Positions 1 to 64,000 of a DNA stretch of 64,000 bases are shown here, piece by piece. The notes beneath the pieces were generated by a model, which worked only from the letters and a program-made list of their open reading frames with translations, ran no database searches and was not told where the DNA came from. Location of the stretch: positions 3,360,001 to 3,424,000 of the forward strand of contig CBDFLE010000006.1 in NCBI GenBank assembly GCA_965248925.1, written 5' to 3'. Positions within the stretch are counted from its first letter, which is position 1, and each line of letters begins with the position of its first letter. Source of the DNA: Candidatus Multivoradales bacterium (GTDB lineage Bacteria > Acidobacteriota > Thermoanaerobaculia > Multivoradales > J023). The translations under genes and the position numbers were made by a program.

Positions 1-533
1 CAACGAGCGCTCGTCGCAGAAGGTCGTGACCGGTATTCCGTCGATCAGCTCCATCGCGAAGTAGGGCACACCGTCGTCGGTCGTACCGGCGTCGAGGATC
101 TTGCCGACATTGGGATGATCGAGCCGCCCCATGGCGTGACGCTCGGCCTCGAATCGCGCCCTAGCCTGGCGCCCGGCCACCGCCGTGCGCAAGATCTTGA
201 GCGCCACCTGGCGGCGCACCGTTCGTCCTGCTGGGCCAGAAACACCCGTCCCATGCCACCTTCGCCCAGCAAACTGAGCAGCCGATAGGGACCGACCGCC
301 GTTGGCATCTCGGGTTCGATCGTCGCCCGCCCGAGCTGCGGCGGTGCGAGGAATCCGTCACCGGTGTGATCGTCGGCGAGCATCTCCCGAACATCGGCCG
401 CCAACGCCGAGTCACTCGCGGCGAGCACCGCCTCGCGTTCTGCCGCCGGCAGACCGACCACCCGGGCGAGCAAGGCGAACCGCTGGCGGTCCTCGGACGA
501 ATCTTCAGATGATCTGTCTCGCTCGTTGGTCAC
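1..533 (-). pseudogene. Ser/Thr protein kinase (N-terminal part, runs off window), apparent 1-bp frameshift near 221
   Basis: GPYRLLSLLGEGGMGRVFLAQQDE, then in the shifted frame VRRQVALKILR...ARFEAERHAMGRLDHPNVGKILDAGTTDDGVPYFAMELIDG. Adding one base (GAA CG GTG to GAA CCG GTG) restores the frame; may be a sequencing error. Confidence 0.85.
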
Positions 534-647
534 AGTTCAACTCCCGATTCCGACACTGCCACTCCTAGGAGCTATATTCTCACGGAACGCTGAGCGTGTA
601 GCCCGGCGAGAGGGCGCCCGCTCTCAAGGCCGGTGCCGAGCCGTCCG

Positions 648-884
648 TCAAGGGCCAAGAGCCAGGAAAGCGTGCTCGACCGCCAAGCCGGGCGAACTGA
701 CGGCAGTGAAGGCCGGCACACCGTCGAGCAAGCAACGGTCGCAGACCGGATCGTCATGCTGATAGCCAACCGGACCAACGCCCGTCGACTGTTCGCAGAT
801 CGCACAAGGCGTGCCCGGCTTTTCGGCAATGCGGATGCAGTAGAAATGTTGGGCTGCCGACGTCGTCTTCGGATCTGCGGTCAT
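648..884 (-). CDS. small hypothetical protein with two CxxC pairs (possible Zn ribbon)
   Basis: MTADPK...PCAICEQ...PVCDRCLL; GAGGAG upstream of the ATG. Confidence 0.45.
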   Translation of the reverse strand: MTADPKTTSAAQHFYCIRIAEKPGTPCAICEQSTGVGPVGYQHDDPVCDRCLLDGVPAFTAVSSPGLAVEHAFLALGP

Positions 885-1194
885 AGCGTCGCTCCTCACG
901 GTAGGTCTGCTCCGGCGCAAGGGGTTGATCTCGACTGCCGAGCCAGACCCTCAGAGCAAGCCACAGAGAGCCTGCAGCGCCGAAATGGAGGAGGAGTGAG
1001 TACCCAAAAAGGCCGGCGGGTGTCAACGAGGTGCCTGGCGTAACTAGCTGATTGCAGGAGCTTTGTAGCTCAACTACGCTGAACTTCGCTAAAGCGCGTT
1101 CTCAACCGATTATACCCCAGCGGCGCCAAGTCCTTTGTTACCAGTGACTGGAGCCACGGACGCCGCCGATTCTTCACTCTCGGCCGCTACGGCC

Positions 1195-1338
1195 ATGTCA
1201 AAGACCGGCAAGCGGACGGTAGTGCTGAACTCCGGCACTCTGGCGACCCTCGAAGATCTGGAGCGGATCGACGGCAACCCCTACGTCGTCCCTGGCAGCA
1301 AGCCCGGCAACCGTCACAGCACGCTTCAGAAGCGCTAG
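1195..1338 (+). pseudogene. tyrosine recombinase/phage integrase fragment
   Basis: SKTGKRTVVLNSGTLATLEDLERIDGNPYVVPGSKPG resembles the SKTG...GNPYVIPG segment of phage integrase catalytic domains; ends at a premature stop. Confidence 0.6.
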
Positions 1339-1649
1339 GCACAGAACTCCACCCGCGCGGAGTGTAGGTGCTCAAGCAACGTCAGGGCATCTTCGACACC
1401 TTTCCGTTGTCTCTCATCACGACCCAGACGATCTCCCATCTTGGCAGTTTGGTTGGTGCCCCGCCCGACGTCCAGCGTTTTCGACCGACATCTTGGTGAA
1501 GGCAGCAGATGAGACGCCGTTCCCCGAGGACGACTGGGTGGGTTGTATGTAGCTCGCGATCGTCAGGGATGCCTCGGCGTCTACGGCTCGACCGCGGAAC
1601 CCGGCCGCGTCGCAATGACGATCCTGTGCTTATTGAGTCTCCGCCGTAG

Positions 1650-1736
1650 AATCTGATCCTCGAGAACGCCGCTCTTCGCCAACAGCTCGCAATTCTTCAA
1701 AGCCAGAAGCCAACACCGGCTTGGCTCAGCCGTCAG
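1650..1736 (+). pseudogene. N-terminal remnant of an rve integrase-core transposase
   Basis: Reads NLILENAALRQQLAILQSQKPTP, matching the LENxALRQQLAVL start of this transposase family. Confidence 0.5.
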
Positions 1737-1870
1737 ATGGCCACTGTCTCGTGCGGGAAAGCGTTGACTAAGCCAGCTACCCAGCCGACCGCTCCCATGA
1801 CTATCGCCTCGAGTGCCAAGTCGTCGACGCCGCAGAAGAGACGGTATCGATCACCACAACAGCCGAGTTA

Positions 1871-2089
1871 GTGGATGCCCCCCATATGGAGCACGTTCGC
1901 ACGCAGCTCCCCTATGCCCTGGTAGGGGGCGGTGCGGCCTTGCTTGCGTCATTGGCCACCTCCGCAATCGGTCTCAGTCCGTGGCTCGCGACGGCGCTGG
2001 GTTCGGCGGCGATCATCATCCTAGTTTGGGGGCTGGGGAAAGACCCGAATGCGCCTCCGAGGGGAGCTCGACATGAACCAGACGGCTGA
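1871..2089 (+). pseudogene. C-terminal fragment of an NhaC-family Na+/H+ antiporter
   Basis: HMEHVRTQLPYAL motif followed by two hydrophobic helices; the rest of the gene is absent. Confidence 0.65.
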
Positions 2090-3950
2090 CTCGATCTCGT
2101 ACTACAGCATCACCCTTCTGCTGGTTGCGGTCGCCGCGAACGCTGGCGACAAGGGGCCACTCAGCGTCGACGACGGACTGCGGATGAAGGTTGTCGAAGA
2201 GGCCGTGATGTCCCCCGACGGCGACTCTGTCCTGTTCACCGTCAGGAGCCTCGATTGGGCGAAGAACGAGTTCACTCACGAGCACCTGATGTACCGAGGC
2301 AGCACTCAATCGACGCATAAGTACATCGGCGACGGCGGCGGGGAGGATTTCAGATTTTCTCCCGACGGCCAGCTCATCGCGTTCCTGCGTGAATTGGGCG
2401 ACGAGACCGAGGGGTCGGCGCTGGCCGAAGGCAGCGAGTCTTCCCAGGTTTTCGTCATGCCTACTTTTGGTGGCGAGGCGTTGCAGTTGACCCAACACCC
2501 AGGGGGCGTTGCGAGCTTCCGGTGGTTGCCTGCGAGTGACCGGATTCTCTATCTCGCCGAGGGCCGGGACGATGACGGTACCGAGGCGGAGCGCCGCCTG
2601 GGAGACGACGCATACTTTGTGGACGAGACCCCCAACGGCAAGCAAGCGGCCAGATACACGAGCTTCTGGTCAATCGACGTCGCCCACCACGAGGAGGCAT
2701 CCAGGCTGTCGCAGCTGTCGCTGGTGGTCGGAGATTTCGCCGTCTCACCCGAAGGCGAGCGGGTGGTGTTCGATGCGCGGCCCGACACGCGGACCAACTA
2801 CCCCCACGAGGCTGAGCTCTACATGCTCTCGGTGACGGAAGGGACCGTCGCCAAGCTGACCAACAACGCGGCGCCCGAGAGCGGCGCCAGGTGGTCGCCA
2901 GATGGTAAGGCCATCGCCTATCGAGCCCCGGACGCCGAGACGTTCGAGCTCAGCAACGGGTACTTCTGGGTCATGGATCCGGATTCCGGAGAGACGCGGA
3001 AGTTGACCGAGCAGTCGATCGGCGAGTTGAGCACCGAGCCGGTGTGGGCAGCCGATGGCCGCAGCCTGCTCTACAATGAGATTCACGGAACCAGCACGAA
3101 CCTCTACCGCATTGACATCGAAACGGGGAAGGCGAAGGCGCTGACGAGAGGCGCCGGAACGCTGCGCGTTCACGGCTACTCCGCAGCCAGAGACCGGATG
3201 GTGTACAGCTACCAGAACTTCACCACCCCGTCAGATCTTTTCGTGAGCGATCTGGAGGCACGAAACCCGCGCCGCATATCCGACCTGAACCCTTGGATCG
3301 GCACGACCCGCGCGCTGACCGATGGGCAGTTGTTACGCTGGCGAAGCGAGGACGGCTTGCCGATCGAGGGGGTGTTCTTCCCAGCTCTCGCCAGCACGAC
3401 CGAAAAGACTCCCCTCATCGTCCACATCCATGGCGGCCCGGCAGGAGTCGTCGAGAACACCTTCCGAGATGATTTTCAGATTCTCGCTGGGCTCGGCTTC
3501 GCGATCCTGGCTCCCAACGTACGCGGCAGCACCGGCTACGGAGACGCCTTCCTGCGCGGCTTGGCCGGCGAGGTGGGGCCCGGGTACAACTTCGACGTTT
3601 CGCTGCGGTATATCGGGGGCAAACCGTGGGACAACCCTGCGGAGTTGCAGAAGAGATCGTCGATCACCCATGTCCGCAACGTCTCGACTCCCGCGATCAT
3701 CTTCCACGGTGGCGACGACGAAACGTCCAGCGTCGGCCAGTCCCTCATGTTCTACACTGCGCTCCGTGAAATCGGCAATGCTCCGGTGCGGTACATGCGT
3801 TTCCCCCGCGAGGGCCACGGGATCGAAGAGCCGAGGCACCGGAGGAGGTTGGCAACCGAGGAGATCATCTGGTTCATGAAGTACTTGCGCGGCCAGGACT
3901 GGCGTCCAGGGCCGCCGCTCTTCGCGGAACCCGTTCCTGCGGCCGAGTGA
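2073..3950 (+). CDS. S9 family (prolyl oligopeptidase/acylaminoacyl peptidase) protein with internal in-frame deletion of the nucleophile region
   Basis: Signal peptide, WD40/TolB-like propeller (FSPDG, WSPDG), IHGGP, NVRGSTGYG, catalytic Asp (HGGDD) and His (EGHG) motifs; no GxSxGG. Confidence 0.85.
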   Translation: MNQTADSISYYSITLLLVAVAANAGDKGPLSVDDGLRMKVVEEAVMSPDGDSVLFTVRSLDWAKNEFTHEHLMYRGSTQSTHKYIGDGGGEDFRFSPDGQLIAFLRELGDETEGSALAEGSESSQVFVMPTFGGEALQLTQHPGGVASFRWLPASDRILYLAEGRDDDGTEAERRLGDDAYFVDETPNGKQAARYTSFWSIDVAHHEEASRLSQLSLVVGDFAVSPEGERVVFDARPDTRTNYPHEAELYMLSVTEGTVAKLTNNAAPESGARWSPDGKAIAYRAPDAETFELSNGYFWVMDPDSGETRKLTEQSIGELSTEPVWAADGRSLLYNEIHGTSTNLYRIDIETGKAKALTRGAGTLRVHGYSAARDRMVYSYQNFTTPSDLFVSDLEARNPRRISDLNPWIGTTRALTDGQLLRWRSEDGLPIEGVFFPALASTTEKTPLIVHIHGGPAGVVENTFRDDFQILAGLGFAILAPNVRGSTGYGDAFLRGLAGEVGPGYNFDVSLRYIGGKPWDNPAELQKRSSITHVRNVSTPAIIFHGGDDETSSVGQSLMFYTALREIGNAPVRYMRFPREGHGIEEPRHRRRLATEEIIWFMKYLRGQDWRPGPPLFAEPVPAAE

Positions 3951-3989
3951 CCGGCGCGCTCGGTCGAGTGAGGAGAGGGGCCGGCTCCG

Positions 3990-4094
3990 TTGGTGGGAGT
4001 GACCACCGTCCTCGCCACAGCACTGCTGGCTAATCTCGTTCCAGCGTTGAAGGCGGCAAGCCTCGACCCGGTCGCGGTTCCCCGCAGCGAGTAG
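3990..4094 (+). pseudogene. C-terminal remnant of an ABC (FtsX/ADOP-type) permease
   Basis: LVGVTTVLATALLANLVPALKAASLDPVAVPRSE*, the same terminal pattern as 28733..31168 (PAQRAARRDPSAALRLE*). Confidence 0.6.
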
Positions 4095-4158
4095 CAGTGA
4101 CCAAGTCCTCACAGTTCAAGTTTGCCCAGCTCCCGATCGAAGGTAGTCAATACCGATG

Positions 4159-4290
4159 CTATCTAACGCTCAGCGGTATGCGGATTCGGCAGCCGGTACG
4201 GCCATCGGGCGCGGCTTCGAGGGCGAAATCGAAGCGGTGCTTGGACAGCACCTATTTGGCCAGGGTCAGCCCAATGCCTGCCTTCTGTCG
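4159..4290 (-). pseudogene. C-terminal remnant of a histidine kinase HATPase domain
   Basis: AGIGLTLAK*VLSKHRFDFALEAAPDGRTGCRIRIP: G2 box GIGL with an internal stop. Confidence 0.5.
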
Positions 4291-4326
4291 AGGTTCCTGC
4301 AGAGGAACCAAGCTGACTAGGTAGAG

Positions 4327-5718
4327 TTAATGGACCAGCCGGGTGTGGCTGTAAGCCGAGTACCAGCCGAACCAGAAGGCGCGGTGGGCCGGAAGTCGGG
4401 GCAGCAGGCGGCCGTCCGCGGTCGCCAGGCGGTCTTCATGCAAAGTCCAGCTAGTGCCGGATTCGTCGACCGCGGTGTGGTCACGATCCCAGCTGGCGAA
4501 GCGCAGGCCAGCGCTTTCGTAGACTCGGGCAGCGCCTGAATTGTCGGTCAGGACGACGAACGGTAGCTCACCGATCTGGTCGTGGTAGAGCGGCTTCTCG
4601 GCCAGGTAGGCGACCGCGATTGCCAGTGGCTGGTCAGGATGTTCGGAGACCTGGATGCCGAGCACTTGGTCCTTATTCTTCAGCCGCTGGTCGAGCTTGG
4701 GAACGCTGAACATCAGCTCGTCGGTGGCGAAGTAGCGCCGATAGGCGGCGCCTTCGGCGTAGTCGCGACGGTGGCCGGTGTCGAGGGATAGCACTTGGGT
4801 TCGCGGATGGCGCCGACGCCATTCGCCCCAGGTGGTGGTGACCACCGAGCGCCGTTCGAGCTCGATGTCTTGGCCGACCAGAGGGCCGATCACCGGCCGT
4901 CCCCACAGTGTGTTCCACAGCGATTGGCTGGCCTGGTCATACATCAGCTTGTTGGAGCGATAGAGGAAGCCGCTGGTGCCGAGGTGGTAGTTGGTTTCGG
5001 CGACGGTGGTCTCGTAGATGATCACCGTGCCACAGAGCGTGCAGTAAACCCCGGCCACCGGCACCGCGCCAACCGTGTCGACGAACATCTCGTGCCAGGC
5101 CAAGATCCGTTGTGGGTAGGCCCGCACATCGCCATTGATCTCGATGCCGAAGACGACGTCCTCATCGTCCAGATAGTCGGCCTCGGCGGCGCTGATCATC
5201 TGCGGCTGGCGCAGCGGTGGGATGCCGTCTTGCGGCACACCGCCCCAGCGGACCTCGTCGAGGCGGATCAAGCTGGTTCGCTGGGAGGAAAAATAGCCCT
5301 TGAACTTGGCATCGATCAGGCTGTAGATCGCCGACTTGAATTCCGCATAAGAGGGCGCCGGCTGCTCTTCTTGCTGCCACAGCCAGTCGTACCATCGATC
5401 GATATCGAAGCTGAAACGCTGGCCGGTCTGCTTCTGTAGCAGGCCGATCAAGCGGCGCTCGACGGCCCGGTCCCGCGACAGGTGGATCACCTCGAGAGCC
5501 ATCGTCACGTATCCGGGCTGCCAGCTGTCGCGGATGGTGTCGTAGGCCGCCTTGTGCTCACCGGCCGGTTCGGTGAGCAAGGTGACGAAGGCACCGGCGC
5601 CGGCTGAGCCATCGGTGGCGGCGGTGCTAGGTGAGTTGGTCTGGGCTTGGCCCAGGCTGGCTATCGAGAGCACAAAGGTAAAGGCCAGGAGGGCTTTTGG
5701 TTGGATCGACATCGTCAC
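4327..5718 (-). CDS. DUF3179 domain secreted protein
   Basis: Signal peptide; WGGVPQDGIPPL, RAYPQRILAWHEMFVD, YCTLCGT, GTSGFLYRSNKLMYD, FWFGW motifs. Confidence 0.9.
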   Translation of the reverse strand: MTMSIQPKALLAFTFVLSIASLGQAQTNSPSTAATDGSAGAGAFVTLLTEPAGEHKAAYDTIRDSWQPGYVTMALEVIHLSRDRAVERRLIGLLQKQTGQRFSFDIDRWYDWLWQQEEQPAPSYAEFKSAIYSLIDAKFKGYFSSQRTSLIRLDEVRWGGVPQDGIPPLRQPQMISAAEADYLDDEDVVFGIEINGDVRAYPQRILAWHEMFVDTVGAVPVAGVYCTLCGTVIIYETTVAETNYHLGTSGFLYRSNKLMYDQASQSLWNTLWGRPVIGPLVGQDIELERRSVVTTTWGEWRRRHPRTQVLSLDTGHRRDYAEGAAYRRYFATDELMFSVPKLDQRLKNKDQVLGIQVSEHPDQPLAIAVAYLAEKPLYHDQIGELPFVVLTDNSGAARVYESAGLRFASWDRDHTAVDESGTSWTLHEDRLATADGRLLPRLPAHRAFWFGWYSAYSHTRLVH

Positions 5719-5801
5719 TCCGGGAGACTCGGTTGCGGAAGATGCTGTTACCTCGTCTGAAGTCTACGTGGCTGCTGGCAGGGGCGGTTCAATTCCTTAC
5801 G

Positions 5802-5823
5802 GGCACCCAGTCGGCACCCAGTC
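5802..5823 (+). repeat. tandem duplication GGCACCCAGTC x2
   Basis: Read directly; starts with the GGCACCC core of the HUH element end motif. Confidence 0.8.
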
Positions 5824-5915
5824 GAAGCCGGTTGGCATAGATGCTGCCCGGAGCGAGTAGAAACTGCCCAAAATTGACCGGTGTCAATGAACACCATTCT
5901 TGACGCCCTTAGGGC

Positions 5916-7350
5916 CTTCTATGTTGCTTCTATGTTGCCACCCAAGTCGGCAGAATCATCGGAGATCGCGGTCTTCCGGCTCTGAAGAACGCAAACTCCT
6001 GCTGTTTGGCGTCTCGATCGGGCGCCTTGATCGACGATTCGTGTCCTTGAGCTTGCGGAAATCTACATTGACAGAGACGGGATGTCACCCGCGCCAACCC
6101 TTTGCGAATCAAGGGCGGACCTCTCCTGTAGAGAGTTGAAGATACTCTCGAACTCGGCCCCTTGCGGGTTGGTTAAGGCGGTGATGGCAACTGTGACGAT
6201 GCTGTCAATCCGTGCGCGCGGGCCGGCCCCGCGCGGCTCCGGGGCTGTCCGGCGCCGCTCGATGTGCATGGGCGCGCAGGCGGAAAGCATCCCGGCGGAA
6301 ACTCCACCGAGTAGTCGCCCGATCGCAGGCGAGTCGCCGCTTCTCGATATGCCTCGACGAACAGGCGGTAAGCTTCCTTCAACTGTTCTCGGACCGCCTT
6401 TGATGCGGCATGCACCACCGGTGCCGGAGACCTCTTAGTGCGCAGAGGACTCTCGTGTGGGTGCTGCTTGCGGATTGCCGTCGCACCCAGAGGTACGGTG
6501 CCGCCAAGCACTACCCTCCGGGCGTTCTTAGCGTCGATTTCCGCGATCATGTCGGAGATCCGCTGGCGGATCTCTGCGGGAGGGAGGTGCTGCCAGCAGG
6601 GTAGGGGATCAAGCTGCAGCGTGTAGCGCTCGATAAAGTCCTCAGGGTCGGTCTCTTTGCCGCGGCGGTTGGCCTCGTATTCGAGGCTGCGGTCGCGCCA
6701 GATCCCTTCGAGGGTTTTGCCTTGGGTGAGAGCCTCGAGACACTGAAGCCCCGGCCAATCCCGGCAGCGTAGCACCAGATGTTCCTTCGCACCGTGACTG
6801 ATCACATACCGAAGCCGGGAGACCATCGCGGCTTCTTCTTCGCTAACTTCGATGGCTCGGAACCGGCGGCCCCAGAATTTTTCTCGCCAGTTGACCCTGC
6901 GGCCAGCCTCGCGGGCGAGATTGCCATTGACGTATTCCATGAAGCCGGACAGATCTTTGATGTCGGTGGCTCCAAGTAGGAAATGGAGATGGTTTCGGAG
7001 CCCGCCGAATGCGTAGATCTTCACCGGGTGCCTCTGCTGGGCGCGGGCGATGATGCCGACCGCAATGCTGCGGAATTGTCCGTCAGCAGGCAGAAGGAAT
7101 CGGCTTTGGAGGCATCGCGTAGTGATTTCGAAAATGGCGCCGCCGGGGCGCAAGTGTCGCAAGAGTCTTGACATACCCCCTGTAGACGGCAAGAGGGTTC
7201 CCAATCTTGACAGTTCGCGGGAGAAAAGTTGGTGGATTGTGCGGTGGGGTGGAGCCGCGGTCCTTTGCGACCGATGTAAGATGCTGAAAACAAGAGAGTA
7301 CGGTTGGGGTGGCACCCCGCTGGCACCCCGCTGGGAGCACCCCGCTGGGA
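5916..7350 (-). mobile_element. RAYT-like (Y1 HUH transposase) element, full copy A
   Basis: Transposase ORF, ~300-bp tail shared with 9581-9905, inverted TGCCACCC(C/A)A motifs near both ends, and end motif GAGTACGGTTGGGGTGGCACCCC followed by tandem GCACCCCGCT units. Confidence 0.8.
6173..7174 (-). CDS. REP-associated tyrosine transposase-like protein (Y1_Tnp/HUH)
   Basis: FEITTRC, HUH motif NHLH, FWGRRF, candidate catalytic Tyr in RLRYVISHG, DWPG, C-terminal FPPGCFPP. Confidence 0.85.
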   Translation of the reverse strand: MSRLLRHLRPGGAIFEITTRCLQSRFLLPADGQFRSIAVGIIARAQQRHPVKIYAFGGLRNHLHFLLGATDIKDLSGFMEYVNGNLAREAGRRVNWREKFWGRRFRAIEVSEEEAAMVSRLRYVISHGAKEHLVLRCRDWPGLQCLEALTQGKTLEGIWRDRSLEYEANRRGKETDPEDFIERYTLQLDPLPCWQHLPPAEIRQRISDMIAEIDAKNARRVVLGGTVPLGATAIRKQHPHESPLRTKRSPAPVVHAASKAVREQLKEAYRLFVEAYREAATRLRSGDYSVEFPPGCFPPARPCTSSGAGQPRSRAGPARAHGLTASSQLPSPP

Positions 7351-7742
7351 ATTTCGGCGGCGCCGGCTCGCAGGACGACAGAGTCCAAGTGATCGCCGTC
7401 CAGGGCGACAGCCACATGGTTCTAGGTGCGGCCGCCGAGATCGCGCCCTACACTTTCGTGCCGGTCGTCGTTCGGCTCGATGGGAGTGGTAACTACGACA
7501 CCAATTTCTCAGGCAATGGCTGGCGTACTTTTCCCGATCCGCCGGGCTATGTACAGCGCGGCACACCGTCGATCGCCCTCCAGCGTGATGGCAACATAGT
7601 AGTCGCTTGCCTCGCCGTGGCGATCGAACCCGACGACAACGATCAGATCTTCAACACCCGTTTGCTGAGTTCCCATGTGCTGTTTGCCGATGGTCTCGAG
7701 AGCGGCACGGTCAGTGGCTGGACTACGTCGGTCGGCGACTGA
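7351..7742 (+). pseudogene. C-terminal fragment of a delta-60-repeat-like secreted protein, truncated at the HUH element end
   Basis: VVRLDGSGNYDTNFSGNG and IALQRDGNIVV repeats; ends LFADGLESGTVSGW; no start or signal peptide after the GCACCC repeats. Confidence 0.65.
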
Positions 7743-7877
7743 CCCGAGAGGTCGGCTCAAGGTGTTGCGGCCAGGGACCCGAGGCCGGCGTGCGGTTTCG
7801 CCTTGCCGAGCGTTTGGTCAAGTATGTCGCTCTGGATTGGCTGGGGCAGCTACTGACCGATGGTTCGGAGGCCGCCC

Positions 7878-9344
7878 ATGTTTGTTTGCAGACTCACGGT
7901 TGCTTTGCTGATTCTCGCTCTCTTCGCCGATCGAGGCTGGTCGGGTGAGATCGGTCAAGTTGGCGCCAACGACTTTCGGATCTCGGACATGGACGGGGCG
8001 CCTTTTGTCGGCATCACGGGGCCTGGCAGCGTCGCTTTCAACACCCTTGATCGGGAGTATCTAGTGGTCTGGTCGGGCACTGCGACGCCGTCGGCGACCT
8101 CCGAGATCTATGGCCAGCGCCTCGACCGCGACGGTTCTCCGGTCGGTGCCCCCGACTTTCGGATCTCGCAACTCAGCCAGGGCAATCCAAGCTTCGGCGC
8201 TTTCTCGCCGTCGGTGGTCTACAACCCACATCGCCGGGAGTACCTGGTGGTCTGGTATGGGCAGGACTTCCTGCTGCCCGACAACGGTAACGAAATCTAC
8301 GCTCAGCGCCTAAGGCCAGACGGCAGTAGCCTCGGGGGCAACTTTCGAATCTCTCAAACAGGCGACGGAACAGCGATATTTGATGCCTTCAATCCGGTTG
8401 CCACCTACAACGGAAACGACTTCGAGTATCTTGTCGTTTGGTACGCCGACCACGGTCAAGGTGCCCTGGTTAATAACGAGTTTGAGATCTACGGCCAGTT
8501 CCTTGACGCTGTCGGTGTAGAGATTGGAAGTGACTTCCGGATCTCCGAAATGGGAGGCTCTGGCGATCCCTCTGATGCTGCTTTTGAACCCGACGTCGCT
8601 TTCGATCCGATCAACGGTTGGTACCTGGTGGTCTGGACGGGTGACGCGGCCGGTGGCGCTCTGGTCGACGACGAGTTCGAAATCTACGGTCAGCTGCTCG
8701 ACGCGACCGGCCAGCAGATTGGTACCAACGACTTCTTATTGTCGGATCTAGGTGGCTTTGGCGACGCCGATTTCGACGCCGGCTCTCCGGCCGTCGAGTT
8801 CCAGCCGGTCACTCGCGAATGGTGGGTTGTCTGGTTCGGAGACGACGACGAGGGAGGGCTGGTCGAGGGGGAACTCGAGATCTTTGGCCAACGGCTGAGT
8901 ATTGCTGGCGCGCAGCTTGGCGACAATGATTTTCGTATCTCGACGATGGGCGGGTTAGGAGCCGCGGGTTTTTTCGCGTTCGTCCCCGATCTGGTTTTCG
9001 ACTCCAGCAGTGACGAAATGTTGGTAGCGTGGTCGGGCAACGAGCAGATCGGCGAAACCGAAATCCACCTGGCGCGCTTACGGGCCGATGGCCTCCTGGC
9101 CGATCGCTCAATCAGGATCTCGGACCTCGGGCCCGATGCCGATCCGAGCTTCTTTGCGGAGGCCCCCGCGCTCGCTTGGAACGAGGTTGATGGCCAGTTG
9201 TTAGTGGTTTGGTGGGGCAATGATGATCAGAGCGCGGGAGTCGCCTCCGATGTCGACATCTTTGGCCAACGGCTCACTCACCCCTTCTTCTGTGATGGTT
9301 TCGAATCGGGTGATTTCGCTGCTTGGAGCCAGGTGACGCCTTGA
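7878..9344 (+). CDS. secreted repeat (probable beta-propeller) protein with C-terminal FxDGFESG tag
   Basis: Signal peptide; ~7 repeats of EYLVVW...EIYGQxLD...DFRIS; ends FFCDGFESGDFAAWS. Confidence 0.85.
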   Translation: MFVCRLTVALLILALFADRGWSGEIGQVGANDFRISDMDGAPFVGITGPGSVAFNTLDREYLVVWSGTATPSATSEIYGQRLDRDGSPVGAPDFRISQLSQGNPSFGAFSPSVVYNPHRREYLVVWYGQDFLLPDNGNEIYAQRLRPDGSSLGGNFRISQTGDGTAIFDAFNPVATYNGNDFEYLVVWYADHGQGALVNNEFEIYGQFLDAVGVEIGSDFRISEMGGSGDPSDAAFEPDVAFDPINGWYLVVWTGDAAGGALVDDEFEIYGQLLDATGQQIGTNDFLLSDLGGFGDADFDAGSPAVEFQPVTREWWVVWFGDDDEGGLVEGELEIFGQRLSIAGAQLGDNDFRISTMGGLGAAGFFAFVPDLVFDSSSDEMLVAWSGNEQIGETEIHLARLRADGLLADRSIRISDLGPDADPSFFAEAPALAWNEVDGQLLVVWWGNDDQSAGVASDVDIFGQRLTHPFFCDGFESGDFAAWSQVTP

Positions 9345-9580
9345 GCACAGGATCGGCTAGTCGCTGGTTGCGGCCAGCTCGCGCACCTTCTTGGGCAATC
9401 GCAAGGGACGGTAGACTTGCTACCCTTCAAGCCGGCCGTAGGCCATGAGCCGCCCGCTGGCGATGCCCTCCGGGGTAGCCTGCACAAAGCCTTCCCAGCC
9501 ACTTTTCATCGCTGACGAGCCTTTGCTCTTAGCGACTGAAGGGCGGTGGATGCCGGTAATCAGCTCGCCTCGCACCAGGG

Positions 9581-10030
9581 CTTCTATGTTGCCACCCAAG
9601 TCGGCAGAATCATCGGAGATCGCAGTTCTCCGGCTCTGAAGAACGCACACTCCTGCTCTTTGGCGTCTCGGTCGGGCGCCTTGATCGAGGGTTTGTGACT
9701 TTGAGCTTGTTGAAATCGTCTTTGCCAGAGACGGGAGGCCAGCCGCTCTAACTCATAGGCGTTTCTAGGGTAGACCTCTCCTGTGGAGAGTTGAAGTTAC
9801 TTTCGAACTCGGTCCCTTGCGCTTTGGTCAAGGCGGTGATGGCAACCGTGACAACGTTGTCTATCCGGGCGAGCGGGTTGGACCCGCACGGCTACAGGGC
9901 TGTCCGGCGTTGCTCGATATGCCTCGACGAACAGGCGGTATGCTTCCTTCAGCTGTTCTCGGACCGCCTTTGACGCGGCATGCACGGCTACGTTTGGGGT
10001 GGCACCCCGAGGGCAGGCACCCCGAGGGCA
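9581..10030 (-). mobile_element. non-autonomous, internally deleted copy B of the RAYT-like element
   Basis: Homologous to 5927-6415 with a deletion between CTCGAT microhomologies, then joined to the end motif TACGTTTGGGGTGGCACCCC; GGCACCCCGAGGGCA x2 at 10001-10030. Confidence 0.85.
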
Positions 10031-10132
10031 GGATCTCTTGGCGTGGCCAAAGGCACATGCAGCTGCGCTCCTGTGGCATACTCACTAGGTATTTTCCACC
10101 ATCGAAATCGCTCATCGTCGTAGGGACCCCAG

Positions 10133-10750
10133 GTGAGTCGACTGCCAGCCGAGGCCGGGAGTGCTAGCGACCCGATCGCTGCCGCCATCGAGGCGTTTCA
10201 GCGTGGTGTTGATCGCGAGCGCAGCTTCCGGACCATCTTCGAGCGCTTCCACGCGCCCGTCAGGCGCTTCTTCGCCCGTCGCGGCGTGCCGGCCGAGGAA
10301 TGCCCCGATCTAACCCAAGAGGTGTTTCTCGGGATTTATCGTGGACTGGCGAGCTGGCGGCCGGAGGCTCGTTTCGAAACCTGGCTGTTTCACATCGCCA
10401 ACACCACCTGGCTGAAGCGCTTGCGTCACCAGGCGGCGAACAAACGCGCCGGCATCGAGCTGGCGACCGACGATATCGAAGCGTTCGAGCCCGCATTGTG
10501 GCTGGCGGATCGGCAACTCGACCGGCTGCTCGACGGCGAACGCCAACAGGCTTTGCATCAGGCCGTGACCGAGCTTCCCGCGCAGATGCGTAAGTGCTTG
10601 ACTCTGCGGCTCTACCACGACTTGAAGTACCGGGAGATCGCCAGCTTGCAACGGATCTCGCTGGACACCGTGAAAGCTCATCTGTTCCAAGCACGGCAGA
10701 AGCTCAAGCTCAGGCTGAGCGATTTTGCCACCGAGGAACTGCCTTGGTGA
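10133..10750 (+). CDS. ECF RNA polymerase sigma-70 factor
   Basis: DLTQEVF, FETWLFHIANT, LKYREIA, TVKAHLFQARQKLK. Confidence 0.95.
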   Translation: MSRLPAEAGSASDPIAAAIEAFQRGVDRERSFRTIFERFHAPVRRFFARRGVPAEECPDLTQEVFLGIYRGLASWRPEARFETWLFHIANTTWLKRLRHQAANKRAGIELATDDIEAFEPALWLADRQLDRLLDGERQQALHQAVTELPAQMRKCLTLRLYHDLKYREIASLQRISLDTVKAHLFQARQKLKLRLSDFATEELPW

Positions 10751-11553
10751 GCGGGAGGAACGAAGTGGAGAACACCGATCATCGTGCCCTGCGCGCGGCG
10801 CTGGCAGACGAGGCCAGTGGCGGTGATTTGTTGGCCGCTCACCCCATTGCCGACACTTTGCTGGCCTATCTCGAGGGCACTCTGGAGGGTGCCGAGGCGG
10901 AGCGGATCGCGGACCACTTGGTGGCTTGCCGCGAGTGTGGACGGGCAGCGATCGATCTTGGTGACTTCGCATCCGGCGAAACCGAGGAGGTTGCGGAGTT
11001 CGCTACCGTCGCCGCTTGGCGGGCTTTTAAGGAACATCTTCCAGAGCAGGACGCAAGCGCCCGATCACGACCCAGTCCGAATTCCCGATCCACCCTTCAC
11101 TGGCCGAGCCGGGCCTTAGCGGCGAGCCTGGTGGTGGCATGTCTGGGTTTGCTGCTGTGGGGCGGTGCCTTGCGGCGCTCGTTGGGCCGGGCCGAAGCGA
11201 CGGTTGTCGAGTTGGAGGCGGCCCAGCTCGAGGTGCCGATCCTCTATCTCGAAGGCGCCGTGCGCGATCAGGCGGCAGCGGTGGCGGAGATTGCCCGAAG
11301 GGCTGGTCCGGGCCGATTCTTGATCGTCCTGACACCGCCGCCAGGAGCCTCGTTCAGGGGCTTGGCAGTCGAGGTGGTGGATTCGGTGGGGCGGCCCCTG
11401 TGGTCGGCCAGTGACCTCGACTTGAGTGAGTACGGCACCTTGCGAATCGGGCTGTCTCGGGCTCAACTGCCGGCTGGCGACTTCTTGTTGCTGCTGCGTG
11501 ATCGATCTGGTGACCTGCTGGCCGAGTATCCACTGCGATTGTCCGATCACTGA
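10747..11553 (+). CDS. zf-HC2 membrane anti-sigma factor
   Basis: HLVACREC zinc motif and one TM helix; GTGA overlap with the sigma stop. Confidence 0.85.
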   Translation: MSGRNEVENTDHRALRAALADEASGGDLLAAHPIADTLLAYLEGTLEGAEAERIADHLVACRECGRAAIDLGDFASGETEEVAEFATVAAWRAFKEHLPEQDASARSRPSPNSRSTLHWPSRALAASLVVACLGLLLWGGALRRSLGRAEATVVELEAAQLEVPILYLEGAVRDQAAAVAEIARRAGPGRFLIVLTPPPGASFRGLAVEVVDSVGRPLWSASDLDLSEYGTLRIGLSRAQLPAGDFLLLLRDRSGDLLAEYPLRLSDH

Positions 11554-11564
11554 GGGGTCGAGGC

Positions 11565-14500
11565 TTGCCGGCCAGGTACCTGCAGCTTGCCGTCTTCTCG
11601 CTGCTTTGCTGGGCGCTCCTCAGCGGCTGCGCCCCGCCCGCGGTCCACACCGATTCAAGCCAGCCCGGCCAAGCTGCCAAGACCTTGGTGGCCGGAATGC
11701 AGCTCGAACAAGTGCCGCGAGATGCCGACGATGCTCGGACTTTCATCGTCGAGATGCAAGCGGGCGACTACCTGCAACTGCACGTCGAGCAACTCGGTGT
11801 GGATGTGCTGCTGCGGCTGTCGTCGCCAAGTGGCTTACCCCTGCTCGAAGTCGATAGCCCGACCGGTCGCCAAGGTTTTGAGCGGCTGTATTTTGTGACC
11901 TCTGAGAGCGGTTCTTATCTTCTGCGAGTGGAGCCCTTTGCTGCACCCGAGATGGGTGGTCACTTCGTGCTGCGGGTCGAAGCGCAGGGCTTGGCCTCAC
12001 CGCGACAGCGCTTGCAGGCCGCCGCGGCGGCGGCGGAGTGGGCGGCACGGGTAGAGTCTGAGCCGGCCGAGGTGCGCGCTCATCTGCGGCAGGCGTGGCG
12101 TCTGTGGCAGCAAGCGGCGGCCCCCGCGGCGGTGGCTAATGTCGAGATGCAACTGGCGGAGCTGGATCAGCTCGTGGGGCACATCGATGCCGCCAACACC
12201 GGTTTTCGCAGGGCCGCCGCGGGCTTCGAGGTCGCCGGGGAGCCGCTGCAGCAGGCCACCGCGCTGCTCAGTCTGGGGTCGATGTATTACCGCTTGGATC
12301 GCTTGCCCGAGGCCATTGCGGTTTACCGTCTGGCGTTGGCGCCGGCCGCGGCTTCGACCGGCAGGCATCTCGAAGCAGATTTGCTCTTTAACCTGGGCAC
12401 CAGCCATCTGCTGCGCGGCGAGTTACAGCAGGCGCTCGACTACCACGAGCGCGAGGCCGCGGTGCGAGGCGAGGCCGAAACGATGGCCGAGCGGGCCGAG
12501 CGGCTGCACAACCTCGGCATCCTCAACTGGCAACTCGGTCGCTGGCAGCGGGCGGTGGACCTGCTGAGCGAGGCTGTTGGACTTTTTGCTCAGCTCGGCG
12601 ATCAGCGAAGGTGGGCCAACAGTCTGGTGCAGCTGGGAGAGGCACAGCGCAACCGCGGTGAGCCGGAGGCGGCTGAGGAGAGCTACCTCCAAGCCCTCGC
12701 CATTCAACGCCAGCTCGACTCAAGCCGCGAGCTTTCGACCACTTTGGTTGCCCTGGGGCTGCTGCACAAGGAAAACGGCCGTCTGGAGAGTGCCCGTGAA
12801 CTCTACCTGGAGGTTCTGGAGCGCAGCGCGGAACTCAGCCGAGCCGATCGCGCCACCACGTTGCACAACCTGGCGGCGATCGACCGCGCTCAGGGTCGGC
12901 CCGAGGCTGCGCTGCGGCGCTCTGTTAAGAGCCTGGCGCTGCATCGCCGGAGCGGCAGCGTTCACTTGCAGGCCCATGCCCTGGTGGGTTTGGCGGCGGC
13001 AGAACGTCAACTCGCCTTGCTGACCGAGGCTCGGCGGCATCTGGAACAGGCTTTGGAACTCTTTGAGTCGACCCGTTACGCGGTGCTCACCGCTAGTCGG
13101 CGGTCATCGTACCTGGCCACTGTGCAGCCGCACTACGGCAACTACATCGACTTGCTGGTCGAGCTCGGTGAGCCGGCGGCGGCGCTAGCGGCGGTCGAGC
13201 GCTCTCGAGCGCGCTCATTGCTCGATGCCTTGAGCCTTGCGGCGCTGGCGGTTGACGGTGAAGAGGATGCTGAGCTGCTGGCCGCAGAAGAGCGGGCCCG
13301 AGGCCAAGTTGAAGAGCTGGCGGCGCGCCGCCAAGCGCTCAGCCTGCGCGCGGTCGCGCCGCCTGACCTGCTGCCGCGAGTCGAGGCCGACTTGCGGCTG
13401 GCGCTAGACCGGCTGGAGGTGGCCAGCGATCGGCGGCGAGCAGGGAACCCCCGCTACCGCGAGCTGACCCGGCCTCGACCGCTCGATGTCGGCTCGATTC
13501 GGGGCTTGCTCGATGCCGACACCCAGTTGCTGGAGCTACATTTGGGCGAACGCCGCAGTTTTCTCTGGCTGGTGGATGACCAAAGTCTCGAACTCTTTGA
13601 GTTGCCACCGGCGGCTGTTCTAGAGCAGGCCGCGCGCGCCGCCTATCTGGCCCTGGGGCGCAGTCACCACCGCGAAGGCCATCGTCAGGCTGAGCAGGCT
13701 CTGTGTGATCTTTCGCGGCAGCTACTTGGTGTGGTCGGAGAGAGTCTGAGGGCTCATCGATTGGTGATGGTGGCGGATGGCGCGCTGCGCTACCTTCCTC
13801 TGGCGGTGCTTCCGGACCCTCGCCAGCTGGCCGCCGCCTGCGATGGGGTGGTACCCCTGGTGGAGAATTTCGAAGTTGTCAGCCTACCCTCAGTTTCGGT
13901 GTTGGCCGAAATACGGCGTGGCCACCGCGGGCAGGATCTGGGACTGCCGAGTTCGCCGACGCTGGCCGTGCTAGCCGACCCGGTGGTTGCTGCCGACGAT
14001 CCGCGGCTGAGGGGGCTGTTGCAGGATACAGACCTACCGTCGGCGTCGGCTGGGCTACGTCGCTTGCCCTTCTCTGGCCAGGAAGCGGCCACAATTCTGG
14101 CCCTGGCCGAGGCGGACTCAGGTTGGTCAGCGTTGGCGTTTGCCGCCGCCAAACCGGCACTGGCCGATCCCCGACTGATGGCTGCGGACATCGTCCACTT
14201 TGCGGTCCACGGAGTGCTCGACAGTGAGCATCCGGAGTTGTCCGGACTGATGTTGTCGCGTTTCGACCGCGGTGGTCAGGCACGCGACGGATTCTTGAGT
14301 GTCCACCAAGTCTACAACTTGCGTCTCGATGCCAAGTTGGTAGTGCTGTCGGCGTGTCGTACAGCGCTGGGGCGGGAGATCCGAGGCGAGGGTCTGGTGG
14401 GTCTTACCCGTGGATTTATGTTTGCCGGTGCCGAGCGCGTGCTGGTCAGCCTGTGGAATGTCGACGATGCGGCCACCGCCGAACTCATGGAGCGGTTCTA

Positions 14501-14633
14501 TCGTGCTCTGTTGCACGACCACTTGCGGCCCTCGGCGGCGCTGCGTCGCGCACAACTCGAATTGCGCCGCCAGCCGGGCCGTCAGGCACCTTTTTTTTGG
14601 GCTGGTTTCGAGTTACAAGGCGATTGGCGATGA
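11565..14633 (+). CDS. TPR-CHAT (caspase-like) protein, lipoprotein-like N-terminus
   Basis: Lipobox LSGC, PPC-like domain, TPR repeats, CHAT dyad HFAVHG and LSAC, FWAGFELQGDW end. Confidence 0.95.
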   Translation: MPARYLQLAVFSLLCWALLSGCAPPAVHTDSSQPGQAAKTLVAGMQLEQVPRDADDARTFIVEMQAGDYLQLHVEQLGVDVLLRLSSPSGLPLLEVDSPTGRQGFERLYFVTSESGSYLLRVEPFAAPEMGGHFVLRVEAQGLASPRQRLQAAAAAAEWAARVESEPAEVRAHLRQAWRLWQQAAAPAAVANVEMQLAELDQLVGHIDAANTGFRRAAAGFEVAGEPLQQATALLSLGSMYYRLDRLPEAIAVYRLALAPAAASTGRHLEADLLFNLGTSHLLRGELQQALDYHEREAAVRGEAETMAERAERLHNLGILNWQLGRWQRAVDLLSEAVGLFAQLGDQRRWANSLVQLGEAQRNRGEPEAAEESYLQALAIQRQLDSSRELSTTLVALGLLHKENGRLESARELYLEVLERSAELSRADRATTLHNLAAIDRAQGRPEAALRRSVKSLALHRRSGSVHLQAHALVGLAAAERQLALLTEARRHLEQALELFESTRYAVLTASRRSSYLATVQPHYGNYIDLLVELGEPAAALAAVERSRARSLLDALSLAALAVDGEEDAELLAAEERARGQVEELAARRQALSLRAVAPPDLLPRVEADLRLALDRLEVASDRRRAGNPRYRELTRPRPLDVGSIRGLLDADTQLLELHLGERRSFLWLVDDQSLELFELPPAAVLEQAARAAYLALGRSHHREGHRQAEQALCDLSRQLLGVVGESLRAHRLVMVADGALRYLPLAVLPDPRQLAAACDGVVPLVENFEVVSLPSVSVLAEIRRGHRGQDLGLPSSPTLAVLADPVVAADDPRLRGLLQDTDLPSASAGLRRLPFSGQEAATILALAEADSGWSALAFAAAKPALADPRLMAADIVHFAVHGVLDSEHPELSGLMLSRFDRGGQARDGFLSVHQVYNLRLDAKLVVLSACRTALGREIRGEGLVGLTRGFMFAGAERVLVSLWNVDDAATAELMERFYRALLHDHLRPSAALRRAQLELRRQPGRQAPFFWAGFELQGDWR

Positions 14634-14715
14634 AAAGCAGGGAGCCGGCTAAACCCTTCGGCAGGTTTTGGATTCGAGGCTGCAGAAGACTGGATATGAC
14701 AAAGGAGCGAAGCCG

Positions 14716-15189
14716 ATGAGTGACCCCCTACTAGCGCCCTACGAAAAGATCCTTATCAACACAGAACTCGACCTGGTTCGCTTGGCTGAGCAGGTGACCC
14801 AGCAGGGCCGCTGGCTCGAAGTGGGCGGTGTCATGGTGGCCCTCGAGCTGGTGCACCGCGGTCGCCAGACGCTGCCGGGTTGGGACATCCAACCCTCCAA
14901 TCCGGAGAAAGTCGATCAGATCACCATCCCACCGCCCGACCCCTCTGGATTGATCGGCGAGTTGCCCCACCGTCCGGCGGCGGATTTGCTCGAAGCCGCA
15001 CTGGCCGACTTGCTCGAGCTGCTCAGAGTTGCCGCTGATAGAGAAGATCGCCTGCCGCTCAATGCTTCTCTTCCGGCGTTGCTGCTGGTCGACCGCGCCC
15101 GCCGAGCGGTATCCGGACAGATGGCGGGTGGCAGAGGCGGTGCCAAGGTCGAGCCGCCGGCGCCGATGCCTCCTGATCCCGGTAGCTGA
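14716..15189 (+). CDS. hypothetical protein, two internal repeats ending in PPDP
   Basis: RBS AAGGAG; halves end EKVDQITIPPPDPS and AKVEPPAPMPPDPGS. Confidence 0.7.
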   Translation: MSDPLLAPYEKILINTELDLVRLAEQVTQQGRWLEVGGVMVALELVHRGRQTLPGWDIQPSNPEKVDQITIPPPDPSGLIGELPHRPAADLLEAALADLLELLRVAADREDRLPLNASLPALLLVDRARRAVSGQMAGGRGGAKVEPPAPMPPDPGS

Positions 15190-15316
15190 GAGGCCACTCT
15201 TCTCATCCCATCTCTCGGTCCGGGCCGGGCAGCATCGCTTCCCGGGGTCGGATTGTAGCCAACCAGATGGCAGTGATTCCTTCGCCAGACGACTAGCCCT
15301 TACCTGGAGCACGACC

Positions 15317-15460
15317 ATGACGATCAAGATTCCCAAAGATCCGGCAGGAGAACTGCCGGGCGGTCTCGCAAAGCGCCCCCCTCCGCGGACCTATGACGGC
15401 CCGATGCACCCCGCCAAGCTCCCGCCGCCGACTCCGCCGCCGGTGGACAATGGCGGCTGA
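15317..15460 (+). CDS. 47-aa Pro-rich small peptide
   Basis: RBS GGAG; MTIKIPKDPAGELPGGLAKRPPPRTYDGPMHPAKLPPPTPPPVDNGG; followed by a strong hairpin. Confidence 0.55.
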   Translation: MTIKIPKDPAGELPGGLAKRPPPRTYDGPMHPAKLPPPTPPPVDNGG

Positions 15461-15468
15461 GCAGAAGC

Positions 15469-15506
15469 CGCGGGCATTCGCCGGTGATTGGGCGGGTGCC
15501 CGCGGG
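15469..15506 (+). terminator. GC-rich stem-loop after the small peptide gene
   Basis: CCGCGGGCATTCGCC / GGCGGGTGCCCGCGG; no U-tract. Confidence 0.5.
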
Positions 15507-15703
15507 GTCTGCGACGAGATCGCGGTGGGTCGACAGAGGTGAAGGGCTAGAGTGCGAGTGAGTGCTCCCTACCGGTTCGCCGTCAGGTCCGCAGAGCGAT
15601 GCGCGGATAGACCCAGCTGCTGCATCGCCCGCTGGTCGCTCAGCCGCGGCTCCGGAAGAGCCGATCTAGGTTCTACTTCAGGGTGCCATGAGCAGGACAT
15701 GCC

Positions 15704-16084
15704 TCACGCCTGCAACCACAGCAAGACGGCGAAGATCAGCACTGTCGCGGTGACGAAGCTCTGCACCCAGCGGTGGCCTTTGAGCACCGTCAACCGGGCG
15801 CCGAGGGCGCCACCGACCATGGTGCCGGCGGCTAGCGCCAGGCCGTAGCTCCACCACACCTTGCCGTGGTAGGCGAAGACCGCCAGGGCGAGGCCGGTGA
15901 GACAGAGGATGGTGAGCACTTTGACCGCGTTGCCGCGCACCATGTCGAGGCCGGCGGCGGTGGTGGCGGCGAGCACTAGAAACCCGACTCCGGCCTGGAC
16001 GAAACCACCGTAAGTGCCGACGGCGAAGAAACCCGCGGCAAGGGCCAACGGGTGCGCCGGGCCGGTCACTGGTTGGCTGGGTGC
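15704..16084 (-). repeat. 381-bp direct-repeat copy of the 3' half of the TauE/SafE gene (26740-27120)
   Basis: Aligned by eye with about 10 substitutions, five in the last ~50 bp of the gene. Confidence 0.95.
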
Positions 16085-16390
16085 GAGTACGGTTTGGGTG
16101 GCACCCTGAGAGGGCTATGCGCCGCCCCGAATCTCCTCTGCCGGCAGATGTCGCCAGCAGGTAGAAGGAATCGGCATTGGAGGCAGTGCGTGGTGATTTC
16201 GAAGGTGGCGCCGCCGGGGCGAATGTGTCGGAGATGTCTTGCCATACCCTCTCTCGACGAGGAGAGGGTTGCCAATCTTGCGGTTTGGAGGAGAGAAAGC
16301 TGGCGGATTCTGAGACCGACTGGGAACGCTGTTCCTGGCCTGTCGGATAAGTTGTTGAAAACAACAGAGTACGAGGTGGGTGGTGCCCTT
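16085..16390 (-). mobile_element. copy C of the RAYT-like element: two end motifs plus N-terminal transposase fragment (16149-16245)
   Basis: MARHLRHIRPGGATFEITTHCLQCRFLLPAGD vs copy A MSRLLRHLRPGGAIFEITTRCLQSRFLLPADG; motifs GAGTACGGTTTGGGTGGCACCC (16085) and GAGTACGAGGTGGGTGGTGCCC (16367). Confidence 0.85.
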
Positions 16391-17520
16391 GTGGGCGCCG
16401 ATGCCTCCTGATCCCGGTAGTTGACCTTCAGATCGTCACTTTGGCGAGCCAAGTGAGGTCGGTTTGCCAAGAACGGCGCAACTTGACCTCGCGCTCGAAC
16501 ATAACTGGTGTTTTCCGCAGGAGTAGCGTGTAGGGGCTGCCGCTGCGGCGTGTGGTGTGGCCTACTGGCAGCTCGTGCTGGTCGAGCCTTTCATGCACAT
16601 GCCTTCGTCCTTGCTTGGCAAGTGGCCATTCGAGTTCCTGCCGCGATGGACTGGACAGAAAACGGCGGAGTTTGGCGCAGAGCCGACAGTGGCAATCTGT
16701 CGGTAGATCGATGGACCAATCACCCGGCTTGCGGGGAGCTGAAGTGAGCTGCGCCTTCAGCCGCCGTTGACAGATTTGCTGGATGGCGGTGAGGGCAGGG
16801 GAGGTCTTCCATTGGGTTGGTTTCTTCCGCCCAGCAGTCCGCAGTAGTTGCATCAAGCAAGGGTGCAGCGCCGCATTCTTCTTGAGGCGAAGAAAGGCCA
16901 CTACTTCGTTTCGTAGAGCTGCCGCCCCGCTGGCCGCGGCACCTTCGAGGATGCCGAGGATCGGCTTGGCGAGAGCCTTCACCTCACGCTCCTGGATGCT
17001 AGGTCTCATACCGCAGCGTAGAGTTTGCTGTATTTCCTTTCTCAACCATGCCCAGCGCTCTTCTAAGAGCAGCTTCGCACACCTTCGACCCCGAGTACTG
17101 ATGGCACCTAGGGACGCGCACAGGTGGGGTAGTGAGCCGAGCCAAGTAAGTGGGTTCCGTTGGCGGTAATCCTGCTGGGCGGCCCACTGTGAGAGTAGGG
17201 ACCTGGTCCAGTCTTCGCCATAGCCCTTGGCCAGCGCTATCCAAGCGGACGCACACCTCGCTCTGAGGTCCTCGACGCAGAAGGGTTCGAGGAGGCCAGT
17301 GGCCAACGCTGGGCTGGCCAGAGCCTCGGCGACTTGCAGAGTTTGATCGAAGAATCCACGACGTTTCTCGGCCGGGACGGTCTCTGCCCAGAAAGACATC
17401 AGAGAGGTGGCCAGATCCTGGGCCTCGGTGAGCTTGCCACGGCGCAGGTGCTGCCTCAGGCTTTGTAGGGCCCAGGCGGGCGGAATGTGTCAATGAGAAT
17501 GAGACACTTTCTTCTGGGAA

Positions 17521-18642
17521 TTAGTACGGAATCGGTAGTGGCTCCGGCACCATCGCTTTCAACGAGGGCGCGCAGGCAGGTGTCTCGCCTGGTGCGTCGT
17601 CGTCTACGCGGTGTGTCACCTCGTTCTCGGTATCGGCTGGGTCAGTGCTGGTGGTGGTGATCGGCGGGTTGATCCAGACCTCGCCACTGGGCTCCGGCAA
17701 AGCCGGCGTTCGCCGCTTGAAGCGGCTCGGATGAGCGGCTGAGGCGGCGGCGAGGACTTCTCGACGTTGCTCCAGCACTGAGGCCGTGAGGCCGTAGTGG
17801 ACGGTCTCTGGCGTCAACAAACCGAGTCCTGTGTGGTAGTGCTGCGTGTTGTACCAGCCGAGGAACGAGCGGCAGAACGCTCGTGCATCTTCCAGTGATC
17901 CGAAGCGGTCGGGAAAGCTCGGATGGTACTTGAGCGTCTTGAACTGGGCCTCAGAGAACGGATTGTCGTTGCTCGTGTAGGGCCGGTTCAGCGACCGTGT
18001 CATCCCGAGATCGGCCAGCAGTAGAGCCACTGGCTTGGATGTCATGCTCGAACCGCGGTCCGAGTGCAAGGTAAGTCGATCTCGCTCAACACCTTGCTTC
18101 TCAACACTGTCGGCGATCAACCGCTTCGCGAGTCCTCCGGACTCGCGGGAGGCGAGCATCCAGCCGACGATGTAGCGGCTGAAGACGTCCAGAATTACGT
18201 AAAGGTAGTAGTAGGTCCACTTCACCGGGCCCTTGAGCTTGGTGATGTCCCACGACCACACCTCGTTCGGCCCTGTGGCCAGCAGTTCGGGCTTGGTGTA
18301 GTTGGGATGACGCCGCTGACGGCGTCGCTCGCGCAGCTCGCCCTCAGACTCCAGGACCCGGTACATGGTGCGCACCGAGCAGATATGGCGCTGGTCCTCG
18401 TCCAGCAGCGCCGCCCAGACTTGACGCGGCGAGCGGTCGACGAAGCGCTCCGAGTGCAACACATCGAGGACCTCCTGGCGTTCAGCGGGCGTCAATGCCA
18501 GCGGCGGTCGACGCCGCGTCAATAGTCTCGGCCCTGCGCTCTGCTGCCGACGGCGGCGATAGAAAGTGGCTCTGGGGACCGCCAAGGCGACGCAGGCTGC
18601 TTGCACCCCCACCGTCAATGCCAGCGGCGCCACAGCGCTCAT
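17521..18642 (-). CDS. IS3 OrfB DDE transposase
   Basis: WSWDITK, HSDRG, NDNPFSEAQFKTLK motifs. Confidence 0.95.
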   Translation of the reverse strand: MSAVAPLALTVGVQAACVALAVPRATFYRRRRQQSAGPRLLTRRRPPLALTPAERQEVLDVLHSERFVDRSPRQVWAALLDEDQRHICSVRTMYRVLESEGELRERRRQRRHPNYTKPELLATGPNEVWSWDITKLKGPVKWTYYYLYVILDVFSRYIVGWMLASRESGGLAKRLIADSVEKQGVERDRLTLHSDRGSSMTSKPVALLLADLGMTRSLNRPYTSNDNPFSEAQFKTLKYHPSFPDRFGSLEDARAFCRSFLGWYNTQHYHTGLGLLTPETVHYGLTASVLEQRREVLAAASAAHPSRFKRRTPALPEPSGEVWINPPITTTSTDPADTENEVTHRVDDDAPGETPACAPSLKAMVPEPLPIPY

Positions 18643-19052
18643 GACTGGCTCTCGCTCGGCTCGATCCCTAGCAGTCGGGAAAGTTTTTTTTGGACATCGA
18701 TGATCGTCTCGGCTTTGTACAGCTGATGCTTGAGCCGGGCAATCTCACGCTCAAGCTCCGCGACGCGGCGGGCCTCAGCAGAGACCGACCGACGCTTACG
18801 ACCGCGCTTCTTCGACAAACCGGCCAGAGCACTGGCATCGCGTTGTTGGCGCCAATTCGATAGTAGAGATGAATACAGACCCTCCCGGCGAAGCAGGGCG
18901 CCAATCTCGCCGGGCTTGCTACACGCGTCGGCGGCCTGGACGATGCTCAGCTTGTACGACGCGCTGTACCGCCGCCGCTTCGCCTTCTCAGTTACCTCGG
19001 GATCTGGTCGGTCAGCACTCATATCTCGCAGCTCGTGGCTTGGACTCGCCAT
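18639..19052 (-). CDS. IS3 OrfA (HTH and leucine zipper)
   Basis: GEIGALLRREGLYSSLLSNWR; A8 slippery run near the 3' end; ATGA overlap with orfB. Confidence 0.9.
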   Translation of the reverse strand: MASPSHELRDMSADRPDPEVTEKAKRRRYSASYKLSIVQAADACSKPGEIGALLRREGLYSSLLSNWRQQRDASALAGLSKKRGRKRRSVSAEARRVAELEREIARLKHQLYKAETIIDVQKKLSRLLGIEPSESQS

Positions 19053-20749
19053 GGTGTTTGCTCTCCACGCCCTCACTAATTTATCGGTACGGGAGTGTCT
19101 CACTTACATTGGCACAGAGGGGGCGACGCTTCGGCTCGCACGACGAAACTCTGCTGGCGCGGCCACAAAACGATGGCCGCTCGGCGATACCAGCGATCCA
19201 TAGTGTTGCCGGCATTGCCCGTGAATCCCTCGTACTCGGAGGTATGCGCTTCGAGGTCTGAGGATGGGGTGGTGGAGCACACTTCCTCGCTGCCGACGTT
19301 GGTGACGATGGGCACTTTCTGGGTTTGCGAGGAGTCGATCCAATGGGTCAGAGTGATTTCAGAATCGATCAGCTCGCCCAGTTCATAGACGTCCGGATCG
19401 TCGGTTGGCGGGTCGTCCTCGTACCAATCCTCATCCTCGTCGCGTTGCCAGCTGCGGTGCCTACGGTTCCTTCTGTCGTCCCAGTCGGAATCCATGCAGG
19501 TCCACGATTCGTGAACCTCGGCGAGGGCCAGTGCCGCTTCACAATCGCCGCTACCGGCTGCCTCTAGTAGGGCCTCCGCGCGTGCTCGATCATTGCCCTT
19601 GAGACGCTGCCAGCTAAGTCCCCGTTCGGTGTATTGGTGATCAAGAAGGTACACCAGCCGCAGCGGCGGCTCTCGCTGAGCCGCATCTTTCTGCCATTCC
19701 CAGCGCGGGGGGAGGGGGGTCTCGAAGTGCTCGCGCAGGTGTTGCAGCAGCTTTCGGGTCGGTCGGGTCGTTGAAGCAGCGCCTGCGAGTCGCAGCTTGG
19801 CTTCCTCGCCAACCAACATCAAGTTGTAGGTCAGGACGATTCGGTAGCCCTCCTTGACCGGCCGCACCTCATGTTGGCAATCAGCGTAGAAGGCGAGGAA
19901 CGATAGGTACTTCTTCGAGCCGCGGTAAGTGGCACTCTTGCCTTGATGCTCGATGATCATCGCGCCGCCCTTGAACGAGGAGGGCAGGGTTACGACCAGG
20001 GTGCCGACCATCTCGTCGGCTTTCTCCGAATCCTGATGGGGCAAGAAGAACTGGCCCGGAGCGTAGACCAGCATGGCGTGTAGCTCGGCTTTGAGCTGCA
20101 AATCTTCTGGAATCCCGAGGTCCATTCCCAGCTGCTCGAGGGTTGGTAGCAGAGTCTGCTTCCAGCGCCGCAGGTCGATCTTCACGCGGCTCTTGGGGAT
20201 CTCCCAAGTGTCCCGAACCTGCCGGTCGAGCAGAGTCTTCTTTCCTTGCCCGAAGCGTGCCGGCCGGCCGATCTGGCACAGCTGCTTGGCCTGCTGACGA
20301 GAAATCGGAAAGCGCAATCGTCCGACCCCCTTCACCTCCAGCCGCAGGTCCTCGGTTGGCCGAGATTGGCGAGCGCTGAAGCTGCCAGGAGTGTCGATCT
20401 TGCCGAGCAGATCGGCGATCAGTCCGCGGGTTGTAGTGGTCACGGGGAGGCTCCTGATTCTGTTACCAGTGAAGCTGTGATGGTGTCACATCGAGCTCCC
20501 GCTGTGCTTTGCGAAATGGAAGCAGGGCTGAAGCCGTCTTGCCGACCACTTTGGTGCAGAAGTCGACAGTAGACTTTTACAGGAAGGGCTATTCCCGATA
20601 CCATGGCAGCGCATCAGAGATATCCGTTTTCTGCATGAAGGTGGTTGGCGGCTACCGAGAATTCGTGAGTTCTAAGGGATGAAAGTTCAACGGGAGTCAC
20701 CGGCGCTCCGCCGGGGTCAATTTTGATCTGTACTTGGAGTCGTGGGCGA

Positions 20750-23029
20750 ATGGTAGTTCTTGTCGTATTGGTCTTGTTGGCGGTTGTAATTGCAGGTGTT
20801 ATGGCCGCTGGCCAGGGGGAGAAGGCCCCTCCGAATGCCAGCTCTCGGCTCTTAAGCGAGCGAGAGGAGGGGCTCAGTATTCAAAGGACGGTCCCGAACT
20901 ATCGTCATCCGCCTTCGCACAAGCCACCATCGACCAGTCGCCAGTGCTGGCAGCCCCAAGATCGGGAGGTGGAGATCGGTAGCCATACGGTCAAGGGGGG
21001 GCTGATCTATGTCGGCACTAATCTCCCGAGCGTCTCTGAATGGCTTGGGACCGAGCCGGCGCTTATCGACCCGAGCCTTGCTCGTGACATCAGGAATCCG
21101 GACCACGGTGGTGCGGGAATGGCCTACTGGCCGGCCTATGAGTCGATTCACCCGCGCTGCCGATCGGCCTATCTCGCATGGCTCGAGGGGGGTAGAAGTG
21201 ACCCTGGAGCCTATATCGGATACGTATTTCTGTACTTCTATGGGCTAGAACGGCGAGCCTTGCACGACGCTGCGAACCGGTCTGCTGCCGACCGGGAATT
21301 GCCGCAGATCGAGACTGAAGTCCAACGGTTGCTCTCGGTCTACGGCCAGAATCGCTCCTTTCGTGGCTACGCTTTACAATTTCTGGAGATCCTGCGGCTG
21401 CGAGCCGGTGATTGGCAGCCAGAATCAGAGCCGCCGCAGGGGTTGGTCCACAATGAGCTTTCCCTCGCCTTCCGCTTGGCCGTGGGCCAGATGGCAACTG
21501 CGGGCTCTCCACTGCCGGCCAAATGGGCGTTGGCGTGGGCGAGGTGTGATGGGAATATCAATCTTAGAACTCCTGCCTATCGATGTGAGGAGGAATTCAA
21601 TAAAATATTTCAGATTTGCTATTTCGAGAAGCACGGTGAGGGTCTACGGCTGAAGAAATGTAAGCGGAAGATCTTGGCCAGATACCGTCCGGCCAGCCCT
21701 TCCTTCCGCGGCTCCATAACTGTAGAAACGCCTTATCCGGAGGTGACGAACCTGGTAGGGCCGCGCCGCAAAATACAGCAAGTGGCGCTGGCCTGCTGTG
21801 ATGCCTTAGACGCTTACAGCCGCTGGCTCGGCCGCAACAAGAACGGTCGCGGCTCCTTGTTGGCCGCGGCGCTGATGCCGCCTGAGCTGTTGGCCTCGCA
21901 CGCGCCGGAGGAGTTTTCTAGCCTGCGGAGTCTGCTCCAGCAGAGTGTAGGCGACCGGCCCGCCGCTCTACTGCCAGCGGTAGAGGTACTGGGCTGTTGG
22001 TTCGGCACTGGAGAGAACACCAAACTAACCAAGAGCCAAGCAGTGCAAGCCGCGCACCTTTTGGGCCGAGCTGGGTTTGGTTTCGAACCGGATGTTCGGT
22101 TCTGTGGCCAGAAACCTGAAAGTGCAGGCCAGGTCGTAGTCTTTCCGTTGGCCGGTGATGAGGGCGTCTGCCCCTCTCTAGAATACTTGGCCGCTGTCGT
22201 TCTGCTCCATCTTGCGGTGATGGTTTCGGCCGCTGATGGGGAGGTTGGCCTGGATGAGCAGCAGCATCTCAGGGACCATCTCGCGGGGGGTCTTGAACTC
22301 CAGCAGGCCGAGATTCGACGGTTGGGTGCCTACCTCGAATGGTTGTTGCTCTATCCTCCTGGGAGTCTGGGAGGTAAGAAGCGAATCGAGCATCTTGCAC
22401 CGCAACAGCGTGCGACTATCGGTGAGCTTTCGGTCGCCGTAGCCTGTGCGGACGGTCGCGTAGATCCCGACGAGATCAAAATGCTGACGAAGATCTTCCG
22501 GTTTCTCGGCCTCGACCCTGGAACCGTGCATGAGTGGCTGCACAGTTACCAAACTTCTGGTGACATCGGTCCCGTCCTGGTGACCTCAGGCAATCGTCAG
22601 TGTCATCCTGGCCACCCCTTGCCAACTCCCCTTGATGGCACCGCCCCAGGTGGAGCGGTCGTCCGGCTGGATCCTGCCCTGGTGGCGGCAAAACTGCGGG
22701 AATCGGAGAAAGCCGCGGTGACTTTGGCCGGCATCTTTGATGATGAGGATCAGGAAACTCCTGCGATACCGTTGCCGTCTACCGGGCCGGCAGGCGGCAC
22801 GGTCGAGGGTCTGGATGGAGCCCATTCAGCCCTCTTCCGGAGGCTGGCGAAGAGGGCATCGTGGCCGCGGTCAGACTACGAGGACCTCGCGGACGAACTC
22901 GGACTCCTACCGGATGGCGCTATAGATTTGCTGAACGACATAGCCTTTGAGCTGTGCGACGAGCCCTTCATTGAGGGCGATAATCCGTTGGAGATTAACG
23001 AGCTTGTAGCATTGGAGATACTCGAATGA
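20750..23029 (+). CDS. sngA: TerB-N/TerB/TerB-C domain protein (Shango SngA-like)
   Basis: N-terminal TM; TerB-N YWPAY...YLAWL...GYVFLYFYGLERR; TerB SAADGEV and CADGRVD; TerB-C GAIDLLNDIAFELCDEPFIEGD. Confidence 0.85.
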   Translation: MVVLVVLVLLAVVIAGVMAAGQGEKAPPNASSRLLSEREEGLSIQRTVPNYRHPPSHKPPSTSRQCWQPQDREVEIGSHTVKGGLIYVGTNLPSVSEWLGTEPALIDPSLARDIRNPDHGGAGMAYWPAYESIHPRCRSAYLAWLEGGRSDPGAYIGYVFLYFYGLERRALHDAANRSAADRELPQIETEVQRLLSVYGQNRSFRGYALQFLEILRLRAGDWQPESEPPQGLVHNELSLAFRLAVGQMATAGSPLPAKWALAWARCDGNINLRTPAYRCEEEFNKIFQICYFEKHGEGLRLKKCKRKILARYRPASPSFRGSITVETPYPEVTNLVGPRRKIQQVALACCDALDAYSRWLGRNKNGRGSLLAAALMPPELLASHAPEEFSSLRSLLQQSVGDRPAALLPAVEVLGCWFGTGENTKLTKSQAVQAAHLLGRAGFGFEPDVRFCGQKPESAGQVVVFPLAGDEGVCPSLEYLAAVVLLHLAVMVSAADGEVGLDEQQHLRDHLAGGLELQQAEIRRLGAYLEWLLLYPPGSLGGKKRIEHLAPQQRATIGELSVAVACADGRVDPDEIKMLTKIFRFLGLDPGTVHEWLHSYQTSGDIGPVLVTSGNRQCHPGHPLPTPLDGTAPGGAVVRLDPALVAAKLRESEKAAVTLAGIFDDEDQETPAIPLPSTGPAGGTVEGLDGAHSALFRRLAKRASWPRSDYEDLADELGLLPDGAIDLLNDIAFELCDEPFIEGDNPLEINELVALEILE

Positions 23030-24435
23030 AGAGCACCAAGACCATCCGTCCGCGAGATCGTGATGCCATCCTGCAGAGTCTGCGGGCGGGGGTCGTGCCA
23101 CGACGCGGACATCGCCATATCCAGGTCGGCCGGCACCAAGAACTCGCCGCAATCGTACGCGATGTCGAGCGGATAGCCGACGCGGGCTCGGCGATCCGCT
23201 TCATCATCGGTCCTTTCGGCTCCGGCAAGACCTTCTTTCTCAGTCTGGTGCGCGCCGTCGGATTGCAGAAGAAATTGGTAGTCGTACACGCCGATATGGC
23301 ACCAGACCGCAGGCTTTTCTCGACCGGTGGCCAGGCCCGCCTTCTCTATGCCGAATTGATGCGCAATTTGGCAACTCGCTCTCGGCCCGACGGTGAGGCA
23401 CTGCCGGCGGTTGTCGAAAGGTTCGTCAGTTCGGCACTCAGCGAGGCGCGAGAGCGCGGTGTGCAGACACCGGTGGTGATTCAAGAGCGGCTGGAATCGC
23501 TTTCTGAGATGGTCGGTGGTTACGACTTTGCTCATGTCATCGGGGCCTATTGGCAGGCCCACGACAGCGGTGATACACAGCTTCAGACGCAGGCGATCCG
23601 CTGGTTACGGGGCGAATTCTCGACCCGGACAGATGCCCGCAAGGCCTTGGGCGTGCGAACCATTGTCGATGACCACAACGTCTACGACCAACTGAAGCTG
23701 ATGGCCCGGTTCGTGCGCCTGGCCGGATACGGTGGTCTGTTGGTCTGCATTGATGAGCTGATCAACCTCTATAAGCTGTCGAATAAACGGGCACGCGACT
23801 CAAACTTCGAGCAAATCCTGCGCATCCTTAACGACTGCCTCCAGGGGTCGGCGGCGGGGCTCGGGTTCATCTTCGGCGGGACGCCGGAGTTTCTCACCGA
23901 TACTCGCCGCGGTCTCTACAGCTACCAGGCTCTCCAGTCGCGGTTGGCGGAGAATACCTTTGCCACAGACGACCTGGTCGATTTGAGCGGCCCGGTGCTG
24001 CGCCTTGCGAATTTACTGCCGGAAGATATCTTCGTACTGCTCTCCAAGCTCCGGCATGTTTACGCCAGTGGTGATCCTGATCAGCATCTGGTGTCCGACG
24101 AGGGACTCAGCGCATTCATGGAGCATTGCTCGCGGCGGATCGGGGACCGATATTTCAGAACCCCCCGCAACACCATCAAGGAGTTCGTCAGTCTGCTGGC
24201 GGTTCTCGAACAGAATCCTGGGACCAGCTGGAACCAGCTGCTGCCGAATATTCGGGTTGAAGAAGAAGGCAATCCGGATCTGGCGCCGCTGCCGGAAGAT
24301 GTGGAAAAGGAGGACCCGTCCGAGCGTCAAGAGTCTGCGGCGGAAGTGACTCGGCCGGCGGAGCCGGCGACAGATGGCGGCACGGATGAGGAGTCTGCTG
24401 AAGCCGATGACGACCTGGCCTCGTTTCGGCTCTGA
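23026..24435 (+). CDS. sngB: P-loop ATPase, DUF2791/BrxD-like (Shango SngB-like)
   Basis: SLRAGVVP, Walker A GPFGSGKT, Walker B VCIDE, RTPR; ATGA overlap with upstream gene. Confidence 0.85.
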   Translation: MKSTKTIRPRDRDAILQSLRAGVVPRRGHRHIQVGRHQELAAIVRDVERIADAGSAIRFIIGPFGSGKTFFLSLVRAVGLQKKLVVVHADMAPDRRLFSTGGQARLLYAELMRNLATRSRPDGEALPAVVERFVSSALSEARERGVQTPVVIQERLESLSEMVGGYDFAHVIGAYWQAHDSGDTQLQTQAIRWLRGEFSTRTDARKALGVRTIVDDHNVYDQLKLMARFVRLAGYGGLLVCIDELINLYKLSNKRARDSNFEQILRILNDCLQGSAAGLGFIFGGTPEFLTDTRRGLYSYQALQSRLAENTFATDDLVDLSGPVLRLANLLPEDIFVLLSKLRHVYASGDPDQHLVSDEGLSAFMEHCSRRIGDRYFRTPRNTIKEFVSLLAVLEQNPGTSWNQLLPNIRVEEEGNPDLAPLPEDVEKEDPSERQESAAEVTRPAEPATDGGTDEESAEADDDLASFRL

Positions 24436-24447
24436 GGAACCTCTCCC

Positions 24448-26676
24448 ATGACCGAGGAACCTGCCTTCGCGGCTTTCGAGCTGCTCGACGATCGAGTGAA
24501 GCAGTGGATTGGGAATGCCGGTTGGACGGAGCTTCGTGACATTCAGGCCGCCGCGATTCGGAGCATTCTCCAGCTGCGAACGGATGTGATCATCGCCGCG
24601 GCAACGGCTACCGGCAAGACCGAGGCGGCTTTTCTACCGATCTGCTCCGCGCTGGTGGGTAAGGTCGGGAATAGGGGTATCCAGACCCTCTACGTCAGCC
24701 CCCTCAAGGCGCTGATCAATGACCAGTATCGCCGACTCACTGACCTTTGCCAGGGCTTGGAGATTCCGGTGCATCGCTGGCACGGGGATGTGCTGCCCGG
24801 TCACAAGAAGAAGGTCTTGGCGCGGCCGTCCGGGATTCTGCTGATCACCCCTGAGTCGCTGGAAGCTCTGCTCGTCCTTCGCGGGCACCTCATGGGGCGA
24901 TTCTTCGCTGCCCTTGACTGGGTGGTGATCGACGAACTCCATGCTTTCATCGGCACCGACCGCGGTCGCCAACTACAGTCGCTGCTACACCGGATCGAGT
25001 TGCGAGTGCGTCGCCGGATACCTCGCGTCGGACTGAGCGCTACGCTCGGTGATCTCACGTTCGCGGCTCGCTTTCTGCGTTCAGCCGATAGCCGGTCGGG
25101 TGGTCAGCAGGCGGTCGAAACGATCGTTTCTCGCAGCGAGGGCCAAGAGCTTCTGCTCCAGATTCGAGGCTACGTGGAGCCCGCGGCGCAACCCGAGGAC
25201 GCCCCTGCTCAGTCAGAAATTGAGGTCGGCGGCGTCGCGGGGATTGCCGACCACCTGTTTCGAACCCTTCGCGGCCAAGATCATCTGGTCTTTGCTAACA
25301 GTCGTGGCAATGTTGAGCAGTACGCCGATCTGCTGCGGCGACGCTCGACCGCTGAGCGCCTTGCGAACGAATTTTTCCCCCACCATGGCAACCTTTCGCG
25401 GGAGTTGCGCGAGGTGGTCGAGGAGCGTCTCAAGGACCCGACCGTCCCGACGACCGCCATTTGCACCTCGACTCTCGAACTCGGGATCGATATCGGACGC
25501 GTGGCGAGCATCGGCCAGATCGGCGCTCCTTTCTCGGTGGCGAGCCTGCGCCAACGGCTGGGCCGCTCTGGACGCCGAGACCAACCCGCGGCTCTTCGCA
25601 TCTATATCCATGAGCCGGAGGTCATGGCCCGAAGCCATTTGCTAGATCGTCTGCGCGCGGGCCTGGTGCAGGCCGTTGCCATGGCTGAGTTACTGATTGA
25701 GAAGTGGTGTGAGCCGTCGACCGAGGGCGCGCTCCATCTCTCGGCCCTGGTGCAACAAATTCTGTCCCTGGCTGCCGAACATGGAGGGGTGATTGCTCAG
25801 GATGCCTGGCGGGCACTGGTCGAGTCCGGACCGTTCGCCTCAGTGTCCTCGGCGCAGTTCCTTCGCTTGCTGCGCTGCATGGGTGCCGCGGATCTGCTGA
25901 TACAGTCGGCAGACGGCACCTTGCTGCCGGGCGAGAAGGGTGAGCGGATTGTCAACCATTTTACTTTCTATACGATTTTCCAGACGCCAGAAGAGTATCA
26001 GGTGCTTCATCAAGGACGTTCGCTAGGCACTTTGACGTTCGACCATCTGCTTGCCGAGGGACTCCACATCATCTTTGCCGGACGTCGCTGGAAAGTTGTT
26101 GGGGTCGACACAGAGCAGAAAGTTGTCTCGGTCGAGCCCTCTCCTGGTGGCCGCGTTCCGACCTTCCTCGGCAGTTCGGGCGGGAGGATCCACGACCGGA
26201 TCCGGACCAAGATGAGGGAGGTTTGGTCGGAGGGAGAGGTTCCTCGGTACCTCGACAAGGGTGCCAGAAAGTTGCTCTTGCAGGCTCGGGCCAAATACGC
26301 CGGGCTGGGACTGGGGGCGGATCGCCTGATTGCATCTGGAAAGGATACGATCGTTTTCCTCAGCCGGGGGGACACGATTATGAACACGGTTGCCCTCCAG
26401 CTCTTGGCACGACAGATGGAGGTCGCCCAGATAGGGCCCGCGCTTTCTATTAGCTCTGCAACGCCAGGAGAGGTGCGAAGAGTTCTGACCGCGATGGTCG
26501 ATGAAGGCCCTGCGGATCCCCTGGAACTCGCCAGCCATGCCAGCAATAAGCAGATCGGGAAATACGATTGGGTATTGGATGAGGAACTCTTGGATGCTGA
26601 GTATAGCGCGTCTTCGCTCGATCCGAATGCGGCCCATATTGCGTTATGTGAACTACTGGGTCCTGAGAGTGCATGA
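24448..26676 (+). CDS. sngC: Lhr-like DEAD/DEAH-box helicase (Shango SngC-like)
   Basis: ATATGKT, DELH, SAT, HHG, TSTLELGIDIG, QRLGRSGR. Confidence 0.9.
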   Translation: MTEEPAFAAFELLDDRVKQWIGNAGWTELRDIQAAAIRSILQLRTDVIIAAATATGKTEAAFLPICSALVGKVGNRGIQTLYVSPLKALINDQYRRLTDLCQGLEIPVHRWHGDVLPGHKKKVLARPSGILLITPESLEALLVLRGHLMGRFFAALDWVVIDELHAFIGTDRGRQLQSLLHRIELRVRRRIPRVGLSATLGDLTFAARFLRSADSRSGGQQAVETIVSRSEGQELLLQIRGYVEPAAQPEDAPAQSEIEVGGVAGIADHLFRTLRGQDHLVFANSRGNVEQYADLLRRRSTAERLANEFFPHHGNLSRELREVVEERLKDPTVPTTAICTSTLELGIDIGRVASIGQIGAPFSVASLRQRLGRSGRRDQPAALRIYIHEPEVMARSHLLDRLRAGLVQAVAMAELLIEKWCEPSTEGALHLSALVQQILSLAAEHGGVIAQDAWRALVESGPFASVSSAQFLRLLRCMGAADLLIQSADGTLLPGEKGERIVNHFTFYTIFQTPEEYQVLHQGRSLGTLTFDHLLAEGLHIIFAGRRWKVVGVDTEQKVVSVEPSPGGRVPTFLGSSGGRIHDRIRTKMREVWSEGEVPRYLDKGARKLLLQARAKYAGLGLGADRLIASGKDTIVFLSRGDTIMNTVALQLLARQMEVAQIGPALSISSATPGEVRRVLTAMVDEGPADPLELASHASNKQIGKYDWVLDEELLDAEYSASSLDPNAAHIALCELLGPESA

Positions 26677-26739
26677 GAGCTCCCGGGCAGCCGCCGCCAC
26701 CTGGGAGCATTCATGCGCTGCGTCACTCAGCCACTATTC

Positions 26740-27498
26740 TCACGCCCGCAGCCATAGCAAGACGGCGAAGATCAGCACCGTCACGGTGACGAAGCTCTGC
26801 ACCCAGCGGTGGCCTTTGAGCACCGTCAACCGGGCGCCGAGGGCGCCACCGACCATGGTGCCGGCGGCTAGCGCCAGGCCGTAGCTCCACCACACCTTGC
26901 CGTGGTAGGCGAAGACCGCCAGGGCGAGGCCGGTGAGACAGAGGATGGTGAGCACTTTGACCGCGTTGCCGCGCACCAAGTCGAGGCCGGCGGCGGTGGT
27001 GGCGGCGAGCACTAGAAACCCCACTCCGGCCTGGACGAAACCACCGTAAATGCCGACGGCGAAGAAACCAGCGGCAAGGGCCAACGGGTGCGCCGGGCCG
27101 GTCGCTGGTTGGCTGGGTGCCGATTGGCCGGGGCGTAGAGTCCATAGGGTGATGGCGACCATCAAGCCGGCCAGCAGGCGTTGGAAGGCGCGGTCGCTGA
27201 TCTCTAGCGCTGCCCAGCTGCCGAGGGCGGCGCCGAGGGTGGCGGGCAATGCCGCCCACAGCAGGGAGCGCAGATCGAGCAGGCCGTAGCGCTTAAAGCT
27301 GTGCACCGCCGAGACGTTCTGCAGCAAAATCCCCACCCGGTTGGTGCCGTTGGCGATACCGGGCGGCAGGCCGAGGAAGATCAGGGTCGGCAGGGTGATG
27401 AATGAGCCGCCGCCAGCGAGGACGTTGAGAGTGCCGCCGATCAAGCCGGCGCCGGCCAGGAGCACATAGCCGGTCCAATGACCGTCGAGAGCCTGCAT
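26740..27498 (-). CDS. sulfite exporter TauE/SafE family protein
   Basis: LAGGGSFITLPTL, ANGTNR, GIYGGFVQAGVG; multiple TM helices. Confidence 0.9.
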   Translation of the reverse strand: MQALDGHWTGYVLLAGAGLIGGTLNVLAGGGSFITLPTLIFLGLPPGIANGTNRVGILLQNVSAVHSFKRYGLLDLRSLLWAALPATLGAALGSWAALEISDRAFQRLLAGLMVAITLWTLRPGQSAPSQPATGPAHPLALAAGFFAVGIYGGFVQAGVGFLVLAATTAAGLDLVRGNAVKVLTILCLTGLALAVFAYHGKVWWSYGLALAAGTMVGGALGARLTVLKGHRWVQSFVTVTVLIFAVLLWLRA

Positions 27499-27740
27499 CT
27501 GCTACTAGCTTTCGCCGCTGGCCAGGCCGCCTTGTGAGGGCTGTCGGCTGGGCGGCGGGGGGGGATCTAGGCTCATCTGGGGACTCCTCAACGGGGTGGG
27601 CAAGGTAGGCCGAGCATAGCAGTCGCCGGGCCTAGCCCGGCCCGGCGCGTCTTGACATCCGCCGGACTCGCGGCCACCGTAGACCCCAGTGAGAGCACTG
27701 GCGCGGTCGCCAAGTCTCGATTTTCGGAGACTGGGAGTAG

Positions 27741-28607
27741 TTGATGAAGAAGCAAAGTAGGAAGAATTTCGGCAGACCAAATATTTCGCTAGCGGTTCGC
27801 TGCGCGGCTCTGCTGTTGCTGTTGCTGGCGCCGGTAGCTTTGGCGGCGCCGGCAGCCAAACTCTGGCCCCGCTGGGAGGTTCACAATGCGAGCGCCACGG
27901 CGACTCTCGATCACGGGCATTGGGCGAGTTTTCTCGCCAAGTACATCTCGGCCGGTGACGATGGCATTGGCCGCCTCGCCTACGGCAAGGTGACGCCGGC
28001 TGACCAGGCGTTGTTGGGCGCCTATCTGGTCCAGCTACAACGCACGGCGATCAGTGAGTCCTCCCGCGGCGAGCAGCTGGCTTATTGGATCAATCTCTAC
28101 AACGCCACCACCGTCAAGGTGATTCTTGATCACTATCCGGTGGACTCGATTACCGACATCGATATTTCTCCGGGCTTCTTCAGCAATGGCCCGTGGGATG
28201 CCAAGCTGGTGCAGGTCGAGGGCGAGGATCTCAGCCTGAACGATATCGAGCACCGCATCTTGCGGCCGATCTGGCGCGATCCGCGGATTCACTATTCGGT
28301 CAACTGCGCCAGCATGGGCTGTCCTGATCTACTCGACCAGCCCTACACCGGCGCCACCGCCCAGGCGCAGCTGGACGCCGCCGCGGGCCGCTTCGTCAAT
28401 CACCCTCGGGGTGCTCGTTTTGACGGCGACCGGCTGGTGGTGTCGAAGATCTACAGCTGGTACCAAGTCGATTTCGGCGACAGTGACGCGGGTGTGGTCG
28501 AGCATCTGCGGCTCTACGCCGAGGGCGAGTTGGCCAAGAGTCTGGCGAGCTGGAAGGGAAACTTGAGCAGCGACTACGATTGGCGCCTCAACCAGCCTGA
28601 CAAGTAG
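27741..28607 (+). CDS. DUF547 domain secreted protein
   Basis: YWINLYNA, SLNDIEHRILR, DPRIHYSVNCASMGCP, SKIYSWY, YDWRLN. Confidence 0.9.
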   Translation: MMKKQSRKNFGRPNISLAVRCAALLLLLLAPVALAAPAAKLWPRWEVHNASATATLDHGHWASFLAKYISAGDDGIGRLAYGKVTPADQALLGAYLVQLQRTAISESSRGEQLAYWINLYNATTVKVILDHYPVDSITDIDISPGFFSNGPWDAKLVQVEGEDLSLNDIEHRILRPIWRDPRIHYSVNCASMGCPDLLDQPYTGATAQAQLDAAAGRFVNHPRGARFDGDRLVVSKIYSWYQVDFGDSDAGVVEHLRLYAEGELAKSLASWKGNLSSDYDWRLNQPDK

Positions 28608-28732
28608 CCTCCTCGCAACCCTCTTCTAGAGGTCGGCCGGCAGTCGCCCGAGGGCGTAACTTTCTCTCTGCTGGCGGGTAGGTTGCAGTAGAACCGTCTC
28701 AGGCTGCCAGCTTCACCAACTCAGGAGACTTC

Positions 28733-31168
28733 ATGGGCGATTTTGCGAGAGACCTTCGTCACGCTCTGCGGATTTTTCTAAGGCGCCCGACTTTTACTCT
28801 GGCGGCGCTACTCGCTCTCGGCCTTGGGGTGGGCGCCAACACTGCCATCTTCAGTGCCTTCGACGCGGTCCTGCTGACTCCGCCGGACTACCCCGAGCCC
28901 GAGCGGCTGGTGCGGTTGTGGGAAGTCAACCCAGCCAAAGGGCAGACCGCTAGCCCGATGTCGCCGGTGGCCTTTGCCGATATCTCGCAGCGCAGCAAGA
29001 GCTTTGCGGGCCTGGCCGGTTGGTGGTTTCCCGATCACAACCTGACCTCCGGGGAGGGCGATCCGGAGCGGGTGCGGGCGATCAACACCACGGATGCGTT
29101 CTTCGATGTGTTGGCTGTTCTGCCGCAGCTGGGCAGGGGTTTCGCGCCTGGCGAAGACGCTCGAGGTCGGCCCTTGATCGCGGTTCTCAGCCATCGGCTC
29201 TGGCAGCGTCGCTATGGTGGCCGTGGGGATATTCTCCAGCAGCAAGTCCGGCTCGACGGCCGGGACTATCAGATTGTCGGCGTCATGCCGCCGGGATTCG
29301 ACTTTCCGCGACAGACCGATGCCTGGTTGCCACTGGGCTGGAATCCTGCCAATCACAGCCGTTCCGCGCGCTTTTTCAATGTCGTTGGCCGGCTGGCGCC
29401 GGGGGTCAGTGTTGGTGCCGCCAAGGCTGAGGTAGCCGATATCGCGGCCTCCCTCGCTCGCGATTTTCCGGCTAGTAATGAAGGCTGGGAGGCGCGGCTC
29501 GAAACGGTCCCTGACGACCTGGTTGCAGAGGTCCGCGGGCCGTTGCGGCTGCTGCTCTGGGCAGTGTTCGTGGTGCTTCTGATCGCTTGTGTCAACGTTG
29601 CTAACCTGCTCCTCGCTCAGGCGGCATCGCGGCAACGGGAGGTAGCTCTGCGTGGTGCCTTGGGGGCCGGACGCTGGCGCTTGGTGCGCCAGTTTCTCAC
29701 TGAGAGTCTGGTTCTCGGTCTCGGCGGTGGACTGCTCGGCCTGGGATTGGCTTACGCTGGCATTCGCTTGCTGAGGGCGCTGGCGCCGAGCGGTACTCCG
29801 CGCATCGAAAGCCTGTCGATAGATTGGCGGATGCTGGGTTACACCTTGGTGGTGGCGCTGTTCAGCAGTCTGCTCTTCGGCCTGGTGCCGGCGTTTTTCG
29901 GTACTCGGGTGAAACTGGTGGATTCGCTCAAGGAGGGTGCCCGCAGCGTAGCCGGCGGCTCGCGACGCTGGTTGCGAGATGGCCTGGTGGTGCTGGAGGT
30001 GGGGTTGGCGGTGGTCTTGATGCTGGCGGCCGGATTGTTGGTGCGGAGCTTCTATCAAGTGCTGGCGGAGAGCCCCGGCTTCAGTCCCCAGAATCTGCTG
30101 TCGTTCAATGTTCAATTGCCGCGGTCGACCTATGAGGAGTGGTCGGCGGTGACTTCATTCTACGACCGCTTGGTCGAGCGCCTGGCAGGCAAGCCGCAAG
30201 TCGAAGGCTCGGCGGTGACTAGCTTTCTGCCCCTGGAAGCCGGTTGGCGGATCAATTTTCTGATCGATGGCCAAAGAGAGGAGAGCGATCGCGACCAGCC
30301 GGAGGCGCAATATCGACCGGTGTCGCCGGGCTATTTTCGGCTGCTCAGTATTGCCCTGCTCGAAGGGCGTGACTTCAGCAATCACGACGATGCCGATCAG
30401 CCCGGGGTAGTGATCCTCAACCGAGCCGCCGTCGACCGCTACTTCGCTGGCCAGAGTCCGCTGGGGGAGATACTCGGTGGCCAAACCCGTGCCATTGGGC
30501 CGCTGGGCCGGGTGCTCACCGAGGGGCTCGAAGTCGAGGTTGTGGGCGTGGTGGCCAATGTCAAGAACTCGGCTCTCGAAGCGGCGCCAGAGCCAGCGAT
30601 CTATTTTCCTCAGCGCCAGTTCGCCTACCGGGCAATGAATGTGATGGTGCGGGTGCGGGGAGATCTCAACACTGCACTTGCCGCCGTCCAAGCGGCGGTT
30701 TGGGAGCTTGATCGTCAGCTACCGTTGGCGGATCTGCGCACCCTCGAGCAGCGCCTCGATGCGGCGGTGGCCAAGCGCCGTTTCGTCATGCTGCTGCTCA
30801 GTGCCTTTGCCATCCTGGCCCTGTTGCTGGCGGCCATCGGAACCTACGGCGTGATGTCCTACATCGCCGGTCAGCGGCGTCGCGAAATGGGCATCCGCAT
30901 CGCCTTGGGCGCTCGACCCGGAGATGTCCTGCGCTTGCTGGTGAGCCGGGGGCTGTTGCTGGCGGTTCTCGGCGCGGTTCTCGGCCTGGTGGTTGCCTGG
31001 CCCTTGCGGGGTTATCTCAGCGAGCAGCTCTATGGCGTGGCGACCACTGACTGGCCGACTCTGGTGGGAGCCCTGAGCCTGCTGCTCTTGGCTGCCCTGC
31101 TGGCATCTTTCCCGCCGGCGCAGCGCGCCGCCCGGCGTGATCCGTCGGCGGCTCTGCGATTGGAGTGA
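28733..31168 (+). CDS. ABC permease, ADOP family (duplicated MacB/FtsX)
   Basis: LGLGVGANTAIFS, LLIACVNVANLLLA, REMGIRIALGA. Confidence 0.95.
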   Translation: MGDFARDLRHALRIFLRRPTFTLAALLALGLGVGANTAIFSAFDAVLLTPPDYPEPERLVRLWEVNPAKGQTASPMSPVAFADISQRSKSFAGLAGWWFPDHNLTSGEGDPERVRAINTTDAFFDVLAVLPQLGRGFAPGEDARGRPLIAVLSHRLWQRRYGGRGDILQQQVRLDGRDYQIVGVMPPGFDFPRQTDAWLPLGWNPANHSRSARFFNVVGRLAPGVSVGAAKAEVADIAASLARDFPASNEGWEARLETVPDDLVAEVRGPLRLLLWAVFVVLLIACVNVANLLLAQAASRQREVALRGALGAGRWRLVRQFLTESLVLGLGGGLLGLGLAYAGIRLLRALAPSGTPRIESLSIDWRMLGYTLVVALFSSLLFGLVPAFFGTRVKLVDSLKEGARSVAGGSRRWLRDGLVVLEVGLAVVLMLAAGLLVRSFYQVLAESPGFSPQNLLSFNVQLPRSTYEEWSAVTSFYDRLVERLAGKPQVEGSAVTSFLPLEAGWRINFLIDGQREESDRDQPEAQYRPVSPGYFRLLSIALLEGRDFSNHDDADQPGVVILNRAAVDRYFAGQSPLGEILGGQTRAIGPLGRVLTEGLEVEVVGVVANVKNSALEAAPEPAIYFPQRQFAYRAMNVMVRVRGDLNTALAAVQAAVWELDRQLPLADLRTLEQRLDAAVAKRRFVMLLLSAFAILALLLAAIGTYGVMSYIAGQRRREMGIRIALGARPGDVLRLLVSRGLLLAVLGAVLGLVVAWPLRGYLSEQLYGVATTDWPTLVGALSLLLLAALLASFPPAQRAARRDPSAALRLE

Positions 31169-31175
31169 CCCGCTG

Positions 31176-32210
31176 TCAGACCGGCCTGGTTCCGCCGCCG
31201 AATAGTTCTTGAAAACGCTCGCGGTTGGCGACTTGGTCGAAGGCTGTGAAGCGCTGGTGAAAACGCTCCCGCTCTTGCCGTTGCCGCTCGGCGAGGTACT
31301 TGAGCAGCCGGGCGACAACTTCTGCGGTGGCACTGCCGGCTGGGTGGCTGGCGGCGAGTTGGCTGCTGCAGCCGCGCAGGTGGTGCTGCTGAACCTCCAA
31401 GTCATTGAATTCGCCGAGTACTTCTTGCAGCTGTTTGAGTTCTCTGATCAGTGATCGCATCCCGGCTTCCGGGTACAGGCTGTAGAACAGTTCCAATAAG
31501 TAGCGCAGCTTCTTACCCTGGATGCGCAGCCGGTGCACGGCTTCGGGCGCGGTCCGTGGGTCGATCTTGCGCCCGCGCTGGGCGAGTCTGCGGTAGGTCT
31601 TCCAGATCTGTGCGCTGGCGACCTCCAGCACCGGTTGCCGGGCGTTTGGGGCCGCCGCTACCTCGCCTTCTGGCACCGGGTGGTCGAGAAACTCGCCCCA
31701 GGTTTGCACCAGATCGGTGTAGCGCTGGCTAGCAAGAGCCTGCGCCAGGATCTTCTGCTCGCCGACTTGGTGTCGCTTTAGTAGCTCGACCAGGGGTTCC
31801 AAAGCATGACCTTGAGCACCGTCGAGATGGGCGCTATGGCCCGGTAGCTGCAAGAGAAAGACATCGAGGTCGCGAGTCGGGCCGCTGATTCTGCCCAACC
31901 AAGCGAAGTCCTTCTTGAATCTCCCGGTCGCGGCCGGCGAGAAAACTCCCGGAACTTGACTCAACGCCGAGCGGGTGCGTCTGACGGCGACGCGGAAGTC
32001 GTGCAGGAATTCCGCGTCTAGATCGCGCCGGGCGCCGTCCTCATTGAGCCGCAGAACCTTGAGCAACGCCCGGTAGAGAACTTTGCAGGCGACATCGGCC
32101 CTCCAGGTGGGTCCGAGGGCGATCCGGGGCTTGGAATCGTAGTCGGGCGGTCGATGTATGGAGAGAGTTGGGCTCTCGGTGGCTGGCGGCATGATATTGG
32201 TGGTGATCAT
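31176..32210 (-). CDS. CHAD domain protein
   Basis: EFLHDFRVAVRRTRS, RDLDV, HRLRIQGKKLRYLLE, QEVLGEFND; RBS AAGGAG before the ATG at 32210. Confidence 0.9.
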   Translation of the reverse strand: MITTNIMPPATESPTLSIHRPPDYDSKPRIALGPTWRADVACKVLYRALLKVLRLNEDGARRDLDAEFLHDFRVAVRRTRSALSQVPGVFSPAATGRFKKDFAWLGRISGPTRDLDVFLLQLPGHSAHLDGAQGHALEPLVELLKRHQVGEQKILAQALASQRYTDLVQTWGEFLDHPVPEGEVAAAPNARQPVLEVASAQIWKTYRRLAQRGRKIDPRTAPEAVHRLRIQGKKLRYLLELFYSLYPEAGMRSLIRELKQLQEVLGEFNDLEVQQHHLRGCSSQLAASHPAGSATAEVVARLLKYLAERQRQERERFHQRFTAFDQVANRERFQELFGGGTRPV

Positions 32211-32239
32211 ATCTCCTTGTTCGACGTTTCCTGGCCGCG

Positions 32240-32746
32240 CTATTCGAAACCTGCTCTGGCCAGCAGCTTCGGGGTCACCAGCCAGATCAACTGGCCGTGG
32301 CCGAATCTGACCTCCCGCCAGCTGTCTACCGGCACGTCGAGTCGCGCCACCGCGGCGGTCACCATGCGCACATCGCCGCCACCGGAGAGGTGCCATACAG
32401 AGGCGGACCAGCCCGGTTCGTGGCCGGCGAGTAGGACGCTGGAGTAACCGTCGGCCTGGCGGTGAATCTCCTGCAGCACCTCTTGAGGAGCACCCAGGTA
32501 GAGTTCTTCGCGGATCTCGATCGGACAGGACCAGGCGCCGGCTCGAGCGGCGTGTTCGACGGTCTGCCGAGCGCGGGTCGCCGACGAGCACGCCACCGTT
32601 TCGGGCACTTCCCTGGCAGCGGCCAGGAAACGGCCGATGCGCTCGGCGGCGGTGCGCCCGCGGGCATTCAACGGCCGGTCGTGGTCGACGCTGGTGGCAG
32701 CATCCCAGTCGGATTTGGCGTGGCGTAGAAGGAATATCGTCTTCAT
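32240..32746 (-). CDS. sixA: phosphohistidine phosphatase SixA family
   Basis: LLRHAKSDW, DRPLNARG, SSATRARQT, GHEPG. Confidence 0.9.
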   Translation of the reverse strand: MKTIFLLRHAKSDWDAATSVDHDRPLNARGRTAAERIGRFLAAAREVPETVACSSATRARQTVEHAARAGAWSCPIEIREELYLGAPQEVLQEIHRQADGYSSVLLAGHEPGWSASVWHLSGGGDVRMVTAAVARLDVPVDSWREVRFGHGQLIWLVTPKLLARAGFE

Positions 32747-32799
32747 TCTGTTAAGCTTCCTCGGTTAGGGACCGTGCGTCCCGACCTTTTGGAGGCACC

Positions 32800-34995
32800 A
32801 TGGTAGAGCATGCAGTAGTGCAGCGAACAGGCCCGGTCGCAGTCGTGGCCGAGGCCGGTGAAGAGGCCGCTGAAAAGGCCGTGGAAGAGATCGCGGTCGA
32901 CCTCGATCAGCCGAGCCTCTTCACCAATCGTGAACTCAGCTGGTTGGCGTTCAATCGTCGGGTGCTGGAGGAGGCACTCGACCCTTCCCATCCGTTGCTC
33001 GAGCGGGTTAAGTTTCTCGCGATTTTCGCCGCCAATCTCGACGAATTCTTCATGATCCGGGTTTCCGGGCTGGGGCGCCAACTCGAGGCCGGGACCTTGT
33101 CCGCGCCTCCTGACGGCATGACCCCAGCCGAACAACTGAAGGCGATTCGCGAGCAGCTCGATCCGCTGCTTGAGCAGGTTTCCAGCTGTTGGCGACAGGA
33201 TCTCTTGCCCAAACTGCGGCAGCAGGAAATCCGTGTCCTGAGCTATTCCGAGCTCAAATCGAAACAACGTAAGTTGTTGCGTAAGCTGTTCAAGCGGCAG
33301 ATCTTCCCCGCTTTGACGCCGCTGGCTTTCGACCCTGGACACCCCTTTCCCCACATCTCCAATCTGAGCATCAATCTGGCGGTGGTGGTGCGCCATCCAG
33401 ACCGTGGCGAGTGCTTCGCCCGGCTCAAGGTGCCGCAGATGTTCCCCCGGCTGTTGCCGATTCCCAGCGAAGCAACAGCCGGCTCTTACGACCAGCTCGG
33501 CCTCTCGGATCCGACGGCCAACACCTTTGTTTGGATTGAGCAGGTGATCGCTGCCAACCTCGATCTACTTTTCCCGGGGATCGAGGTCGAAGCCTCCTTT
33601 GTCTTCCGGGTGACCCGTGATGCCGATTTCGAGATCGAAGAGGACGAGGCCGGTGATTTGCTGGCGGCGATGGAAGAGGTGGTGGGGCAGCGCCATTTCG
33701 GCTACGCGGTGCGCTTAGAGGTCGACCAGCGGATGCCCAGCCAGATGCGGGATATGTTGATCCAGAATCTAGGACTGGCGCCCTATCAGACCTTCTCGCT
33801 GGCCGGGCCGATTGGCAAAGCCGCCATCATGGAACTCACCAAGGTGGATCGGCCGGAGCTCAAGGACCCTCCTTTCTTGCCCTATGTGCCGAGCGTGCTG
33901 AGCACTGACGAGAGCCTGTTTTCGGTGCTACGGCGGCGCGATCTGCTGCTCTACCACCCCTACGACAGCTTCAATCCAGTGGTCGACTTTCTGCGCGCCG
34001 CCGCCCGCGATCCGCAGGTGATGGCGATCAAGCAGACCCTTTACCGCGTCGGTCCCGACTCGCCGATCGTGCAGGCGCTGATGGAAGCGCGCGAGAACGG
34101 TAAGCAGGTGGCGGCGTTGGTCGAGCTCAAGGCGCGCTTTGACGAGACCAACAACATTGTCTGGGCACGGGCCTTGGAGCGCGCCGGGGTGCATGTGGTC
34201 TACGGCGTGTTGGGGCTCAAGACTCACGCCAAGATGTGCTTGGTAGTGCGGCGCGAGAAAGAAGGGTTGCGGCGCTATGTCCACCTCGGCACCGGCAACT
34301 ACAACCCGGTGACGGCGCGGATCTACACGGATCTCGGCTATCTGACTTGCAATCCGGCGATCACCGCCGACGTGGCGGATCTGTTCAACAAGCTCACCGG
34401 CTATTCGCTCAAGCAGACCTACCGCAAGTTGCTAGTGGCGCCGAAGGGGATGCGCGAGCGGCTGGTCGAACGCATTGACCGCGAGATCGTCCATCAGCGG
34501 CGAGACGGCTGCGGTGAACTGGCATTCAAGTGCAATGCCTTGGCCGACCAACGGATCATCCAGGCTCTCTACCGTGCCTCGCGCGCCGGGGTGCGAATTG
34601 ACTTGCAGATCCGCGGCATCTGTTGCCTTCGGCCGGGCCTGGCAGGGGTTAGCGACAACATCGTCGTCACTTCGATTGTCGGCCGTTTTCTAGAACATTC
34701 GCGGATCTTCTACTTTCACAACGGTGGTGATGAGGAGATTCTGCTCGGCTCCGCGGATCTCATGCCACGCAACCTTGGGGGTCGCGTGGAGGTCTTGTAC
34801 CCGGTCGAAGACGAGGCGATTCGGCGGGCGCTGAAAGAGCAGATCTTGCTGCCCCACCTGGCCGACACTCGGCGCGCTCGGCGGCTGCTCGCGGACGGCA
34901 CCTACCAGCCCCTGGACGGGCGAGACGGTGAGCTCTTGGTCGATTCTCAGCAACAGATGTTGGAGCATCGCGGCCCTTGGCTGGTCGATTCCTGA
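32800..34995 (+). CDS. ppk1: polyphosphate kinase 1
   Basis: NRELSWLAFNRRVL, HPFPHISN, LKTHAK, GTGNYN, GRFLEHSR. Confidence 0.97.
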   Translation: MVEHAVVQRTGPVAVVAEAGEEAAEKAVEEIAVDLDQPSLFTNRELSWLAFNRRVLEEALDPSHPLLERVKFLAIFAANLDEFFMIRVSGLGRQLEAGTLSAPPDGMTPAEQLKAIREQLDPLLEQVSSCWRQDLLPKLRQQEIRVLSYSELKSKQRKLLRKLFKRQIFPALTPLAFDPGHPFPHISNLSINLAVVVRHPDRGECFARLKVPQMFPRLLPIPSEATAGSYDQLGLSDPTANTFVWIEQVIAANLDLLFPGIEVEASFVFRVTRDADFEIEEDEAGDLLAAMEEVVGQRHFGYAVRLEVDQRMPSQMRDMLIQNLGLAPYQTFSLAGPIGKAAIMELTKVDRPELKDPPFLPYVPSVLSTDESLFSVLRRRDLLLYHPYDSFNPVVDFLRAAARDPQVMAIKQTLYRVGPDSPIVQALMEARENGKQVAALVELKARFDETNNIVWARALERAGVHVVYGVLGLKTHAKMCLVVRREKEGLRRYVHLGTGNYNPVTARIYTDLGYLTCNPAITADVADLFNKLTGYSLKQTYRKLLVAPKGMRERLVERIDREIVHQRRDGCGELAFKCNALADQRIIQALYRASRAGVRIDLQIRGICCLRPGLAGVSDNIVVTSIVGRFLEHSRIFYFHNGGDEEILLGSADLMPRNLGGRVEVLYPVEDEAIRRALKEQILLPHLADTRRARRLLADGTYQPLDGRDGELLVDSQQQMLEHRGPWLVDS

Positions 34996-35055
34996 GCTAC
35001 GCACAGTTCTCGGTGTTTCAGTTGCGAAAAGAGTGCCCTCTACTTTGGAGATTCC

Positions 35056-35763
35056 ATGCGATTCGACCTGCCGCTCGAGCGCGGTGTGCTGATCTTGCGT
35101 TATAAGAGATTCCTGGCCGATGTTGAGCTGGAAGATGGCTCGCGACTGACCGTGCACTGTCCGAACTCGGGTTCGATGAAGGCTTGCTCTGAGCCCGGTC
35201 GACCGGTGATCATCTCGGACTCCGGCAACCCGAAGCGCAAGCTGCGCCACACTCTCGAGATGATTCGAATGGGCCGCACTTGGGTCGGGGTCAACACTGT
35301 TAATCCCAACCGCGCGGTGGCCGAGTTTATAGCCCGCGGGCGAATTGACGAGTTGCGGGGATATGGCGAGCTGCGCCGCGAAGTGCCCTACGCCGGTCGC
35401 AGCCGGATCGACTTGCTGTTGCGCGATCCGGCCGGCAGTCGTCGGGATGCCTACGTCGAAGTCAAGAATGCCACCTATCGCGATGGTCAGCATGCCGCCT
35501 TTCCCGATGCGGTCACCGAGCGGGGCCGCAAGCACTTGCAAGATCTGGCTGAGATGGTGCGCCAAGGACATCGGGCGGTGATGTTCTTCTTCGTCGGTCG
35601 CGCCGACTGCCATCGCCTGCGACCGGCCGATGAGATCGATCCGGCCTATGGCCAAGAGTTGCGGCGGGCGCAAGCGTCGGGCGTCGAGCTGCTGGCCTAT
35701 CGTTTTCGCTTTAGCCCCAGCCGTGGTATCGAGTTGGCAGGACGGTTGCCGATCGATCTTTAG
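35056..35763 (+). CDS. sfsA: DNA/RNA nuclease SfsA
   Basis: RYKRFLADV, HCPNSGSM, VEVK, FPDAVTERGRKHL. Confidence 0.95.
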   Translation: MRFDLPLERGVLILRYKRFLADVELEDGSRLTVHCPNSGSMKACSEPGRPVIISDSGNPKRKLRHTLEMIRMGRTWVGVNTVNPNRAVAEFIARGRIDELRGYGELRREVPYAGRSRIDLLLRDPAGSRRDAYVEVKNATYRDGQHAAFPDAVTERGRKHLQDLAEMVRQGHRAVMFFFVGRADCHRLRPADEIDPAYGQELRRAQASGVELLAYRFRFSPSRGIELAGRLPIDL

Positions 35764-35871
35764 CCCGCTCCAGCTGGCAGCATCCGCAATGCTAGACTCC
35801 GGGCCGCTTTAGAGGTTTTTCTCGGACCCAATCTGGCTGGCGACAGAAGCTGGCCGAGTGAGGTGTGGACG

Positions 35872-37431
35872 ATGGCGGACGACTCTGCGAAGGCTACCGC
35901 GCCGGCTAGCCGCGGCTGGCTCGACAAGGCGCTCAACGGGATCGAAGTGGCGGGCAACAAACTGCCGGATCCGGCGGTGCTGTTTCTATTGCTGATGTTC
36001 TTGGTTTGGATTGTCTCGGCGTTCCTGGCGCCGATGGACTTTTCGGAGATCGATCCCCGTACCAATGAGTCGATCGAGGTCAAAAGCCAGCTCAGTCCGT
36101 CGGCGGTGAGCACTTTCATGACCAGCATGATAAGGACCTTCACCGGCTTCCATCCGCTCGGTGTGGTGCTAGTGGCGCTGCTCGGCGTTGGTGTGGCAGA
36201 GCACACAGGTTTCATCAATGCCTGCTTGAAGGGCATGCTGAGCTTCACCCCGAGGACGCTTCTGACGCCCATGCTGGTGCTGGTGTCGATCGTCAGTCAC
36301 ACCGCGGCAGATGCTGGATATGTACTGGTGATCCCCCTCGGCGGGGTCATCTTCTATGCTGCTGGCCGTCATCCTTTGGCGGGTATCGCCGCCGCCTTTG
36401 CCGGTGTTTCGGGGGGGTTCTCGGCCAACTTTCTCATTTCTGGTATCGATCCGCTGCTCTCGGGTCTGACCCAGACTGGCGTCGACATTATCAATCCGTC
36501 TCACCTGGTCAATCCCGCCTGCAACTGGTTCTTCACCGCTGCGTCGAGCGTGCTGGTTATCCTGATCTGCTGGTACATCACCGACCGGATTATCGAACCG
36601 CGGCTACAGGCCACTGAGATCGACGGCGATCCAGACGAGATGCCGAAGATGGAACGGCTGACCAGCGCTGAGCGTCGTGGCATGTGGGCTGGCCTGGCAA
36701 CCTTGGTGGCCGGCCTGCTGGTGTTGCTGCTGGTAGCCCTACCCGAGGGCTCGGTGCTGCGCTCGCCGACGTCTGGCGGTTTGGCCGATCTCGATGCTTC
36801 GCTGATGCGGATGATCGTGCCCTTGATTTTCCTGATGTTCATCCTGCCGGGGATCGTCCACGGCTACGTCTCCAAGTCGATCAAGAATCATCGCGACATC
36901 ATCAAGGGTATGTCGAAGGCGATGTCGACGATGAGCTACTACCTGGTGATGGCCTTCTTCGCCTCGCTCTTCATCTACTCCTTCAGCCAGTCGAACCTGG
37001 GGGTGTTGTTGGCCATCAAGGGTGCTGATTTTCTCAAATCCCTCAACGCCCCAGCCCAGGTGACGATCGTCGGCATTATCCTGCTGGCGGCGTTGGTCAA
37101 CTTGCTGGTGGGTTCGGCTTCGGCCAAGTGGGCCTTGTTGGCGCCGATTTTCGTGCCGATGCTGATGCAGCTGGGGCTGTCGCCCGAGCTTACCCAGGCG
37201 GCCTACCGTGTCGGCGACTCGACCACCAACATCGTCACCCCGCTGATGCCCTACTTCCCCCTGGTGGTGGTGTTCTGCCAGCGTTACGTTAAGAAAACCG
37301 GTATCGGCACCGTGGTCTCGCTGATGTTGCCTTACTCGGTGACCCTGCTGATCACCTGGACGATCTTCCTGCTGATCTACTGGGGCGTGGGCTTCCCTCT
37401 GGGCCTCCAAGCCTCCTACGTTTATCCCTAG
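35872..37431 (+). CDS. abgT: AbgT family transporter
   Basis: GNKLPDP, GRHPLAGIAAAFAGVSGGFSAN, AAYRVGDSTTNIVTPLMPYFP. Confidence 0.93.
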   Translation: MADDSAKATAPASRGWLDKALNGIEVAGNKLPDPAVLFLLLMFLVWIVSAFLAPMDFSEIDPRTNESIEVKSQLSPSAVSTFMTSMIRTFTGFHPLGVVLVALLGVGVAEHTGFINACLKGMLSFTPRTLLTPMLVLVSIVSHTAADAGYVLVIPLGGVIFYAAGRHPLAGIAAAFAGVSGGFSANFLISGIDPLLSGLTQTGVDIINPSHLVNPACNWFFTAASSVLVILICWYITDRIIEPRLQATEIDGDPDEMPKMERLTSAERRGMWAGLATLVAGLLVLLLVALPEGSVLRSPTSGGLADLDASLMRMIVPLIFLMFILPGIVHGYVSKSIKNHRDIIKGMSKAMSTMSYYLVMAFFASLFIYSFSQSNLGVLLAIKGADFLKSLNAPAQVTIVGIILLAALVNLLVGSASAKWALLAPIFVPMLMQLGLSPELTQAAYRVGDSTTNIVTPLMPYFPLVVVFCQRYVKKTGIGTVVSLMLPYSVTLLITWTIFLLIYWGVGFPLGLQASYVYP

Positions 37432-37450
37432 GCGCTTCCCAGATCGATTC

Positions 37451-37490
37451 AAAGCCCGCTTGTCCGATTCGTCGGCTGGCGGGCTTTTTT
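37451..37490 (+). terminator. intrinsic terminator of abgT
   Basis: AAAGCCCGC...GCGGGCTTT followed by a T-run. Confidence 0.85.
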
Positions 37491-37579
37491 CGTTGAACTG
37501 CTGATTACAAACAGCTTCGCCGGGGTTCGGAGAAAGATCTAATCTGTAATGTTAGGCGTAATTCTGTATTGCTCTAATA

Positions 37580-37932
37580 GCGGTCGACGGGGGAAGGCCC
37601 GAGGGGTTTGCGAGGGGGAGGAAGGGCTGGGGCGGGAGAGAGACACTCTGATCAGACCCGGAGTATCGGGTCGAAGGCTCGCGGAGGGGTTTGCGAGCCG
37701 CAAAAGGAAGTCGGCGCTCGGGGCTAGCGCGCCGACTTTGATTGAGGGGGTCGCTGATTTGGCGATTTTCCCCCCTCACAGACCTGGGGTCTGAGTGAGA
37801 GAGCGCGGCTGAGCCGCAAGAGTGGGTGTGAATCCGGGAACTCTTCGGGGTATGCCAGGGGGCGATGGGGGTCGCGGGGCGAAAGAGAGAGCGAATGCTA
37901 GCGACCGCGGAGAGTTCCTGGATTAGTTTTTT
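37580..37932 (+). ncRNA. candidate structured non-coding RNA, family unidentified
   Basis: At least seven adjacent stems with G-U pairs on the + strand, AT-rich patch upstream, terminators on both sides, no credible ORF. Confidence 0.55.
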
Positions 37933-37935
37933 GAG

Positions 37936-37967
37936 AAAGGCCCTCGCGCTGTGCGGGGGCCTTTTTT
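37936..37967 (+). terminator. intrinsic terminator (probably bidirectional) between the candidate ncRNA and glyQS
   Basis: AAAGGCCCTCGC-loop-GCGGGGGCCTTTTTT; the U-G pair and longer T-run favour the + strand. Confidence 0.8.
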
Positions 37968-39543
37968 ATTTGGCTAGAGCAGCGCGCACCACATCGAGCG
38001 CTTCGCCGACCGCGATGCGGTCTTGGCGGCGGTCGTCGCGATGGCGGATAGTCACCGTATCGTCGACCATCGTCTGGCCATCGATGGTCAAGCAATAGGG
38101 GGTACCGACCTCGTCGTGACGAGCGTAGCGCTTGCCGATCGAGTGCTGCTCGTCGTATTTGGCATTGACCCCGGCGGCGAGAAAGCGCTCGACGATGCCG
38201 CGGGCAACCTCGGGCATGCCGTCTTTCTTCACCAAAGGCAAGATACCGGCCTTGATCGGCGCCAGGCGAGGATGCAGGCGCAGCACGGTGCGAGCCCCTT
38301 TGCCCTCGGCATCGGCCTCTTCTTCGTCGTAGGCATCGCAGAGCACCGCCAGCACTCCGCGGGTGGCGCCCGCCGCCGGCTCGACGACGTGGGGCACATA
38401 GCGCCAGCCGTTCTTGCCGGTGTCGGGGTCAACGGCTTGGGGATCGAAGTAGTTGAGCTTCTTGCCCGACCCCTCGCTGTGCGCCTTGAGGTCGTGGTCG
38501 GTCCGCGAAGCGATGCCTTCGAGCTCGTCCCAGCCCCAGGGAAAGCGGTAGTCGATATCGAAACAACCGTCCGAGTAGTGCGCCAGCTCGTCTTCGTCGT
38601 GTTGGCGAAAGCGCAGGTTGTCCTTGTTTAGGCCAATGCCCCGCCACCAGGCCAGGCGCTGCTCTTTCCAGTATTCCAACCATTTCGGCCCTTCGCCGGG
38701 GGGGACGAAGAACTCCATCTCCATCTGCTCGAATTCGACCGAGCGGAAAATGAAGTGCTCGACGGTGATCTCGTTGCGGAAGCTACGCCCCATCTGGGCG
38801 ATACCGAAGGGCACCTTGATGGCGGTCGATTGCAGCACGTTGGGGAACTGCACGAACATCGCCTGGGCGGTCTCTGGCCGCAAGTAGGCGGTGGAATCGG
38901 CCGTCGCTTGCTCCACCCGGCGGCGGATCTCGGCATCGTCGGCGCCGGCTTCGATCGCCGAGCGCACCTGGTTGATCACCTCGCCGATCGGATCCACCGG
39001 CCCCAAGCTAGTGCGCAGCATCAAGTTGAATTGGCGTTCTTCGCTGAGGAAAGGGGAGCCGCAGTTCGGGCAGCCGTAGCCCCGGTCGCCAGCGGTGGCG
39101 CCGTGCAGGGTCTTGCCTTGGCGGCGGAGTTCCAAACCCTCGGTGCGCTCGACTCGTTCGAGCGCCACCTTGGCGCGGCCCTTGTCGGCCAGGGTGATTG
39201 GCGCCGCTTCGCCTGCGGTCAGCCGTGGCGCCTTGTCGGCGCGAAAGCGCTCGCCACAGACCTTGCAATCGACCAGCGGGTCGGAGAATCCCGTCAGGTG
39301 GCCGCTCGAGCGCCAAACGTCGGAGTGCATGATGATCGAGGCGTCCAGGCCGACCACGTCTTCGCGGCTGTGGACCATCGCTCGCCACCACTCGTTCATC
39401 AGATTGCGCTTAAGTTCGGCGCCCATTGGGCCGTAGTCGTAGGCCGAGCGCAAACCGCCGTAGATCTCGGAACTCTGGTAGACGAATCCACGGCGCTTGG
39501 CCAACGAGACGATTTTCTGCATCGAGACGGCGGATGGGCTCAC
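37966..39543 (-). CDS. glyQS: glycine--tRNA ligase (alpha2 type)
   Basis: LAKRRGFVYQSSEIYGG, YLRPETAQ, FEQMEMEFF, ELEGIASR, VVEPAAG, anticodon-binding domain. Confidence 0.96.
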   Translation of the reverse strand: MSPSAVSMQKIVSLAKRRGFVYQSSEIYGGLRSAYDYGPMGAELKRNLMNEWWRAMVHSREDVVGLDASIIMHSDVWRSSGHLTGFSDPLVDCKVCGERFRADKAPRLTAGEAAPITLADKGRAKVALERVERTEGLELRRQGKTLHGATAGDRGYGCPNCGSPFLSEERQFNLMLRTSLGPVDPIGEVINQVRSAIEAGADDAEIRRRVEQATADSTAYLRPETAQAMFVQFPNVLQSTAIKVPFGIAQMGRSFRNEITVEHFIFRSVEFEQMEMEFFVPPGEGPKWLEYWKEQRLAWWRGIGLNKDNLRFRQHDEDELAHYSDGCFDIDYRFPWGWDELEGIASRTDHDLKAHSEGSGKKLNYFDPQAVDPDTGKNGWRYVPHVVEPAAGATRGVLAVLCDAYDEEEADAEGKGARTVLRLHPRLAPIKAGILPLVKKDGMPEVARGIVERFLAAGVNAKYDEQHSIGKRYARHDEVGTPYCLTIDGQTMVDDTVTIRHRDDRRQDRIAVGEALDVVRAALAK

Positions 39544-39880
39544 GATACGACCTTTCCAGTGCTGTACGGCGCTGTTTGGTGCTGGCCCGAGCCGTCTCAA
39601 AGCAGCTCGGGCTGGTGGATGAAGGCGCCTTTTTAACACAGGTGTCGCGGAAATTACACAAACGCCTGAAAACAGGCGTGTTGCTCCCCGTCCCGTCCGG
39701 GCCGTCCCGCCCCAGCGAGGATTTCAGTCCATCGCCGACACTCGAGGCTCTGCTTTGGCTGGCAGGGCCGCACCGCCGCGAGTCTGCTGTACCCTAGTGG
39801 AAGAGTCGGGCTGGCCAAGTAATGCTAGCCAAAGATACAGTCCCTTCGCGGCGAGAGATCAGCAGATTGAGTACTTCAGC

Positions 39881-41227
39881 ATGAATTTTCGACTTTCTCG
39901 AATCCCCCGTCGCTTACCGGCTCTCCTCGCTACCCTGCTGCTTCCTTGGCTGGTCGGCTGTAGTGGCTCGCAACCGCCACCGCGACTTCTACCTTTAGTT
40001 GACAGCGCCGCGCGGACGCCGGTGGTGTTGGTGCCGGGAATCACCGGCACCGAGCTGGTCGACTCGACCGGCAAGATTCACTGGGGCAAGGGTGGCAACC
40101 TTTTCGTGCCTCGCGACCGGGGGTACGGACTGGCTTTGCCGCTGGTCGAAGGTGGCCCGGACCAGCTGCGGGCGGGGCAGGTGATAGAGAGAATCTCGGT
40201 AGGCGGGGTGATCAAGAAGCCGGTTTACGGTCCGATCATCGAGTTGCTGCAAGCTAACGGCTACGTTCGTGGCGATCTGTCGTCTCCAGATAGCGATTCC
40301 GACCTCTATTTGTTTGGCTACGACTGGCGCCGCGACAACTCGACCTCGGCGCGGCGGTTGTTCGCGCGACTCGCGGATTTGCGCCGAGCCCGCGGCGAAG
40401 ATCGCCTGCGAGTGACCCTGCTATGCCAGTCCAACGGCGGCCACATCTGCCGTTGGTTGGCCAAGTACGGCAACGCTACCTTGGCCGCAGCCGAGGCTGG
40501 CCGGGGAGCACCGCCAGTCCAGTTCGAGATCGAGCGGATTGTTTTCGTCGGCACCGCCAACGGCGGCTCGATGCGAATCCTGCGCGAGTTGCACCGGGGT
40601 CGCCACTACGTACCGCTAGTGGGTCGCAAGCTGGCAGCCGAGACCCTGTTCACCTTCCCCTCCCTCTACCAGGATCTGCCGGCCTACCGCGACGATCTCT
40701 TTGTTGACCCGGACGGCCAAACGTTGGCGGTCGGTCTCTTCGATGCGGCCAGCTGGCAGCACTACGGCTGGTCGGCTTTTGCCGCCGATGCAGCGCGGCG
40801 GATGGACCGGCGGCCTGATTTGTTTGGTAGCGAAGCCGATCGCCTGCATTTCCTAGAGGACGCTCTAGCCGCTGGCCAAACCATGCAGCGCCTGCTCCAG
40901 CGGGACGTGGCTGGTTTCTCCGTTGGCCGCTACTTCTTGATCCAGAATGTCTACGAGCCGACTCCTGATCGTGCTGTTCTGGTGCGTCAGAAAGACGGTT
41001 GGGAAATGCAGCTCACCGGCGATCCCAAACTGCGTCAGGACACCTATTTGAGTGCCTTGGTGAGTGCGCCGGGGGATGGCCATGCCGCTCAGGCCAGCCA
41101 AGTGTGGCTGTCACCGCAGGAGCTGGCGGTATTGCACGATCAACCCTTCCACATTCTCGGTGAGCACTTCGAGATGATCCTTGATCGGGGCACCCATCGC
41201 CGGCTGCTCGATTTCTTGCTGGAATGA
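39881..41227 (+). CDS. lipoprotein, LCAT/PGAP1-like alpha/beta hydrolase (lipase/acyltransferase)
   Basis: Lipobox LVGC, VVLVPGITGTEL, YDWRRD, nucleophile elbow CQSNGG, PGDG. Confidence 0.8.
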   Translation: MNFRLSRIPRRLPALLATLLLPWLVGCSGSQPPPRLLPLVDSAARTPVVLVPGITGTELVDSTGKIHWGKGGNLFVPRDRGYGLALPLVEGGPDQLRAGQVIERISVGGVIKKPVYGPIIELLQANGYVRGDLSSPDSDSDLYLFGYDWRRDNSTSARRLFARLADLRRARGEDRLRVTLLCQSNGGHICRWLAKYGNATLAAAEAGRGAPPVQFEIERIVFVGTANGGSMRILRELHRGRHYVPLVGRKLAAETLFTFPSLYQDLPAYRDDLFVDPDGQTLAVGLFDAASWQHYGWSAFAADAARRMDRRPDLFGSEADRLHFLEDALAAGQTMQRLLQRDVAGFSVGRYFLIQNVYEPTPDRAVLVRQKDGWEMQLTGDPKLRQDTYLSALVSAPGDGHAAQASQVWLSPQELAVLHDQPFHILGEHFEMILDRGTHRRLLDFLLE

Positions 41228-41262
41228 CAGCGGGCGGGCCTGACGGTGATTGTGAGACTGCA

Positions 41263-41688
41263 ATGAACAGGACTTCTTTAACCATCGTAGGTTCGCTATT
41301 GGCGGCCGCAGTCGGCTTGCAGGGCTGCGCACCAGGCCCATCGCCCAGCGAGTCGCTGGCGATATCCGAGGCTTTTCTGGACCAGATTGCCGCTGAATTT
41401 GGGCCGTTTCCGATAGCTATCGACGAAGAAGTCGAGATGGTGGCGGTAGATGGCCGGCCGGCGATGCTGGTCTACAACTATCGGCTGGTCGACATGGAGG
41501 CTTCTGAGATCGATGCTAACGCCCTGATTCAATGGACACAGCCGGCTGTGGTCTTGGAGGTCTGTGGTGCGTCGGAAACCCGTGACAACCTGTTGCACAA
41601 GGGTGTCACCTTGCGCTACATCTACCATGACAAGAATCTGAAGCCGGTCGCTTCTTTCGATGTAACTGAGGCCACTTGCGGGCTTTAG
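41263..41688 (+). CDS. small lipoprotein, hypothetical
   Basis: Lipobox LQGC; two further Cys; GVTLRYIYHD. Confidence 0.7.
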   Translation: MNRTSLTIVGSLLAAAVGLQGCAPGPSPSESLAISEAFLDQIAAEFGPFPIAIDEEVEMVAVDGRPAMLVYNYRLVDMEASEIDANALIQWTQPAVVLEVCGASETRDNLLHKGVTLRYIYHDKNLKPVASFDVTEATCGL

Positions 41689-41720
41689 TGTTCCCTCCTC
41701 AGATCAAGTGTCTAACCGTG

Positions 41721-43100
41721 ATGAACTATGCAGCTGATGTAGAACCCCAAGAATCTGACACTGCCGTGCCAGGCATCACCACACCGGCAGCGACGCCGGT
41801 CCCGGCCGAAGTGCTGCCGGTAGACCTCGGCGAGCGTAAGGGTTCGATCGACTTGCTGCGCGGAGTCGCCCTCTGCGGCATCTTGTTGATGAATATTTAT
41901 GCCTTTTCGATGCCCTTTCAGGCCTACGACAACCCGCCGATCTACGGTGGTACCGGTGCGCTCGACATCGGCACTTGGTTGTTCAATCACCTCTTCTCAG
42001 AACTCAAATTCATGACCATATTCTCGGCCCTCTTCGGCGCCGGCATGGTGTTAATGGCCGAACGAGCGGCGGCGCTTGGTCGCCGCTTTGCCGGAGTCTG
42101 GTATCGCCGTCAAGCATTGTTGATGTTGATCGGCATGATGCACGGCTACTTGCTGTGGTTTGGCGACATCCTGTTTCACTATGGCTTGTGCGGCATGTTG
42201 CTCTATCCCTTGCGCCGCGCTTCGGCGAAGAATTTGATCACTCTCGGCTTGGTGACTCTATCGGTGGCACCATTGCTCAACACCGGCATCGGCTTAGCGA
42301 TGGGCTATGTCCGGAATCAAGGGAAGGCTGTAGAAGCGCGCGCGGAGGCGGGCCTTGAATTGGACGCTGAAGAGCAGCTGACCCTTGAGCGTTGGCGCGA
42401 GATGGCGATCTTTCTCCAGCCGGATGCGGCGGAGATCGAGCGTTCGGTCGAGGTTCATCACGGCGGTTGGTGGGGGATTGCCAAGGAACGCTCGGAGCTG
42501 GTGTTAACCATGCAGACCTTCATCACTCTGACCTTGATCCTGTGGCGGGCCACTGGTGTCATGTTGATCGGCATGGGGCTGATGAAACTCGGTATTTTGT
42601 CGGCCGAGCGTTCGCGCCTCTTTTATGGCCGGGCGATGTTGTGGGGTTATGGCCTGGGCCTGCCGCTGGTGGCGATCGGTGCTTGGGACCATTGGTCGCA
42701 CAATTTTGACAGCTTGCGCCTGATGGCAGTTGGCGCTCATTTCAACTATTACGGCAGCCTCGGAGTGGCGCTCGGGCATGTCGGGTTGGTGATGCTCTTC
42801 TGGCAGAGTGGAGTCGCCATCTGGTTGCGCCGCCGCCTCCAAGCGGTGGGCCGCATGGCGTTTACCAACTACTTGATGCAGACCGTGGTGTGCACCACGC
42901 TGTTCTATGGCTACGGTTTCGATCTTTTTGGTCGCTTCAGCCGTTTCGAGCAGATGGGCTTCGTGCTCGGGGTGTGGCTGCTGCAACTGCTGTGGAGCCC
43001 CTGGTGGCTGGCGCGTTTCCGCTTCGGTCCAGCGGAGTGGGCCTGGCGCTCACTGACCTATCGCCAGCGGCAGCCGATGTTGCGCGAGAGGGCCGGCTGA
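41721..43100 (+). CDS. DUF418 (YeiB-like) membrane protein
   Basis: DLLRGVALCGILLMNI, GDILFHYG, GRMAFTNYLMQT, GPAEWAWRSLTY. Confidence 0.92.
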   Translation: MNYAADVEPQESDTAVPGITTPAATPVPAEVLPVDLGERKGSIDLLRGVALCGILLMNIYAFSMPFQAYDNPPIYGGTGALDIGTWLFNHLFSELKFMTIFSALFGAGMVLMAERAAALGRRFAGVWYRRQALLMLIGMMHGYLLWFGDILFHYGLCGMLLYPLRRASAKNLITLGLVTLSVAPLLNTGIGLAMGYVRNQGKAVEARAEAGLELDAEEQLTLERWREMAIFLQPDAAEIERSVEVHHGGWWGIAKERSELVLTMQTFITLTLILWRATGVMLIGMGLMKLGILSAERSRLFYGRAMLWGYGLGLPLVAIGAWDHWSHNFDSLRLMAVGAHFNYYGSLGVALGHVGLVMLFWQSGVAIWLRRRLQAVGRMAFTNYLMQTVVCTTLFYGYGFDLFGRFSRFEQMGFVLGVWLLQLLWSPWWLARFRFGPAEWAWRSLTYRQRQPMLRERAG

Positions 43101-43180
43101 GCAGCGCGAGCAGCTCTTCCCCGTCCCGCAGGGACGTTATCGTCAACCCCTCGCTGAGCAGGCCGAAGTCCACCATCGTC

Positions 43181-43204
43181 TCAGTTGGTGTCGACTGCGA
43201 TCAC
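43181..43204 (-). pseudogene. truncated vapC (PIN toxin) stub
   Basis: GTG ATC GCA GTC GAC ACC AAC TGA = MIAVDTN*, overlapping the antitoxin stop (GTGA). Confidence 0.7.
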
Positions 43205-43458
43205 CCGCCATGGCCCTCGTAGATCATTGCCCTAATCGTGTCCCAATCGCCTTCGTGAATGTCCGGCTGCAGGCCATCGCCGCTGCAGCTAGCATCGCGC
43301 AAGTGGAACGCTGGCGTATGCCTACGCGATTGTACGACGAGGCGCAAGCCCTCTTCGATCAACGTGCGTAGAGTCGTCTGGTCGCGATTCGCGATTTGTT
43401 TCGCGGTAGCGAGCAGCGGGTCGGAGATCTCTACGGTCGTCTTCATATGGGTAACCAT
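43201..43458 (-). CDS. VapB-type RHH antitoxin (DUF2191-like)
   Basis: MKTTVEISDPLLATAK...TTLRTLIEEGLR...IYEGHGG. Confidence 0.85.
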   Translation of the reverse strand: MVTHMKTTVEISDPLLATAKQIANRDQTTLRTLIEEGLRLVVQSRRHTPAFHLRDASCSGDGLQPDIHEGDWDTIRAMIYEGHGG

Positions 43459-43684
43459 ATCATTGGACCCGTAGACGAATAGACTAGGTGGAATCTAGAC
43501 CCGATCGTTGCATCAGATCGCCCCTCAGACGGCGGGTTTGAGCACCCAAAGTTAACCCAGGAACTAAGAGTCCCTCCGAAGGGCTTGCCTTTCACTCCGT
43601 CTGCCCCGGCTCTGTCACAATTCGCCTTCAGATCCGCATCAGCGGGTCATCACTGCTCTGCTCTGGCCTGCTCTACTGGAAATC

Positions 43685-46600
43685 ATGAAACGAGATACCA
43701 CCCAAGCCCCCCTAGGACGTCTGGCGGCGTCCAACTCCCACCTGCGGCCGCGATTTCTGTTCACCTGTGGCCTGCTATTGGTCCTCGCCCCTGGCTTGCT
43801 GGCGGCGCCTGGGCCTGAGTTGCAGATCTTGTCGATCACCCCCAGTGGCGACGATGTGCCGGCGGAGCGGCAGATCGTCGTCCAGTTCGACCGGCCGATG
43901 GTGCCGCTGGGGCGGATGGAGCGGGATAGCAGTGAGGTGCCGATCGAGATCTCCCCGGCGCTCGACTGTGAGTGGCGCTGGCTGAACAACGCTGCCCTCT
44001 CTTGCCGGCTGCAGGAGAACGGTGCTTTGGTACCGGCGACTCGCTACCGGCTGGTAGTGGCGCCGACTCTGGAGGCGCTCGATGGAGCGCGGTTGGCAGC
44101 GCCTCAGGAGCACCGCTTCTCGACCCGGCGGCCGCGGGTGGTGCGGGCTCGGTTTCTCACCTGGGAGGGGCCGGGTAGCCCGTCGATGCAGCTGACTTTT
44201 AACCATCCACCGGACAGCGCTGCGGTGGCCGAGCATGTCTATTTCAGCTTTGGCAACGGTAGGCGGGTGGCGGCTCGGGTGGAGCTGCGGCAGCCTGACA
44301 GTGATCCGACCCAGGATCGCTACCGGGTGCTCAGGCCAGTCGAGGTGCTACCCCTCGATCACCAGGTGCGGCTGCGGGTCGAGCCTGGTTTGCGTTCTTG
44401 GGCCGGCCCCGAGCCAGGGGTCGAGGATCGGGTGGTGGTCGAATTCTCGACTTTTCCAGCAGCTCGGTTTCTTGGGGTTCGTTGTCGCGATAATCAACTG
44501 CGGGATATCGGCTGGGGGCGGGCCGCGGGCGTTTGCAACCCGCTCGAGGATGTGCGGCTGGTGTTTTCTTCGCCGATGCTGGTCGATGCCTTGCGCGACC
44601 AGCTGCTGATCGAGCCCGACCTGGCCGGCGAGCGGGAGGACTATGACCCGTGGGAGAAAGTCTATCGCTACTCGCGGCTGCGCGGCCCCCGGCATGCGGG
44701 GCAGGTCTACGAGTACAGCCTGCCAGAGGTGCTGCGGGCGCGCTCGATCTATCGGCTACGAGGCTCGGCCGAGGCTTTGCGCGATGAGTTCGGGCGCCCG
44801 CTGGTGAGCGATTTCGACCACCGCTTCGAGACTTCGGATCGGCCGCCGCGGTTTGTTCTCACCCACCCCCTGTCGGTGCTTGAACGGCAGGTCGAAACCC
44901 ATGTGCCGGTGGTGGTGACCAACCTCGAACAGCTGTCGCTGGCGGTTCACGGCGTCACCCCGCGCGGTGCGGTCGATCGTACGTTCAAGATTTCGGTGGC
45001 CGATGCTCAGAACGTCGCTTTCGCCATGCCGCTGCCGGTGCGCGAGTGGCTCGATGACGATTCGGGCGCGGTGTTTGCGACCCTCAGCTCGGTACCTGGA
45101 GTGAAGGGCTCGGCACGGCATTTCTTTTCACAGGTCACCCCTTTCTCGGTGCACGCCAAGATCGGCTATCACAACTCTCTGATTTGGGTGACGGATCTGG
45201 CCACCGGTCTGCCAGTGGAAGGGGCCAAGGTGCGGATCTTTGCCGCCGGCACCGAGCAGATGCCGGCAGCGCCGGTAAGCCGCAGCGAAGCGTTGACCGG
45301 AGTCGCTGGCTTGGCCTGGCTCGATGGCACCGACAAGCTCGATCCGAAGCAGGGTCTCAACGGCTATCTGCGCCTGCCTCACGGATTTGATTCCCGGCCT
45401 CTGCTGTGGGTGCGGGTCGATCACCAAGGGGAAATGGCCTTGCTGCCAGTGGACGGGGAGTTCGCGGTGCGGGCCCTGGGCCATGGCGATAGCTGGATTC
45501 CCAGTTGGCAACGGCCGCAGTACGGACACGTTCGCGCCTGGGGGACTACCGCCCAGGGGGTCTACCGGTTGGGCGACAACTTGCAATTCAAGATCTGGGT
45601 GCGCGACCAGGGCAATCTGCGGCTGGTGCCGCCTCCGGCCACCATCTACAGCCTGCGTATCGTCGATCCGACCGGCAAAGAGGTACATCGGGTCGACGAC
45701 ATCGAGCTCAGTGCTTTCGGCGGACTCGACGGTGAATTCCGCTTGCCCGAGAATGCCGCCGTGGGCTGGTATGACTTCGAGCTGCAGGCGGCTGCCTTGC
45801 CTGACTCGCTCTTTCCACTACGGGTATTGGTGGCTGATTTCACTCCGGCGCCGTTCCGGGTCAGCTCGGACTTGAATGGCGAGCTGTTCCGCGCTGGCGA
45901 TCAACTCGAGGTTGCCACTCGGGCTCGGCTGCACTCCGGCGGGCCTTATCTGGAAGCGCAAACCCGAGTCACCCTGGCCTTGGCCACCTCGCCTCTGCCG
46001 TTGGCCACGGCGGCTCAGGGCTTTACTTTCGCCACCGGCCATCAAAGGCGCCGCACTTTGCACCAACGGGCTGGCACCCTCGATGATCGCGGCGATCTGC
46101 TACAACAATTCACTATTCCCGAGAGTGACGTGGTCCACGGTCGTCTGACGGTGGAGAGCGCGGTGCGAGATGACCGTGGCAAGTACGTTGTCGGCCGCAG
46201 CTCAGCGCGTTTTGTCGGTCGCGATCGCTACGTCGGTATCCGTCTGCAGGATTGGATTCTCAAAGGTGGTCAGGTGGCCGAGGTGCTGGCTTTGGTGGTC
46301 GACGAACACGGCCAGCCAGTGGCCGGTAGCGAGGTGACGACCCAGGTGCAGTATCGGCAGACCACCGCTTCGCGGGTGAAGGGAGCTGGCAATGCTTACC
46401 TGACCCGCTACCACCACGCCTGGGTCGAGGTGGCGAACTGCCGGATGACCGCGGCTGAAGACCCGGTCAGCTGTCGTTTCACCCCTGAGAAGGCGGGCCT
46501 CTACCGCCTCACCCAGAGCATTTATGATCGTCAAGGGCGGCGTCATTCGAGTACGACGACGCGTTGGGCAAGCGGTGCCGGGCAGGTGATTTGGGAGGCG

Positions 46601-49459
46601 CCAGCGGGGCACCAGATGTCGATCATCGCCGATCGCCAAGACTATAAGGTGGGTGATACCGCCCGTTTCCTGGTGCAGAATCCCTTTCCTGGCGCCCAAG
46701 CTTTGGTTACCGTCGAGCGTCTCGGGGTGCAAGACAGCTGGACCAAGGTGCTGGAGCGATCGGCCGAGGTTATCGAGTTGCCGATCACCGCCGATCACCT
46801 GCCGGGGTTCTACTTCTCGGTGGTGGTCAGCTCACCGCGGGTCGAGGCGCCGTTGGGGGCCGGTGAGGTCGATCTCGGCAAGCCGGCTTTCCGCATGGGC
46901 TACGCCCGCATCGAGGTGCGCGATCCAGCCAAGGAGATCGCCGTCGAGGTGCGTCCTGAGCGCCCACTCTATCGGCCGCGAGAAAAGGTGCGGGTGGAAC
47001 TCATCGCCCAGCCCCGCATTCCCTTCACCGAAGAGCCCGCGCCGGCGATCGAACTGGCGGTGGCGGTGCTTGATGAGGCGGTGTTCGACCTGATTGCCAG
47101 CGGCAGTAAGTACTTCGATCCCTACGCCGGTTTCTACCAGCTCGACCCCCTCGATCTGGCCAACTACAACCTGCTGACCCGGCTGGTGGGGATTCAGAAA
47201 TTCGAGAAGAAGGGTGCCAATGCCGGCGGCGGGGGCGGGGGCGCCGACCTGCGTTCGCTATTTGAATTCGTCAGTTATTGGAATCCGTCGATCGAAGCCG
47301 ACGCCCGAGGCCGGGCGACCATCGAGTTCGAGGTGCCCGACAACCTCACCGGCTGGCGGGTGCTGGCGATGGCGGTCACTCCGGGCGATCGGATGGGGCT
47401 GGGGGAAGGACAATTCGCGGTCAATCTGCCGATCGAGCTGCGCCCCACCCTGCCTAACCAGGTGGTAGAGGGAGACACCTTCGAGGCCAGCTTCACGGTG
47501 ATGAATCGAACTGACACGGCCCAGCGTCTGCATCTCAAGGCGACCGTCGAGGGACCTGCGGAATCTGCCGGTATCGTCGACTTGCAGCTTGATGCGCCGC
47601 CTTACAAACGCCTACCGGTGAGTTTTCCGGTGCAGGCGACTGGCGTTGGTGAAATTGTGCTCGAGGTCGTGGCTAGCGGCGGTGGCGAGCGTGACAGCTT
47701 GCGCTTGCGCTTGCCGGTGGGTCGGCGGATGGCGCTCGAGACCGCCGCCACCTATGGCACCACCACCGACTCGACGGTCAGCGAGCAGGTGGCTTTCCCA
47801 GTGTCCATGCGCAGCGATGTTGGATCTCTCAGCCTGGTTGCCGGTCCGGCGGTTATCGGTGGTCTCGACAGTGCCTTCAGCTACCTGCGCGACTATCCCT
47901 ACAGCTGTTGGGAGCAACGCCTGACCAAAGCGGTGATGGCGATGCACTTCGCCGAGCTACGTTCGTACCTGGCCGAGGACGCTTCGTGGCCGGGGCATCA
48001 GCAGCTACCGCGCCGCACCTTGGAGTGGGCGACCAACTTTCAAGCGCCGAACGGTGGCATGGTTTATTACGTGCCCAAGGATCGCTACGTTAGTCCCTAT
48101 CTATCGGCCTACACCGGGTTGGCTTTCGCTTGGTTGGCCAAGGCCGGCCATCCGCTGCCCCAAGGGGTGGTCGAGCGTCTCGATGCCTATCTCGAGCGTC
48201 TCTTACGCCGCGATGTGCTGCCCGGTTTTTACAGTGAGGGGATGGCTTCTAGTGTGCGCGCGGTGGCGCTGGCGGTGTTGGCCGAGCGCGGCAAGATTAC
48301 CGCCGCTGACCTGCAACGCTACCGCCGTCATCTGCCGCAGATGAGCCTGTTCGGCAAGGCGCATTATTTGCTCGCTGCCCACAAGCTCGGGGGCAACGCG
48401 GAACTCGAAAATGAGGTCCGCAACGCCATCCTCGCCCACAGCGATCAGACGGGTGGCAAGATAGTGTTCGCTGAAGCCGTCGACACCCGTTACCAGCGCA
48501 TCTTACACTCCGCCGGGCGCACCCACTGTGCTGTGCTGAGCGCGCTGGTACAGCAGCAAGGCGAGGCGCCTGGCGGTACGGGAATCGGTGATATGCCCTT
48601 CCGCTTGACCCGCTGGATCTCGCAGCAGAGGCAGCGCCGAGATCGTTGGGAAAACACCCAGGAGAACGTCTTCTGCACCCGTGCTCTGAGCGACTACAGC
48701 CAGGTCTACGAGGATGTCGAGCCACGGATGAAGGTGACGGTCGAGTTCGATGGCGAGAGACTCGGCAAGATGCGTTTCGATGACTTGCGCGATGCTCAGC
48801 AGCAGGTCGAACGGCCACTGCGCGCTGGTGACGCGGGTAGCCAGGCGAGCCTGCTGATCAAGAAGCGGGGGCCGGGGCGCTTGTACTACGCCGCCCGCTT
48901 GGCCTATTCGCCGGCCGAATTGAAGCCAGAGCCGATCGACGCCGGTTTGGTGGTGCGGCGCGAATACAGTGTCGAGCGCGACGCCAAGTGGCACTTGCTC
49001 AGCGACCCAATGCGGGTTCGTCGCGGCGAGTTGCTGCGGGTCGATCTTTACTTGTCGCTGCCAGCGGCGCGAAATTTCGTGGTCGTCGACGACCCAATTC
49101 CGGGGGGATTGGAACCGGTCAACACCGACTTGGCGACTTCTTCCACCGTCGATGCTGCCAAAGCAAACTATCGCCGGAGCGACGCTTCCTGGTGGTTCAC
49201 GCAGAACAATTGGTACGGCTTCGGCTACTCGCGGTGGAGCTTCTACCACTCCGAACTACGCCATCACGCGGCGCGTTTCTACTCGGACTACCTGCCGGCT
49301 GGCAATTACCACCTGTCCTACGTCGCGCAGGCGATCGCATCAGGTGAGTTTCAGGCTTTGCCCACCCATGCCGAGGAGATGTACGACCCCGATGTCTTCG
49401 GTCAGGGGGTGCCGGCGCGGTTGCTGGTCGCGCCTGCTGACGGGGAGGTGTCGCCGTGA
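43685..49459 (+). CDS. yfhM: bacterial alpha-2-macroglobulin
   Basis: 1924 aa, MG domains, PDNLTGWRV, intact thioester motif YPYSCWEQ, AEEMYDP; adjacent to pbpC. Confidence 0.95.
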   Translation: MKRDTTQAPLGRLAASNSHLRPRFLFTCGLLLVLAPGLLAAPGPELQILSITPSGDDVPAERQIVVQFDRPMVPLGRMERDSSEVPIEISPALDCEWRWLNNAALSCRLQENGALVPATRYRLVVAPTLEALDGARLAAPQEHRFSTRRPRVVRARFLTWEGPGSPSMQLTFNHPPDSAAVAEHVYFSFGNGRRVAARVELRQPDSDPTQDRYRVLRPVEVLPLDHQVRLRVEPGLRSWAGPEPGVEDRVVVEFSTFPAARFLGVRCRDNQLRDIGWGRAAGVCNPLEDVRLVFSSPMLVDALRDQLLIEPDLAGEREDYDPWEKVYRYSRLRGPRHAGQVYEYSLPEVLRARSIYRLRGSAEALRDEFGRPLVSDFDHRFETSDRPPRFVLTHPLSVLERQVETHVPVVVTNLEQLSLAVHGVTPRGAVDRTFKISVADAQNVAFAMPLPVREWLDDDSGAVFATLSSVPGVKGSARHFFSQVTPFSVHAKIGYHNSLIWVTDLATGLPVEGAKVRIFAAGTEQMPAAPVSRSEALTGVAGLAWLDGTDKLDPKQGLNGYLRLPHGFDSRPLLWVRVDHQGEMALLPVDGEFAVRALGHGDSWIPSWQRPQYGHVRAWGTTAQGVYRLGDNLQFKIWVRDQGNLRLVPPPATIYSLRIVDPTGKEVHRVDDIELSAFGGLDGEFRLPENAAVGWYDFELQAAALPDSLFPLRVLVADFTPAPFRVSSDLNGELFRAGDQLEVATRARLHSGGPYLEAQTRVTLALATSPLPLATAAQGFTFATGHQRRRTLHQRAGTLDDRGDLLQQFTIPESDVVHGRLTVESAVRDDRGKYVVGRSSARFVGRDRYVGIRLQDWILKGGQVAEVLALVVDEHGQPVAGSEVTTQVQYRQTTASRVKGAGNAYLTRYHHAWVEVANCRMTAAEDPVSCRFTPEKAGLYRLTQSIYDRQGRRHSSTTTRWASGAGQVIWEAPAGHQMSIIADRQDYKVGDTARFLVQNPFPGAQALVTVERLGVQDSWTKVLERSAEVIELPITADHLPGFYFSVVVSSPRVEAPLGAGEVDLGKPAFRMGYARIEVRDPAKEIAVEVRPERPLYRPREKVRVELIAQPRIPFTEEPAPAIELAVAVLDEAVFDLIASGSKYFDPYAGFYQLDPLDLANYNLLTRLVGIQKFEKKGANAGGGGGGADLRSLFEFVSYWNPSIEADARGRATIEFEVPDNLTGWRVLAMAVTPGDRMGLGEGQFAVNLPIELRPTLPNQVVEGDTFEASFTVMNRTDTAQRLHLKATVEGPAESAGIVDLQLDAPPYKRLPVSFPVQATGVGEIVLEVVASGGGERDSLRLRLPVGRRMALETAATYGTTTDSTVSEQVAFPVSMRSDVGSLSLVAGPAVIGGLDSAFSYLRDYPYSCWEQRLTKAVMAMHFAELRSYLAEDASWPGHQQLPRRTLEWATNFQAPNGGMVYYVPKDRYVSPYLSAYTGLAFAWLAKAGHPLPQGVVERLDAYLERLLRRDVLPGFYSEGMASSVRAVALAVLAERGKITAADLQRYRRHLPQMSLFGKAHYLLAAHKLGGNAELENEVRNAILAHSDQTGGKIVFAEAVDTRYQRILHSAGRTHCAVLSALVQQQGEAPGGTGIGDMPFRLTRWISQQRQRRDRWENTQENVFCTRALSDYSQVYEDVEPRMKVTVEFDGERLGKMRFDDLRDAQQQVERPLRAGDAGSQASLLIKKRGPGRLYYAARLAYSPAELKPEPIDAGLVVRREYSVERDAKWHLLSDPMRVRRGELLRVDLYLSLPAARNFVVVDDPIPGGLEPVNTDLATSSTVDAAKANYRRSDASWWFTQNNWYGFGYSRWSFYHSELRHHAARFYSDYLPAGNYHLSYVAQAIASGEFQALPTHAEEMYDPDVFGQGVPARLLVAPADGEVSP

Positions 49460-51720
49460 GCCGCTGGCGAGCACTGTGGCGAGCACTGTGGCGAGCACTG
49501 AGGGTTCGGCTGGCCAACTGGCCTTGGAGGCGAATTGTGGTGGCTTGCACGATGTTGCTGGGCTGTGCCGCCTCAGGGCTGACCGCGCTGACCCTTGCCA
49601 ACCTGCGACCGGCCCCTGCTAGCTTGCCGCCGCGAAGCGAGCACACGGCTCCGCCACCGCTGCTCGATCGTCATGGCGAGCCCCTGACCCGGAGTCGCGA
49701 AGGGCGTTGGAATCTGCCGGACAGCCGTGCTTACCACCGCTTTCCGCAGTTGTTGATCGATGCTTTTGTGCTGGCCGAAGACCAGCGCTTCTTCGATCAT
49801 CGCGGGGTCGATTGGCGGGCGCGGGCCCATGCCATGGTGCAGAACCTAAGCGCTCGGCGGCTAGTGCGCGGTGCCAGCACCATCACTGAGCAGAGTGTGC
49901 GGATCGCCTATCCGCGACCGCGCACCGTTTGGTCACGCTGGCTTGAGAGTTTTGAAGCCGGTCGCTTGGAAAGGCGATTCGACAAAGTCGAGATCCTCGA
50001 GTTTTATCTCAATCAAGTGCCCTATGCGCGCCAGCGGCGGGGTGTGTCCGAGGCGGCACGGGCTTATTTCGATCGCGATCTCGACACCCTGTCGGTCAAA
50101 GAGACGCTGGCTTTGGCGGTGCTGGTGCGCAGCCCTTCGCGGCTCGATCCAGAACGCGGTAGTCGGCAGATTCAGGTGCCGATCGAGCGCCTGGCGCGAC
50201 GCATGCACGCGGCCGGCCTGCTCGCCGCTCACGAACTCGACGAGATCCAACGCATGCCGCTGCTGGTGGTGCGGCCCCAGCCTCTGGTCGACGCCGCTCA
50301 TTTCGTTCGCTGGCTGCGACCGCGCTTGCCGGATTCACCAAGTGGCGGCCGACGCACCACCCTCGACGCAAATTTGCAGCGGCAAGTCCAGGCCATCCTC
50401 GATCACCGCCTGGACGAGCTCGGTGAGCGGCGGGTGAGCGATGGGGCGGTGCTGGTGGTGGACCATCAGAGCGACGAGATTCTCGCCTGGGTAAACGGTG
50501 GCGGCTTCGCCAAAGCAGTTGCCGGCCAGGTTGACAAAGTGCTGGCCTCGCGGCAGCCGGGCTCGACCCTCAAGCCTTTTGTCTATGCCACCGCCTTGGA
50601 GAGCGGCTGGACCGCCGCCACGGTGATCAACGACGCGCCTCTGGTTGGTGTGGTTGGCCATGGCATGCACGAGTTTCGCAACTACAGCCGGAATTTCTAC
50701 GGCCCTTTGCGGGTGCGCCAGGCGCTGGCCAATTCGCTCAACGTGCCGGCGGTCAAGGCGCTGGCCTTCGCCGGTCGTGGGCGTACCCTAGAGCGCTTGC
50801 GTGAGCTCGGTTTCGAGACTCTGAGTGAACATCCGGATTTCTATGGCGATGGTCTGGCCCTGGGCACGGGTGAGGTGAGTCTCTACTCTTTGGTGGGGGC
50901 CTACGCGGCGCTGGCGCGGGGTGGTGAGTCCCGGCCCCTGGGTGGTTTGGCCGAAGGGCCGGTAGGTGTGGGGCGGCGGGTGTTCTCGGGCGAGGTGGCC
51001 AGTCTGATCGGTTCGATTTTGTCTGACTCCAAGGCTCGGCAGCTGGAATTTGGTAACGGTTCGGTGCTCGATCTGCCGATCGAGACGGCGGTCAAGACCG
51101 GCACTTCCACCGACTACCGCGACGCTTGGGCGGTGGGTTTTTCGCACCGCTACACGATCGGCGTGTGGATGGGAAATGTGGATGGCCAGCCGATGGCGGA
51201 AGTCACCGGTTCGACCGGCCCTGGACTGGTGTTGCGGGCGGCCTTTGCCGAGGTCCATCGGCACCAGCAGCCGCGGTCCTTAAAGCTCAGCCGCCGTCTG
51301 GCTTTGCATTCCATCTGCCGCCAAAGTGGCGCTCGGCCGGTGGCCAGCTGCCCGACGGCGGTCGAGTGGTTCCGCCCCGGGCGTCAGCCGCTGGCCAGCT
51401 GTGACTCGCACGCGGCGGTCCCGGGCCCGATTTCCGCGGCGACCGAAATCCGCCTCGCAAGTCCGACGCCGGGCCTACATCTGGCGCTCGACCCACGCAT
51501 TCCTGATTCTCTCGAGAGATTTCCCTTGCGCCTGGCCGACAGCGCCGGGGTGCGGCAAGTGGACTGGATCGTCGATGGCCGAATCGCCTCGGTGACCCGC
51601 GGTGAGAGCGAGTACCTGTGGCCTTTGGAACGCGGTTCGCACAGCGCTCGGGCTCGGGTCTGGTTGCGCAGTGGGGGGCAGCCACAGGAAACGGCACAGG
51701 TGAATTTTCACGTCCGCTAG
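49456..51720 (+). CDS. pbpC: penicillin-binding protein 1C
   Basis: EDQRFFDHRGVD, GASTITEQ, STLK, SLN, KTG, C-terminal BiPBP domain. Confidence 0.93.
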   Translation: MSRWRALWRALWRALRVRLANWPWRRIVVACTMLLGCAASGLTALTLANLRPAPASLPPRSEHTAPPPLLDRHGEPLTRSREGRWNLPDSRAYHRFPQLLIDAFVLAEDQRFFDHRGVDWRARAHAMVQNLSARRLVRGASTITEQSVRIAYPRPRTVWSRWLESFEAGRLERRFDKVEILEFYLNQVPYARQRRGVSEAARAYFDRDLDTLSVKETLALAVLVRSPSRLDPERGSRQIQVPIERLARRMHAAGLLAAHELDEIQRMPLLVVRPQPLVDAAHFVRWLRPRLPDSPSGGRRTTLDANLQRQVQAILDHRLDELGERRVSDGAVLVVDHQSDEILAWVNGGGFAKAVAGQVDKVLASRQPGSTLKPFVYATALESGWTAATVINDAPLVGVVGHGMHEFRNYSRNFYGPLRVRQALANSLNVPAVKALAFAGRGRTLERLRELGFETLSEHPDFYGDGLALGTGEVSLYSLVGAYAALARGGESRPLGGLAEGPVGVGRRVFSGEVASLIGSILSDSKARQLEFGNGSVLDLPIETAVKTGTSTDYRDAWAVGFSHRYTIGVWMGNVDGQPMAEVTGSTGPGLVLRAAFAEVHRHQQPRSLKLSRRLALHSICRQSGARPVASCPTAVEWFRPGRQPLASCDSHAAVPGPISAATEIRLASPTPGLHLALDPRIPDSLERFPLRLADSAGVRQVDWIVDGRIASVTRGESEYLWPLERGSHSARARVWLRSGGQPQETAQVNFHVR
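49465..49500 (+). repeat. 12-bp in-frame tandem repeat TGGCGAGCACTG x3 (WRAL x3)
   Basis: Read directly. Confidence 0.9.
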
Positions 51721-51849
51721 AGCAAACACTGCTGGCATCACACCTCGCTAAGCGATAAGGTCAATGCCTCGTTCGTGCTGGCGCAACATTGTTCCCCGTC
51801 CCTGCCTATTGGGACACAAGGCGGGCTTATGCCCGTTTGGAGGAGGCGC

Positions 51850-52854
51850 ATGCCAGAATTGAGGAGCGAGTCCGAAGTCAACAGTTCAATCGTCGAGCAG
51901 GGGGTCAGCAAAGCCGTCTCGACGCCCATCGAAGTCAGCCTGTCGTTCGCCAGCGATGATTTGTCGAAGCCGCGCTGGAGCTTCGTTCGTCCAGAGGTGT
52001 TTGAGTTCGAGGACTACTTGTCGATGGGACCGATGTGGGCCGCCACAGAGGCCGAACAAGCCTACGAGCTGACGATCCATTTGCTGGACCCGAAAGTGCA
52101 GTTCGTATCTGCCGACCTATTTAATTCGACCGACGGTCTGGATCCGGTGAAGTTCTCTATCGGTCCGAGCCGCGCCGAGGTGGGTTGGCCGGGGCTCTCC
52201 GTGAACGGTTGGCAACGCTGGGTGTATCGGCTTTGGGTGCATAGGGAAGGGGTCAAGGATATGCCGGTGCACCTTGCCTTCAGTGCTTCAGACCTGGTTG
52301 CCCGGAGTCAGATCATTGCCCGCATTGCTCGCGGCGTAGGGCAACATGATGGTGGGGCAACCGGTATGGACGAGCCAGCGACAGAGACTCCAACCTTGGC
52401 CACCAAGGTTACGGTGGCCGGAGAATCCGTGCTCTTTCCCACTTGGTACGACTACTCGGGATTGGATTTGCCCGCCGGTCTCAACCTTGAGCCATTGATT
52501 GTCTTCAAGGTCCTCGATCAGGATTTCAAATTCCAGTTCGAAAACCCCCAAGGCTTGTTTGTCGGCACTGATTCAACCGCTTGCAATCGTGGCGGCGTCA
52601 CGGTGCCTCCTGTGTCGCTGATCTGGGAAGGGGTCGATCCACCACCGGTCGGCCCCTGTCCGAACGCGGCCGGGTTCGTCAACAGCACGCTGCGCGATGT
52701 CAAGACACTGGCCCGCGTACTGTGGCACGAGCCTAGCGAGGGAGAGGTCAGGCGAACCTCGAGCTTCTTCTTCAGCTTCTCGAGTTTGGACAGTCCCGAT
52801 CTGGTGCGGCCGATAGATCCGACCATCGTTCACGATCCGGAATTGCCGCCGTAG
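51850..52854 (+). CDS. hypothetical beta-rich protein ending in a DP-EP-like motif
   Basis: RBS GGAGG; no signal peptide; C-terminus IDPTIVHDPELPP. Confidence 0.7.
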   Translation: MPELRSESEVNSSIVEQGVSKAVSTPIEVSLSFASDDLSKPRWSFVRPEVFEFEDYLSMGPMWAATEAEQAYELTIHLLDPKVQFVSADLFNSTDGLDPVKFSIGPSRAEVGWPGLSVNGWQRWVYRLWVHREGVKDMPVHLAFSASDLVARSQIIARIARGVGQHDGGATGMDEPATETPTLATKVTVAGESVLFPTWYDYSGLDLPAGLNLEPLIVFKVLDQDFKFQFENPQGLFVGTDSTACNRGGVTVPPVSLIWEGVDPPPVGPCPNAAGFVNSTLRDVKTLARVLWHEPSEGEVRRTSSFFFSFSSLDSPDLVRPIDPTIVHDPELPP

Positions 52855-52858
52855 AGGC

Positions 52859-55800
52859 TTATCTGGATCCCTCGGTGGGGTTGTCGGATCGGAGACGCTG
52901 GCGTAGCTCAGGGTGGTCGCGCAGCGAGTCGAACCACGGTAGATCGAAGGCTCGGGCCGGGTATCCTTGGTCGAGCGCACGGGTGGCGTTGACCAATGCT
53001 GCGGTGCGGTCGCCCACCAGCGTATAGACCAGGGATGCCTCGAAGGCAACTAGACGACTCTCCGGCTCGAGTCTGAGGGCTTCCTGGACCGCTTCGACGG
53101 CTTGGCGCGATTGACCGAGCTGGGCCAGCACCTGGGCTTTGACGGTGAGCTGCTGGGCGTCGTTGGCGGTACTGGTCCTGAGCCGTTCAAGTACCTGGAG
53201 GTAAATCTCGTGGGCGCCGGAGTGATCGCCGAGAAGCTGTTTTACATCGGCTTGATTGAGTTGGTAATAGGGGTTTCCAGGTGCCAGCTCAGCCGCTTTG
53301 TCGAAAGCTGTTCTGGCTTCGTCCAAACGGCCCAGGAGCAGTTGGGCAAAACCCAGATTGGCCCAATCGGTCGATTTCGGTGAGCTGACGAGCAGCTCTT
53401 GGTAGAGGCCGATGGCGCGCTGCGGATTGCGCATTAGCTCGAGATTGGCCAGAAAGGAGAGGCCGTTGCGGCTGCCGGGTGCCCGTTCCAGATAGGCCTC
53501 GATCTGCTCTCGCGCTCGTTCGACATGGCCAAGACTAGAGGCTAGCAAGGCGTAGTTGAAGTGCAGTCCAGCCGATGGCCGACGGTTGACCGCCTCTTGG
53601 TAAAGTTCCAGAGCCGCATTGGTCTGGCCGCGACGCCGTAGCCAACTTGCGCGCAAGCCAAGAGTCTCGGGTTGGGAGGGCCGCAAGACTTCGAGCTGGT
53701 TCAGGGTATCGTCGGCGGCTTCCAATCGACCGATGGAGATCTCGCTGCGCGCCCGTGCCCGCAGCAAGTCGATATCGTCTGGCACCAGCCGCTGACCGCG
53801 GTCGAGGAGGTCGAACAAATGCTCCACCAGGGCCGGATCGTGAGTTTCGTGAAGAATCCTGCGAGCCAGTTCGGCCTCCAGCAGATAGGCGTCGAGAAAG
53901 CTCGGCGCGCGTTGGCGGATCTCGGCTAGTTGGTCGATGTCGGCCAGCTCGGGGGGGCGCTTGCCGAGGGCGAAGTCGCGTTCTAGCCGGAGGAACAAGG
54001 CATAGTCCGCCGCTTCGATTTGCAAGTCGAATCCGGTGCCGCGGGGTGGATACTGGGGGTAGGCTCGGCGCAACAGCGCCGCCAGCGCGCGACTGGCGGC
54101 CAAAGGCCGGTCAGCAGGGATCTCTACTTGTTCGCTCCACACCACTTCACCTTCTGCCGCCAGCAGTCGCACGACCTCGACTCGGCAGGTAGTGGCCGCA
54201 CAGGTAAACGATGAACTCAGCGCCTCATCAGCCGCCAGTGCCCGGGCGACCGCCGCCGGTGGGCCGTTGAGGGCGTCGATCTCGGCGCGGCTCTTGGGCG
54301 AGAGGCCCTGGAGACCCACCACCGCCCGGTCGAGAGCGCCGCGGATGACGAAGGCTTGCCGTTCGCCGATCTCAGTCCCTAACTGGGCCGTGGAACTGGG
54401 CTGGAGTACTACCACCCAGCGCGGTTCCGGAGCGCCGCGCAGCTGCCATCCCCAGGCCGCCAACAGCGCTACTCCGACCCCGGCCACCAAGCCGGCCAGC
54501 AACCAGTAGCGACGATAGGGTTGGGCCGTTTTGGGATCGACCATGGTGGTCGAGCTCCACACTCCAACCGCGGTGCCGTCGGCAGACGATGGTGGTACAG
54601 GCGGACGATCTTCAGGCCCTACTTCACAGAGTTCCAGCGGTTCGTCGAGACCCTTGAGCTGGTAGAGCCCGTGGCTGATCCAGAACAGGGACTGGTCAAT
54701 CTCGTCGTCGGCATAGGCACGTTGAGCGAGGTCGAAGGCACCTCGGGTGAGTAGGGTCTGGCCGGCTTCGGCAAGGGCCATCACCCGTGCCGTGGTGGCT
54801 TTGGCGAGGCCTTCGACCTCTAGAGGCTTGGCCCCTTGGCGAACTTCGTCGGGCGGATTCTCGCGCAGAAAGACCTCTCCCAGGTGGGCGGCCACCCGCG
54901 CTTGGAATTCGACCCCGTAGTGCCGTGAGAGATCGGCCAGAGCGGCGTGGTAGGCGAGGGCGAAACGCACGGCCTCGACCGGTCGACCGAAGAGCAGCAG
55001 AAAACCATCACTCTTGTCGATTTCACGACCGTCGTAGCGGTTTAGCAGGGCTCGGGTATGGCGATCGTGGAGTTCGTTGAGCTCCATTGCTTGGCGATCG
55101 CCCAAGGCACTCACCAGTTCGGTGCTGTGTACCAGGTCGGTCAATAGCAGAGTGCGGATGCTCTTGGTCGAGGAACTCGGTGGCAATCTGGTGGTCACCG
55201 GGCCTGTGGCGGCACGGGCGATCACTTCGAGCTGCTCAGCCACCAGCCCGGCACTGGATGGGCGTCGCTGCGGATCTTTGCGCATCAGCTGTTCGATCAA
55301 GTCACTCAGCGCCGCGGGCAAGATCACTAGCTCGTTGGGTGAGCGCGGGCGGTGTTCGAGCACCCGGGCCAAGGTGGAGGCGTCATTGCTGCCCAAGAAC
55401 GGCGACTGGCCGGCCAGCATTTCGTAGAGCAAGACGCCGAAGGAAAACAGGTCTGAGCGTTCGTCGACCTGATTGCCGCGGGCTTGCTCGGGCGACATCG
55501 CGCGATAGGTGCCGGGTAGGGCACCTTCTTGGGTCAGCTGCTCCTCTGACATTTCGCTCAGCAGCAGGCGGGCGATGCCGAAGTCCGTGATTTTGGCGCC
55601 AGCGTCTTCGTCGAGGAGGATATTTTCGCTCTTCAAATCGCGATGGATCACCCCGTGGCGGTGGGCATAGGCCAGGCCCCGAGCCACCGCAATGGCGATC
55701 TCCAACCCTTCTTCGACCGGCAGCGCGCCGCGTTCGTCGAGCAGCTGGCGTAGGCTGGGGCCGGCGATGTGCTCCATCACGATGTGCTGCTCGTCGCCCT

Positions 55801-56041
55801 CGGTGAGCAGGTCGAAGATCTGCACGATCGCCGGGTGGGCGAGACCCGCCGCCAGCCGAGCTTCCCGCTTGAAGCGCGCTCGGCGCAGCGTGGTATCGCC
55901 ACCCTCGGTGTGGATTCGCTTGATCGCCACCCGCCGTTCGAGCCGCGGATCGTAGGCCAGCAAGACCTCTCCCATGCCCCCTGAGCCCAGGCGGCTGAGG
56001 ACGCGGTACGGACCAAGGGTTTCGGCGGCGTCGCGGTTCAC
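52859..56041 (-). CDS. Ser/Thr kinase / nucleotidyl cyclase / TM / TPR fusion protein
   Basis: GSGGMG, VAIK, HRDLKSEN, DFG; cyclase RTLLLTDLVHST...IDKSDG...GAKPLEVEGLAK; TM helix; TPRs. Confidence 0.92.
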   Translation of the reverse strand: MNRDAAETLGPYRVLSRLGSGGMGEVLLAYDPRLERRVAIKRIHTEGGDTTLRRARFKREARLAAGLAHPAIVQIFDLLTEGDEQHIVMEHIAGPSLRQLLDERGALPVEEGLEIAIAVARGLAYAHRHGVIHRDLKSENILLDEDAGAKITDFGIARLLLSEMSEEQLTQEGALPGTYRAMSPEQARGNQVDERSDLFSFGVLLYEMLAGQSPFLGSNDASTLARVLEHRPRSPNELVILPAALSDLIEQLMRKDPQRRPSSAGLVAEQLEVIARAATGPVTTRLPPSSSTKSIRTLLLTDLVHSTELVSALGDRQAMELNELHDRHTRALLNRYDGREIDKSDGFLLLFGRPVEAVRFALAYHAALADLSRHYGVEFQARVAAHLGEVFLRENPPDEVRQGAKPLEVEGLAKATTARVMALAEAGQTLLTRGAFDLAQRAYADDEIDQSLFWISHGLYQLKGLDEPLELCEVGPEDRPPVPPSSADGTAVGVWSSTTMVDPKTAQPYRRYWLLAGLVAGVGVALLAAWGWQLRGAPEPRWVVVLQPSSTAQLGTEIGERQAFVIRGALDRAVVGLQGLSPKSRAEIDALNGPPAAVARALAADEALSSSFTCAATTCRVEVVRLLAAEGEVVWSEQVEIPADRPLAASRALAALLRRAYPQYPPRGTGFDLQIEAADYALFLRLERDFALGKRPPELADIDQLAEIRQRAPSFLDAYLLEAELARRILHETHDPALVEHLFDLLDRGQRLVPDDIDLLRARARSEISIGRLEAADDTLNQLEVLRPSQPETLGLRASWLRRRGQTNAALELYQEAVNRRPSAGLHFNYALLASSLGHVERAREQIEAYLERAPGSRNGLSFLANLELMRNPQRAIGLYQELLVSSPKSTDWANLGFAQLLLGRLDEARTAFDKAAELAPGNPYYQLNQADVKQLLGDHSGAHEIYLQVLERLRTSTANDAQQLTVKAQVLAQLGQSRQAVEAVQEALRLEPESRLVAFEASLVYTLVGDRTAALVNATRALDQGYPARAFDLPWFDSLRDHPELRQRLRSDNPTEGSR

Positions 56042-56471
56042 GGTAAATCTGGCTCCTTGAGATTGGAACCATTCTAGTGATCCTTGGCGTCTGGCGGGGG
56101 AGGGATGCGGGCCGAAGCCACTCAGCCGTTTCTGGTGCTAGGGATGATGAAGCGGCAGAGGCTCAGGCGCTGCTGCCGGATGTCTCCGTGGATTTCGATG
56201 GTCCACAGGTACTTGCCCGCAGCAGCCTGTTCGGTCTCGCGCAGCAGCTTGGCGTGTTGCTCATTGCTTTCCGGTGAGTGAGTTCCTGGGCGGTGGGCTT
56301 TGAGTGTCGGTGGTGATGGCTGCCGGCCGAGGTGTCCAGGGAATCGCGGTTCACAACACCACAGTTTCACTTCCACGAGCATTCAATCGGTGATGAGGAC
56401 TCTGGCACAGGTGAGTTTCCCGCTCTATCAAACGGCGGTGCCTGGCGCCCAGCCGGTCCTCTTCGATACCT

Positions 56472-56948
56472 TCACTGGCGATGGTGATCGGACAGACAAG
56501 GGGTGCTGCCGCTGAGGCTCAGCCGGCCGGTCTTGAGGCCGATCGACATCTCACCATAGTAGTTGTCGAAGTTAGTAGAGATCCAAGGCAGTGCAGAGTG
56601 CGGGTGGTGACGAACTTCCAAACCCATTTGGCGCCAAAGTTCTTCGACTCGCGCCAAAGCGGCCAGTGGCTCGGCGTTGTCGCCGAGTTCTGCTTGCAGG
56701 GTCAGTCGAGTGGTCGAGCTGGTGGTCAGGCCGCCATCGGCGCCGGTGCAGGTAGTGGTCTTGTAGGGGGGCTGCTGTGTCTCGACATTCCGAACGTCGT
56801 CGAGCGAGTTCAGCGCCTGTTGCAGGAAGCTCTGTAGACGGTCGACGGCGGTGTCGCGGTCTGGAGGAGTGGACATGGTGGCGCAAGCTCCGCTAGTGAG
56901 GACCAGAATTAAGAAGATCGTGCGGCTGAGCGTTATCGGTCGTCGCAT
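56472..56948 (-). CDS. lipoprotein (putative immunity partner)
   Basis: Lipobox-like TSGAC; two further Cys; directly downstream of the hydrolase. Confidence 0.7.
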   Translation of the reverse strand: MRRPITLSRTIFLILVLTSGACATMSTPPDRDTAVDRLQSFLQQALNSLDDVRNVETQQPPYKTTTCTGADGGLTTSSTTRLTLQAELGDNAEPLAALARVEELWRQMGLEVRHHPHSALPWISTNFDNYYGEMSIGLKTGRLSLSGSTPCLSDHHRQ

Positions 56949-56970
56949 GGCTGGGTTCAGTAGTGAAAGT

Positions 56971-58359
56971 TCAGTCGATATTCAGCTGAATGCTTGCCAG
57001 GTTGTGCAGCGATTGGTCGGTGAAGTATTGCCCGTGGCCCTTGGCAGCGCCGGTATCGAAGCTCATCGCACCGAAGCCGGCATTCGAAGGATCGGGGCCA
57101 AGGACCCAGCCAGGTGTAAGGCCGATGATATCGGCCTTTGCCTTAGCGGCGTAGATCTCGGTGCTGGCGGCGAAGCCGAGTTCTGCGGCGGTCGGTGCGC
57201 CAACTCCGGGGCTGCCGACGAAGACGATCGACTCGGCGTCGAGCCCCTGACCTCCCGACATGCCGGTGACCAACGAACCATAGCTGTGGCCGATCACCGT
57301 CAGGTGTGGATCGTGGGGCAGGGTCAGTTCGAGTCCTGCAACGAAGCGTGGCAGAGCGACGGCGGCAACCCGTGCCGCCGATTTCGAAGTAGCGTCTGGG
57401 ATCAGTCGGTCGGGAGTGTCGTAACCGAGCCAGGAGATCGAAGCGACCTCCTGCTCCGGGCGGCCGAGCTGGTGGCTGAGTTCGGCGGCTTTGCTTTGCA
57501 GATTGGCGGCGAACTGCTCCAGCCCACCGTTGTTCTTCACCCCCTGGTAGTTGTTCAGGTCGTTGGTGATGCCGGGCACGATGATCGCCACATGATCGGC
57601 GAGGTCGAGGTTGCCCTTGACCTCGGCGATGCGCCCATCGCCGGAGGGATCGAAGAGCAGGAAATCCCGATCCGGGTCGGTCCAACTCTGCCGCACCTCG
57701 ATCTTGTCGCCGAGCCGTTTGGAGAGCCGGCTCTGGCCGTCGAGGATCTGCTGTTGCTGCGGTTCCAGATGCGCCCGGCTCGAGAACCGCTCGATCCAGG
57801 TGTTGGCCTGGCGCAACTGGTCGTTGAAGTGTGGCAAGACCTCGTCGAGATGGTCTTGAATAAGCACCTTGTTGGCCTGATACCGAAGCTCGTAAGGGGC
57901 GCCATCTAGCGCGCCGACGATTTCGGGATGGCGATCGGTGAAGCCGACTTGCTGTTCCTGGCTCAAGCCGTCGAAGAACGACTTGGCGTCCGTTGGAGCG
58001 ACATGGCCGGTGTCGACCGGAGCACCCGCCGTGGGAGGTAGGGCGGTGGGGATCTGACCCAGAAAATCTAACTGCGGCTTGGCGAAGCCGAGTTCCCAAG
58101 CGGTTTGCAGCGGAGTGAACCTGCCGCTGGTGACCGCTGTCGAGCTTGGCATTTGGGAGGCGGGGGAACTCAGCGGGTCGTTCAGCTGATCGAACAGGCT
58201 GGTGGTGGCACGCTCGAAGGTAACGGCCGGCTCGGCGGCTTGTCCGCTGCCGGCGGCCGCCGGGCTTTCACCGGCTGAGGAGTCAAAAGGTTCGCTGGCC
58301 GAAGTGTCGTCGGTGGAGGCGACGCTGTGCGGCTCGGGGGTAGGCGCATCGATCTGCAT
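56971..58359 (-). CDS. alpha/beta hydrolase, Abhydrolase_8 (DUF1023)-like, with low-complexity N-terminus
   Basis: VAIIVPGI, WLGYDTP, GHSYG, FVGSPG, GHGQYF. Confidence 0.88.
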   Translation of the reverse strand: MQIDAPTPEPHSVASTDDTSASEPFDSSAGESPAAAGSGQAAEPAVTFERATTSLFDQLNDPLSSPASQMPSSTAVTSGRFTPLQTAWELGFAKPQLDFLGQIPTALPPTAGAPVDTGHVAPTDAKSFFDGLSQEQQVGFTDRHPEIVGALDGAPYELRYQANKVLIQDHLDEVLPHFNDQLRQANTWIERFSSRAHLEPQQQQILDGQSRLSKRLGDKIEVRQSWTDPDRDFLLFDPSGDGRIAEVKGNLDLADHVAIIVPGITNDLNNYQGVKNNGGLEQFAANLQSKAAELSHQLGRPEQEVASISWLGYDTPDRLIPDATSKSAARVAAVALPRFVAGLELTLPHDPHLTVIGHSYGSLVTGMSGGQGLDAESIVFVGSPGVGAPTAAELGFAASTEIYAAKAKADIIGLTPGWVLGPDPSNAGFGAMSFDTGAAKGHGQYFTDQSLHNLASIQLNID

Positions 58360-59386
58360 GAGACCTCCAGGTTGTGAATTCGTGATGCAGTCTCAGGTCA
58401 CCGGGCTCTGGCCGCGGTTTGGCCCGCGGGTTCAGCCTTTGTTGGAAGTGTACGGACTCAGGAGTAGAAGGTTCTGGCCGGCCCATCCTCAGATGGAGTA
58501 ACGGCTTCTGGACTCGGAACGGACCCATCAGGGTGGGGTATTGGCCGTCGCTCTGGGTCGGTGCTCGCTGGCGGAAATAGTAGTCTTGGTGCGTGATACC
58601 AGATTTTGCCTGAGACTATTTGAGGAAACCGCAACGAATCGCTGACCCAGCCTCTGCGGCAGATCAGCGAGGCGATCAACGACTTTCCCCTTGGAAATGG
58701 TGGCAGGTGATGCACTGGCCGGCGCAGTGATAGTCAGTTGCTGGGTGTCGACTGTAAGCGCACCGAGTTCCCGCGGATGACGCCGCCGATCCGCATTGCG
58801 ATCGAAAACCTCCCTCGGGGCCCGAAGTGGCTGGTGACCGTACACCGGCTGGATTATTAGTTCTTGGGTTAGCAGGCCGAACCCGTCTGACCCAACCTGC
58901 AGGCGACCGGCGCACCTCAGTCCAATGGCGGCGCCAGTCACTTCTGAGGTGGTAGGTCTTCGCTGATCAAGGCTGAGAAGCCGACTGAGACGTGGCAGGG
59001 CGAGGACATACCTGGACGCTGAGATTCAACCAATCGGGTTGTCGCGGGAGTTGGCAGTCGTTTCTCGGCCGCCCGCCTTGGCCGGTTTTGGCAGAGCGAA
59101 ATCGAAACGGAAGTTTCTGCTATCCGCATGGGGGATTCCCTGATCGACTTGCGCTGTAGCCGATGTAACTCACCACGCTGTCCAGAACGCAGCAGCGCAA
59201 CTCGCGAGAGTGGAGTGTCGGCTGCGATGTCTGCAAGCGACTACTCGGACTAGTGAGAGTGGCTTGGCAGGAGCATCTCACACTAGACTAAACTCCTGGC
59301 GCCTGCCGCCCGTTGAGGCTGTTCTGACCCGAGTCGCCGTACTAATCGAGACGGGATTTCCGGCCAACGGTCCCGGTAACAGCATC

Positions 59387-59839
59387 ATGCCGATCGTGAA
59401 CGAACTCGCGAGTGTCTCGAAAGCACTGGTGAGCTGTTCTGAGAGACTGGCAGATGCCCGCGACGGGCAGGCCGATCTGCGGACTCTGACCGCCACCCTA
59501 GCAGCGCGGTGCGATACGGCCCTCAATGTATGCACCGCGAACTTCCGCGAGCATCTTCTGGAGGCAGCTACGGAGAACCGCGCATTGAAGCAATCTGTGA
59601 GTAAGAAGTTGGCGACGCAAAACGGAGCCATCGAGGGGCTGGACAAGAAGTTGGATGGCGTCTCGGATGCCCTTGCTTTCGTGGGTCAAGATACGCGGGA
59701 TCTTTGCCAGGGTATCGAGGTGCTGGGTCTGGTTGGTGAATCCCAAGCCAACCGAAATGCTGCTGAGAGGATGAGGGAGTTCTTTGTGGGGTCCGACCTG
59801 AGAGTTGATCTGTCCTGCAGAAAGAGGGGCACCGGCTGA
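59387..59839 (+). CDS. hypothetical helical/coiled-coil protein
   Basis: Open frame with heptad-like composition; no family recognised. Confidence 0.45.
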   Translation: MPIVNELASVSKALVSCSERLADARDGQADLRTLTATLAARCDTALNVCTANFREHLLEAATENRALKQSVSKKLATQNGAIEGLDKKLDGVSDALAFVGQDTRDLCQGIEVLGLVGESQANRNAAERMREFFVGSDLRVDLSCRKRGTG

Positions 59840-59888
59840 GGCGCTGCTACGCGCCTGCAGCCGAGCCAGGCCGAGGAGTCGGGTCGTC

Positions 59889-61277
59889 TCAGAGGAAGCG
59901 GTGTACGATCGGGCAGTTGATGATGATGCCCGAGGAGCCGTATTCGGTGCCGCCGGGGCCGGTGACGAAGCCGAATTCGACGAAGCTCAAGATTTGGAAT
60001 TCGTCGATCAGCCGGGCACGGTAACCGGCATCGATTGCCTCTTGGGTCCATTCGCCGAGGTTGAGGTCCCACAGTGGGCTGTAGTCACCTGCAACGGTCG
60101 GAATGCCGCCGAGGGTGTTGAACGGCGGTGCGCCATCAGTGACTGCCGCTTCGAAGCCCTGGCGGTGTGGATTGTCGCAACCGCGGGGGCCGTTGGTGAA
60201 GCCGAAGATCCGCTCGACCGCGCTGAACAGGCTGTCGTCGTTGCCCACCGTAATGTCCTCGAGGCCCGGAGCATAGGTCGCCCCTTCGAGCGCCGCCGCG
60301 AGCGGCAGATTGGTTTCGGTGGAGAGATAGAGCACCGGCCGGCCGAAACTCTGACCCGGCACCAAGTCGAGGGTCACGTCGCCGGCGAAGGGCCGGATCT
60401 GCGCTACCGAGTCGTGGACTTTGGCATAGTCGACGTCGCCATTGGCCAGCCGCAGGGCGTTGGCCGGCGTCCCGAAGGCGATCACCGGCAGGTTGTAGAT
60501 GTGGCCCCCGGCGTTCTCGATCCGCACCAGCGGGGTGTAGAAGCTATCGCCCACCGAGCCGGGCTGGGCGACGACCGGAGGAAACGGCGTCGGCTCGGCG
60601 GCCGCCACCACCTCGCGCACCGGTGAGAAATCGACCGTACCCGCTTCGAAGATCAGCTCACCATCCGCCCCTAGGGTCGCGTTGCGAACACCCCGGCCGG
60701 TTTCGGCAAAAGCCAGCTTGGCTGAGAAGTTGATCCCCAGCGACTCGGCATTGGCGGCATCGGTGGTGTCGGTGGCGATAAAGAACACCGGCTCGTTGGT
60801 TCCCGCCATCCGACCGCGATAAAGGGGTAGCTGGATGGTCCGCCGCCGGGTGTCGAGCTGACCCGAGGTCAGCAGCTGGACCGGGCCCACCAGCGATGGG
60901 TTGGCGGTCGGACTCGGCACCCCGAAGTAAGTTTCCGGAACGTTGGCGCCGATCGCCGGCGACGACGGCTCGATCCGGCAACCGGGCTGCGGCACAACTT
61001 CTTCGTCGACCTCTTCGGTTTCGCTGGTTTGGAAGAAGCTATCGGCACTCTTGGCCACCGCGCCGATTTCGGCCTGGGCCAGTCCGCGAAGCTTGAACTG
61101 GGGCAGATCACCGCCGGCAATCGCCTCCGCCATCGCTGCCTTGTCCAGCGGTGGCGAATCGGTCAGCTGCAGTGCCCTACCGGAGCCCTGGGCGAAAGCG
61201 GTCGCCGGCAGCAGTAACGCCGTGCAGGCGATCGAGACAAAGAAGAGGTTCTTGAGCGAACGAATTGGTAGGGTCAT
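59889..61277 (-). CDS. conserved secreted hypothetical protein
   Basis: Signal peptide (AFA); gene-like composition; YSPLW and IINCPIVHRF motifs; function unknown. Confidence 0.8.
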   Translation of the reverse strand: MTLPIRSLKNLFFVSIACTALLLPATAFAQGSGRALQLTDSPPLDKAAMAEAIAGGDLPQFKLRGLAQAEIGAVAKSADSFFQTSETEEVDEEVVPQPGCRIEPSSPAIGANVPETYFGVPSPTANPSLVGPVQLLTSGQLDTRRRTIQLPLYRGRMAGTNEPVFFIATDTTDAANAESLGINFSAKLAFAETGRGVRNATLGADGELIFEAGTVDFSPVREVVAAAEPTPFPPVVAQPGSVGDSFYTPLVRIENAGGHIYNLPVIAFGTPANALRLANGDVDYAKVHDSVAQIRPFAGDVTLDLVPGQSFGRPVLYLSTETNLPLAAALEGATYAPGLEDITVGNDDSLFSAVERIFGFTNGPRGCDNPHRQGFEAAVTDGAPPFNTLGGIPTVAGDYSPLWDLNLGEWTQEAIDAGYRARLIDEFQILSFVEFGFVTGPGGTEYGSSGIIINCPIVHRFL

Positions 61278-61434
61278 TGAATTCTCCGAGCTAGTTTGAG
61301 TAGATCATTTGGACTCAGAGCCGACCTCGGCCCTGCGATTCGCCACCCTAGAGAGCACAGCTCACGAAACCATGGCGAAACCTTCACCAACGATCACTTT
61401 TCGGTAACCCTTGATCAACACTGGTTCCCACGAG

Positions 61435-61468
61435 CCACGGTATTTCGTGGAGTCACGAAATACCGTGG
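61435..61468. promoter_or_regulatory. perfect 15-bp inverted repeat, candidate enhancer (UAS) for a sigma54 activator
   Basis: CCACGGTATTTCGTG-GAGT-CACGAAATACCGTGG, ~90 bp upstream of a -24/-12 site. Confidence 0.65.
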
Positions 61469-61559
61469 GGGAACAGCTCAAGCCACGGCCCTGGCATACA
61501 CCTACGGATTTCGCCTCAAACTACTCATTGGAAAAGGGTTGCCTCTCCTATGGCGCAGC

Positions 61560-61575
61560 TGGCACCGGCCTTGCT
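61560..61575 (+). promoter_or_regulatory. sigma54 -24/-12 promoter
   Basis: TGGCAC-CGGCC-TTGCT matches the TGGCAC-N5-TTGC consensus. Confidence 0.8.
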
Positions 61576-61652
61576 GTGCTCTCCTTGCGTTCACTACCGA
61601 ACGCTCACAATTTGCAGCCCGGTGGAACTTACCGACCGAAAGGAAAAAAACC

Positions 61653-61904
61653 ATGAGTCATCCCAATCAGCCAGCCACCGTGTACTCCACCACCTGGTGC
61701 CCGGACTGTCACCGTGCCAAGGCATTCTTGAAATCCAACCAAATCGACTATCGCGAGATCGATATCGAAGCTACCCCCGGCGCCGGCGATCTGATCGCCG
61801 AGCACAACGATGGCAAACAGGTGGTGCCGACTCTCGAGATCGACGGCCGGTTCTATGGCAATCCGTCTTTACAGGAACTCGGCCAGCTGTTCGGCGTGAG
61901 CTGA
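61653..61904 (+). CDS. glutaredoxin-like protein (NrdH/mycoredoxin-like)
   Basis: YSTTWCPDC, VVPTLEIDG, GNPS; RBS AAGGA. Confidence 0.9.
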   Translation: MSHPNQPATVYSTTWCPDCHRAKAFLKSNQIDYREIDIEATPGAGDLIAEHNDGKQVVPTLEIDGRFYGNPSLQELGQLFGVS

Positions 61905-61959
61905 GCTGGCAGGCGCCGCCGCCCGAGTTCAAAATCAACTAGCCCAAAGGAGGCTTCCC

Positions 61960-62991
61960 GTGTCCATTCCAATCGCAGAAACCAAGGTCGACTTCGAGGC
62001 GCTCAACTTGAGCGCTGCCGAGCACCGCCGGGTGATCATCGTTGGTAGCGGCCCGGCGGGCTATACCGCTGCCCTCTACGCCGCTCGGGCCAGTCTCGAT
62101 GTGCTGGTCCTGCGTGGCGCCGAGCCCGGTGGCCAGCTGACCACCACTCCCGAAGTCGAGAACTACCCGGGCTTTGCCGAAGGGATCGGCGGCTTCGAGC
62201 TGATGGACCAGATCGAAGCTCAAGCCAAGCGCTTCGGTGCCGAGGTGCGCTACGGCACGGTAACGGCTGCCGATCTCGAGCAGCGGCCCTTTCGCTTGCA
62301 GGTCGACGGCAGCCAAGTCCTGCTGGCCGATGCGGTGATTCTCTCCACCGGCGCCTCGGCACGCTACCTGGGGCTCGACAACGAGAAGCGCCTGCTGGGC
62401 CGCGGGGTCTCGGCTTGCGCCACCTGCGACGGCGCCTTCTTCCGCGACCTTGAGGTGGCGGTGGTCGGCGGCGGTGACACCGCCCTCGAAGAAGCACTAT
62501 TTCTGACCCGCCTGGCCAGTCGGGTGCATCTGATCCATCGCCGTGGCGAGCTGCGCGGCTCGAAAATTCTGCAGCAGCGGCTGCTGAGCAACCCGAAGAT
62601 CGAAGTTCACTGGCACCGCCGGGTCCAGGACATTCTCGGTCAGGAGCGGACCTCGGGACTGCTGCTCGAAGATCCGCGCGGCGGCACGGAGGTCGAAGAG
62701 CTTGCCGTCGACGGGGTCTTCATCGCCATCGGCCACCGGCCCAACACCGACCTGGTCAGCGGCCAACTGAAGCTCGACGGGCAAGGCTACCTGGTCACCG
62801 AAGCCGACAGCGCCCGCACTTCCCGCGCCGGCGTCTTCGCCTGCGGCGATGTTCAGGACCCGGTCTACCGCCAGGCGATCACCGCCGCCGCCAGTGGCTG
62901 TATGGCCGCCCTCGATGCCGAGCGCTGGCTGGCCGTTGAGCAGCCTGAAGCAACAAGTTCCGCGATCGATCGGGTTACGGTCGCGGCTTGA
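61960..62991 (+). CDS. trxB: thioredoxin-disulfide reductase
   Basis: [42 protein letters not shown]. Confidence 0.97.
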
Positions 62992-63008
62992 GGGCGTACA
63001 CTTCGGCG

Positions 63009-64000
<992 letters not shown>

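Follow-up and report, generated by a model that had tools for sequence, protein, structure and literature searches.

Exact short tandem duplications starting at TG^GCAC recur beside Y1/HUH element ends in a Multivoradales genome

The window analysed here is a stretch of 64,000 nucleotides from Candidatus Multivoradales bacterium. Three copies of a TIRYT/RAYT-like Y1 (HUH) element lie in it, of which one is intact and two have decayed. The parts of these copies are as follows, with ^ marking the putative cut:

5937..5952, minus strand: DOWN-end motif, an inverted copy of the UP-end motif (minus strand CCGACTTGGGTGGC)
6173..7174, minus strand: Y1/HUH gene, 333 aa, with HUH motif N61-H62-L-H64 and Tyr123
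7277..7317, plus strand: UP-end motif ..GAAAACAAGAGAGTACGGTTGGGGTG^GCACCC, cut between 7311 and 7312
9580..10007, plus strand: gene-less internal-deletion derivative of the element, its 3' part 81-93% identical to 5926-6415
16085..16120, plus strand: end motif A, GAGTACGGTTTGGGTG^GCACCCTGAGAGGG
16128..16388, plus strand: remnant of a third element, a Y1 N-terminal fragment with a degenerate end motif B (16348-16388)

The 3' part of the gene-less derivative is fused directly to an UP-end motif at 9989-10007, and the Y1 fragment of the third copy is 74-76% identical to 7081-7302. The end motif TACGKTTKGGGTGGCACCC occurs three times in the window, where shuffled sequence gives an expectation of 0.04. 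No TnpB partner was seen beside the Y1 gene within the window.

The Y1 protein passes the curated threshold of Pfam Y1_Tnp (PF01797; 33.6 bits against a cut-off of 23, residues 40-120). H62, H64 and Y123, with the whole N61-H62-L-H64 motif, are invariant in 10 and in 25 homologues, and a profile built from homologues matches ISDra2 TnpA (motif region, E 1.4e-5) and E. coli TnpAREP. The AlphaFold2 model (pLDDT 85.6) has 4ER8_A as its best PDB fold match (E 1.5e-5, TM(target) 0.72, rmsd 2.8 Å), followed by ISDra2 and IS608 TnpA. The intact HUH and Tyr motifs, Pfam score, profile and predicted fold all make the enzyme look active. Its score with the NCBIfam model for RAYT/TnpAREP (NF047646) is 44.3 bits, under the cut-off of 80. 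The C-terminal domain of ~170 aa could be assigned to no known family, and its model is confident but lacks a clear PDB match: the C-terminal parts of four members gave no Bac_DnaA_C, HTH_23 or HTH_28 match up to E 10, and what they did match was weak and far under the cut-offs, the nearest in kind being HTH_32 (E 2.1, one member).

Short tandem duplications lie at or near these ends:

5802..5824, plus strand: GGCACCCAGTC x2.1, 11 nt x2, 100% identity, phased CG^GCACCCAGTCG x2
5916..5938, minus strand: CTTCTATGTTG x2, the last 11 nt of the gene-distal (DOWN) end, duplicated exactly
7312..7350 (array 7310-7350), plus strand: three nested units of 11 + 14 + 14 nt, each starting GCACCCC
10002..10031 (span 10001-10032), plus strand: GCACCCCGAGGGCAG, 15 nt x2.1, 100% identity, at the end of the gene-less derivative

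All units of the 7310-7350 array can be phased to G^GCACCCC, and the cut of the 15-nt duplication falls between 10001 and 10002. The minus strand at 5916-5938 reads GGGTG^GCAACATAGAA x2, so the cut position is the same as elsewhere and only the next bases differ (GCAAC). This duplication, at the other end of the same element, is a fifth case that was absent from an earlier note on this DNA; the one at 5802..5824 is at a solo pseudo-site ~115 bp beyond the element. The earlier note had listed the duplications at 5802, 7311-7350 and 10001 together with the start of a tauE copy, and all four items are present in the sequence. It gave them a common start at GCACCC, of which GCAC(C) stands, the DOWN end duplicating from GGGTG^GCAAC. 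It also had three of the four abutting the end motif, which is correct for 7311 and 10001, where the start lies inside the motif's last six bases, and applies to the tauE copy only loosely.

The same note had considered that the short units might be assembly stutter. An assembly or sequencing artefact at low-complexity ends is hardly credible: all genome-wide counts do come from one assembly and the read evidence from contigs of one sample, but the independent unitig assembly of four runs matches three window regions exactly, the same junctions are found in independently assembled MAGs of other genera, and the units consist of complex sequence as opposed to homopolymers. The contigs in question, Logan contigs of four runs from one sample and one study, which is possibly the sample behind the genome assembly itself, cover 5700-5955, 5940-9609 and 9594-10100 with 0 mismatches and 0 gaps, minor variants being invisible in contigs. 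The window duplications are thus not stutter of the deposited assembly.

The phenomenon is much larger than the four window items. The 7.98 Mb genome, counted in a single assembly, contains 318 exact tandem duplications with a period of at least 10, and 86 of these can start at GCAC, ~60 times the genomic GCAC frequency; 55 can start at GGCAC and 53 at GCACC, against 21 for the next 5-mer. Among phase-unambiguous duplications 11 of 75 start exactly at GCAC, where 0.68 would be expected. The genome-wide enrichment count that the earlier note had suggested is therefore strongly positive, and its central observation, a site-specific process that starts duplications at G^GCAC beside Y1/HUH gene ends, holds as an enrichment beyond chance.

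The start site lies within GTGCCWGGCAC or GGGTGGCAC(CC) motifs. Across 68 unique events, G occupies position -1 in 64 and position -5 in 57, T occupies position -6 in 46, and position -2 has T in 46 and A in 13, which leaves (T/A)G^GCAC(C), with GTG at -7..-5, as the invariant part. The unit length is 11-16 nt in 64 of the 68 (mode 15; over all TG^GCAC sites there is one unit each of 8, 9 and 17 nt and none of 10 nt), and 61 of the 68 have two copies. The sizes are hence not 'very different', as had been proposed, and what is duplicated is not chiefly flanking DNA: it consists mostly of the 12-13 nt at the outer edge of the element or REP, with 0-4 nt of flank. Homology between near-identical element copies is lost exactly 12-13 nt past the cut (in five copies that are 92-100% identical, the right-hand boundary falls at precisely 12 nt), and because it ends there the range of unit sizes agrees with the natural termini. 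The duplications are young, since their units are 100% identical while the proteins of full-length element copies share 76-78% identity.

On the strand reading TG^GCAC, the units are invariably found 3' of the cut. At the 70 palindromes, the top strand has 16 feasible duplications that run outward from cut position 7 and the bottom strand has 9 that do so from position 4, and inward ones are almost wanting (2 and 1), so the constant side of the junction is the DNA 3' of the cut. The palindrome GTGCCWGGCAC is present at 70 sites, against 3 for a reversed control, and GGGTGGCAC in 212 strand readings; REP-like single sites and arrays of the motif are also scattered over the genome. Of 140 strand readings of GTGCCWGGCAC, 24 have an exact duplication at the cut, as do 20 of 212 of GGGTG^GCAC, compared with 0 of 157 for ten composition-matched 5-1-5 control palindromes; random positions, judged less strictly, score in 49 of 20,000 cases.

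Could such duplications arise with no enzyme, by replication slippage or template switching at small palindromes, where a hairpin stalls synthesis and the strand realigns on 1-3 nt of microhomology? Many of the sites are indeed palindromic, and the distal junctions are rich in G^GC, a 1-3 nt similarity to the start: units end in G in 44 of the 68 events and are followed by GC in 24, a pattern that microhomology-driven repair would also yield. The genome further contains 119 two-copy events of the same size (11-16 nt) that do not start at GCAC. We nevertheless consider slippage unlikely, as in 32 of the 68 events the perfect stem spanning the cut is shorter than 4 bp (e.g. GATGTTTG^GCACC), the control palindromes carry no duplications, motif classes that differ in their stems share a start exact to the nucleotide, the size window is sharp and the direction is outward only. 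Microhomology is absent on the left in 20 of 68 events and on the right in 29 of 68, which also speaks against slippage; however, 34 of the 119 ordinary duplications have none either, so microhomology fails to separate the two classes. Reciprocal deletion products, which are hard to recognise, were looked for and not found.

The link to Y1 genes is both structural and positional. The genome has at least 11 Y1 genes (11 Pfam matches) in three diverged subfamilies of 38-100% identity, plus fragments, and the inverted ends of at least 11 of them are built from the cut-site motif, each subfamily having its own variant as terminal inverted repeat. All five copies of subfamily A, 76-78% identical, have ..GGGTG^GCA.. 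inverted at both ends (one end GGGTGGTCC). The flank before the sites is TACGNNT, CATAAK or AAAAG/AATAG, and GTAG (or GTRG) is absent. Fifteen of the 68 events lie within 1 kb of a Y1 match, against 0.53 expected; the other 53 belong to solitary REP-like sites and to arrays of the cut-site motif. The duplication at the gene-less derivative 9580-10007 is what would be expected if the enzyme acts in trans.

This association extends to relatives. At 24 Y1 loci of other Acidobacteriota there are 36 tandem duplications, of which 18 have GCAC as their start, preceded by ..TG, and the same junction is seen beside Y1 homologues of 40-70% identity in other genera. The palindrome is in 10-90-fold excess in many Y1-positive relatives, and the excess is absent in five of six genomes that lack a Y1 match. 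The duplication load differs between genomes: G001 has 262 palindromes, yet none of 30 sampled readings had an exact duplication (1/30 under a tolerant criterion), and in an unbiased 800 kb of G031 one of 19 tandem duplications starts at GCAC. Some other sequence-specific nickase or recombinase might act at TGGCAC, with the Y1 elements merely sharing or targeting its motif. It would account for the 53 events more than 1 kb from any Y1 match, for the motif excess in G002, a fragmented MAG with no Y1 match, and for the wealth of sites and scarcity of duplications in G001. We think this improbable, given that the motif forms the terminal inverted repeat of three diverged Y1 subfamilies in a separate variant each, that the same junction adjoins homologues in other genera, that the junction polarity fits HUH chemistry, and that an unsystematic look identified no alternative candidate enzyme.

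It is also conceivable that the repeats are selected as functional arrays, for protein binding or transcript structure, and that their common start is the selected feature and not a cut. Arrays do reach five or more units (e.g. 39-nt units at C6:765089-765234), and passages of PMC8266576 propose cellular roles for REP arrays. Selection is compatible with any mutational mechanism and is in this sense not a full rival: it creates no duplications, and it leaves unexplained the nucleotide-exact starts at 68 unrelated loci, the outward-only geometry and the events at the decayed elements of the window. With only two copies in most events as well, we judge selection very unlikely as the source of the pattern.

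Two further junctions in the window join the end motif to DNA from elsewhere:

15703..16085, minus strand: copy of the last 382 bp of tauE, starting ^GCACCCAGCC on the minus strand
16394..16424, plus strand: 31-nt patch, a 97% copy of 15159-15189, starting at G^GCGCC
26739..27120, minus strand: source of the tauE copy, in the intact gene (26740..27498, minus), with CG^GCACCC where the copied stretch begins

The tauE copy is 97.4% identical to 26739-27120 over 382 bp, and both its minus-strand start and the corresponding point of the intact gene (CG|GCACCC) are as the earlier note had described them. Its junction lies 17 nt past the GGGTG^CCAC of end motif A, and it stops 3 nt from the inner edge of the third motif copy, on the opposite side of the motif. 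For the 31-nt patch the junction lies 12 nt past the GGGTG^ of end motif B. The tauE piece is a different type of event from the short duplications, an ectopic junction and, judging by its 97.4% identity, an older one.

Several known systems share parts of this behaviour. IS200/IS605 enzymes (IS608, ISDra2 TnpA) have the same Y1 fold and motifs; their ends are cut at a fixed distance from a subterminal hairpin, with the insertion point set by a short sequence, and here the homology between copies ends 12-13 nt beyond the palindrome. Unlike theirs, the ends here are inverted repeats, and the lagging-strand template bias usual for ssDNA transposases of this type is not seen (35 vs 33 events). 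When pT181 replication terminates, the tyrosine of its initiator (RepC*) retains ~10-12 nt of the sequence immediately 3' of the nick, a natural ruler similar in size to the duplications here, and Helitrons and IS91 capture neighbouring gene fragments, to which the tauE piece is similar. The enzymes of pT181, IS91, ISCR and Helitrons are Y2 or Rep-type and serve circular replicons or one-ended transposition; we would not attribute a replication role to the present element from its sequence.

Among the closest described systems are TIRYTs and their TIRtrons (Di Nocera et al. 2013, PMC3733652), which passages of Quentin et al. 2018 (PMC6006769) equate with TnpAY1 subclass 2.1 and RAYT group 1 of Bertels et al.; an Acidobacteria-specific TIRYT group has been described. 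With the element here they share a long Y1 protein with an extra C-terminal region, a gene between terminal inverted repeats in place of GTAG REPs, and repeats that also form moderately abundant families in dimers and clusters. The published consensus GGGGWSAS is matched only approximately here (the window UP end GGGGTGGC has one mismatch; other copies have TGGGTGGC), and the C-terminal HTH families named for subclass 2.1 are those that our searches did not find. Passages of the two papers give no cut site, 11-16 nt unit or anchored micro-duplication. E. coli TnpAREP, the best structural match (4ER8), likewise has inverted palindromic repeats on both sides of its gene. According to passages of Corneloup et al. 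2021 (PMC8266576), its ssDNA cleavage takes place close to a hairpin, after which the enzyme keeps the 5' end and can link it in vitro to any 3'-OH, and E. coli REPs form tandem clusters with flanking DNA, like the repeats here. TnpAREP cuts C|T, 5' or 3' of a GTAG-tagged hairpin, whereas the predicted cut here is inside the palindrome at TG^GCAC and the GTAG tag is absent. RAYTs are, moreover, typically single-copy (domesticated), in contrast to the Y1 genes of this genome.

We propose, with a probability of roughly 0.6, that the Y1 enzyme cuts TG^GCAC and retains the 5'-GCAC end, which it then links to a 3'-OH located 11-16 nt further downstream. The enzyme would bind the motif ..GTG-N4-G^GCAC.. 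and cut one strand between (T/A)G and GCAC, keeping the 5'-GCAC end on its tyrosine as other HUH enzymes do. In most events the receiving 3'-OH would be on the same strand, at that distance of 11-16 nt and so close to the end of the element or REP. It could be supplied in two ways: an enzyme dimer may make a second cut at a degenerate G^GC site 11-16 nt away, the short excised piece being reinserted at TG^GCAC, or the nick's own 3'-OH may be extended with strand displacement and the break resealed. Any choice between these routes would be inferential. Either would give an exact tandem duplication of the terminal half-REP, repeated rounds would give nested units and REP arrays, and ectopic patches, namely the 31-nt patch and the tauE piece, would come from occasional joining to 5'-GC(A/G)CC ends at other places.

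Junction polarity fits HUH chemistry, since the constant side, 3' of the cut, is the side that the HUH tyrosine holds. TnpAREP in vitro fuses any attacking 3'-OH to the DNA 3' of its cut, as reported in passages of PMC8266576. Against the enzyme reading weigh the even split of events between the replication strands, the similarity of the distal junctions to the cut site, the unequal load of G001 and G031, the motif excess in G002, the missing reciprocal deletion products and the low NCBIfam RAYT score. The earlier note had a RAYT-like enzyme nicking at G/GCACCC; the site-anchored process at Y1 ends is upheld, while for the Y1 protein as the cutting agent we infer a role from the association and the junction polarity. 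The note's impression that this is not described RAYT behaviour also agrees with the literature searched, in which we found no description of anchored micro-duplication at Y1 repeats.

The duplications thus look like a natural footprint of cutting and rejoining by the Y1 enzyme. Dozens of nucleotide-exact junctions predict its cut site, (T/A)G^GCAC, its polarity, an 11-16 nt ruler and action in trans, and they suggest how short repeats, and now and then pieces of genes, come to be added beside Y1 elements. For annotation, about a quarter of the exact tandem duplications of at least 10 nt in this genome can be treated as one class. A broader view, that this Y1 clade cuts inside its own palindrome, that joining at ruler distance grows REP-like arrays and that the same joint captures foreign DNA, is one we hold only tentatively and with more doubt than belief. 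Passages of PMC8266576 and PMC6006769 describe the proliferation of REPs and BIMEs and the cellular role of RAYTs and TIRYTs as poorly understood, and note that the 3'-OH may prime replication or serve strand transfer. If joining at a ruler distance is the true reading, the genome sequence alone would yield the cut site, polarity and spacing rule of an unstudied HUH enzyme, and would offer a concrete mechanism for the long-open proliferation of REP/BIME clusters.

The duplications that the earlier note had described at 5802, 7310-7350 and 10001, and the partial copy of tauE, are all present in the window sequence as described. These four items are real, but the list was incomplete, since an exact 11-nt duplication at 5916-5938 had been missed. 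The junction of this duplication falls at the same place relative to GGGTG as elsewhere, but the next bases are GCAAC. The features around the Y1 element, whose inverted terminal motifs are termed the UP and DOWN (gene-distal) ends, are as follows, with ^ marking the inferred cut:

5802-5824: tandem duplication, GGCACCCAGTC twice
5916-5938, minus strand: exact 11-nt duplication at the DOWN end of the same element, GGGTG^GCAACATAGAA twice
6173..7174, minus strand: Y1/HUH open reading frame, 333 aa
7310-7350: three nested units
9580-10007: gene-less internal-deletion derivative, MITE-like; element 3' part, 81-93% identical to 5926-6415
10001-10032: 15-nt unit twice, exact

The window has three copies of the 19-nt end motif, where 0.04 would be expected. 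Logan contigs (from four runs of one sample in one study, possibly the source sample of the assembly, and of a kind that hides minor variants) match three window regions with 0 mismatches and 0 gaps. The units are therefore not stutter of the deposited assembly, a possibility that the earlier note had raised against itself. Elsewhere in the window, positions 49465-49500 hold an exact 12-nt tandem repeat in three copies, TGGCGAGCACTG; a GCAC-start phase is possible for it, but it is preceded by GA and is not site-like.

We scanned the host genome (7.98 Mb, 6 contigs, 62% GC), of which the window is C6:3360001-3424000, for all exact tandem duplications that have two or more full copies and a period of 8-100 nt. 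The scan returned 766 duplications, 318 of them with a period of at least 10 nt. The predicted genome-wide enrichment of GCACCC-type starts was found: among these 318, a start at GGCAC is possible in 55 and at GCACC in 53, and the next 5-mer reaches 21. A GCAC start is possible in 86, about 60 times the genomic GCAC frequency, and GCAC is the exact start of 11 of the 75 phase-unambiguous events, where 0.68 would be expected. Dropping paralogous duplicates and array-internal rows reduced 99 records to 87 and then to 68 unique events phased to start at GCAC. Two copies are present in 61 of them, and the commonest contexts are GTGCCTG^GCACC, GTGCCAG^GCACA, ATGTTTG^GCACC and GGGTG^GCAC.

Site profile of the 68 events, by position relative to the cut.
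-1: G in 64
-2: T in 46, A in 13
-5: G in 57
-6: T in 46
-9: A in 44

Duplication load by site class.
GTGCCWGGCAC (70 sites, 140 strand readings): exact duplication at the cut in 24/140
GGGTG^GCAC: exact duplication at the cut in 20/212
All TG^GCAC: exact duplication at the cut in 56/5045
Ten control palindromes: exact duplication at the cut in 0/157
Random positions (looser criterion): 49/20,000

The geometry of the duplications is strongly polar. At the 70 palindromes, rightward duplications start from cut position 7 (16 feasible) and leftward duplications end at position 4 (9 feasible), with almost no mirror-image duplications (2 and 1). This outward-only pattern places the duplicated DNA on each strand 3', and never 5', of the cut, and the cut just 3' of the central CWG. 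The perfect stem across the cut is shorter than 4 bp in 32 of the 68 events, so the constant feature is TG^GCAC with GTG at -7 to -5 rather than a strong hairpin.

Comparison of element copies shows where the elements end. Two close copies of subfamily A, the Y1 copies like the window gene, have 13 nt (UP) and 11-12 nt (DOWN) in common beyond the cut and then diverge. In five copies of the diverged family C (92-100% identity), homology breaks off precisely at the end of GCACCTATTTCT, 12 nt beyond the cut. Both the elements and the REP-like units therefore stop 12-13 nt past the cut, and the duplicated unit is that terminal half, plus or minus a few flank bases. The description of these events as variable-length duplications of flanking DNA holds for the site-fixed start but not for the rest, as 64 of the 68 units are 11-16 nt long (mode 15) and the duplicated DNA is mostly the element's terminal half. 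Longer units, of 39-64 nt, span one full site up to the TG of the next. The distal junction is also non-random: the unit ends in G in 44 of 68 events, and GC follows it in 24 of 68.

The 333-aa protein scores 33.6 bits with Pfam Y1_Tnp (cut-off 23) and 44.3 with the NCBIfam RAYT model, under the cut-off of 80. H62, H64 and Y123 do not vary across 25 homologues. A single-sequence PDB search gave no match; a profile built from the homologues matches ISDra2 TnpA and E. coli TnpAREP, and the top structural match of the protein model (pLDDT 85.6) is 4ER8, with a TM-score of 0.72. The C-terminal ~170 aa returned nothing significant in Pfam and no clear PDB fold match. Residues ~150-300 are modelled confidently as a domain, with invariant P192, C193, W194, H255, F292, P293, F297 and P298. 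Inverted copies of ..CGNNTTGGGTG^GCA.. flank the Y1 gene, and the genome holds at least 11 Y1 genes, of which five are 76-100% identical to the window copy at the protein level and the others 38-44%. The family-C Y1 copies form the right end of a ~7-kb repeat, whose left boundary, on inspection, bears no site motif. Those at C5:692970-701482 and C6:3632690-3638146 are interrupted by other insertions, and at one interruption the flanking query ranges overlap by 7 bp.

The duplications are associated with Y1 genes. Fifteen of the 68 events map no more than 1 kb from a Y1 match, a zone that makes up 0.77% of the genome, against 0.53 expected, and the gene-less derivative likewise bears a duplication. 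The earlier reading, site-specific nicking by a Y1/HUH enzyme at G/GCACCC, finds partial support in this proximity and in the enrichment of starts at GCAC, but the constant part of the site is TG^GCAC and not GCACCC.

Y1 homologues were found in 35 of 41 related genomes searched. The relatives are Acidobacteriota / Thermoanaerobaculia MAGs, and none of the 40 compared is of the same species or genus. Across 24 Y1-homologue loci from other genomes (~84 kb, in which locus L019 repeats the region of L002), half of the exact tandem duplications (18 of 36) have a GCAC start preceded by ..TG; start variants are TG^GAAC and TG^GCGT. Many relatives show a 10-90-fold excess of the palindrome relative to its reversed control, and five of the six genomes with no Y1 match have no such excess, the exception being genome G002. 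Genome G001, with 262 palindromes, of which 15 were sampled, had an exact duplication in 0/30 readings and one in 1/30 under a tolerant criterion, and only one of the 19 tandem duplications in an unbiased sample from genome G031 (contig 1, first 800 kb) has a GCAC start. The duplication load therefore differs widely between genomes. The spacing between successive GGCACC motifs was discarded as a cross-genome statistic, as its peaks at 12 and 15 (48 and 37) stand on a codon-periodic background.

Several other explanations were considered. GC skew gave a clean signal, with a putative origin at C6 ~2.70 Mb (cumulative minimum) and a putative terminus at C5 ~0.78 Mb (maximum); the window, at C6:3.36 Mb, lies ~0.66 Mb from the putative origin. 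Restriction to the lagging strand is unsupported, as the events split 35 vs 33 across the replication strands. Microhomology averages 2.56 for GCAC-start events vs 3.66 for others, and the overlapping distributions make it an indecisive discriminator. Room for repair-based rivals comes chiefly from this lack of replication-strand bias and from the short stretch of similarity seen at the distal junction. The search for reciprocal deletions lent no support: left half-sites ATAAKGTGCCTG lacked a following GCAC in 2/56 cases, both point variants, and left half-sites AAWAGGTGCCAG in 12/46, at least six of which continue CCRATTCRC, resembling another conserved repeat, while a third left half-site pattern was too unspecific to interpret. 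An origin in restriction or very-short-patch repair at the central CCWGG fits neither the GGGTGGCAC and GTTTGGCAC classes, which are without CCWGG, nor the cut position. Footprints of REP-targeting DDE insertion sequences were rejected because the duplicated unit, of 11-16 nt, belongs to the repeat itself.

The window also contains displaced pieces and decayed elements:

15686-15703: 18-nt filler that separates the tauE piece from a solo terminal segment (minus strand, TG^GCACCCTGAAG)
16107-16388: third, decayed element (remnant 16128-16388), bounded by two outward-facing end motifs
16394-16424 and 15159-15189: 31-nt repeat, 97%

The tauE copy at 15703-16085 matches 26739-27120 over 382 bp with 97.4% identity. 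Read on the minus strand it begins GCACCCAGCC, and the same point in the intact gene (26740..27498, minus) is CG/GCACCC. At two window junctions, those of the tauE piece and of the 31-nt copy of 15159-15189, a distant 5'-GC(A/G)CC end is attached at a point that lies 12 or 17 nt beyond GGGTG^; these two cases are suggestive, and no more, of ectopic joining at such ends. The second copy of the 31-nt repeat starts G^GCGCC, with the GGGTG^ of a degenerate end motif 12 nt before it, and the first is the 3' end of the open reading frame 14668..15189. The filler has no second genomic copy, even with up to 2 mismatches allowed. In the gene-less derivative, the element 3' part runs straight into an UP-end motif, and the derivative has its own 15-nt duplication. 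The Y1 N-terminal fragment of the third element has an internal deletion, apparently between two CAGCAGG repeats (equivalent to 6593-6600 and 7082-7088). A 494-aa open reading frame at 7860-9344 has internal repeats every ~183-186 nt (modules of ~61-62 aa) and no family in Pfam or NCBIfam. Positions 17481-19121 are a 96% copy of a 1.64-kb insertion sequence that the genome carries over 25 times, and a second, of 1.83 kb, is similarly abundant elsewhere in it.

Among the closest descriptions are TIRYT/TIRtrons, with an Acidobacteria group (PMC3733652), and TnpAY1 subclass 2.1 (PMC6006769). The passages of the literature that were covered gave no account of the fixed start nucleotide, the unit-size window or the polarity.

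Every junction has the same form, some 3' end joined to 5'-GCAC. HUH enzymes keep the 5' end of the cut strand on their tyrosine and are able to transfer it to any 3'-OH, as is reported for TnpAREP in vitro (PMC8266576). We consider cutting and rejoining by the Y1 enzyme the best explanation, with a probability of roughly 0.6. On the most economical reading, the enzyme would cut at TG^GCAC and then reseal to a 3'-OH located 11-16 nt downstream. One possible source of this 3'-OH is a second, degenerate cut at the terminus of the element, after which the short piece would be reinserted at the site; the other is that the 3'-OH of the nick itself is extended by strand-displacement synthesis. As far as sequence tells, the two routes have the same outcome. 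The observation itself is confirmed, and it generalises beyond the window.

Follow-up and report, generated by a model that had tools for sequence, protein, structure and literature searches.

Most defence islands carry no recognizable mobility genes, which leaves the movement of their cargo to be explained. The same problem is posed by a locus of a soil-type Acidobacteriota, Candidatus Multivoradales bacterium, which was analysed here within a 64-kb stretch (the window) of the 8.0-Mb genome: how did a defence operon come to lie between two copies of one gene fragment? The 3' half of tauE, a membrane-transporter gene, forms a direct repeat of 382 bp with 372 identical positions (97.4%), is present in exactly two copies genome-wide, and brackets a block of 10,654 bp (16085–26738). 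The block contains a complete Shango operon, an oxygenase gene interrupted by an IS3 copy, and 309 bp left over from a RAYT-like (Y1 HUH) element (Table 1). The initial annotation, which had reported a ~97% duplication of the tauE 3' half around a ~10.6-kb block with a Shango-type operon and without a tyrosine or serine recombinase, is borne out in all these respects. No Pfam match to either recombinase class was found among the seven large ORFs of the block, and a six-frame search with PF00589 and PF00239 yielded neither a match nor a remnant within the window. Across the whole genome, six-frame searches gave 37 Phage_integrase and 4 Resolvase matches, the nearest of which (C6:3501654) lies 78 kb beyond the window end.

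Table 1. Features of the tauE locus and of the nearest intact HUH gene (window coordinates).
Feature	Position	Strand	Evidence or remark
Nearest intact Y1 HUH (RAYT-like) gene, 332 aa	6173–7171	-	Pfam Y1_Tnp 4.9e-8; REP-like module at 7296–7317
orf173, orphan ORF downstream of CHAT/TPR gene	14668–15189	+	no Pfam family
A1, last 31 nt of orf173 including stop	15159–15189	+	repeat search
c1, unique spacer between orf173 stop and orphan tauE stop	15190–15702	.	513 bp
B1, orphan tauE 3' half (codons 127–252 and stop), decaying	15703–16084	-	
REP-like module GAGTACG-nnnn-GGGTGGCACCC-TGAGAGGG	16085–16114	+	begins at first base after tauE homology
36-nt stretch inside the joint	16115–16150	.	no other copy in the genome
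Y1 HUH element remnant: about the first 32 codons (16151–16245), upstream region, and canonical REP-like module (16367–16388) with left context	16151–16393	-	
A2, repeated copy of the 31-nt orf173 end	16394–16424	+	30/31; ends 3 nt from oxygenase stop codon
Oxygenase gene, C-terminal half (2OG-Fe(II) family)	16428–17480	-	frame open to IS edge
IS3-family insertion sequence	17481–19121	-	orfA 18639–19103, orfB 17521–18642
Oxygenase gene, N-terminal half (PF13640 domain)	19122–20443	-	
SngA (TerB_N, TerB, TerB_C)	20723–23029	+	Pfam; PADLOC SngA 2.6e-82
SngB, BrxC/BrxD-like ATPase	23026–24435	+	Pfam PF10923 1.8e-150; PADLOC SngB 4.3e-179
SngC, DEAD/DEAH helicase	24448–26676	+	Pfam; PADLOC SngC 1.7e-259
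B2, tauE 3' half inside intact gene (codons 127–252 and stop)	26739–27120	-	
tauE, intact, 252 aa	26740–27498	-	Pfam TauE 2.2e-38; full-length alignment to relatives

Each copy of the tauE repeat terminates 1 nt past the stop codon, and the last 16 nt do not differ between the copies. The 10 differing sites comprise five synonymous and five non-synonymous changes, a ratio that fits long in-place decay and allelic divergence equally well. At residues 132, 150, and 174, the orphan copy has states found in 0/28, 0/28, and 1/27 relatives, respectively, while the intact gene has the consensus; derived residues at three conserved positions appear as expected for a displaced fragment. No third, more decayed tauE fragment was detected in the 40 kb to the left at E < 0.2. 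Terminator and promoter scans at both tauE ends gave nothing that exceeds shuffled sequences, and no Rfam family reached the gathering score in the full window.

A second repeat is interleaved with the first one. The last 31 nt of orf173 recur, with 30/31 positions identical, immediately beyond the right end of the HUH remnant. This repeat has a length of exactly 31 nt, and the genome contains only these two copies, the first of which lies 514 bp to the left of the orphan tauE fragment. This short repeat is absent from the initial annotation. The order along the locus is A1-c1-B1-J-A2-c2-B2, where J is the joint with the HUH remnant and c2 is the cargo. Because of the interleaved 31-nt repeat, the true slot of the cargo would run from the stop codon of orf173 to that of tauE. 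On the inner side, homology ends at these stop codons: c1, which is single-copy in the genome and has no convincing terminator, shows no similarity to the block, and the cargo is packed to within 3 nt of the orf173-tail stop and 63 nt of the tauE stop. We read c1 as a short, cargo-free allele of the slot, and the whole locus as two alleles, joined head to tail via the HUH remnant, of a single slot flanked by the convergent orf173 and tauE. The idea of an island that inserted into tauE and brought a new 3' end for it, put forward initially, is not supported in this form, given the interleaved repeat; the tauE duplication appears to have arisen secondarily, through the way in which a second allele of the neighbourhood was joined. 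Homologs of orf173 were found neither in the 23 other genomes of the family nor in the genome-contig collection, and orf173 may not be a gene. Thus far, the slot is a candidate from one genome, and it is not demonstrated to be a conserved hotspot.

The left junction is base-exact, as had been noted from the outset, and coincides with the first base of a REP-like module: tauE homology stops at 16084, and GAGTACGGTTTGGGTGGCACCC begins at 16085. With at most three mismatches, this 22-mer has two matches in the window against 0.00 expected (100 shuffles). The module lacks the usual left context ("ttgaaaaca..") and agrees at 21 of 22 positions with the module that precedes the intact HUH gene. The adjacent remnant has six paralogous places in the genome (70–87% nucleotide identity) and is supported by a tblastn match as well. 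As suspected in the initial annotation, the sequence at the boundary is that of a Y1 HUH (RAYT-like) family of elements. The 332-aa protein scores 33.6 bits with Pfam Y1_Tnp (cut-off 23) and retains the HLH motif at residues 61–63 and the tyrosine in RLRYVISHG, while its NF047646 (NCBIfam REP_Tyr_transpos) score of 44.3 bits is below the cut-off of 80. Homology among the HUH copies is limited to the gene and its upstream module.

Genome-wide, 21 candidate module sites were identified; the HUH gene has its module upstream only, in one orientation. Tandem module arrays elsewhere in the genome begin at the same base as the 16085 junction, and two other junctions without left context (9986 in the window and C5:2082700) break within 3 nt of the first base of the module. 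Modules with absent or degenerate left context (these three and C6:484451) have a GGTT-like spacer, as does the module of the 332-aa gene, whereas modules of the other HUH paralogs have other spacers.

The major part of the cargo is the Shango operon. PADLOC calls all of SngA, SngB, and SngC, and the three Pfam domains of SngA are significant (TerB_N 1.2e-56, TerB 1.1e-10, TerB_C 3.2e-19). The genes lie on one strand, with a 4-nt overlap and a 12-nt gap. This composition agrees with Shango as defined in the available part of its description, a three-gene operon of a TerB-domain protein, an ATPase, and a DEAD/DEAH helicase (PMC10250203), and the block is predicted to encode an anti-phage system. 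The two nearest Shango operons (SngB 84–89% amino acid and ~70% nucleotide identity) have the three genes alone in common with it; their neighbours differ, and no integrase was found among the ten large flanking ORFs scanned.

The remaining cargo gene encodes an oxygenase of about 790 aa when unsplit, in line with the 674–833 aa of its 31 longer homologs. Its halves align to residues 1–442 (65% identity) and 442–792 of the 811-aa homolog P0005, and in 78 of 80 related loci the two directly adjoin. The family occurs without Shango or tauE in all 80 loci; therefore, the cargo would be a mosaic lying in the slot rather than one conserved element. The interrupting element has every feature of an IS3-family copy: orfA and orfB, a DDE domain (Pfam rve, 1.6e-23), a score above the cut-off with NF033516 (187 versus 160 bits), TG..CA inverted repeats at the ends, and a GGG target duplication (17478–17480 and 19119–19121). 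It is one of 25 full-length copies in the genome (95.8–100% identity). The IS3 transposase was considered as the mover of the block and dropped, the copy being one of many and having its own 3-bp duplication within the oxygenase gene.

Comparison with other genomes did not provide either allele alone, and no conspecific genome or contig was found. The tauE search in 40 relatives found none of the same genus (best match 71% amino acid identity). Fourteen tauE loci of these relatives, inspected within approximately ±10 kb, contain no orf173, Shango, or tauE 3' duplicate; their upstream side is partly syntenic (DUF547 in three, a MacB-like gene in three). Among metagenome contigs, the tauE protein identified 17 loci, none informative (best 68%), and the exact 25-nt tauE junction pattern had no match in genome or metagenome contigs. 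A high-identity orphan tauE 3' half was observed in the present genome (G000) only, out of 41 genomes (this one and the 40 relatives) and 17 metagenome loci.

Our leading, still tentative, explanation is that the block arrived as a sister allele by a single crossover or a homology-anchored insertion, without a dedicated integration enzyme. Allele 1 (15159–16084) would be the resident, unoccupied form with its 513-bp spacer, and allele 2 (16394–27120) would carry the oxygenase gene and Shango as its 10.3-kb cargo, the two having only their ends in common, i.e., 31 nt of orf173 and 382 bp of tauE. The occupied allele would come from a closely related strain, with a degenerate HUH/REP element at one side, and would enter the resident allele without a site-specific recombinase. 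One route would be a Campbell-type single crossover of an 11,036-bp circle (16085–27120) within the tauE homology, 382 bp at 97% being ample for RecA-type recombination; the other would be homology-anchored illegitimate joining. Both routes would produce orf173-c1-tauE 3' half (orphan), the HUH remnant, and orf173 tail-cargo-tauE (intact), which is the order observed; tauE would be kept intact, and the displaced 3' half would decay. The HUH remnant would be the closure joint, and its REP-module edge may be a Y1 HUH cut-and-join point. The insertion of the IS3 copy into the oxygenase gene would be a later step. The sequence itself shows the arrangement of the locus, its cargo, the lack of a recombinase, and the junction at the module edge; the donor allele, its route of entry, and any HUH catalysis are inferred. 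The position of the remnant does not prove participation, because an element that landed at a plain duplication joint, accompanied by flanking deletions, would look identical.

Several other explanations have to be weighed against sister-allele insertion. Repeats and ~25 IS copies make the region difficult to assemble, and the tauE end could have been duplicated falsely; however, short-read contigs (four runs from one sample, probably the source sample and hence not independent) separate the two tauE copies, each with its own SNPs and with no differences, and one contig spans the left junction (16038–16235), again with no differences, making an artefact highly implausible. The same contigs contain neither a joint that leaves out the block nor one that closes a circle; the joints listed fall in or next to the IS3 copy and the HUH paralog stretch. 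As contigs drop rare variants, this null result is weak and no evidence against excision. A local tandem duplication from the orf173 tail to the middle of tauE, followed by gain or loss of cargo in one copy and a later HUH insertion at the joint, would yield interleaved repeats, and the derived residues of the orphan copy fit in-place decay; nevertheless, the unrelated interiors of both copies reach the stop codons on either side. A second allele would still be required, since replacing the interior after duplication needs homology, and the second copy keeps only 31 nt of orf173. We consider this scenario very unlikely. A classical integrative island, with a tyrosine or serine recombinase, an attP carrying the tauE 3' half, and a recombinase gene at the 16085 end later removed by HUH/REP-associated insertion and deletion (loss of an integrase through the HUH insertion was the alternative named in the initial annotation), would explain the direct repeat of a gene 3' end beside a gene still intact, which is the usual signature of such islands. 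The identical last 16 nt could serve as the crossover core, 16085–16393 is a multi-event scar with at least two breakpoints, and the decay of the orphan copy indicates that the event is not recent. Still, this explanation leaves the 31-nt orf173 tail on the inner side of the scar unaccounted for, the window holds no recombinase remnant in any frame, and SngC ends 63 nt from the tauE stop, so there is no room for a recombinase at that end. The restriction of the high-identity orphan fragment to one of the genomes searched and the unrelated surroundings of the closest Shango operons, with no integrase in the ten large flanking ORFs scanned, also argue against it. We regard an integrative island as unlikely; both it and a local rearrangement are less likely than insertion of a sister allele.

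The module edge raises the alternative, in essence the main idea of the initial annotation, that the HUH enzyme itself mobilised the cargo. A RAYT-like Y1 enzyme might use the 28-nt REP-like module as a one-ended origin, nicking at the 5' edge of the 16085 module and peeling off the adjacent strand through the cargo into tauE; closure at a pseudo-site after ...GGGTGC would give an 11-kb circle that re-enters tauE, also in related genomes, by strand transfer or homology. The exact coincidence of the junction with the module edge, the near-identity of this module to that of an intact HUH gene 9 kb away, the GGTT-like spacer subtype shared by modules with absent or degenerate left context, and the presence of the HUH and Tyr motifs with no other recombinase nearby favour such a process. 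On the other hand, it would rest on a single locus: of the module sites tested, 16085 alone has a duplicated flank (0/10 others), and the right end at 27120 has neither a hairpin nor a module. The paralogs, at 76–78% amino acid identity, must be old copies and not the products of recent activity; the search for a conserved second end of the element gave none; and a remnant that merely landed at the joint would produce the same picture. RAYT-type Y1 enzymes are not known to move kilobases, and the accessible parts of PMC8266576 and PMC6006769 describe no such case. That a HUH enzyme made the joint is plausible but unlikely, and mobilisation of the cargo through a one-ended origin, with re-entry of the circle, seems quite unlikely as well.

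The locus appears to hold a single slot in both its allelic states, unoccupied and occupied, along with the joint that links the two, and it offers a concrete, testable case of Shango acquisition without a recombinase. Were the one-ended-origin scenario true, integrase-free defence islands would be expected to arise, each with a REP edge at one boundary and a duplicated gene fragment at the opposite one. If a HUH enzyme did cut the module edge, the transport of kilobase cargo would be added to the functions of domesticated RAYT-like proteins; if not, the locus would be an ordinary product of homologous recombination between strains, with the HUH remnant a bystander.

Integrative genomic islands target the 3' ends of genes (tRNA, tmRNA, and protein genes) by means of an integrase and carry a replacement end. 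As in these islands, the cargo lies between direct repeats of a 3' gene part (382 bp, 97.4%), the gene is intact, and an orphan 3' fragment is displaced. In contrast to them, the present locus has neither a terminal recombinase gene nor its remnant, the repeat is long and nearly identical, and the second, interleaved repeat puts the cargo slot outside the gene. In the core defence hotspots cDHS1 and cDHS2 of Pseudomonas aeruginosa, as far as the available part of the report describes them, defence cargo including Shango likewise lies between fixed chromosomal flanks with no obvious single class of mobile elements (PMC10250203). Unlike these hotspots, what we read as two alleles adjoin here in one chromosome, none of the 23 other genomes of the family has orf173, and the locus is known from one genome.

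REPtrons, in the available parts of their descriptions, combine a RAYT/TnpA(REP) protein with cognate REPs (PMC8266576, PMC6006769). The elements studied here resemble them in having a Y1 HUH protein beside a short hairpin module with a conserved 5' motif and dispersed solo modules; they differ from what is described there in having ~20 modules rather than hundreds, a module on one gene side only, five diverged paralogs plus a second subfamily, and a 332-aa protein with a long C-terminal part. Thus, they have the Y1 HUH core of REPtrons but lack the REP_Tyr_transpos equivalog and the two-sided, highly repeated REPs. Nor do they conform to IS200/IS605, where near-identical copies with two conserved subterminal hairpin ends are expected, as the copies are 76–78% identical at the protein level and share only the gene and the upstream module. 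IS91 and ISCR are rolling-circle elements with Y2 Rep-like HUH transposases that capture adjacent DNA via terminator read-through. One defined end, another end undefined in host DNA, kilobases of cargo, and no integrase are common to them and to the present locus; however, the only HUH family found here is Y1 (Pfam Y1_Tnp), with no Y2 Rep-like transposase at the locus, and the moved segment contains no intact HUH gene. Finally, Campbell-type single crossovers and homology-facilitated illegitimate recombination leave a copy of the homologous segment on either side of the incoming DNA, with one new joint. Either would give exactly the present order, the process here being deduced from sequence; the difference is that the joint coincides with the edge of a REP-like module rather than with plain microhomology.

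A direct repeat of 382 bp (15703–16084 and 26739–27120; 372/382 positions identical, 97.4%), with no third copy in the genome, encloses a block of 10,654 bp (16085–26738). The window (C6:3360001–3424000) lies in a genome of 8.0 Mb in six contigs with 62% G+C, and the closest relatives of the window genes come from Acidobacteriota MAGs. The right repeat copy (B2) corresponds to codons 127–252 and the stop codon of the intact tauE gene, and the left copy (B1) is an orphan tauE 3′ fragment. At the outer end both copies extend 1 nt beyond the stop codon; at the inner end the final 16 nt are identical, and the sequence following the left copy from 16085 is GAGTACGGTTTGGGTGGCACCC. In contigs assembled from short reads, the copies remain distinct and retain their respective SNPs, and the left junction is bridged, although the four runs represent one sample, probably the source of the genome, and are not independent of the assembly. 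The repeat comparison and the short-read contigs confirm the initial annotation that two tauE copies bracket the block with a base-exact left junction.

Coordinates of the main features in the window
Feature	Position	Strand	Evidence
Intact HUH gene, 332 aa	6173–7171	minus	Pfam Y1_Tnp above cut-off
HUH element remnant	16085–16393		Y1 HUH
Oxygenase, C-terminal half	16428–17480	minus	aligns to residues 442–792 of 811-aa homologue
Oxygenase, N-terminal half	19121–20443	minus	aligns to residues 1–442 of 811-aa homologue
SngA	20723–23029		PADLOC 2.6e-82, Pfam domains
SngB	23026–24435		PADLOC 4.3e-179, Pfam domains
SngC	24448–26676		PADLOC 1.7e-259, Pfam domains
Intact tauE, 252 aa	26740–27498	minus	Pfam TauE 2.2e-38

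The tauE copies differ at ten sites, five synonymous and five not. The orphan states at residues 132, 150, and 174 occur in 0/28, 0/28, and 1/27 relatives, respectively, whereas the intact copy matches the consensus, so decay of the orphan fragment has been under way for a while. With so few differences, divergence between alleles cannot be told apart from decay in situ. Neither the exact junction pattern nor the TauE protein found anything close in genome and metagenome collections. A low-coverage sediment metagenome contig (L050:297–449) encodes just residues 200–250 of TauE (65% amino acid identity), preceded by 296 nt of non-matching sequence, and may contain another orphan 3′ fragment.

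A second, shorter repeat accompanies the first. The terminal 31 nt of orf173, stop codon included (A1, 15159–15189; 514 bp to the left of B1), recur with 30/31 identity at 16394–16424 (A2), immediately following the canonical module of the HUH remnant and ending 3 nt short of the oxygenase stop codon. The repeat is exactly 31 nt long and has only these two copies in the genome. The order on the plus strand is therefore A1, a unique spacer of 513 bp (c1), B1, the 309-bp HUH remnant (J), A2, the cargo interior of 10.3 kb (c2), and B2. The spacer c1 bears no likeness to any part of c2, and in both alleles homology ends at the two stop codons. From the arrangement of the repeats, the segment between the orf173 tail and the middle of tauE appears to be present as two tandem alleles linked by a new joint, J; A1-c1-B1 seems to be the empty site that the initial annotation sought in related genomes, preserved within the same genome. 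Hence, the earlier view of tauE as the entry site is not supported as stated: the cargo slot would be the space between convergent orf173 and tauE, not tauE itself. Since no homologue of orf173 was found in the collections searched, it is a putative gene and a putative conserved flank.

In the two relatives whose tauE is most similar, which belong to one genus and count as one observation, the gene directly downstream of tauE encodes 434–440 aa. Its 74%-identical counterpart here (C6:3337625–3338866) has the same orientation and is located to the left, 21 kb from the window and 36.8 kb from the orphan fragment. All 48 kb from this gene to tauE may be variable; a third tauE remnant was not found there.

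The joint belongs to a Y1 HUH family represented in the genome by five full-length paralogues (76–78% amino acid identity) and several fragments; a second subfamily is about 40% identical. An HLH motif and the tyrosine of RLRYVISHG are present in the intact protein in the window, which scores 44.3 bits against the NCBIfam REP-associated tyrosine transposase model, under the cut-off of 80. A REP-like module, GAGTACG-nnnn-GGGTGGCACCC-TGAAAGG, is found on the opposite strand about 125 nt upstream of each HUH gene and is usually preceded by the left context ‘..gtaagctgttgaaaacaaga’. Tandem module arrays (C6:891974–892062; C6:2886872 and 2886951) start at the G of GA(G/A)(T/C)ACG, which marks this G as the natural unit edge. 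Within the remnant, 16151–16393 comprises the first ~32 codons of a HUH gene, the region upstream of it, and, at 16367–16388, a canonical module. This stretch has 86% nucleotide identity to the nearest paralogues and only 76% to the neighbouring intact copy. A second module, at 16085–16114, has no left context and matches the intact neighbour's module (7296–7317) at 21/22 positions. The junction at 16085 thus coincides with the natural first base of a module, and the proposal that the boundary is a HUH element end is upheld at the sequence level: it is an edge of a HUH-family module.

Left context is likewise absent from modules at 9986 in the window and C5:2082700, and is degenerate at C6:484451. 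The module at 9986–10007 exactly cuts off a HUH gene fragment (9580–10007; the 3′ part from about residue 248 and the downstream region), a junction of the same type as that at the tauE fragment. These three modules, the one at 16085, and that of the intact neighbour share a GGTT-like spacer; modules of the remaining paralogues have other spacers.

The cargo is a mosaic, consisting of an ordinary, complete Shango system (SngA, SngB, SngC; defined after PMC10250203) and a disrupted accessory gene. The latter, a minus-strand 2OG-Fe(II) oxygenase family gene of ~790 aa, is interrupted by an IS3 copy, one of 25 full-length genomic copies with 95.8–100% identity. One Pro codon is present twice across the halves, which fits a GGG target duplication, and the gene is uninterrupted in 78 of 80 related loci; none of the 80 has Shango or tauE nearby. 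The 1.64-kb IS3-family element (17481–19121), also present in several partial copies, is very active in this genome. The ~800-aa oxygenase family combines a PF13640 N-terminal domain with an uncharacterised C-terminal half containing a CxC..CxxC stretch; it is widespread and patchy (255 relatives, mainly Acidobacteriota and Actinomycetota). In two of the 80 loci (L059:6553–6699 and L064:6534–6761), a stretch resembling the C-terminal part of the HUH protein (40–45% amino acid identity) lies ~1.3 kb upstream of the oxygenase gene.

A gap of 63 nt separates the end of SngC from the tauE stop codon. The two most similar Shango operons (SngB 84 and 89% identical at the amino acid and ~70% at the nucleotide level) have only the three genes in common with the window, and no integrase was found among ten large ORFs scanned in their flanks. 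In the closer one (L029:12926–16310), the operon is followed by caspase-domain, ECF sigma, and CHAT-like genes; its sigma factor is 36% identical to that at 10133–10750 in the window, where a sigma/anti-sigma/CHAT operon lies a few kb from Shango.

No tyrosine or serine recombinase was detected by Pfam among the block ORFs. Across the whole genome, a six-frame search matched Phage_integrase 37 times and Resolvase 4 times; all of these matches lie outside the window, the nearest 78 kb past its end. Near-identical 372-aa tyrosine recombinase genes with identical Pfam scores, seven at C5:923200–976003 and three at C6:3501654–3517752, are spaced by 7.5–12 kb and resemble tandemly repeated copies of an integrative element.

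We propose that the block came from a closely related strain carrying the cargo between orf173 and tauE, with a HUH element positioned 31 nt before the orf173 stop codon. A circle of 16085–27120 (J, A2, the cargo, and 382 bp of tauE) could have recombined once with the resident tauE; alternatively, a linear piece could have relied on homology at its right end and on illegitimate joining at 16084. Both routes would yield exactly the observed order, with tauE intact and the orphan 3′ half displaced, and neither would need a site-specific recombinase.

A classical island that has since lost its integrase is unlikely, as it would not account for the 31-nt repeat and no trace of a recombinase was found in the window. 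One-ended mobilisation driven by the HUH system would account for a junction that is base-exact at a module edge and for the common spacer subtype among modules with missing or degenerate left context. It is nevertheless quite improbable: there is a single locus, the right end has neither module nor hairpin, the HUH copies are old and diverged, and a duplicated flank was seen at only 1 of 11 module sites tested, that at 16085. Purely local duplication, which cannot yield two unrelated interiors both meeting stop codons, is very improbable, and an assembly artefact is hardly credible given the separated copies and bridged junction in the short-read contigs.

The locus would gain much in interest only if HUH catalysis, a candidate step here, took place. 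The setting resembles islands replacing gene 3′ ends in outline and recombinase-free defence hotspots in substance; what sets it apart is the survival, in one chromosome, of both alleles together with their joint, which lies at the edge of a REP-like module.

Follow-up and report, generated by a model that had tools for sequence, protein, structure and literature searches.

A G-rich, hairpin-bearing spacer between abgT and a GlyRS-like gene as a candidate transcription barrier or small RNA

Results

The locus and its features

The window analysed here comprises 64,000 nucleotides and corresponds to C6:3360001-3424000 of genome G000, which belongs to a Candidatus Multivoradales bacterium. Within this window the convergent genes abgT and a GlyRS-like gene are separated by a gap of 534 nt (37432-37965), for which a preliminary description of the sequence had proposed a single, highly structured RNA of about 350 nt. 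The GlyRS identity of the class II synthetase at 37966-39639 was assigned via the behaviour of its relatives. The features of the locus are listed in order of position.

35863-37431, + strand: abgT (Pfam ABG_transport, E 1e-189)
37455-37492, + strand: T1, intrinsic terminator of abgT, found by the terminator scan (stem 37468-37483 and CTTTTTTCGT; T6 at 37485-37490)
37530-37580, no strand assigned: AT-rich patch
37585-37643, + strand: G-rich segment (59% G, 14% C), containing a G-quadruplex-type motif (37603-37636)
37601-14 and 37684-97, + strand: two exact copies of the 14-mer GAGGGGTTTGCGAG, with no further copy in the genome
37644-37824, no strand assigned: array of six hairpins (37655-72, 37676-99, 37707-39, 37743-78, 37779-93 and 37805-17)
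37831-37924, + strand: H7, a long hairpin of 94 nt with a 17-bp outer stem (37831-47/37908-24)
37927-37932, + strand: T6 run, two bases 3' of H7
37936-37971, no strand assigned: T2, a terminator hairpin with a 12-bp stem (one G-U on the + strand)
37966-39639, - strand: class II aminoacyl-tRNA synthetase (HGTP_anticodon and tRNA-synt_2b domains)

The finding of T1, which also matches Rfam sX5 below threshold (37450-37487), confirms that an abgT terminator lies on the 5' side of the element, as stated earlier, and the patch at 37530-37580 is indeed AT-rich (67% A+T). The six-hairpin array is flanked by CACTCT (37644-49) and AGAGTG (37819-24). H7 carries the loop core GCCAGGGGGCGATGGGG at 37854-37870 and a second G-quadruplex-type motif at 37847-37879, and together with the T6 run it looks like a + strand intrinsic terminator. 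T2 overlaps the GlyRS stop codon (37966-37968) and has the tail TTTTTTATTT on the + strand and TTTCTC on the - strand. It was not listed by the terminator scan and is visible in the folds and in sub-threshold Rfam matches (ctRNA_p42d, isrD and sX14), which concern this hairpin only. A predicted + strand terminator, i.e. hairpin plus T-run at 37936-37971, thus follows the element, as had been claimed.

Coding potential and known RNA families

The spacer is non-coding. Its five ORFs (54-81 aa) have codon log-odds of -0.07 to -0.47 per codon, whereas called genes score 0.30 +/- 0.10 and the two neighbours of the spacer 0.39-0.41. None of the five ORFs has a Pfam match at E <=1. A pseudogene remnant of former neighbours was also considered and rejected; the 465 ORF translations from the flanks of relatives gave a best E of 2.5e-4 before correction for 465 queries.

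No Rfam 15 family matches at gathering score anywhere in the window, in agreement with the earlier remark that signatures of RNase P, tmRNA and SRP are absent, and at E <=10 all seven matches in 37540-37980 overlap the T2 hairpin. Elsewhere the genome encodes a 6S RNA (55.4 bits), an RNase P RNA (294.7 bits) and a tmRNA (C6:2766993-2767348, ARAGORN).

The preliminary description had also raised the possibility of a Csr/Rsm-type sponge, which would titrate a CsrA-family protein via GGA motifs in its loops. The many hairpins, and GGA motifs in or at the edge of the loops 37660-66 and 37683-92, are in keeping with this idea. However, GGA occurs in only one or two of the seven loops and five of the seven are without it, and the Rfam matches offer nothing beyond the T2 overlaps just mentioned. 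Moreover, no CsrA gene (PF02599) was detected in the 96.9%-complete genome, while three control genomes were positive in the same search. The sponge hypothesis fails because its protein is lacking, and we give it almost no credence.

Signals for transcription and termination

In the interval 37400-38000 the + strand holds three T-runs of at least 5 nt (37485-90, 37927-32 and 37962-67), each situated right after a hairpin. The same interval has no A-run of at least 5 nt and hence no T-run of that length on the - strand. These observations are consistent with an independent + strand small RNA of about 350-390 nt, reaching from past the AT-rich patch to H7 with its U6 or to T2, which we regard as possible, if doubtful, and as the nearest competitor of the reading put first in the Discussion. 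The 3' hairpin with its U-tail would in this case serve as an Hfq-type module, and the H7 loop, perhaps together with the G-rich repeats, would bind C-rich RNA or protein, an extension that we hold to be equally doubtful. That abgT has its own terminator upstream, that the stretch is non-coding and that the genome carries an Hfq gene (PF17209, 56.9 bits) all fit such an RNA. Further support comes from the wobbles of H7 (two) and T2 (one), which pair on the + strand only and become C-A mismatches on the - strand; the H7 hairpin reaches -47.2 kcal/mol on the + strand versus -32.9 kcal/mol on the - strand. The earlier statement that non-canonical pairs are mostly G-U on the + strand holds for exactly these pairs, two in the 17-bp stem of H7 and one in the stem of T2. 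The cores of the short hairpins are purely Watson-Crick and are therefore uninformative on strand.

The search for a promoter argues against an independent + strand RNA. A consensus scan, which used a sigma-70-like model only, returned no sigma-70-like promoter. By eye, an imperfect extended -10-like word (TGcTCTAAT, 37570-37578) can be recognised, in which the A of position 2, the best-conserved base of the -10 box, is missing. The tRNA genes of this genome are preceded by canonical TTGACA-N17-TAnnnT sequences, so a standard promoter would have shown here as well.

Composition and internal repeats

The spacer is strongly biased towards G on the + strand, with 185 G versus 98 C in 37500-37975. 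In 300-nt windows the GC skew reaches a maximum of 0.354 (genome-wide sd 0.099, 99.9th percentile 0.311), and the G skew extends over about 400 nt of the spacer. With a maximum G-over-C skew of 0.365 in 250 nt, the spacer ranks 17th among 1479 spacers of at least 250 nt. Selection on the + strand RNA itself would explain this skew.

G-quadruplex-type motifs are rare in this genome, numbering 399 in 8 Mb, and the spacer is one of ten loci with two such motifs on one strand within 400 nt. It also contains private repeats, the 14-mer and a 15-mer-like word, each present twice and nowhere else in the genome. A family of alike spacers in G000 was considered and dismissed, given that the most structured, most G-skewed or most G-quadruplex-rich spacers examined were unrelated and some of them probably coding.

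Folding of the two strands

All stems reported in the preliminary description, including the following four, lie where it had placed them.

37655-60 / 37667-72: stem GACCCG/CGGGTC
37708-17 / 37729-38: 10-bp stem
37831 / 37911-24: arms of the long domain, AATCCGGGAACTCT / AGAGTTCCTGGATT
37870-75 / 37901-06: inner stem GGTCGC/GCGACC

The inner stem GGTCGC/GCGACC is present as sequence and missing from the minimum-energy fold. Over 37570-37975 (406 nt) the folding energy is -195.8 kcal/mol on the + strand (z -5.13) and -150 kcal/mol on the - strand (z -6.87), and on either strand none of 100 shuffles folded as well. For the multi-hairpin part with its G-rich leader (37585-37826) the values differ between strands: z is -2.82 on the + strand, with 3 of 200 shuffles as good, and -5.14 on the - strand, with none of 200.

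The suggested closure of the array by pairing of CACTCT with AGAGTG appears in the sub-sequence fold of 37644-37824 and on the - strand; on the + strand it is lost, with a probability of <=0.003 in 37585-37972. In the + fold of 37585-37972 the G-rich leader pairs with 37759-37792 (probability 0.42-0.98) and thereby displaces the hairpins 37743-78 and 37779-93. Hairpins 1-3 and 6 have pair probabilities of 0.90-0.99 on this strand, and H7 of 0.99. The architecture first described is the minimum-energy fold for 37644-37824 only, and both the minimum-energy and the centroid fold on the - strand. The low significance of the 5' part on the + strand and the ambiguity of the global fold count against an independent + strand RNA.

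The same values lend some weight to a - strand RNA, namely the 3' untranslated region of the GlyRS mRNA or a product of its processing, which we nevertheless judge quite improbable. The six hairpins, closed by CACUCU/AGAGUG, would form a compact domain, and the C-rich single-stranded tail with its CCUCC-like motifs would allow Rho to load or would serve as a seed directed at G-rich ribosome-binding sites; both of these suggestions are just as improbable. In favour of this scenario, the hairpin domain is further from chance on the - strand than on the + strand and adopts the closed architecture there. In addition, the weak - strand tail of T2 (TTTCTC) makes read-through plausible, a Rho gene is present in the genome, and the G-rich segment, read on the - strand as 37643-37585, becomes a tract of 59% C and 14% G that stays mostly unpaired when this strand is folded. 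On the other side, the stronger z on the - strand is partly due to C-rich shuffles folding poorly (mean -69 versus -98 kcal/mol). The - strand RNA would have no clean 3' end, as T-runs of at least 5 nt are absent from that strand in 37400-38000. The C-A mismatches in H7 and T2 and the loss of 14 kcal/mol by H7 on this strand also speak against it, and no relatives were found.

As background we folded 56 spacers of 420-700 nt drawn at random from this genome; like the other background sets, they were delimited with a crude gene caller that covers 84.6% of the genome. Their mean z is -0.6 on the + strand and -0.9 on the - strand; the minimum z is <= -4.5 in four of the 56, two of which lie below -6. 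The same script gives z values of -4.6 and -5.0 for the candidate spacer, so its fold is unusual (about the top 7% of long spacers) and not unique. More generally, several percent of the long spacers of this 62%-GC genome show z values near -5 and perfect hairpins in a row, features that on their own do not mark an RNA gene.

Search for relatives of the spacer

The spacer is single-copy in its own genome by BLAST and nhmmer, which speaks against the multicopy MITE that the preliminary description had listed among the refuting outcomes. Four runs, all of them contigs of a single sample, are identical to the window over 37300-38074. Searched as a whole, the stretch has no match at E <=0.001 in any of 40 relatives, and a search of 299 further genomes of the order yielded nothing but matches of about 18-47 nt, with per-genome E-values up to 0.1. 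The best of them, a 36-nt match of 92% identity in G219, lies inside a 261-aa stop-to-stop frame; the protein alignment is limited to those 12 codons and crosses a stop, and we dismissed the match as chance. GlyRS loci, 80 from genomes and 80 from metagenomes, yielded no nhmmer match. In the metagenome scan by GlyRS C-terminus the best identity was 81%, and none of the loci obtained contains the spacer. Plasmid (72,556 records) and phage (50,697 records) collections likewise gave no match. A structure model of hairpins 1-3 (R1), searched in the family, had its best foreign match in G010 (33.7 bits); the match was rejected because it lies inside ORFs and breaks helix 2. E-values of this model and of the models R2 and R3 used below are rough.

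Conservation was also followed at the syntenic sites, as had been suggested in the preliminary description, and no relative of the multi-hairpin part exists at the sites of the family. Orthologs of abgT (60-74% identity) occur in 20 of 23 family genomes; over the 1.5 kb downstream of the best 11 of these loci there is no GlyRS and no G-skewed stretch of a comparable kind. GlyRS orthologs (75-83% identity) occur in all 23, in no case with a comparable spacer downstream; in most of them a long ORF lies within about 30-130 nt. Among the genomes searched, which include no second species of the genus, G000 alone has the abgT-GlyRS junction. About 70% of the element is without conservation in relatives, an outcome that the preliminary description had named as refuting, and a single conserved structured RNA of about 350 nt is not supported. 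For an independent + strand RNA it is a further disadvantage that its 5' 250 nt have no relative anywhere searched.

H7 and a G-loop hairpin in a second genus

The exception is H7. A single-sequence model of this hairpin (R2) found its best foreign match, at 27.7 bits, in G019, a member of genus g5 of the same family. The two sequences share their end words and a loop word and differ by compensatory changes in the arms. A second model (R3), built from two tandem copies in G019, was searched in 24 family genomes with the following matches.

G019: two copies, 103 and 101 bits
G014: three copies, 69, 60 and 53 bits
G017: one copy, 60 bits
G004: one copy, 59 bits
G000: 37827-37928, 31.2 bits, E 4.8e-4 per genome

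The other 19 family genomes gave no match below E 0.02, and 129 genomes sampled from other families of the order gave no credible R3 match. The distribution is patchy, comprising two of ten genera and five of 24 genomes. In g5 the hairpin is 63-66 nt long and occurs in four of five genomes with one to three tandem copies. Its stem has about 18-20 bp, with the ends GATCC.GG.../...CC.GGATC and a wobble at pair 6, which is G-T in G000 and G019, T-G in G014 and G017 and T-A in G004. All eight copies have the same loop core, GGGGGCGATGGGG. Across the 24 family genomes the corresponding 17/18-mer pattern has three sites, one in H7 and one in each copy of G019, and there was no control site. In the model-fitted alignment the G000 hairpin has 17 Watson-Crick pairs, two wobbles and one mismatch among 20 pairs, and relative to the g5 majority both sides have changed at five pairs (1, 9, 10, 11 and 19). 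The arms of H7 (AATCCGGG.../...CCTGGATT) are terminal inverted repeats. The G000 copy also carries a 33-nt loop insertion, including an apparent decayed 3' arm.

The match in G000 needs to be read with some care. An R3 match of 30.4 bits in G046 lies within a 521-aa ORF, which puts the noise level of the model at about 30 bits, close to the 31.2 bits of the G000 copy; the latter is not recovered under stricter filters, and a sequence-only profile detects only the loop core in G000 (3.1 bits). We nonetheless consider it highly probable that H7 is homologous to the g5 hairpin, as a diverged copy. H7 is the only part of the spacer under visible evolutionary constraint. Profile and R3 searches of G000 itself returned only 37827-37928, and additional decayed copies within the spacer were discarded as an option after unfiltered cmsearch and the sequence profile had found H7 alone.

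The neighbourhoods of the hairpins are unrelated, with a decarboxylase gene in g5 and abgT and GlyRS in G000. In g5 the hairpins are followed, in the same orientation, by a PLP-dependent decarboxylase gene (Pyridoxal_deC, E 7e-66 in G017 and 5e-69 in G019); the corresponding ORF has 446 aa in G004 and is cut by the contig end in G014. The gene upstream of the hairpins differs (SpoIID in G017, SecD/SecF in G019). A link to the decarboxylase gene was rejected, since orthologs in G000, G010 (also g5), G005, G016 and G001 lack an upstream hairpin. Two wider searches ended without further copies. The pattern AGGGGGCGATGGGG gave about 80 matches against about 25 control matches over 300 genomes; none of the 29 loci tested proved to be the element, and the pattern does not fit the g5 copies, which have six Gs. 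Of 46 exact 15-mer sites in viral contigs not one was the element, the best scoring 18.5 bits. The loop word of H7 had no occurrence in the literature searched.

A loop core that is invariant across eight copies, while the stems change compensatorily, is what an independent + strand RNA would lead one to expect. The hairpins themselves give no consistent strand, however, as the + strand folds better in four of the eight copies and the - strand in the other four. A more far-reaching conjecture, and in our opinion an unlikely one, is that H7 and its g5 relatives represent a new, narrowly spread class of RNA hairpin, whose G-rich loop GGGGG(G)CGAUGGGG would be recognised by a protein or a C-rich RNA. 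In G000 it would form the 3' module of a small RNA of about 350 nt and 42% G. With its two G-quadruplex-type motifs and recurring G-rich words, this RNA would bind some factor other than CsrA as a decoy or sponge.

Discussion

Our analysis characterises the stretch between abgT and GlyRS as a candidate small RNA or transcription barrier and not as an established large structured RNA. The reading that we tentatively put first, at somewhat less than an even chance, is that of a lineage-specific, single-copy, composite spacer whose role, at most, is to stop transcription in both directions between abgT and GlyRS. The + strand small RNA follows it closely, the - strand RNA comes third, and part of the probability is assigned to none of these readings. 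In the composite spacer, the 3' third would represent a rare palindromic hairpin in a single diverged copy, with a stem of about 18-20 bp and an invariant G-rich loop. The other roughly 250 nt would be a young, G-rich series of near-perfect hairpins, without relatives anywhere searched; purely Watson-Crick short stems are expected of young inverted repeats. On the + strand, three predicted hairpin-plus-T-run terminators would act in series. The tail of the GlyRS terminator on the - strand is weak, and read-through would meet a C-rich, unpaired tract of the Rho-loading type. The analysis shows the anatomy of the spacer, its non-coding and single-copy state, the lack of relatives for the array, the probable relatives of H7 and the strand of the T-runs; from the sequence we infer a terminator and Rho function for the spacer and no function of its own for the hairpin array.

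Several findings sit uneasily with the reading as a composite spacer. A passive spacer leaves the G skew over about 400 nt unexplained and does not account for the private 14-mer and 15-mer repeats. Two more + strand terminators 440 nt past T1, together with the AT-rich patch, have the look of a separate + strand RNA gene. Furthermore, the - strand RNA is strongly folded over its first 300 nt or so (z -5.14), so Rho loading would be hindered until the last 60 nt or so.

A + strand RNA, if real, would be a first regulatory-RNA candidate in a poorly studied large-genome lineage known mostly from metagenome assemblies. The G-loop hairpin, with its compensatory change across two genera, would be a small and convenient starting point in the search for its partner. 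Should the spacer be no more than a transcription barrier derived from a decaying palindrome, it is a cautionary case.

Among known systems, Csr/Rsm sponge RNAs present many GGA motifs in hairpin loops. The spacer resembles CsrB and RsmZ in being multi-hairpin, non-coding and intergenic, and differs from them in the missing CsrA gene, the lack of an Rfam match and the small number of GGA loops. With Hfq-class small RNAs it shares the intergenic, non-coding position, the end formed by a stable hairpin and a U-tail, the Hfq gene in the genome and the lineage-specificity that is common to many of them; however, 350-390 nt is long for the class and no promoter was found.

Small palindromic intergenic elements include REP/BIME units and MITE-like repeats such as ERIC and Correia elements. 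Such elements number tens to hundreds per genome, whereas H7 and its g5 relatives amount to one to three copies per genome, all at one locus. In addition, it is the loop and not the arms that is invariant in them, and target-site duplications are not seen in the flanks. They are similar to REP and MITE elements in being imperfect palindromes of 63-94 nt in spacers, in their one to three tandem copies, the number of which varies among species at one locus, and in their different gene neighbourhoods in different genera.

The last comparison is with two-way terminator zones. Here, 534 nt and seven extra hairpins are far beyond the needs of termination, and the strong G skew over 400 nt is foreign to terminators. 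Like such zones, the spacer has GC-rich hairpins followed by T-runs (T1, H7 with T6, and T2), one hairpin being common to both genes. Like Rho-backed zones, it has a C-rich, G-poor, unpaired tract on the strand with the weak tail, in a genome that carries a Rho gene.

Hairpin elements in a related genus

Four genomes of g5, another genus of the same family, carry a hairpin element whose loop is invariant (CAGGGGGGCGATGGGG). The element is present in one to three tandem copies per genome and is located in the spacer 5' of a gene for a PLP-dependent decarboxylase.

Hairpin element copies at the g5 loci (L225 to L228)
L226:1346-1743, genome G014
L225:1421-1574, genome G019
L227:1501-1571, genome G017
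L228:1501-1572, genome G004

In G014, the sequences that separate the copies show no relation to one another. A block common to all four genomes, TAGAGGACGCGAAATC...GATCTGGTCATC (L226, ~1800-1840, with matching places in L225, L227 and L228), lies in the stretch from the hairpins to the start of the decarboxylase gene. Its first half is similar to the hairpin's 3' half (GAGGACGACGGAAAGGCC), and the block may represent either a solo half-copy of the hairpin or a regulatory site.

Other features of the window and its genome

Divergent from the GlyRS gene lies an ORF of 490 aa (window 39755-41227, + strand), which showed good coding statistics in our own crude gene caller (score 86.7) but gave no match to Pfam at E <= 0.001. 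GGN-type triplet repeats make up a G-rich segment that lies about 17 kb ahead of the window and carries two G-quadruplex-type motifs (G000:C6:3343111-3343881; G000 is the genome carrying the window, C5 and C6 are its contigs). The segment probably codes for a collagen-like repeat, in which case our gene caller missed it. Also outside the window, the 90 nt upstream of tRNA-Asp (G000:C6:4606550-4606640) are made up of a word that includes TTGACAGTTTCAG, repeated several times in tandem and amounting to a row of -35-like boxes.

Within the sample of 56 random G000 spacers, four others, all outside the window, folded with z values of -4.6 to -6.5.

Strongly folded spacers outside the window
G000:C5:152866-153302
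G000:C6:4187084-4187608
G000:C5:1815025-1815569, long hairpin built from tandem repeats
G000:C6:777880-778444

None of the four resembles the abgT-GlyRS spacer; each is another candidate RNA or repeat.
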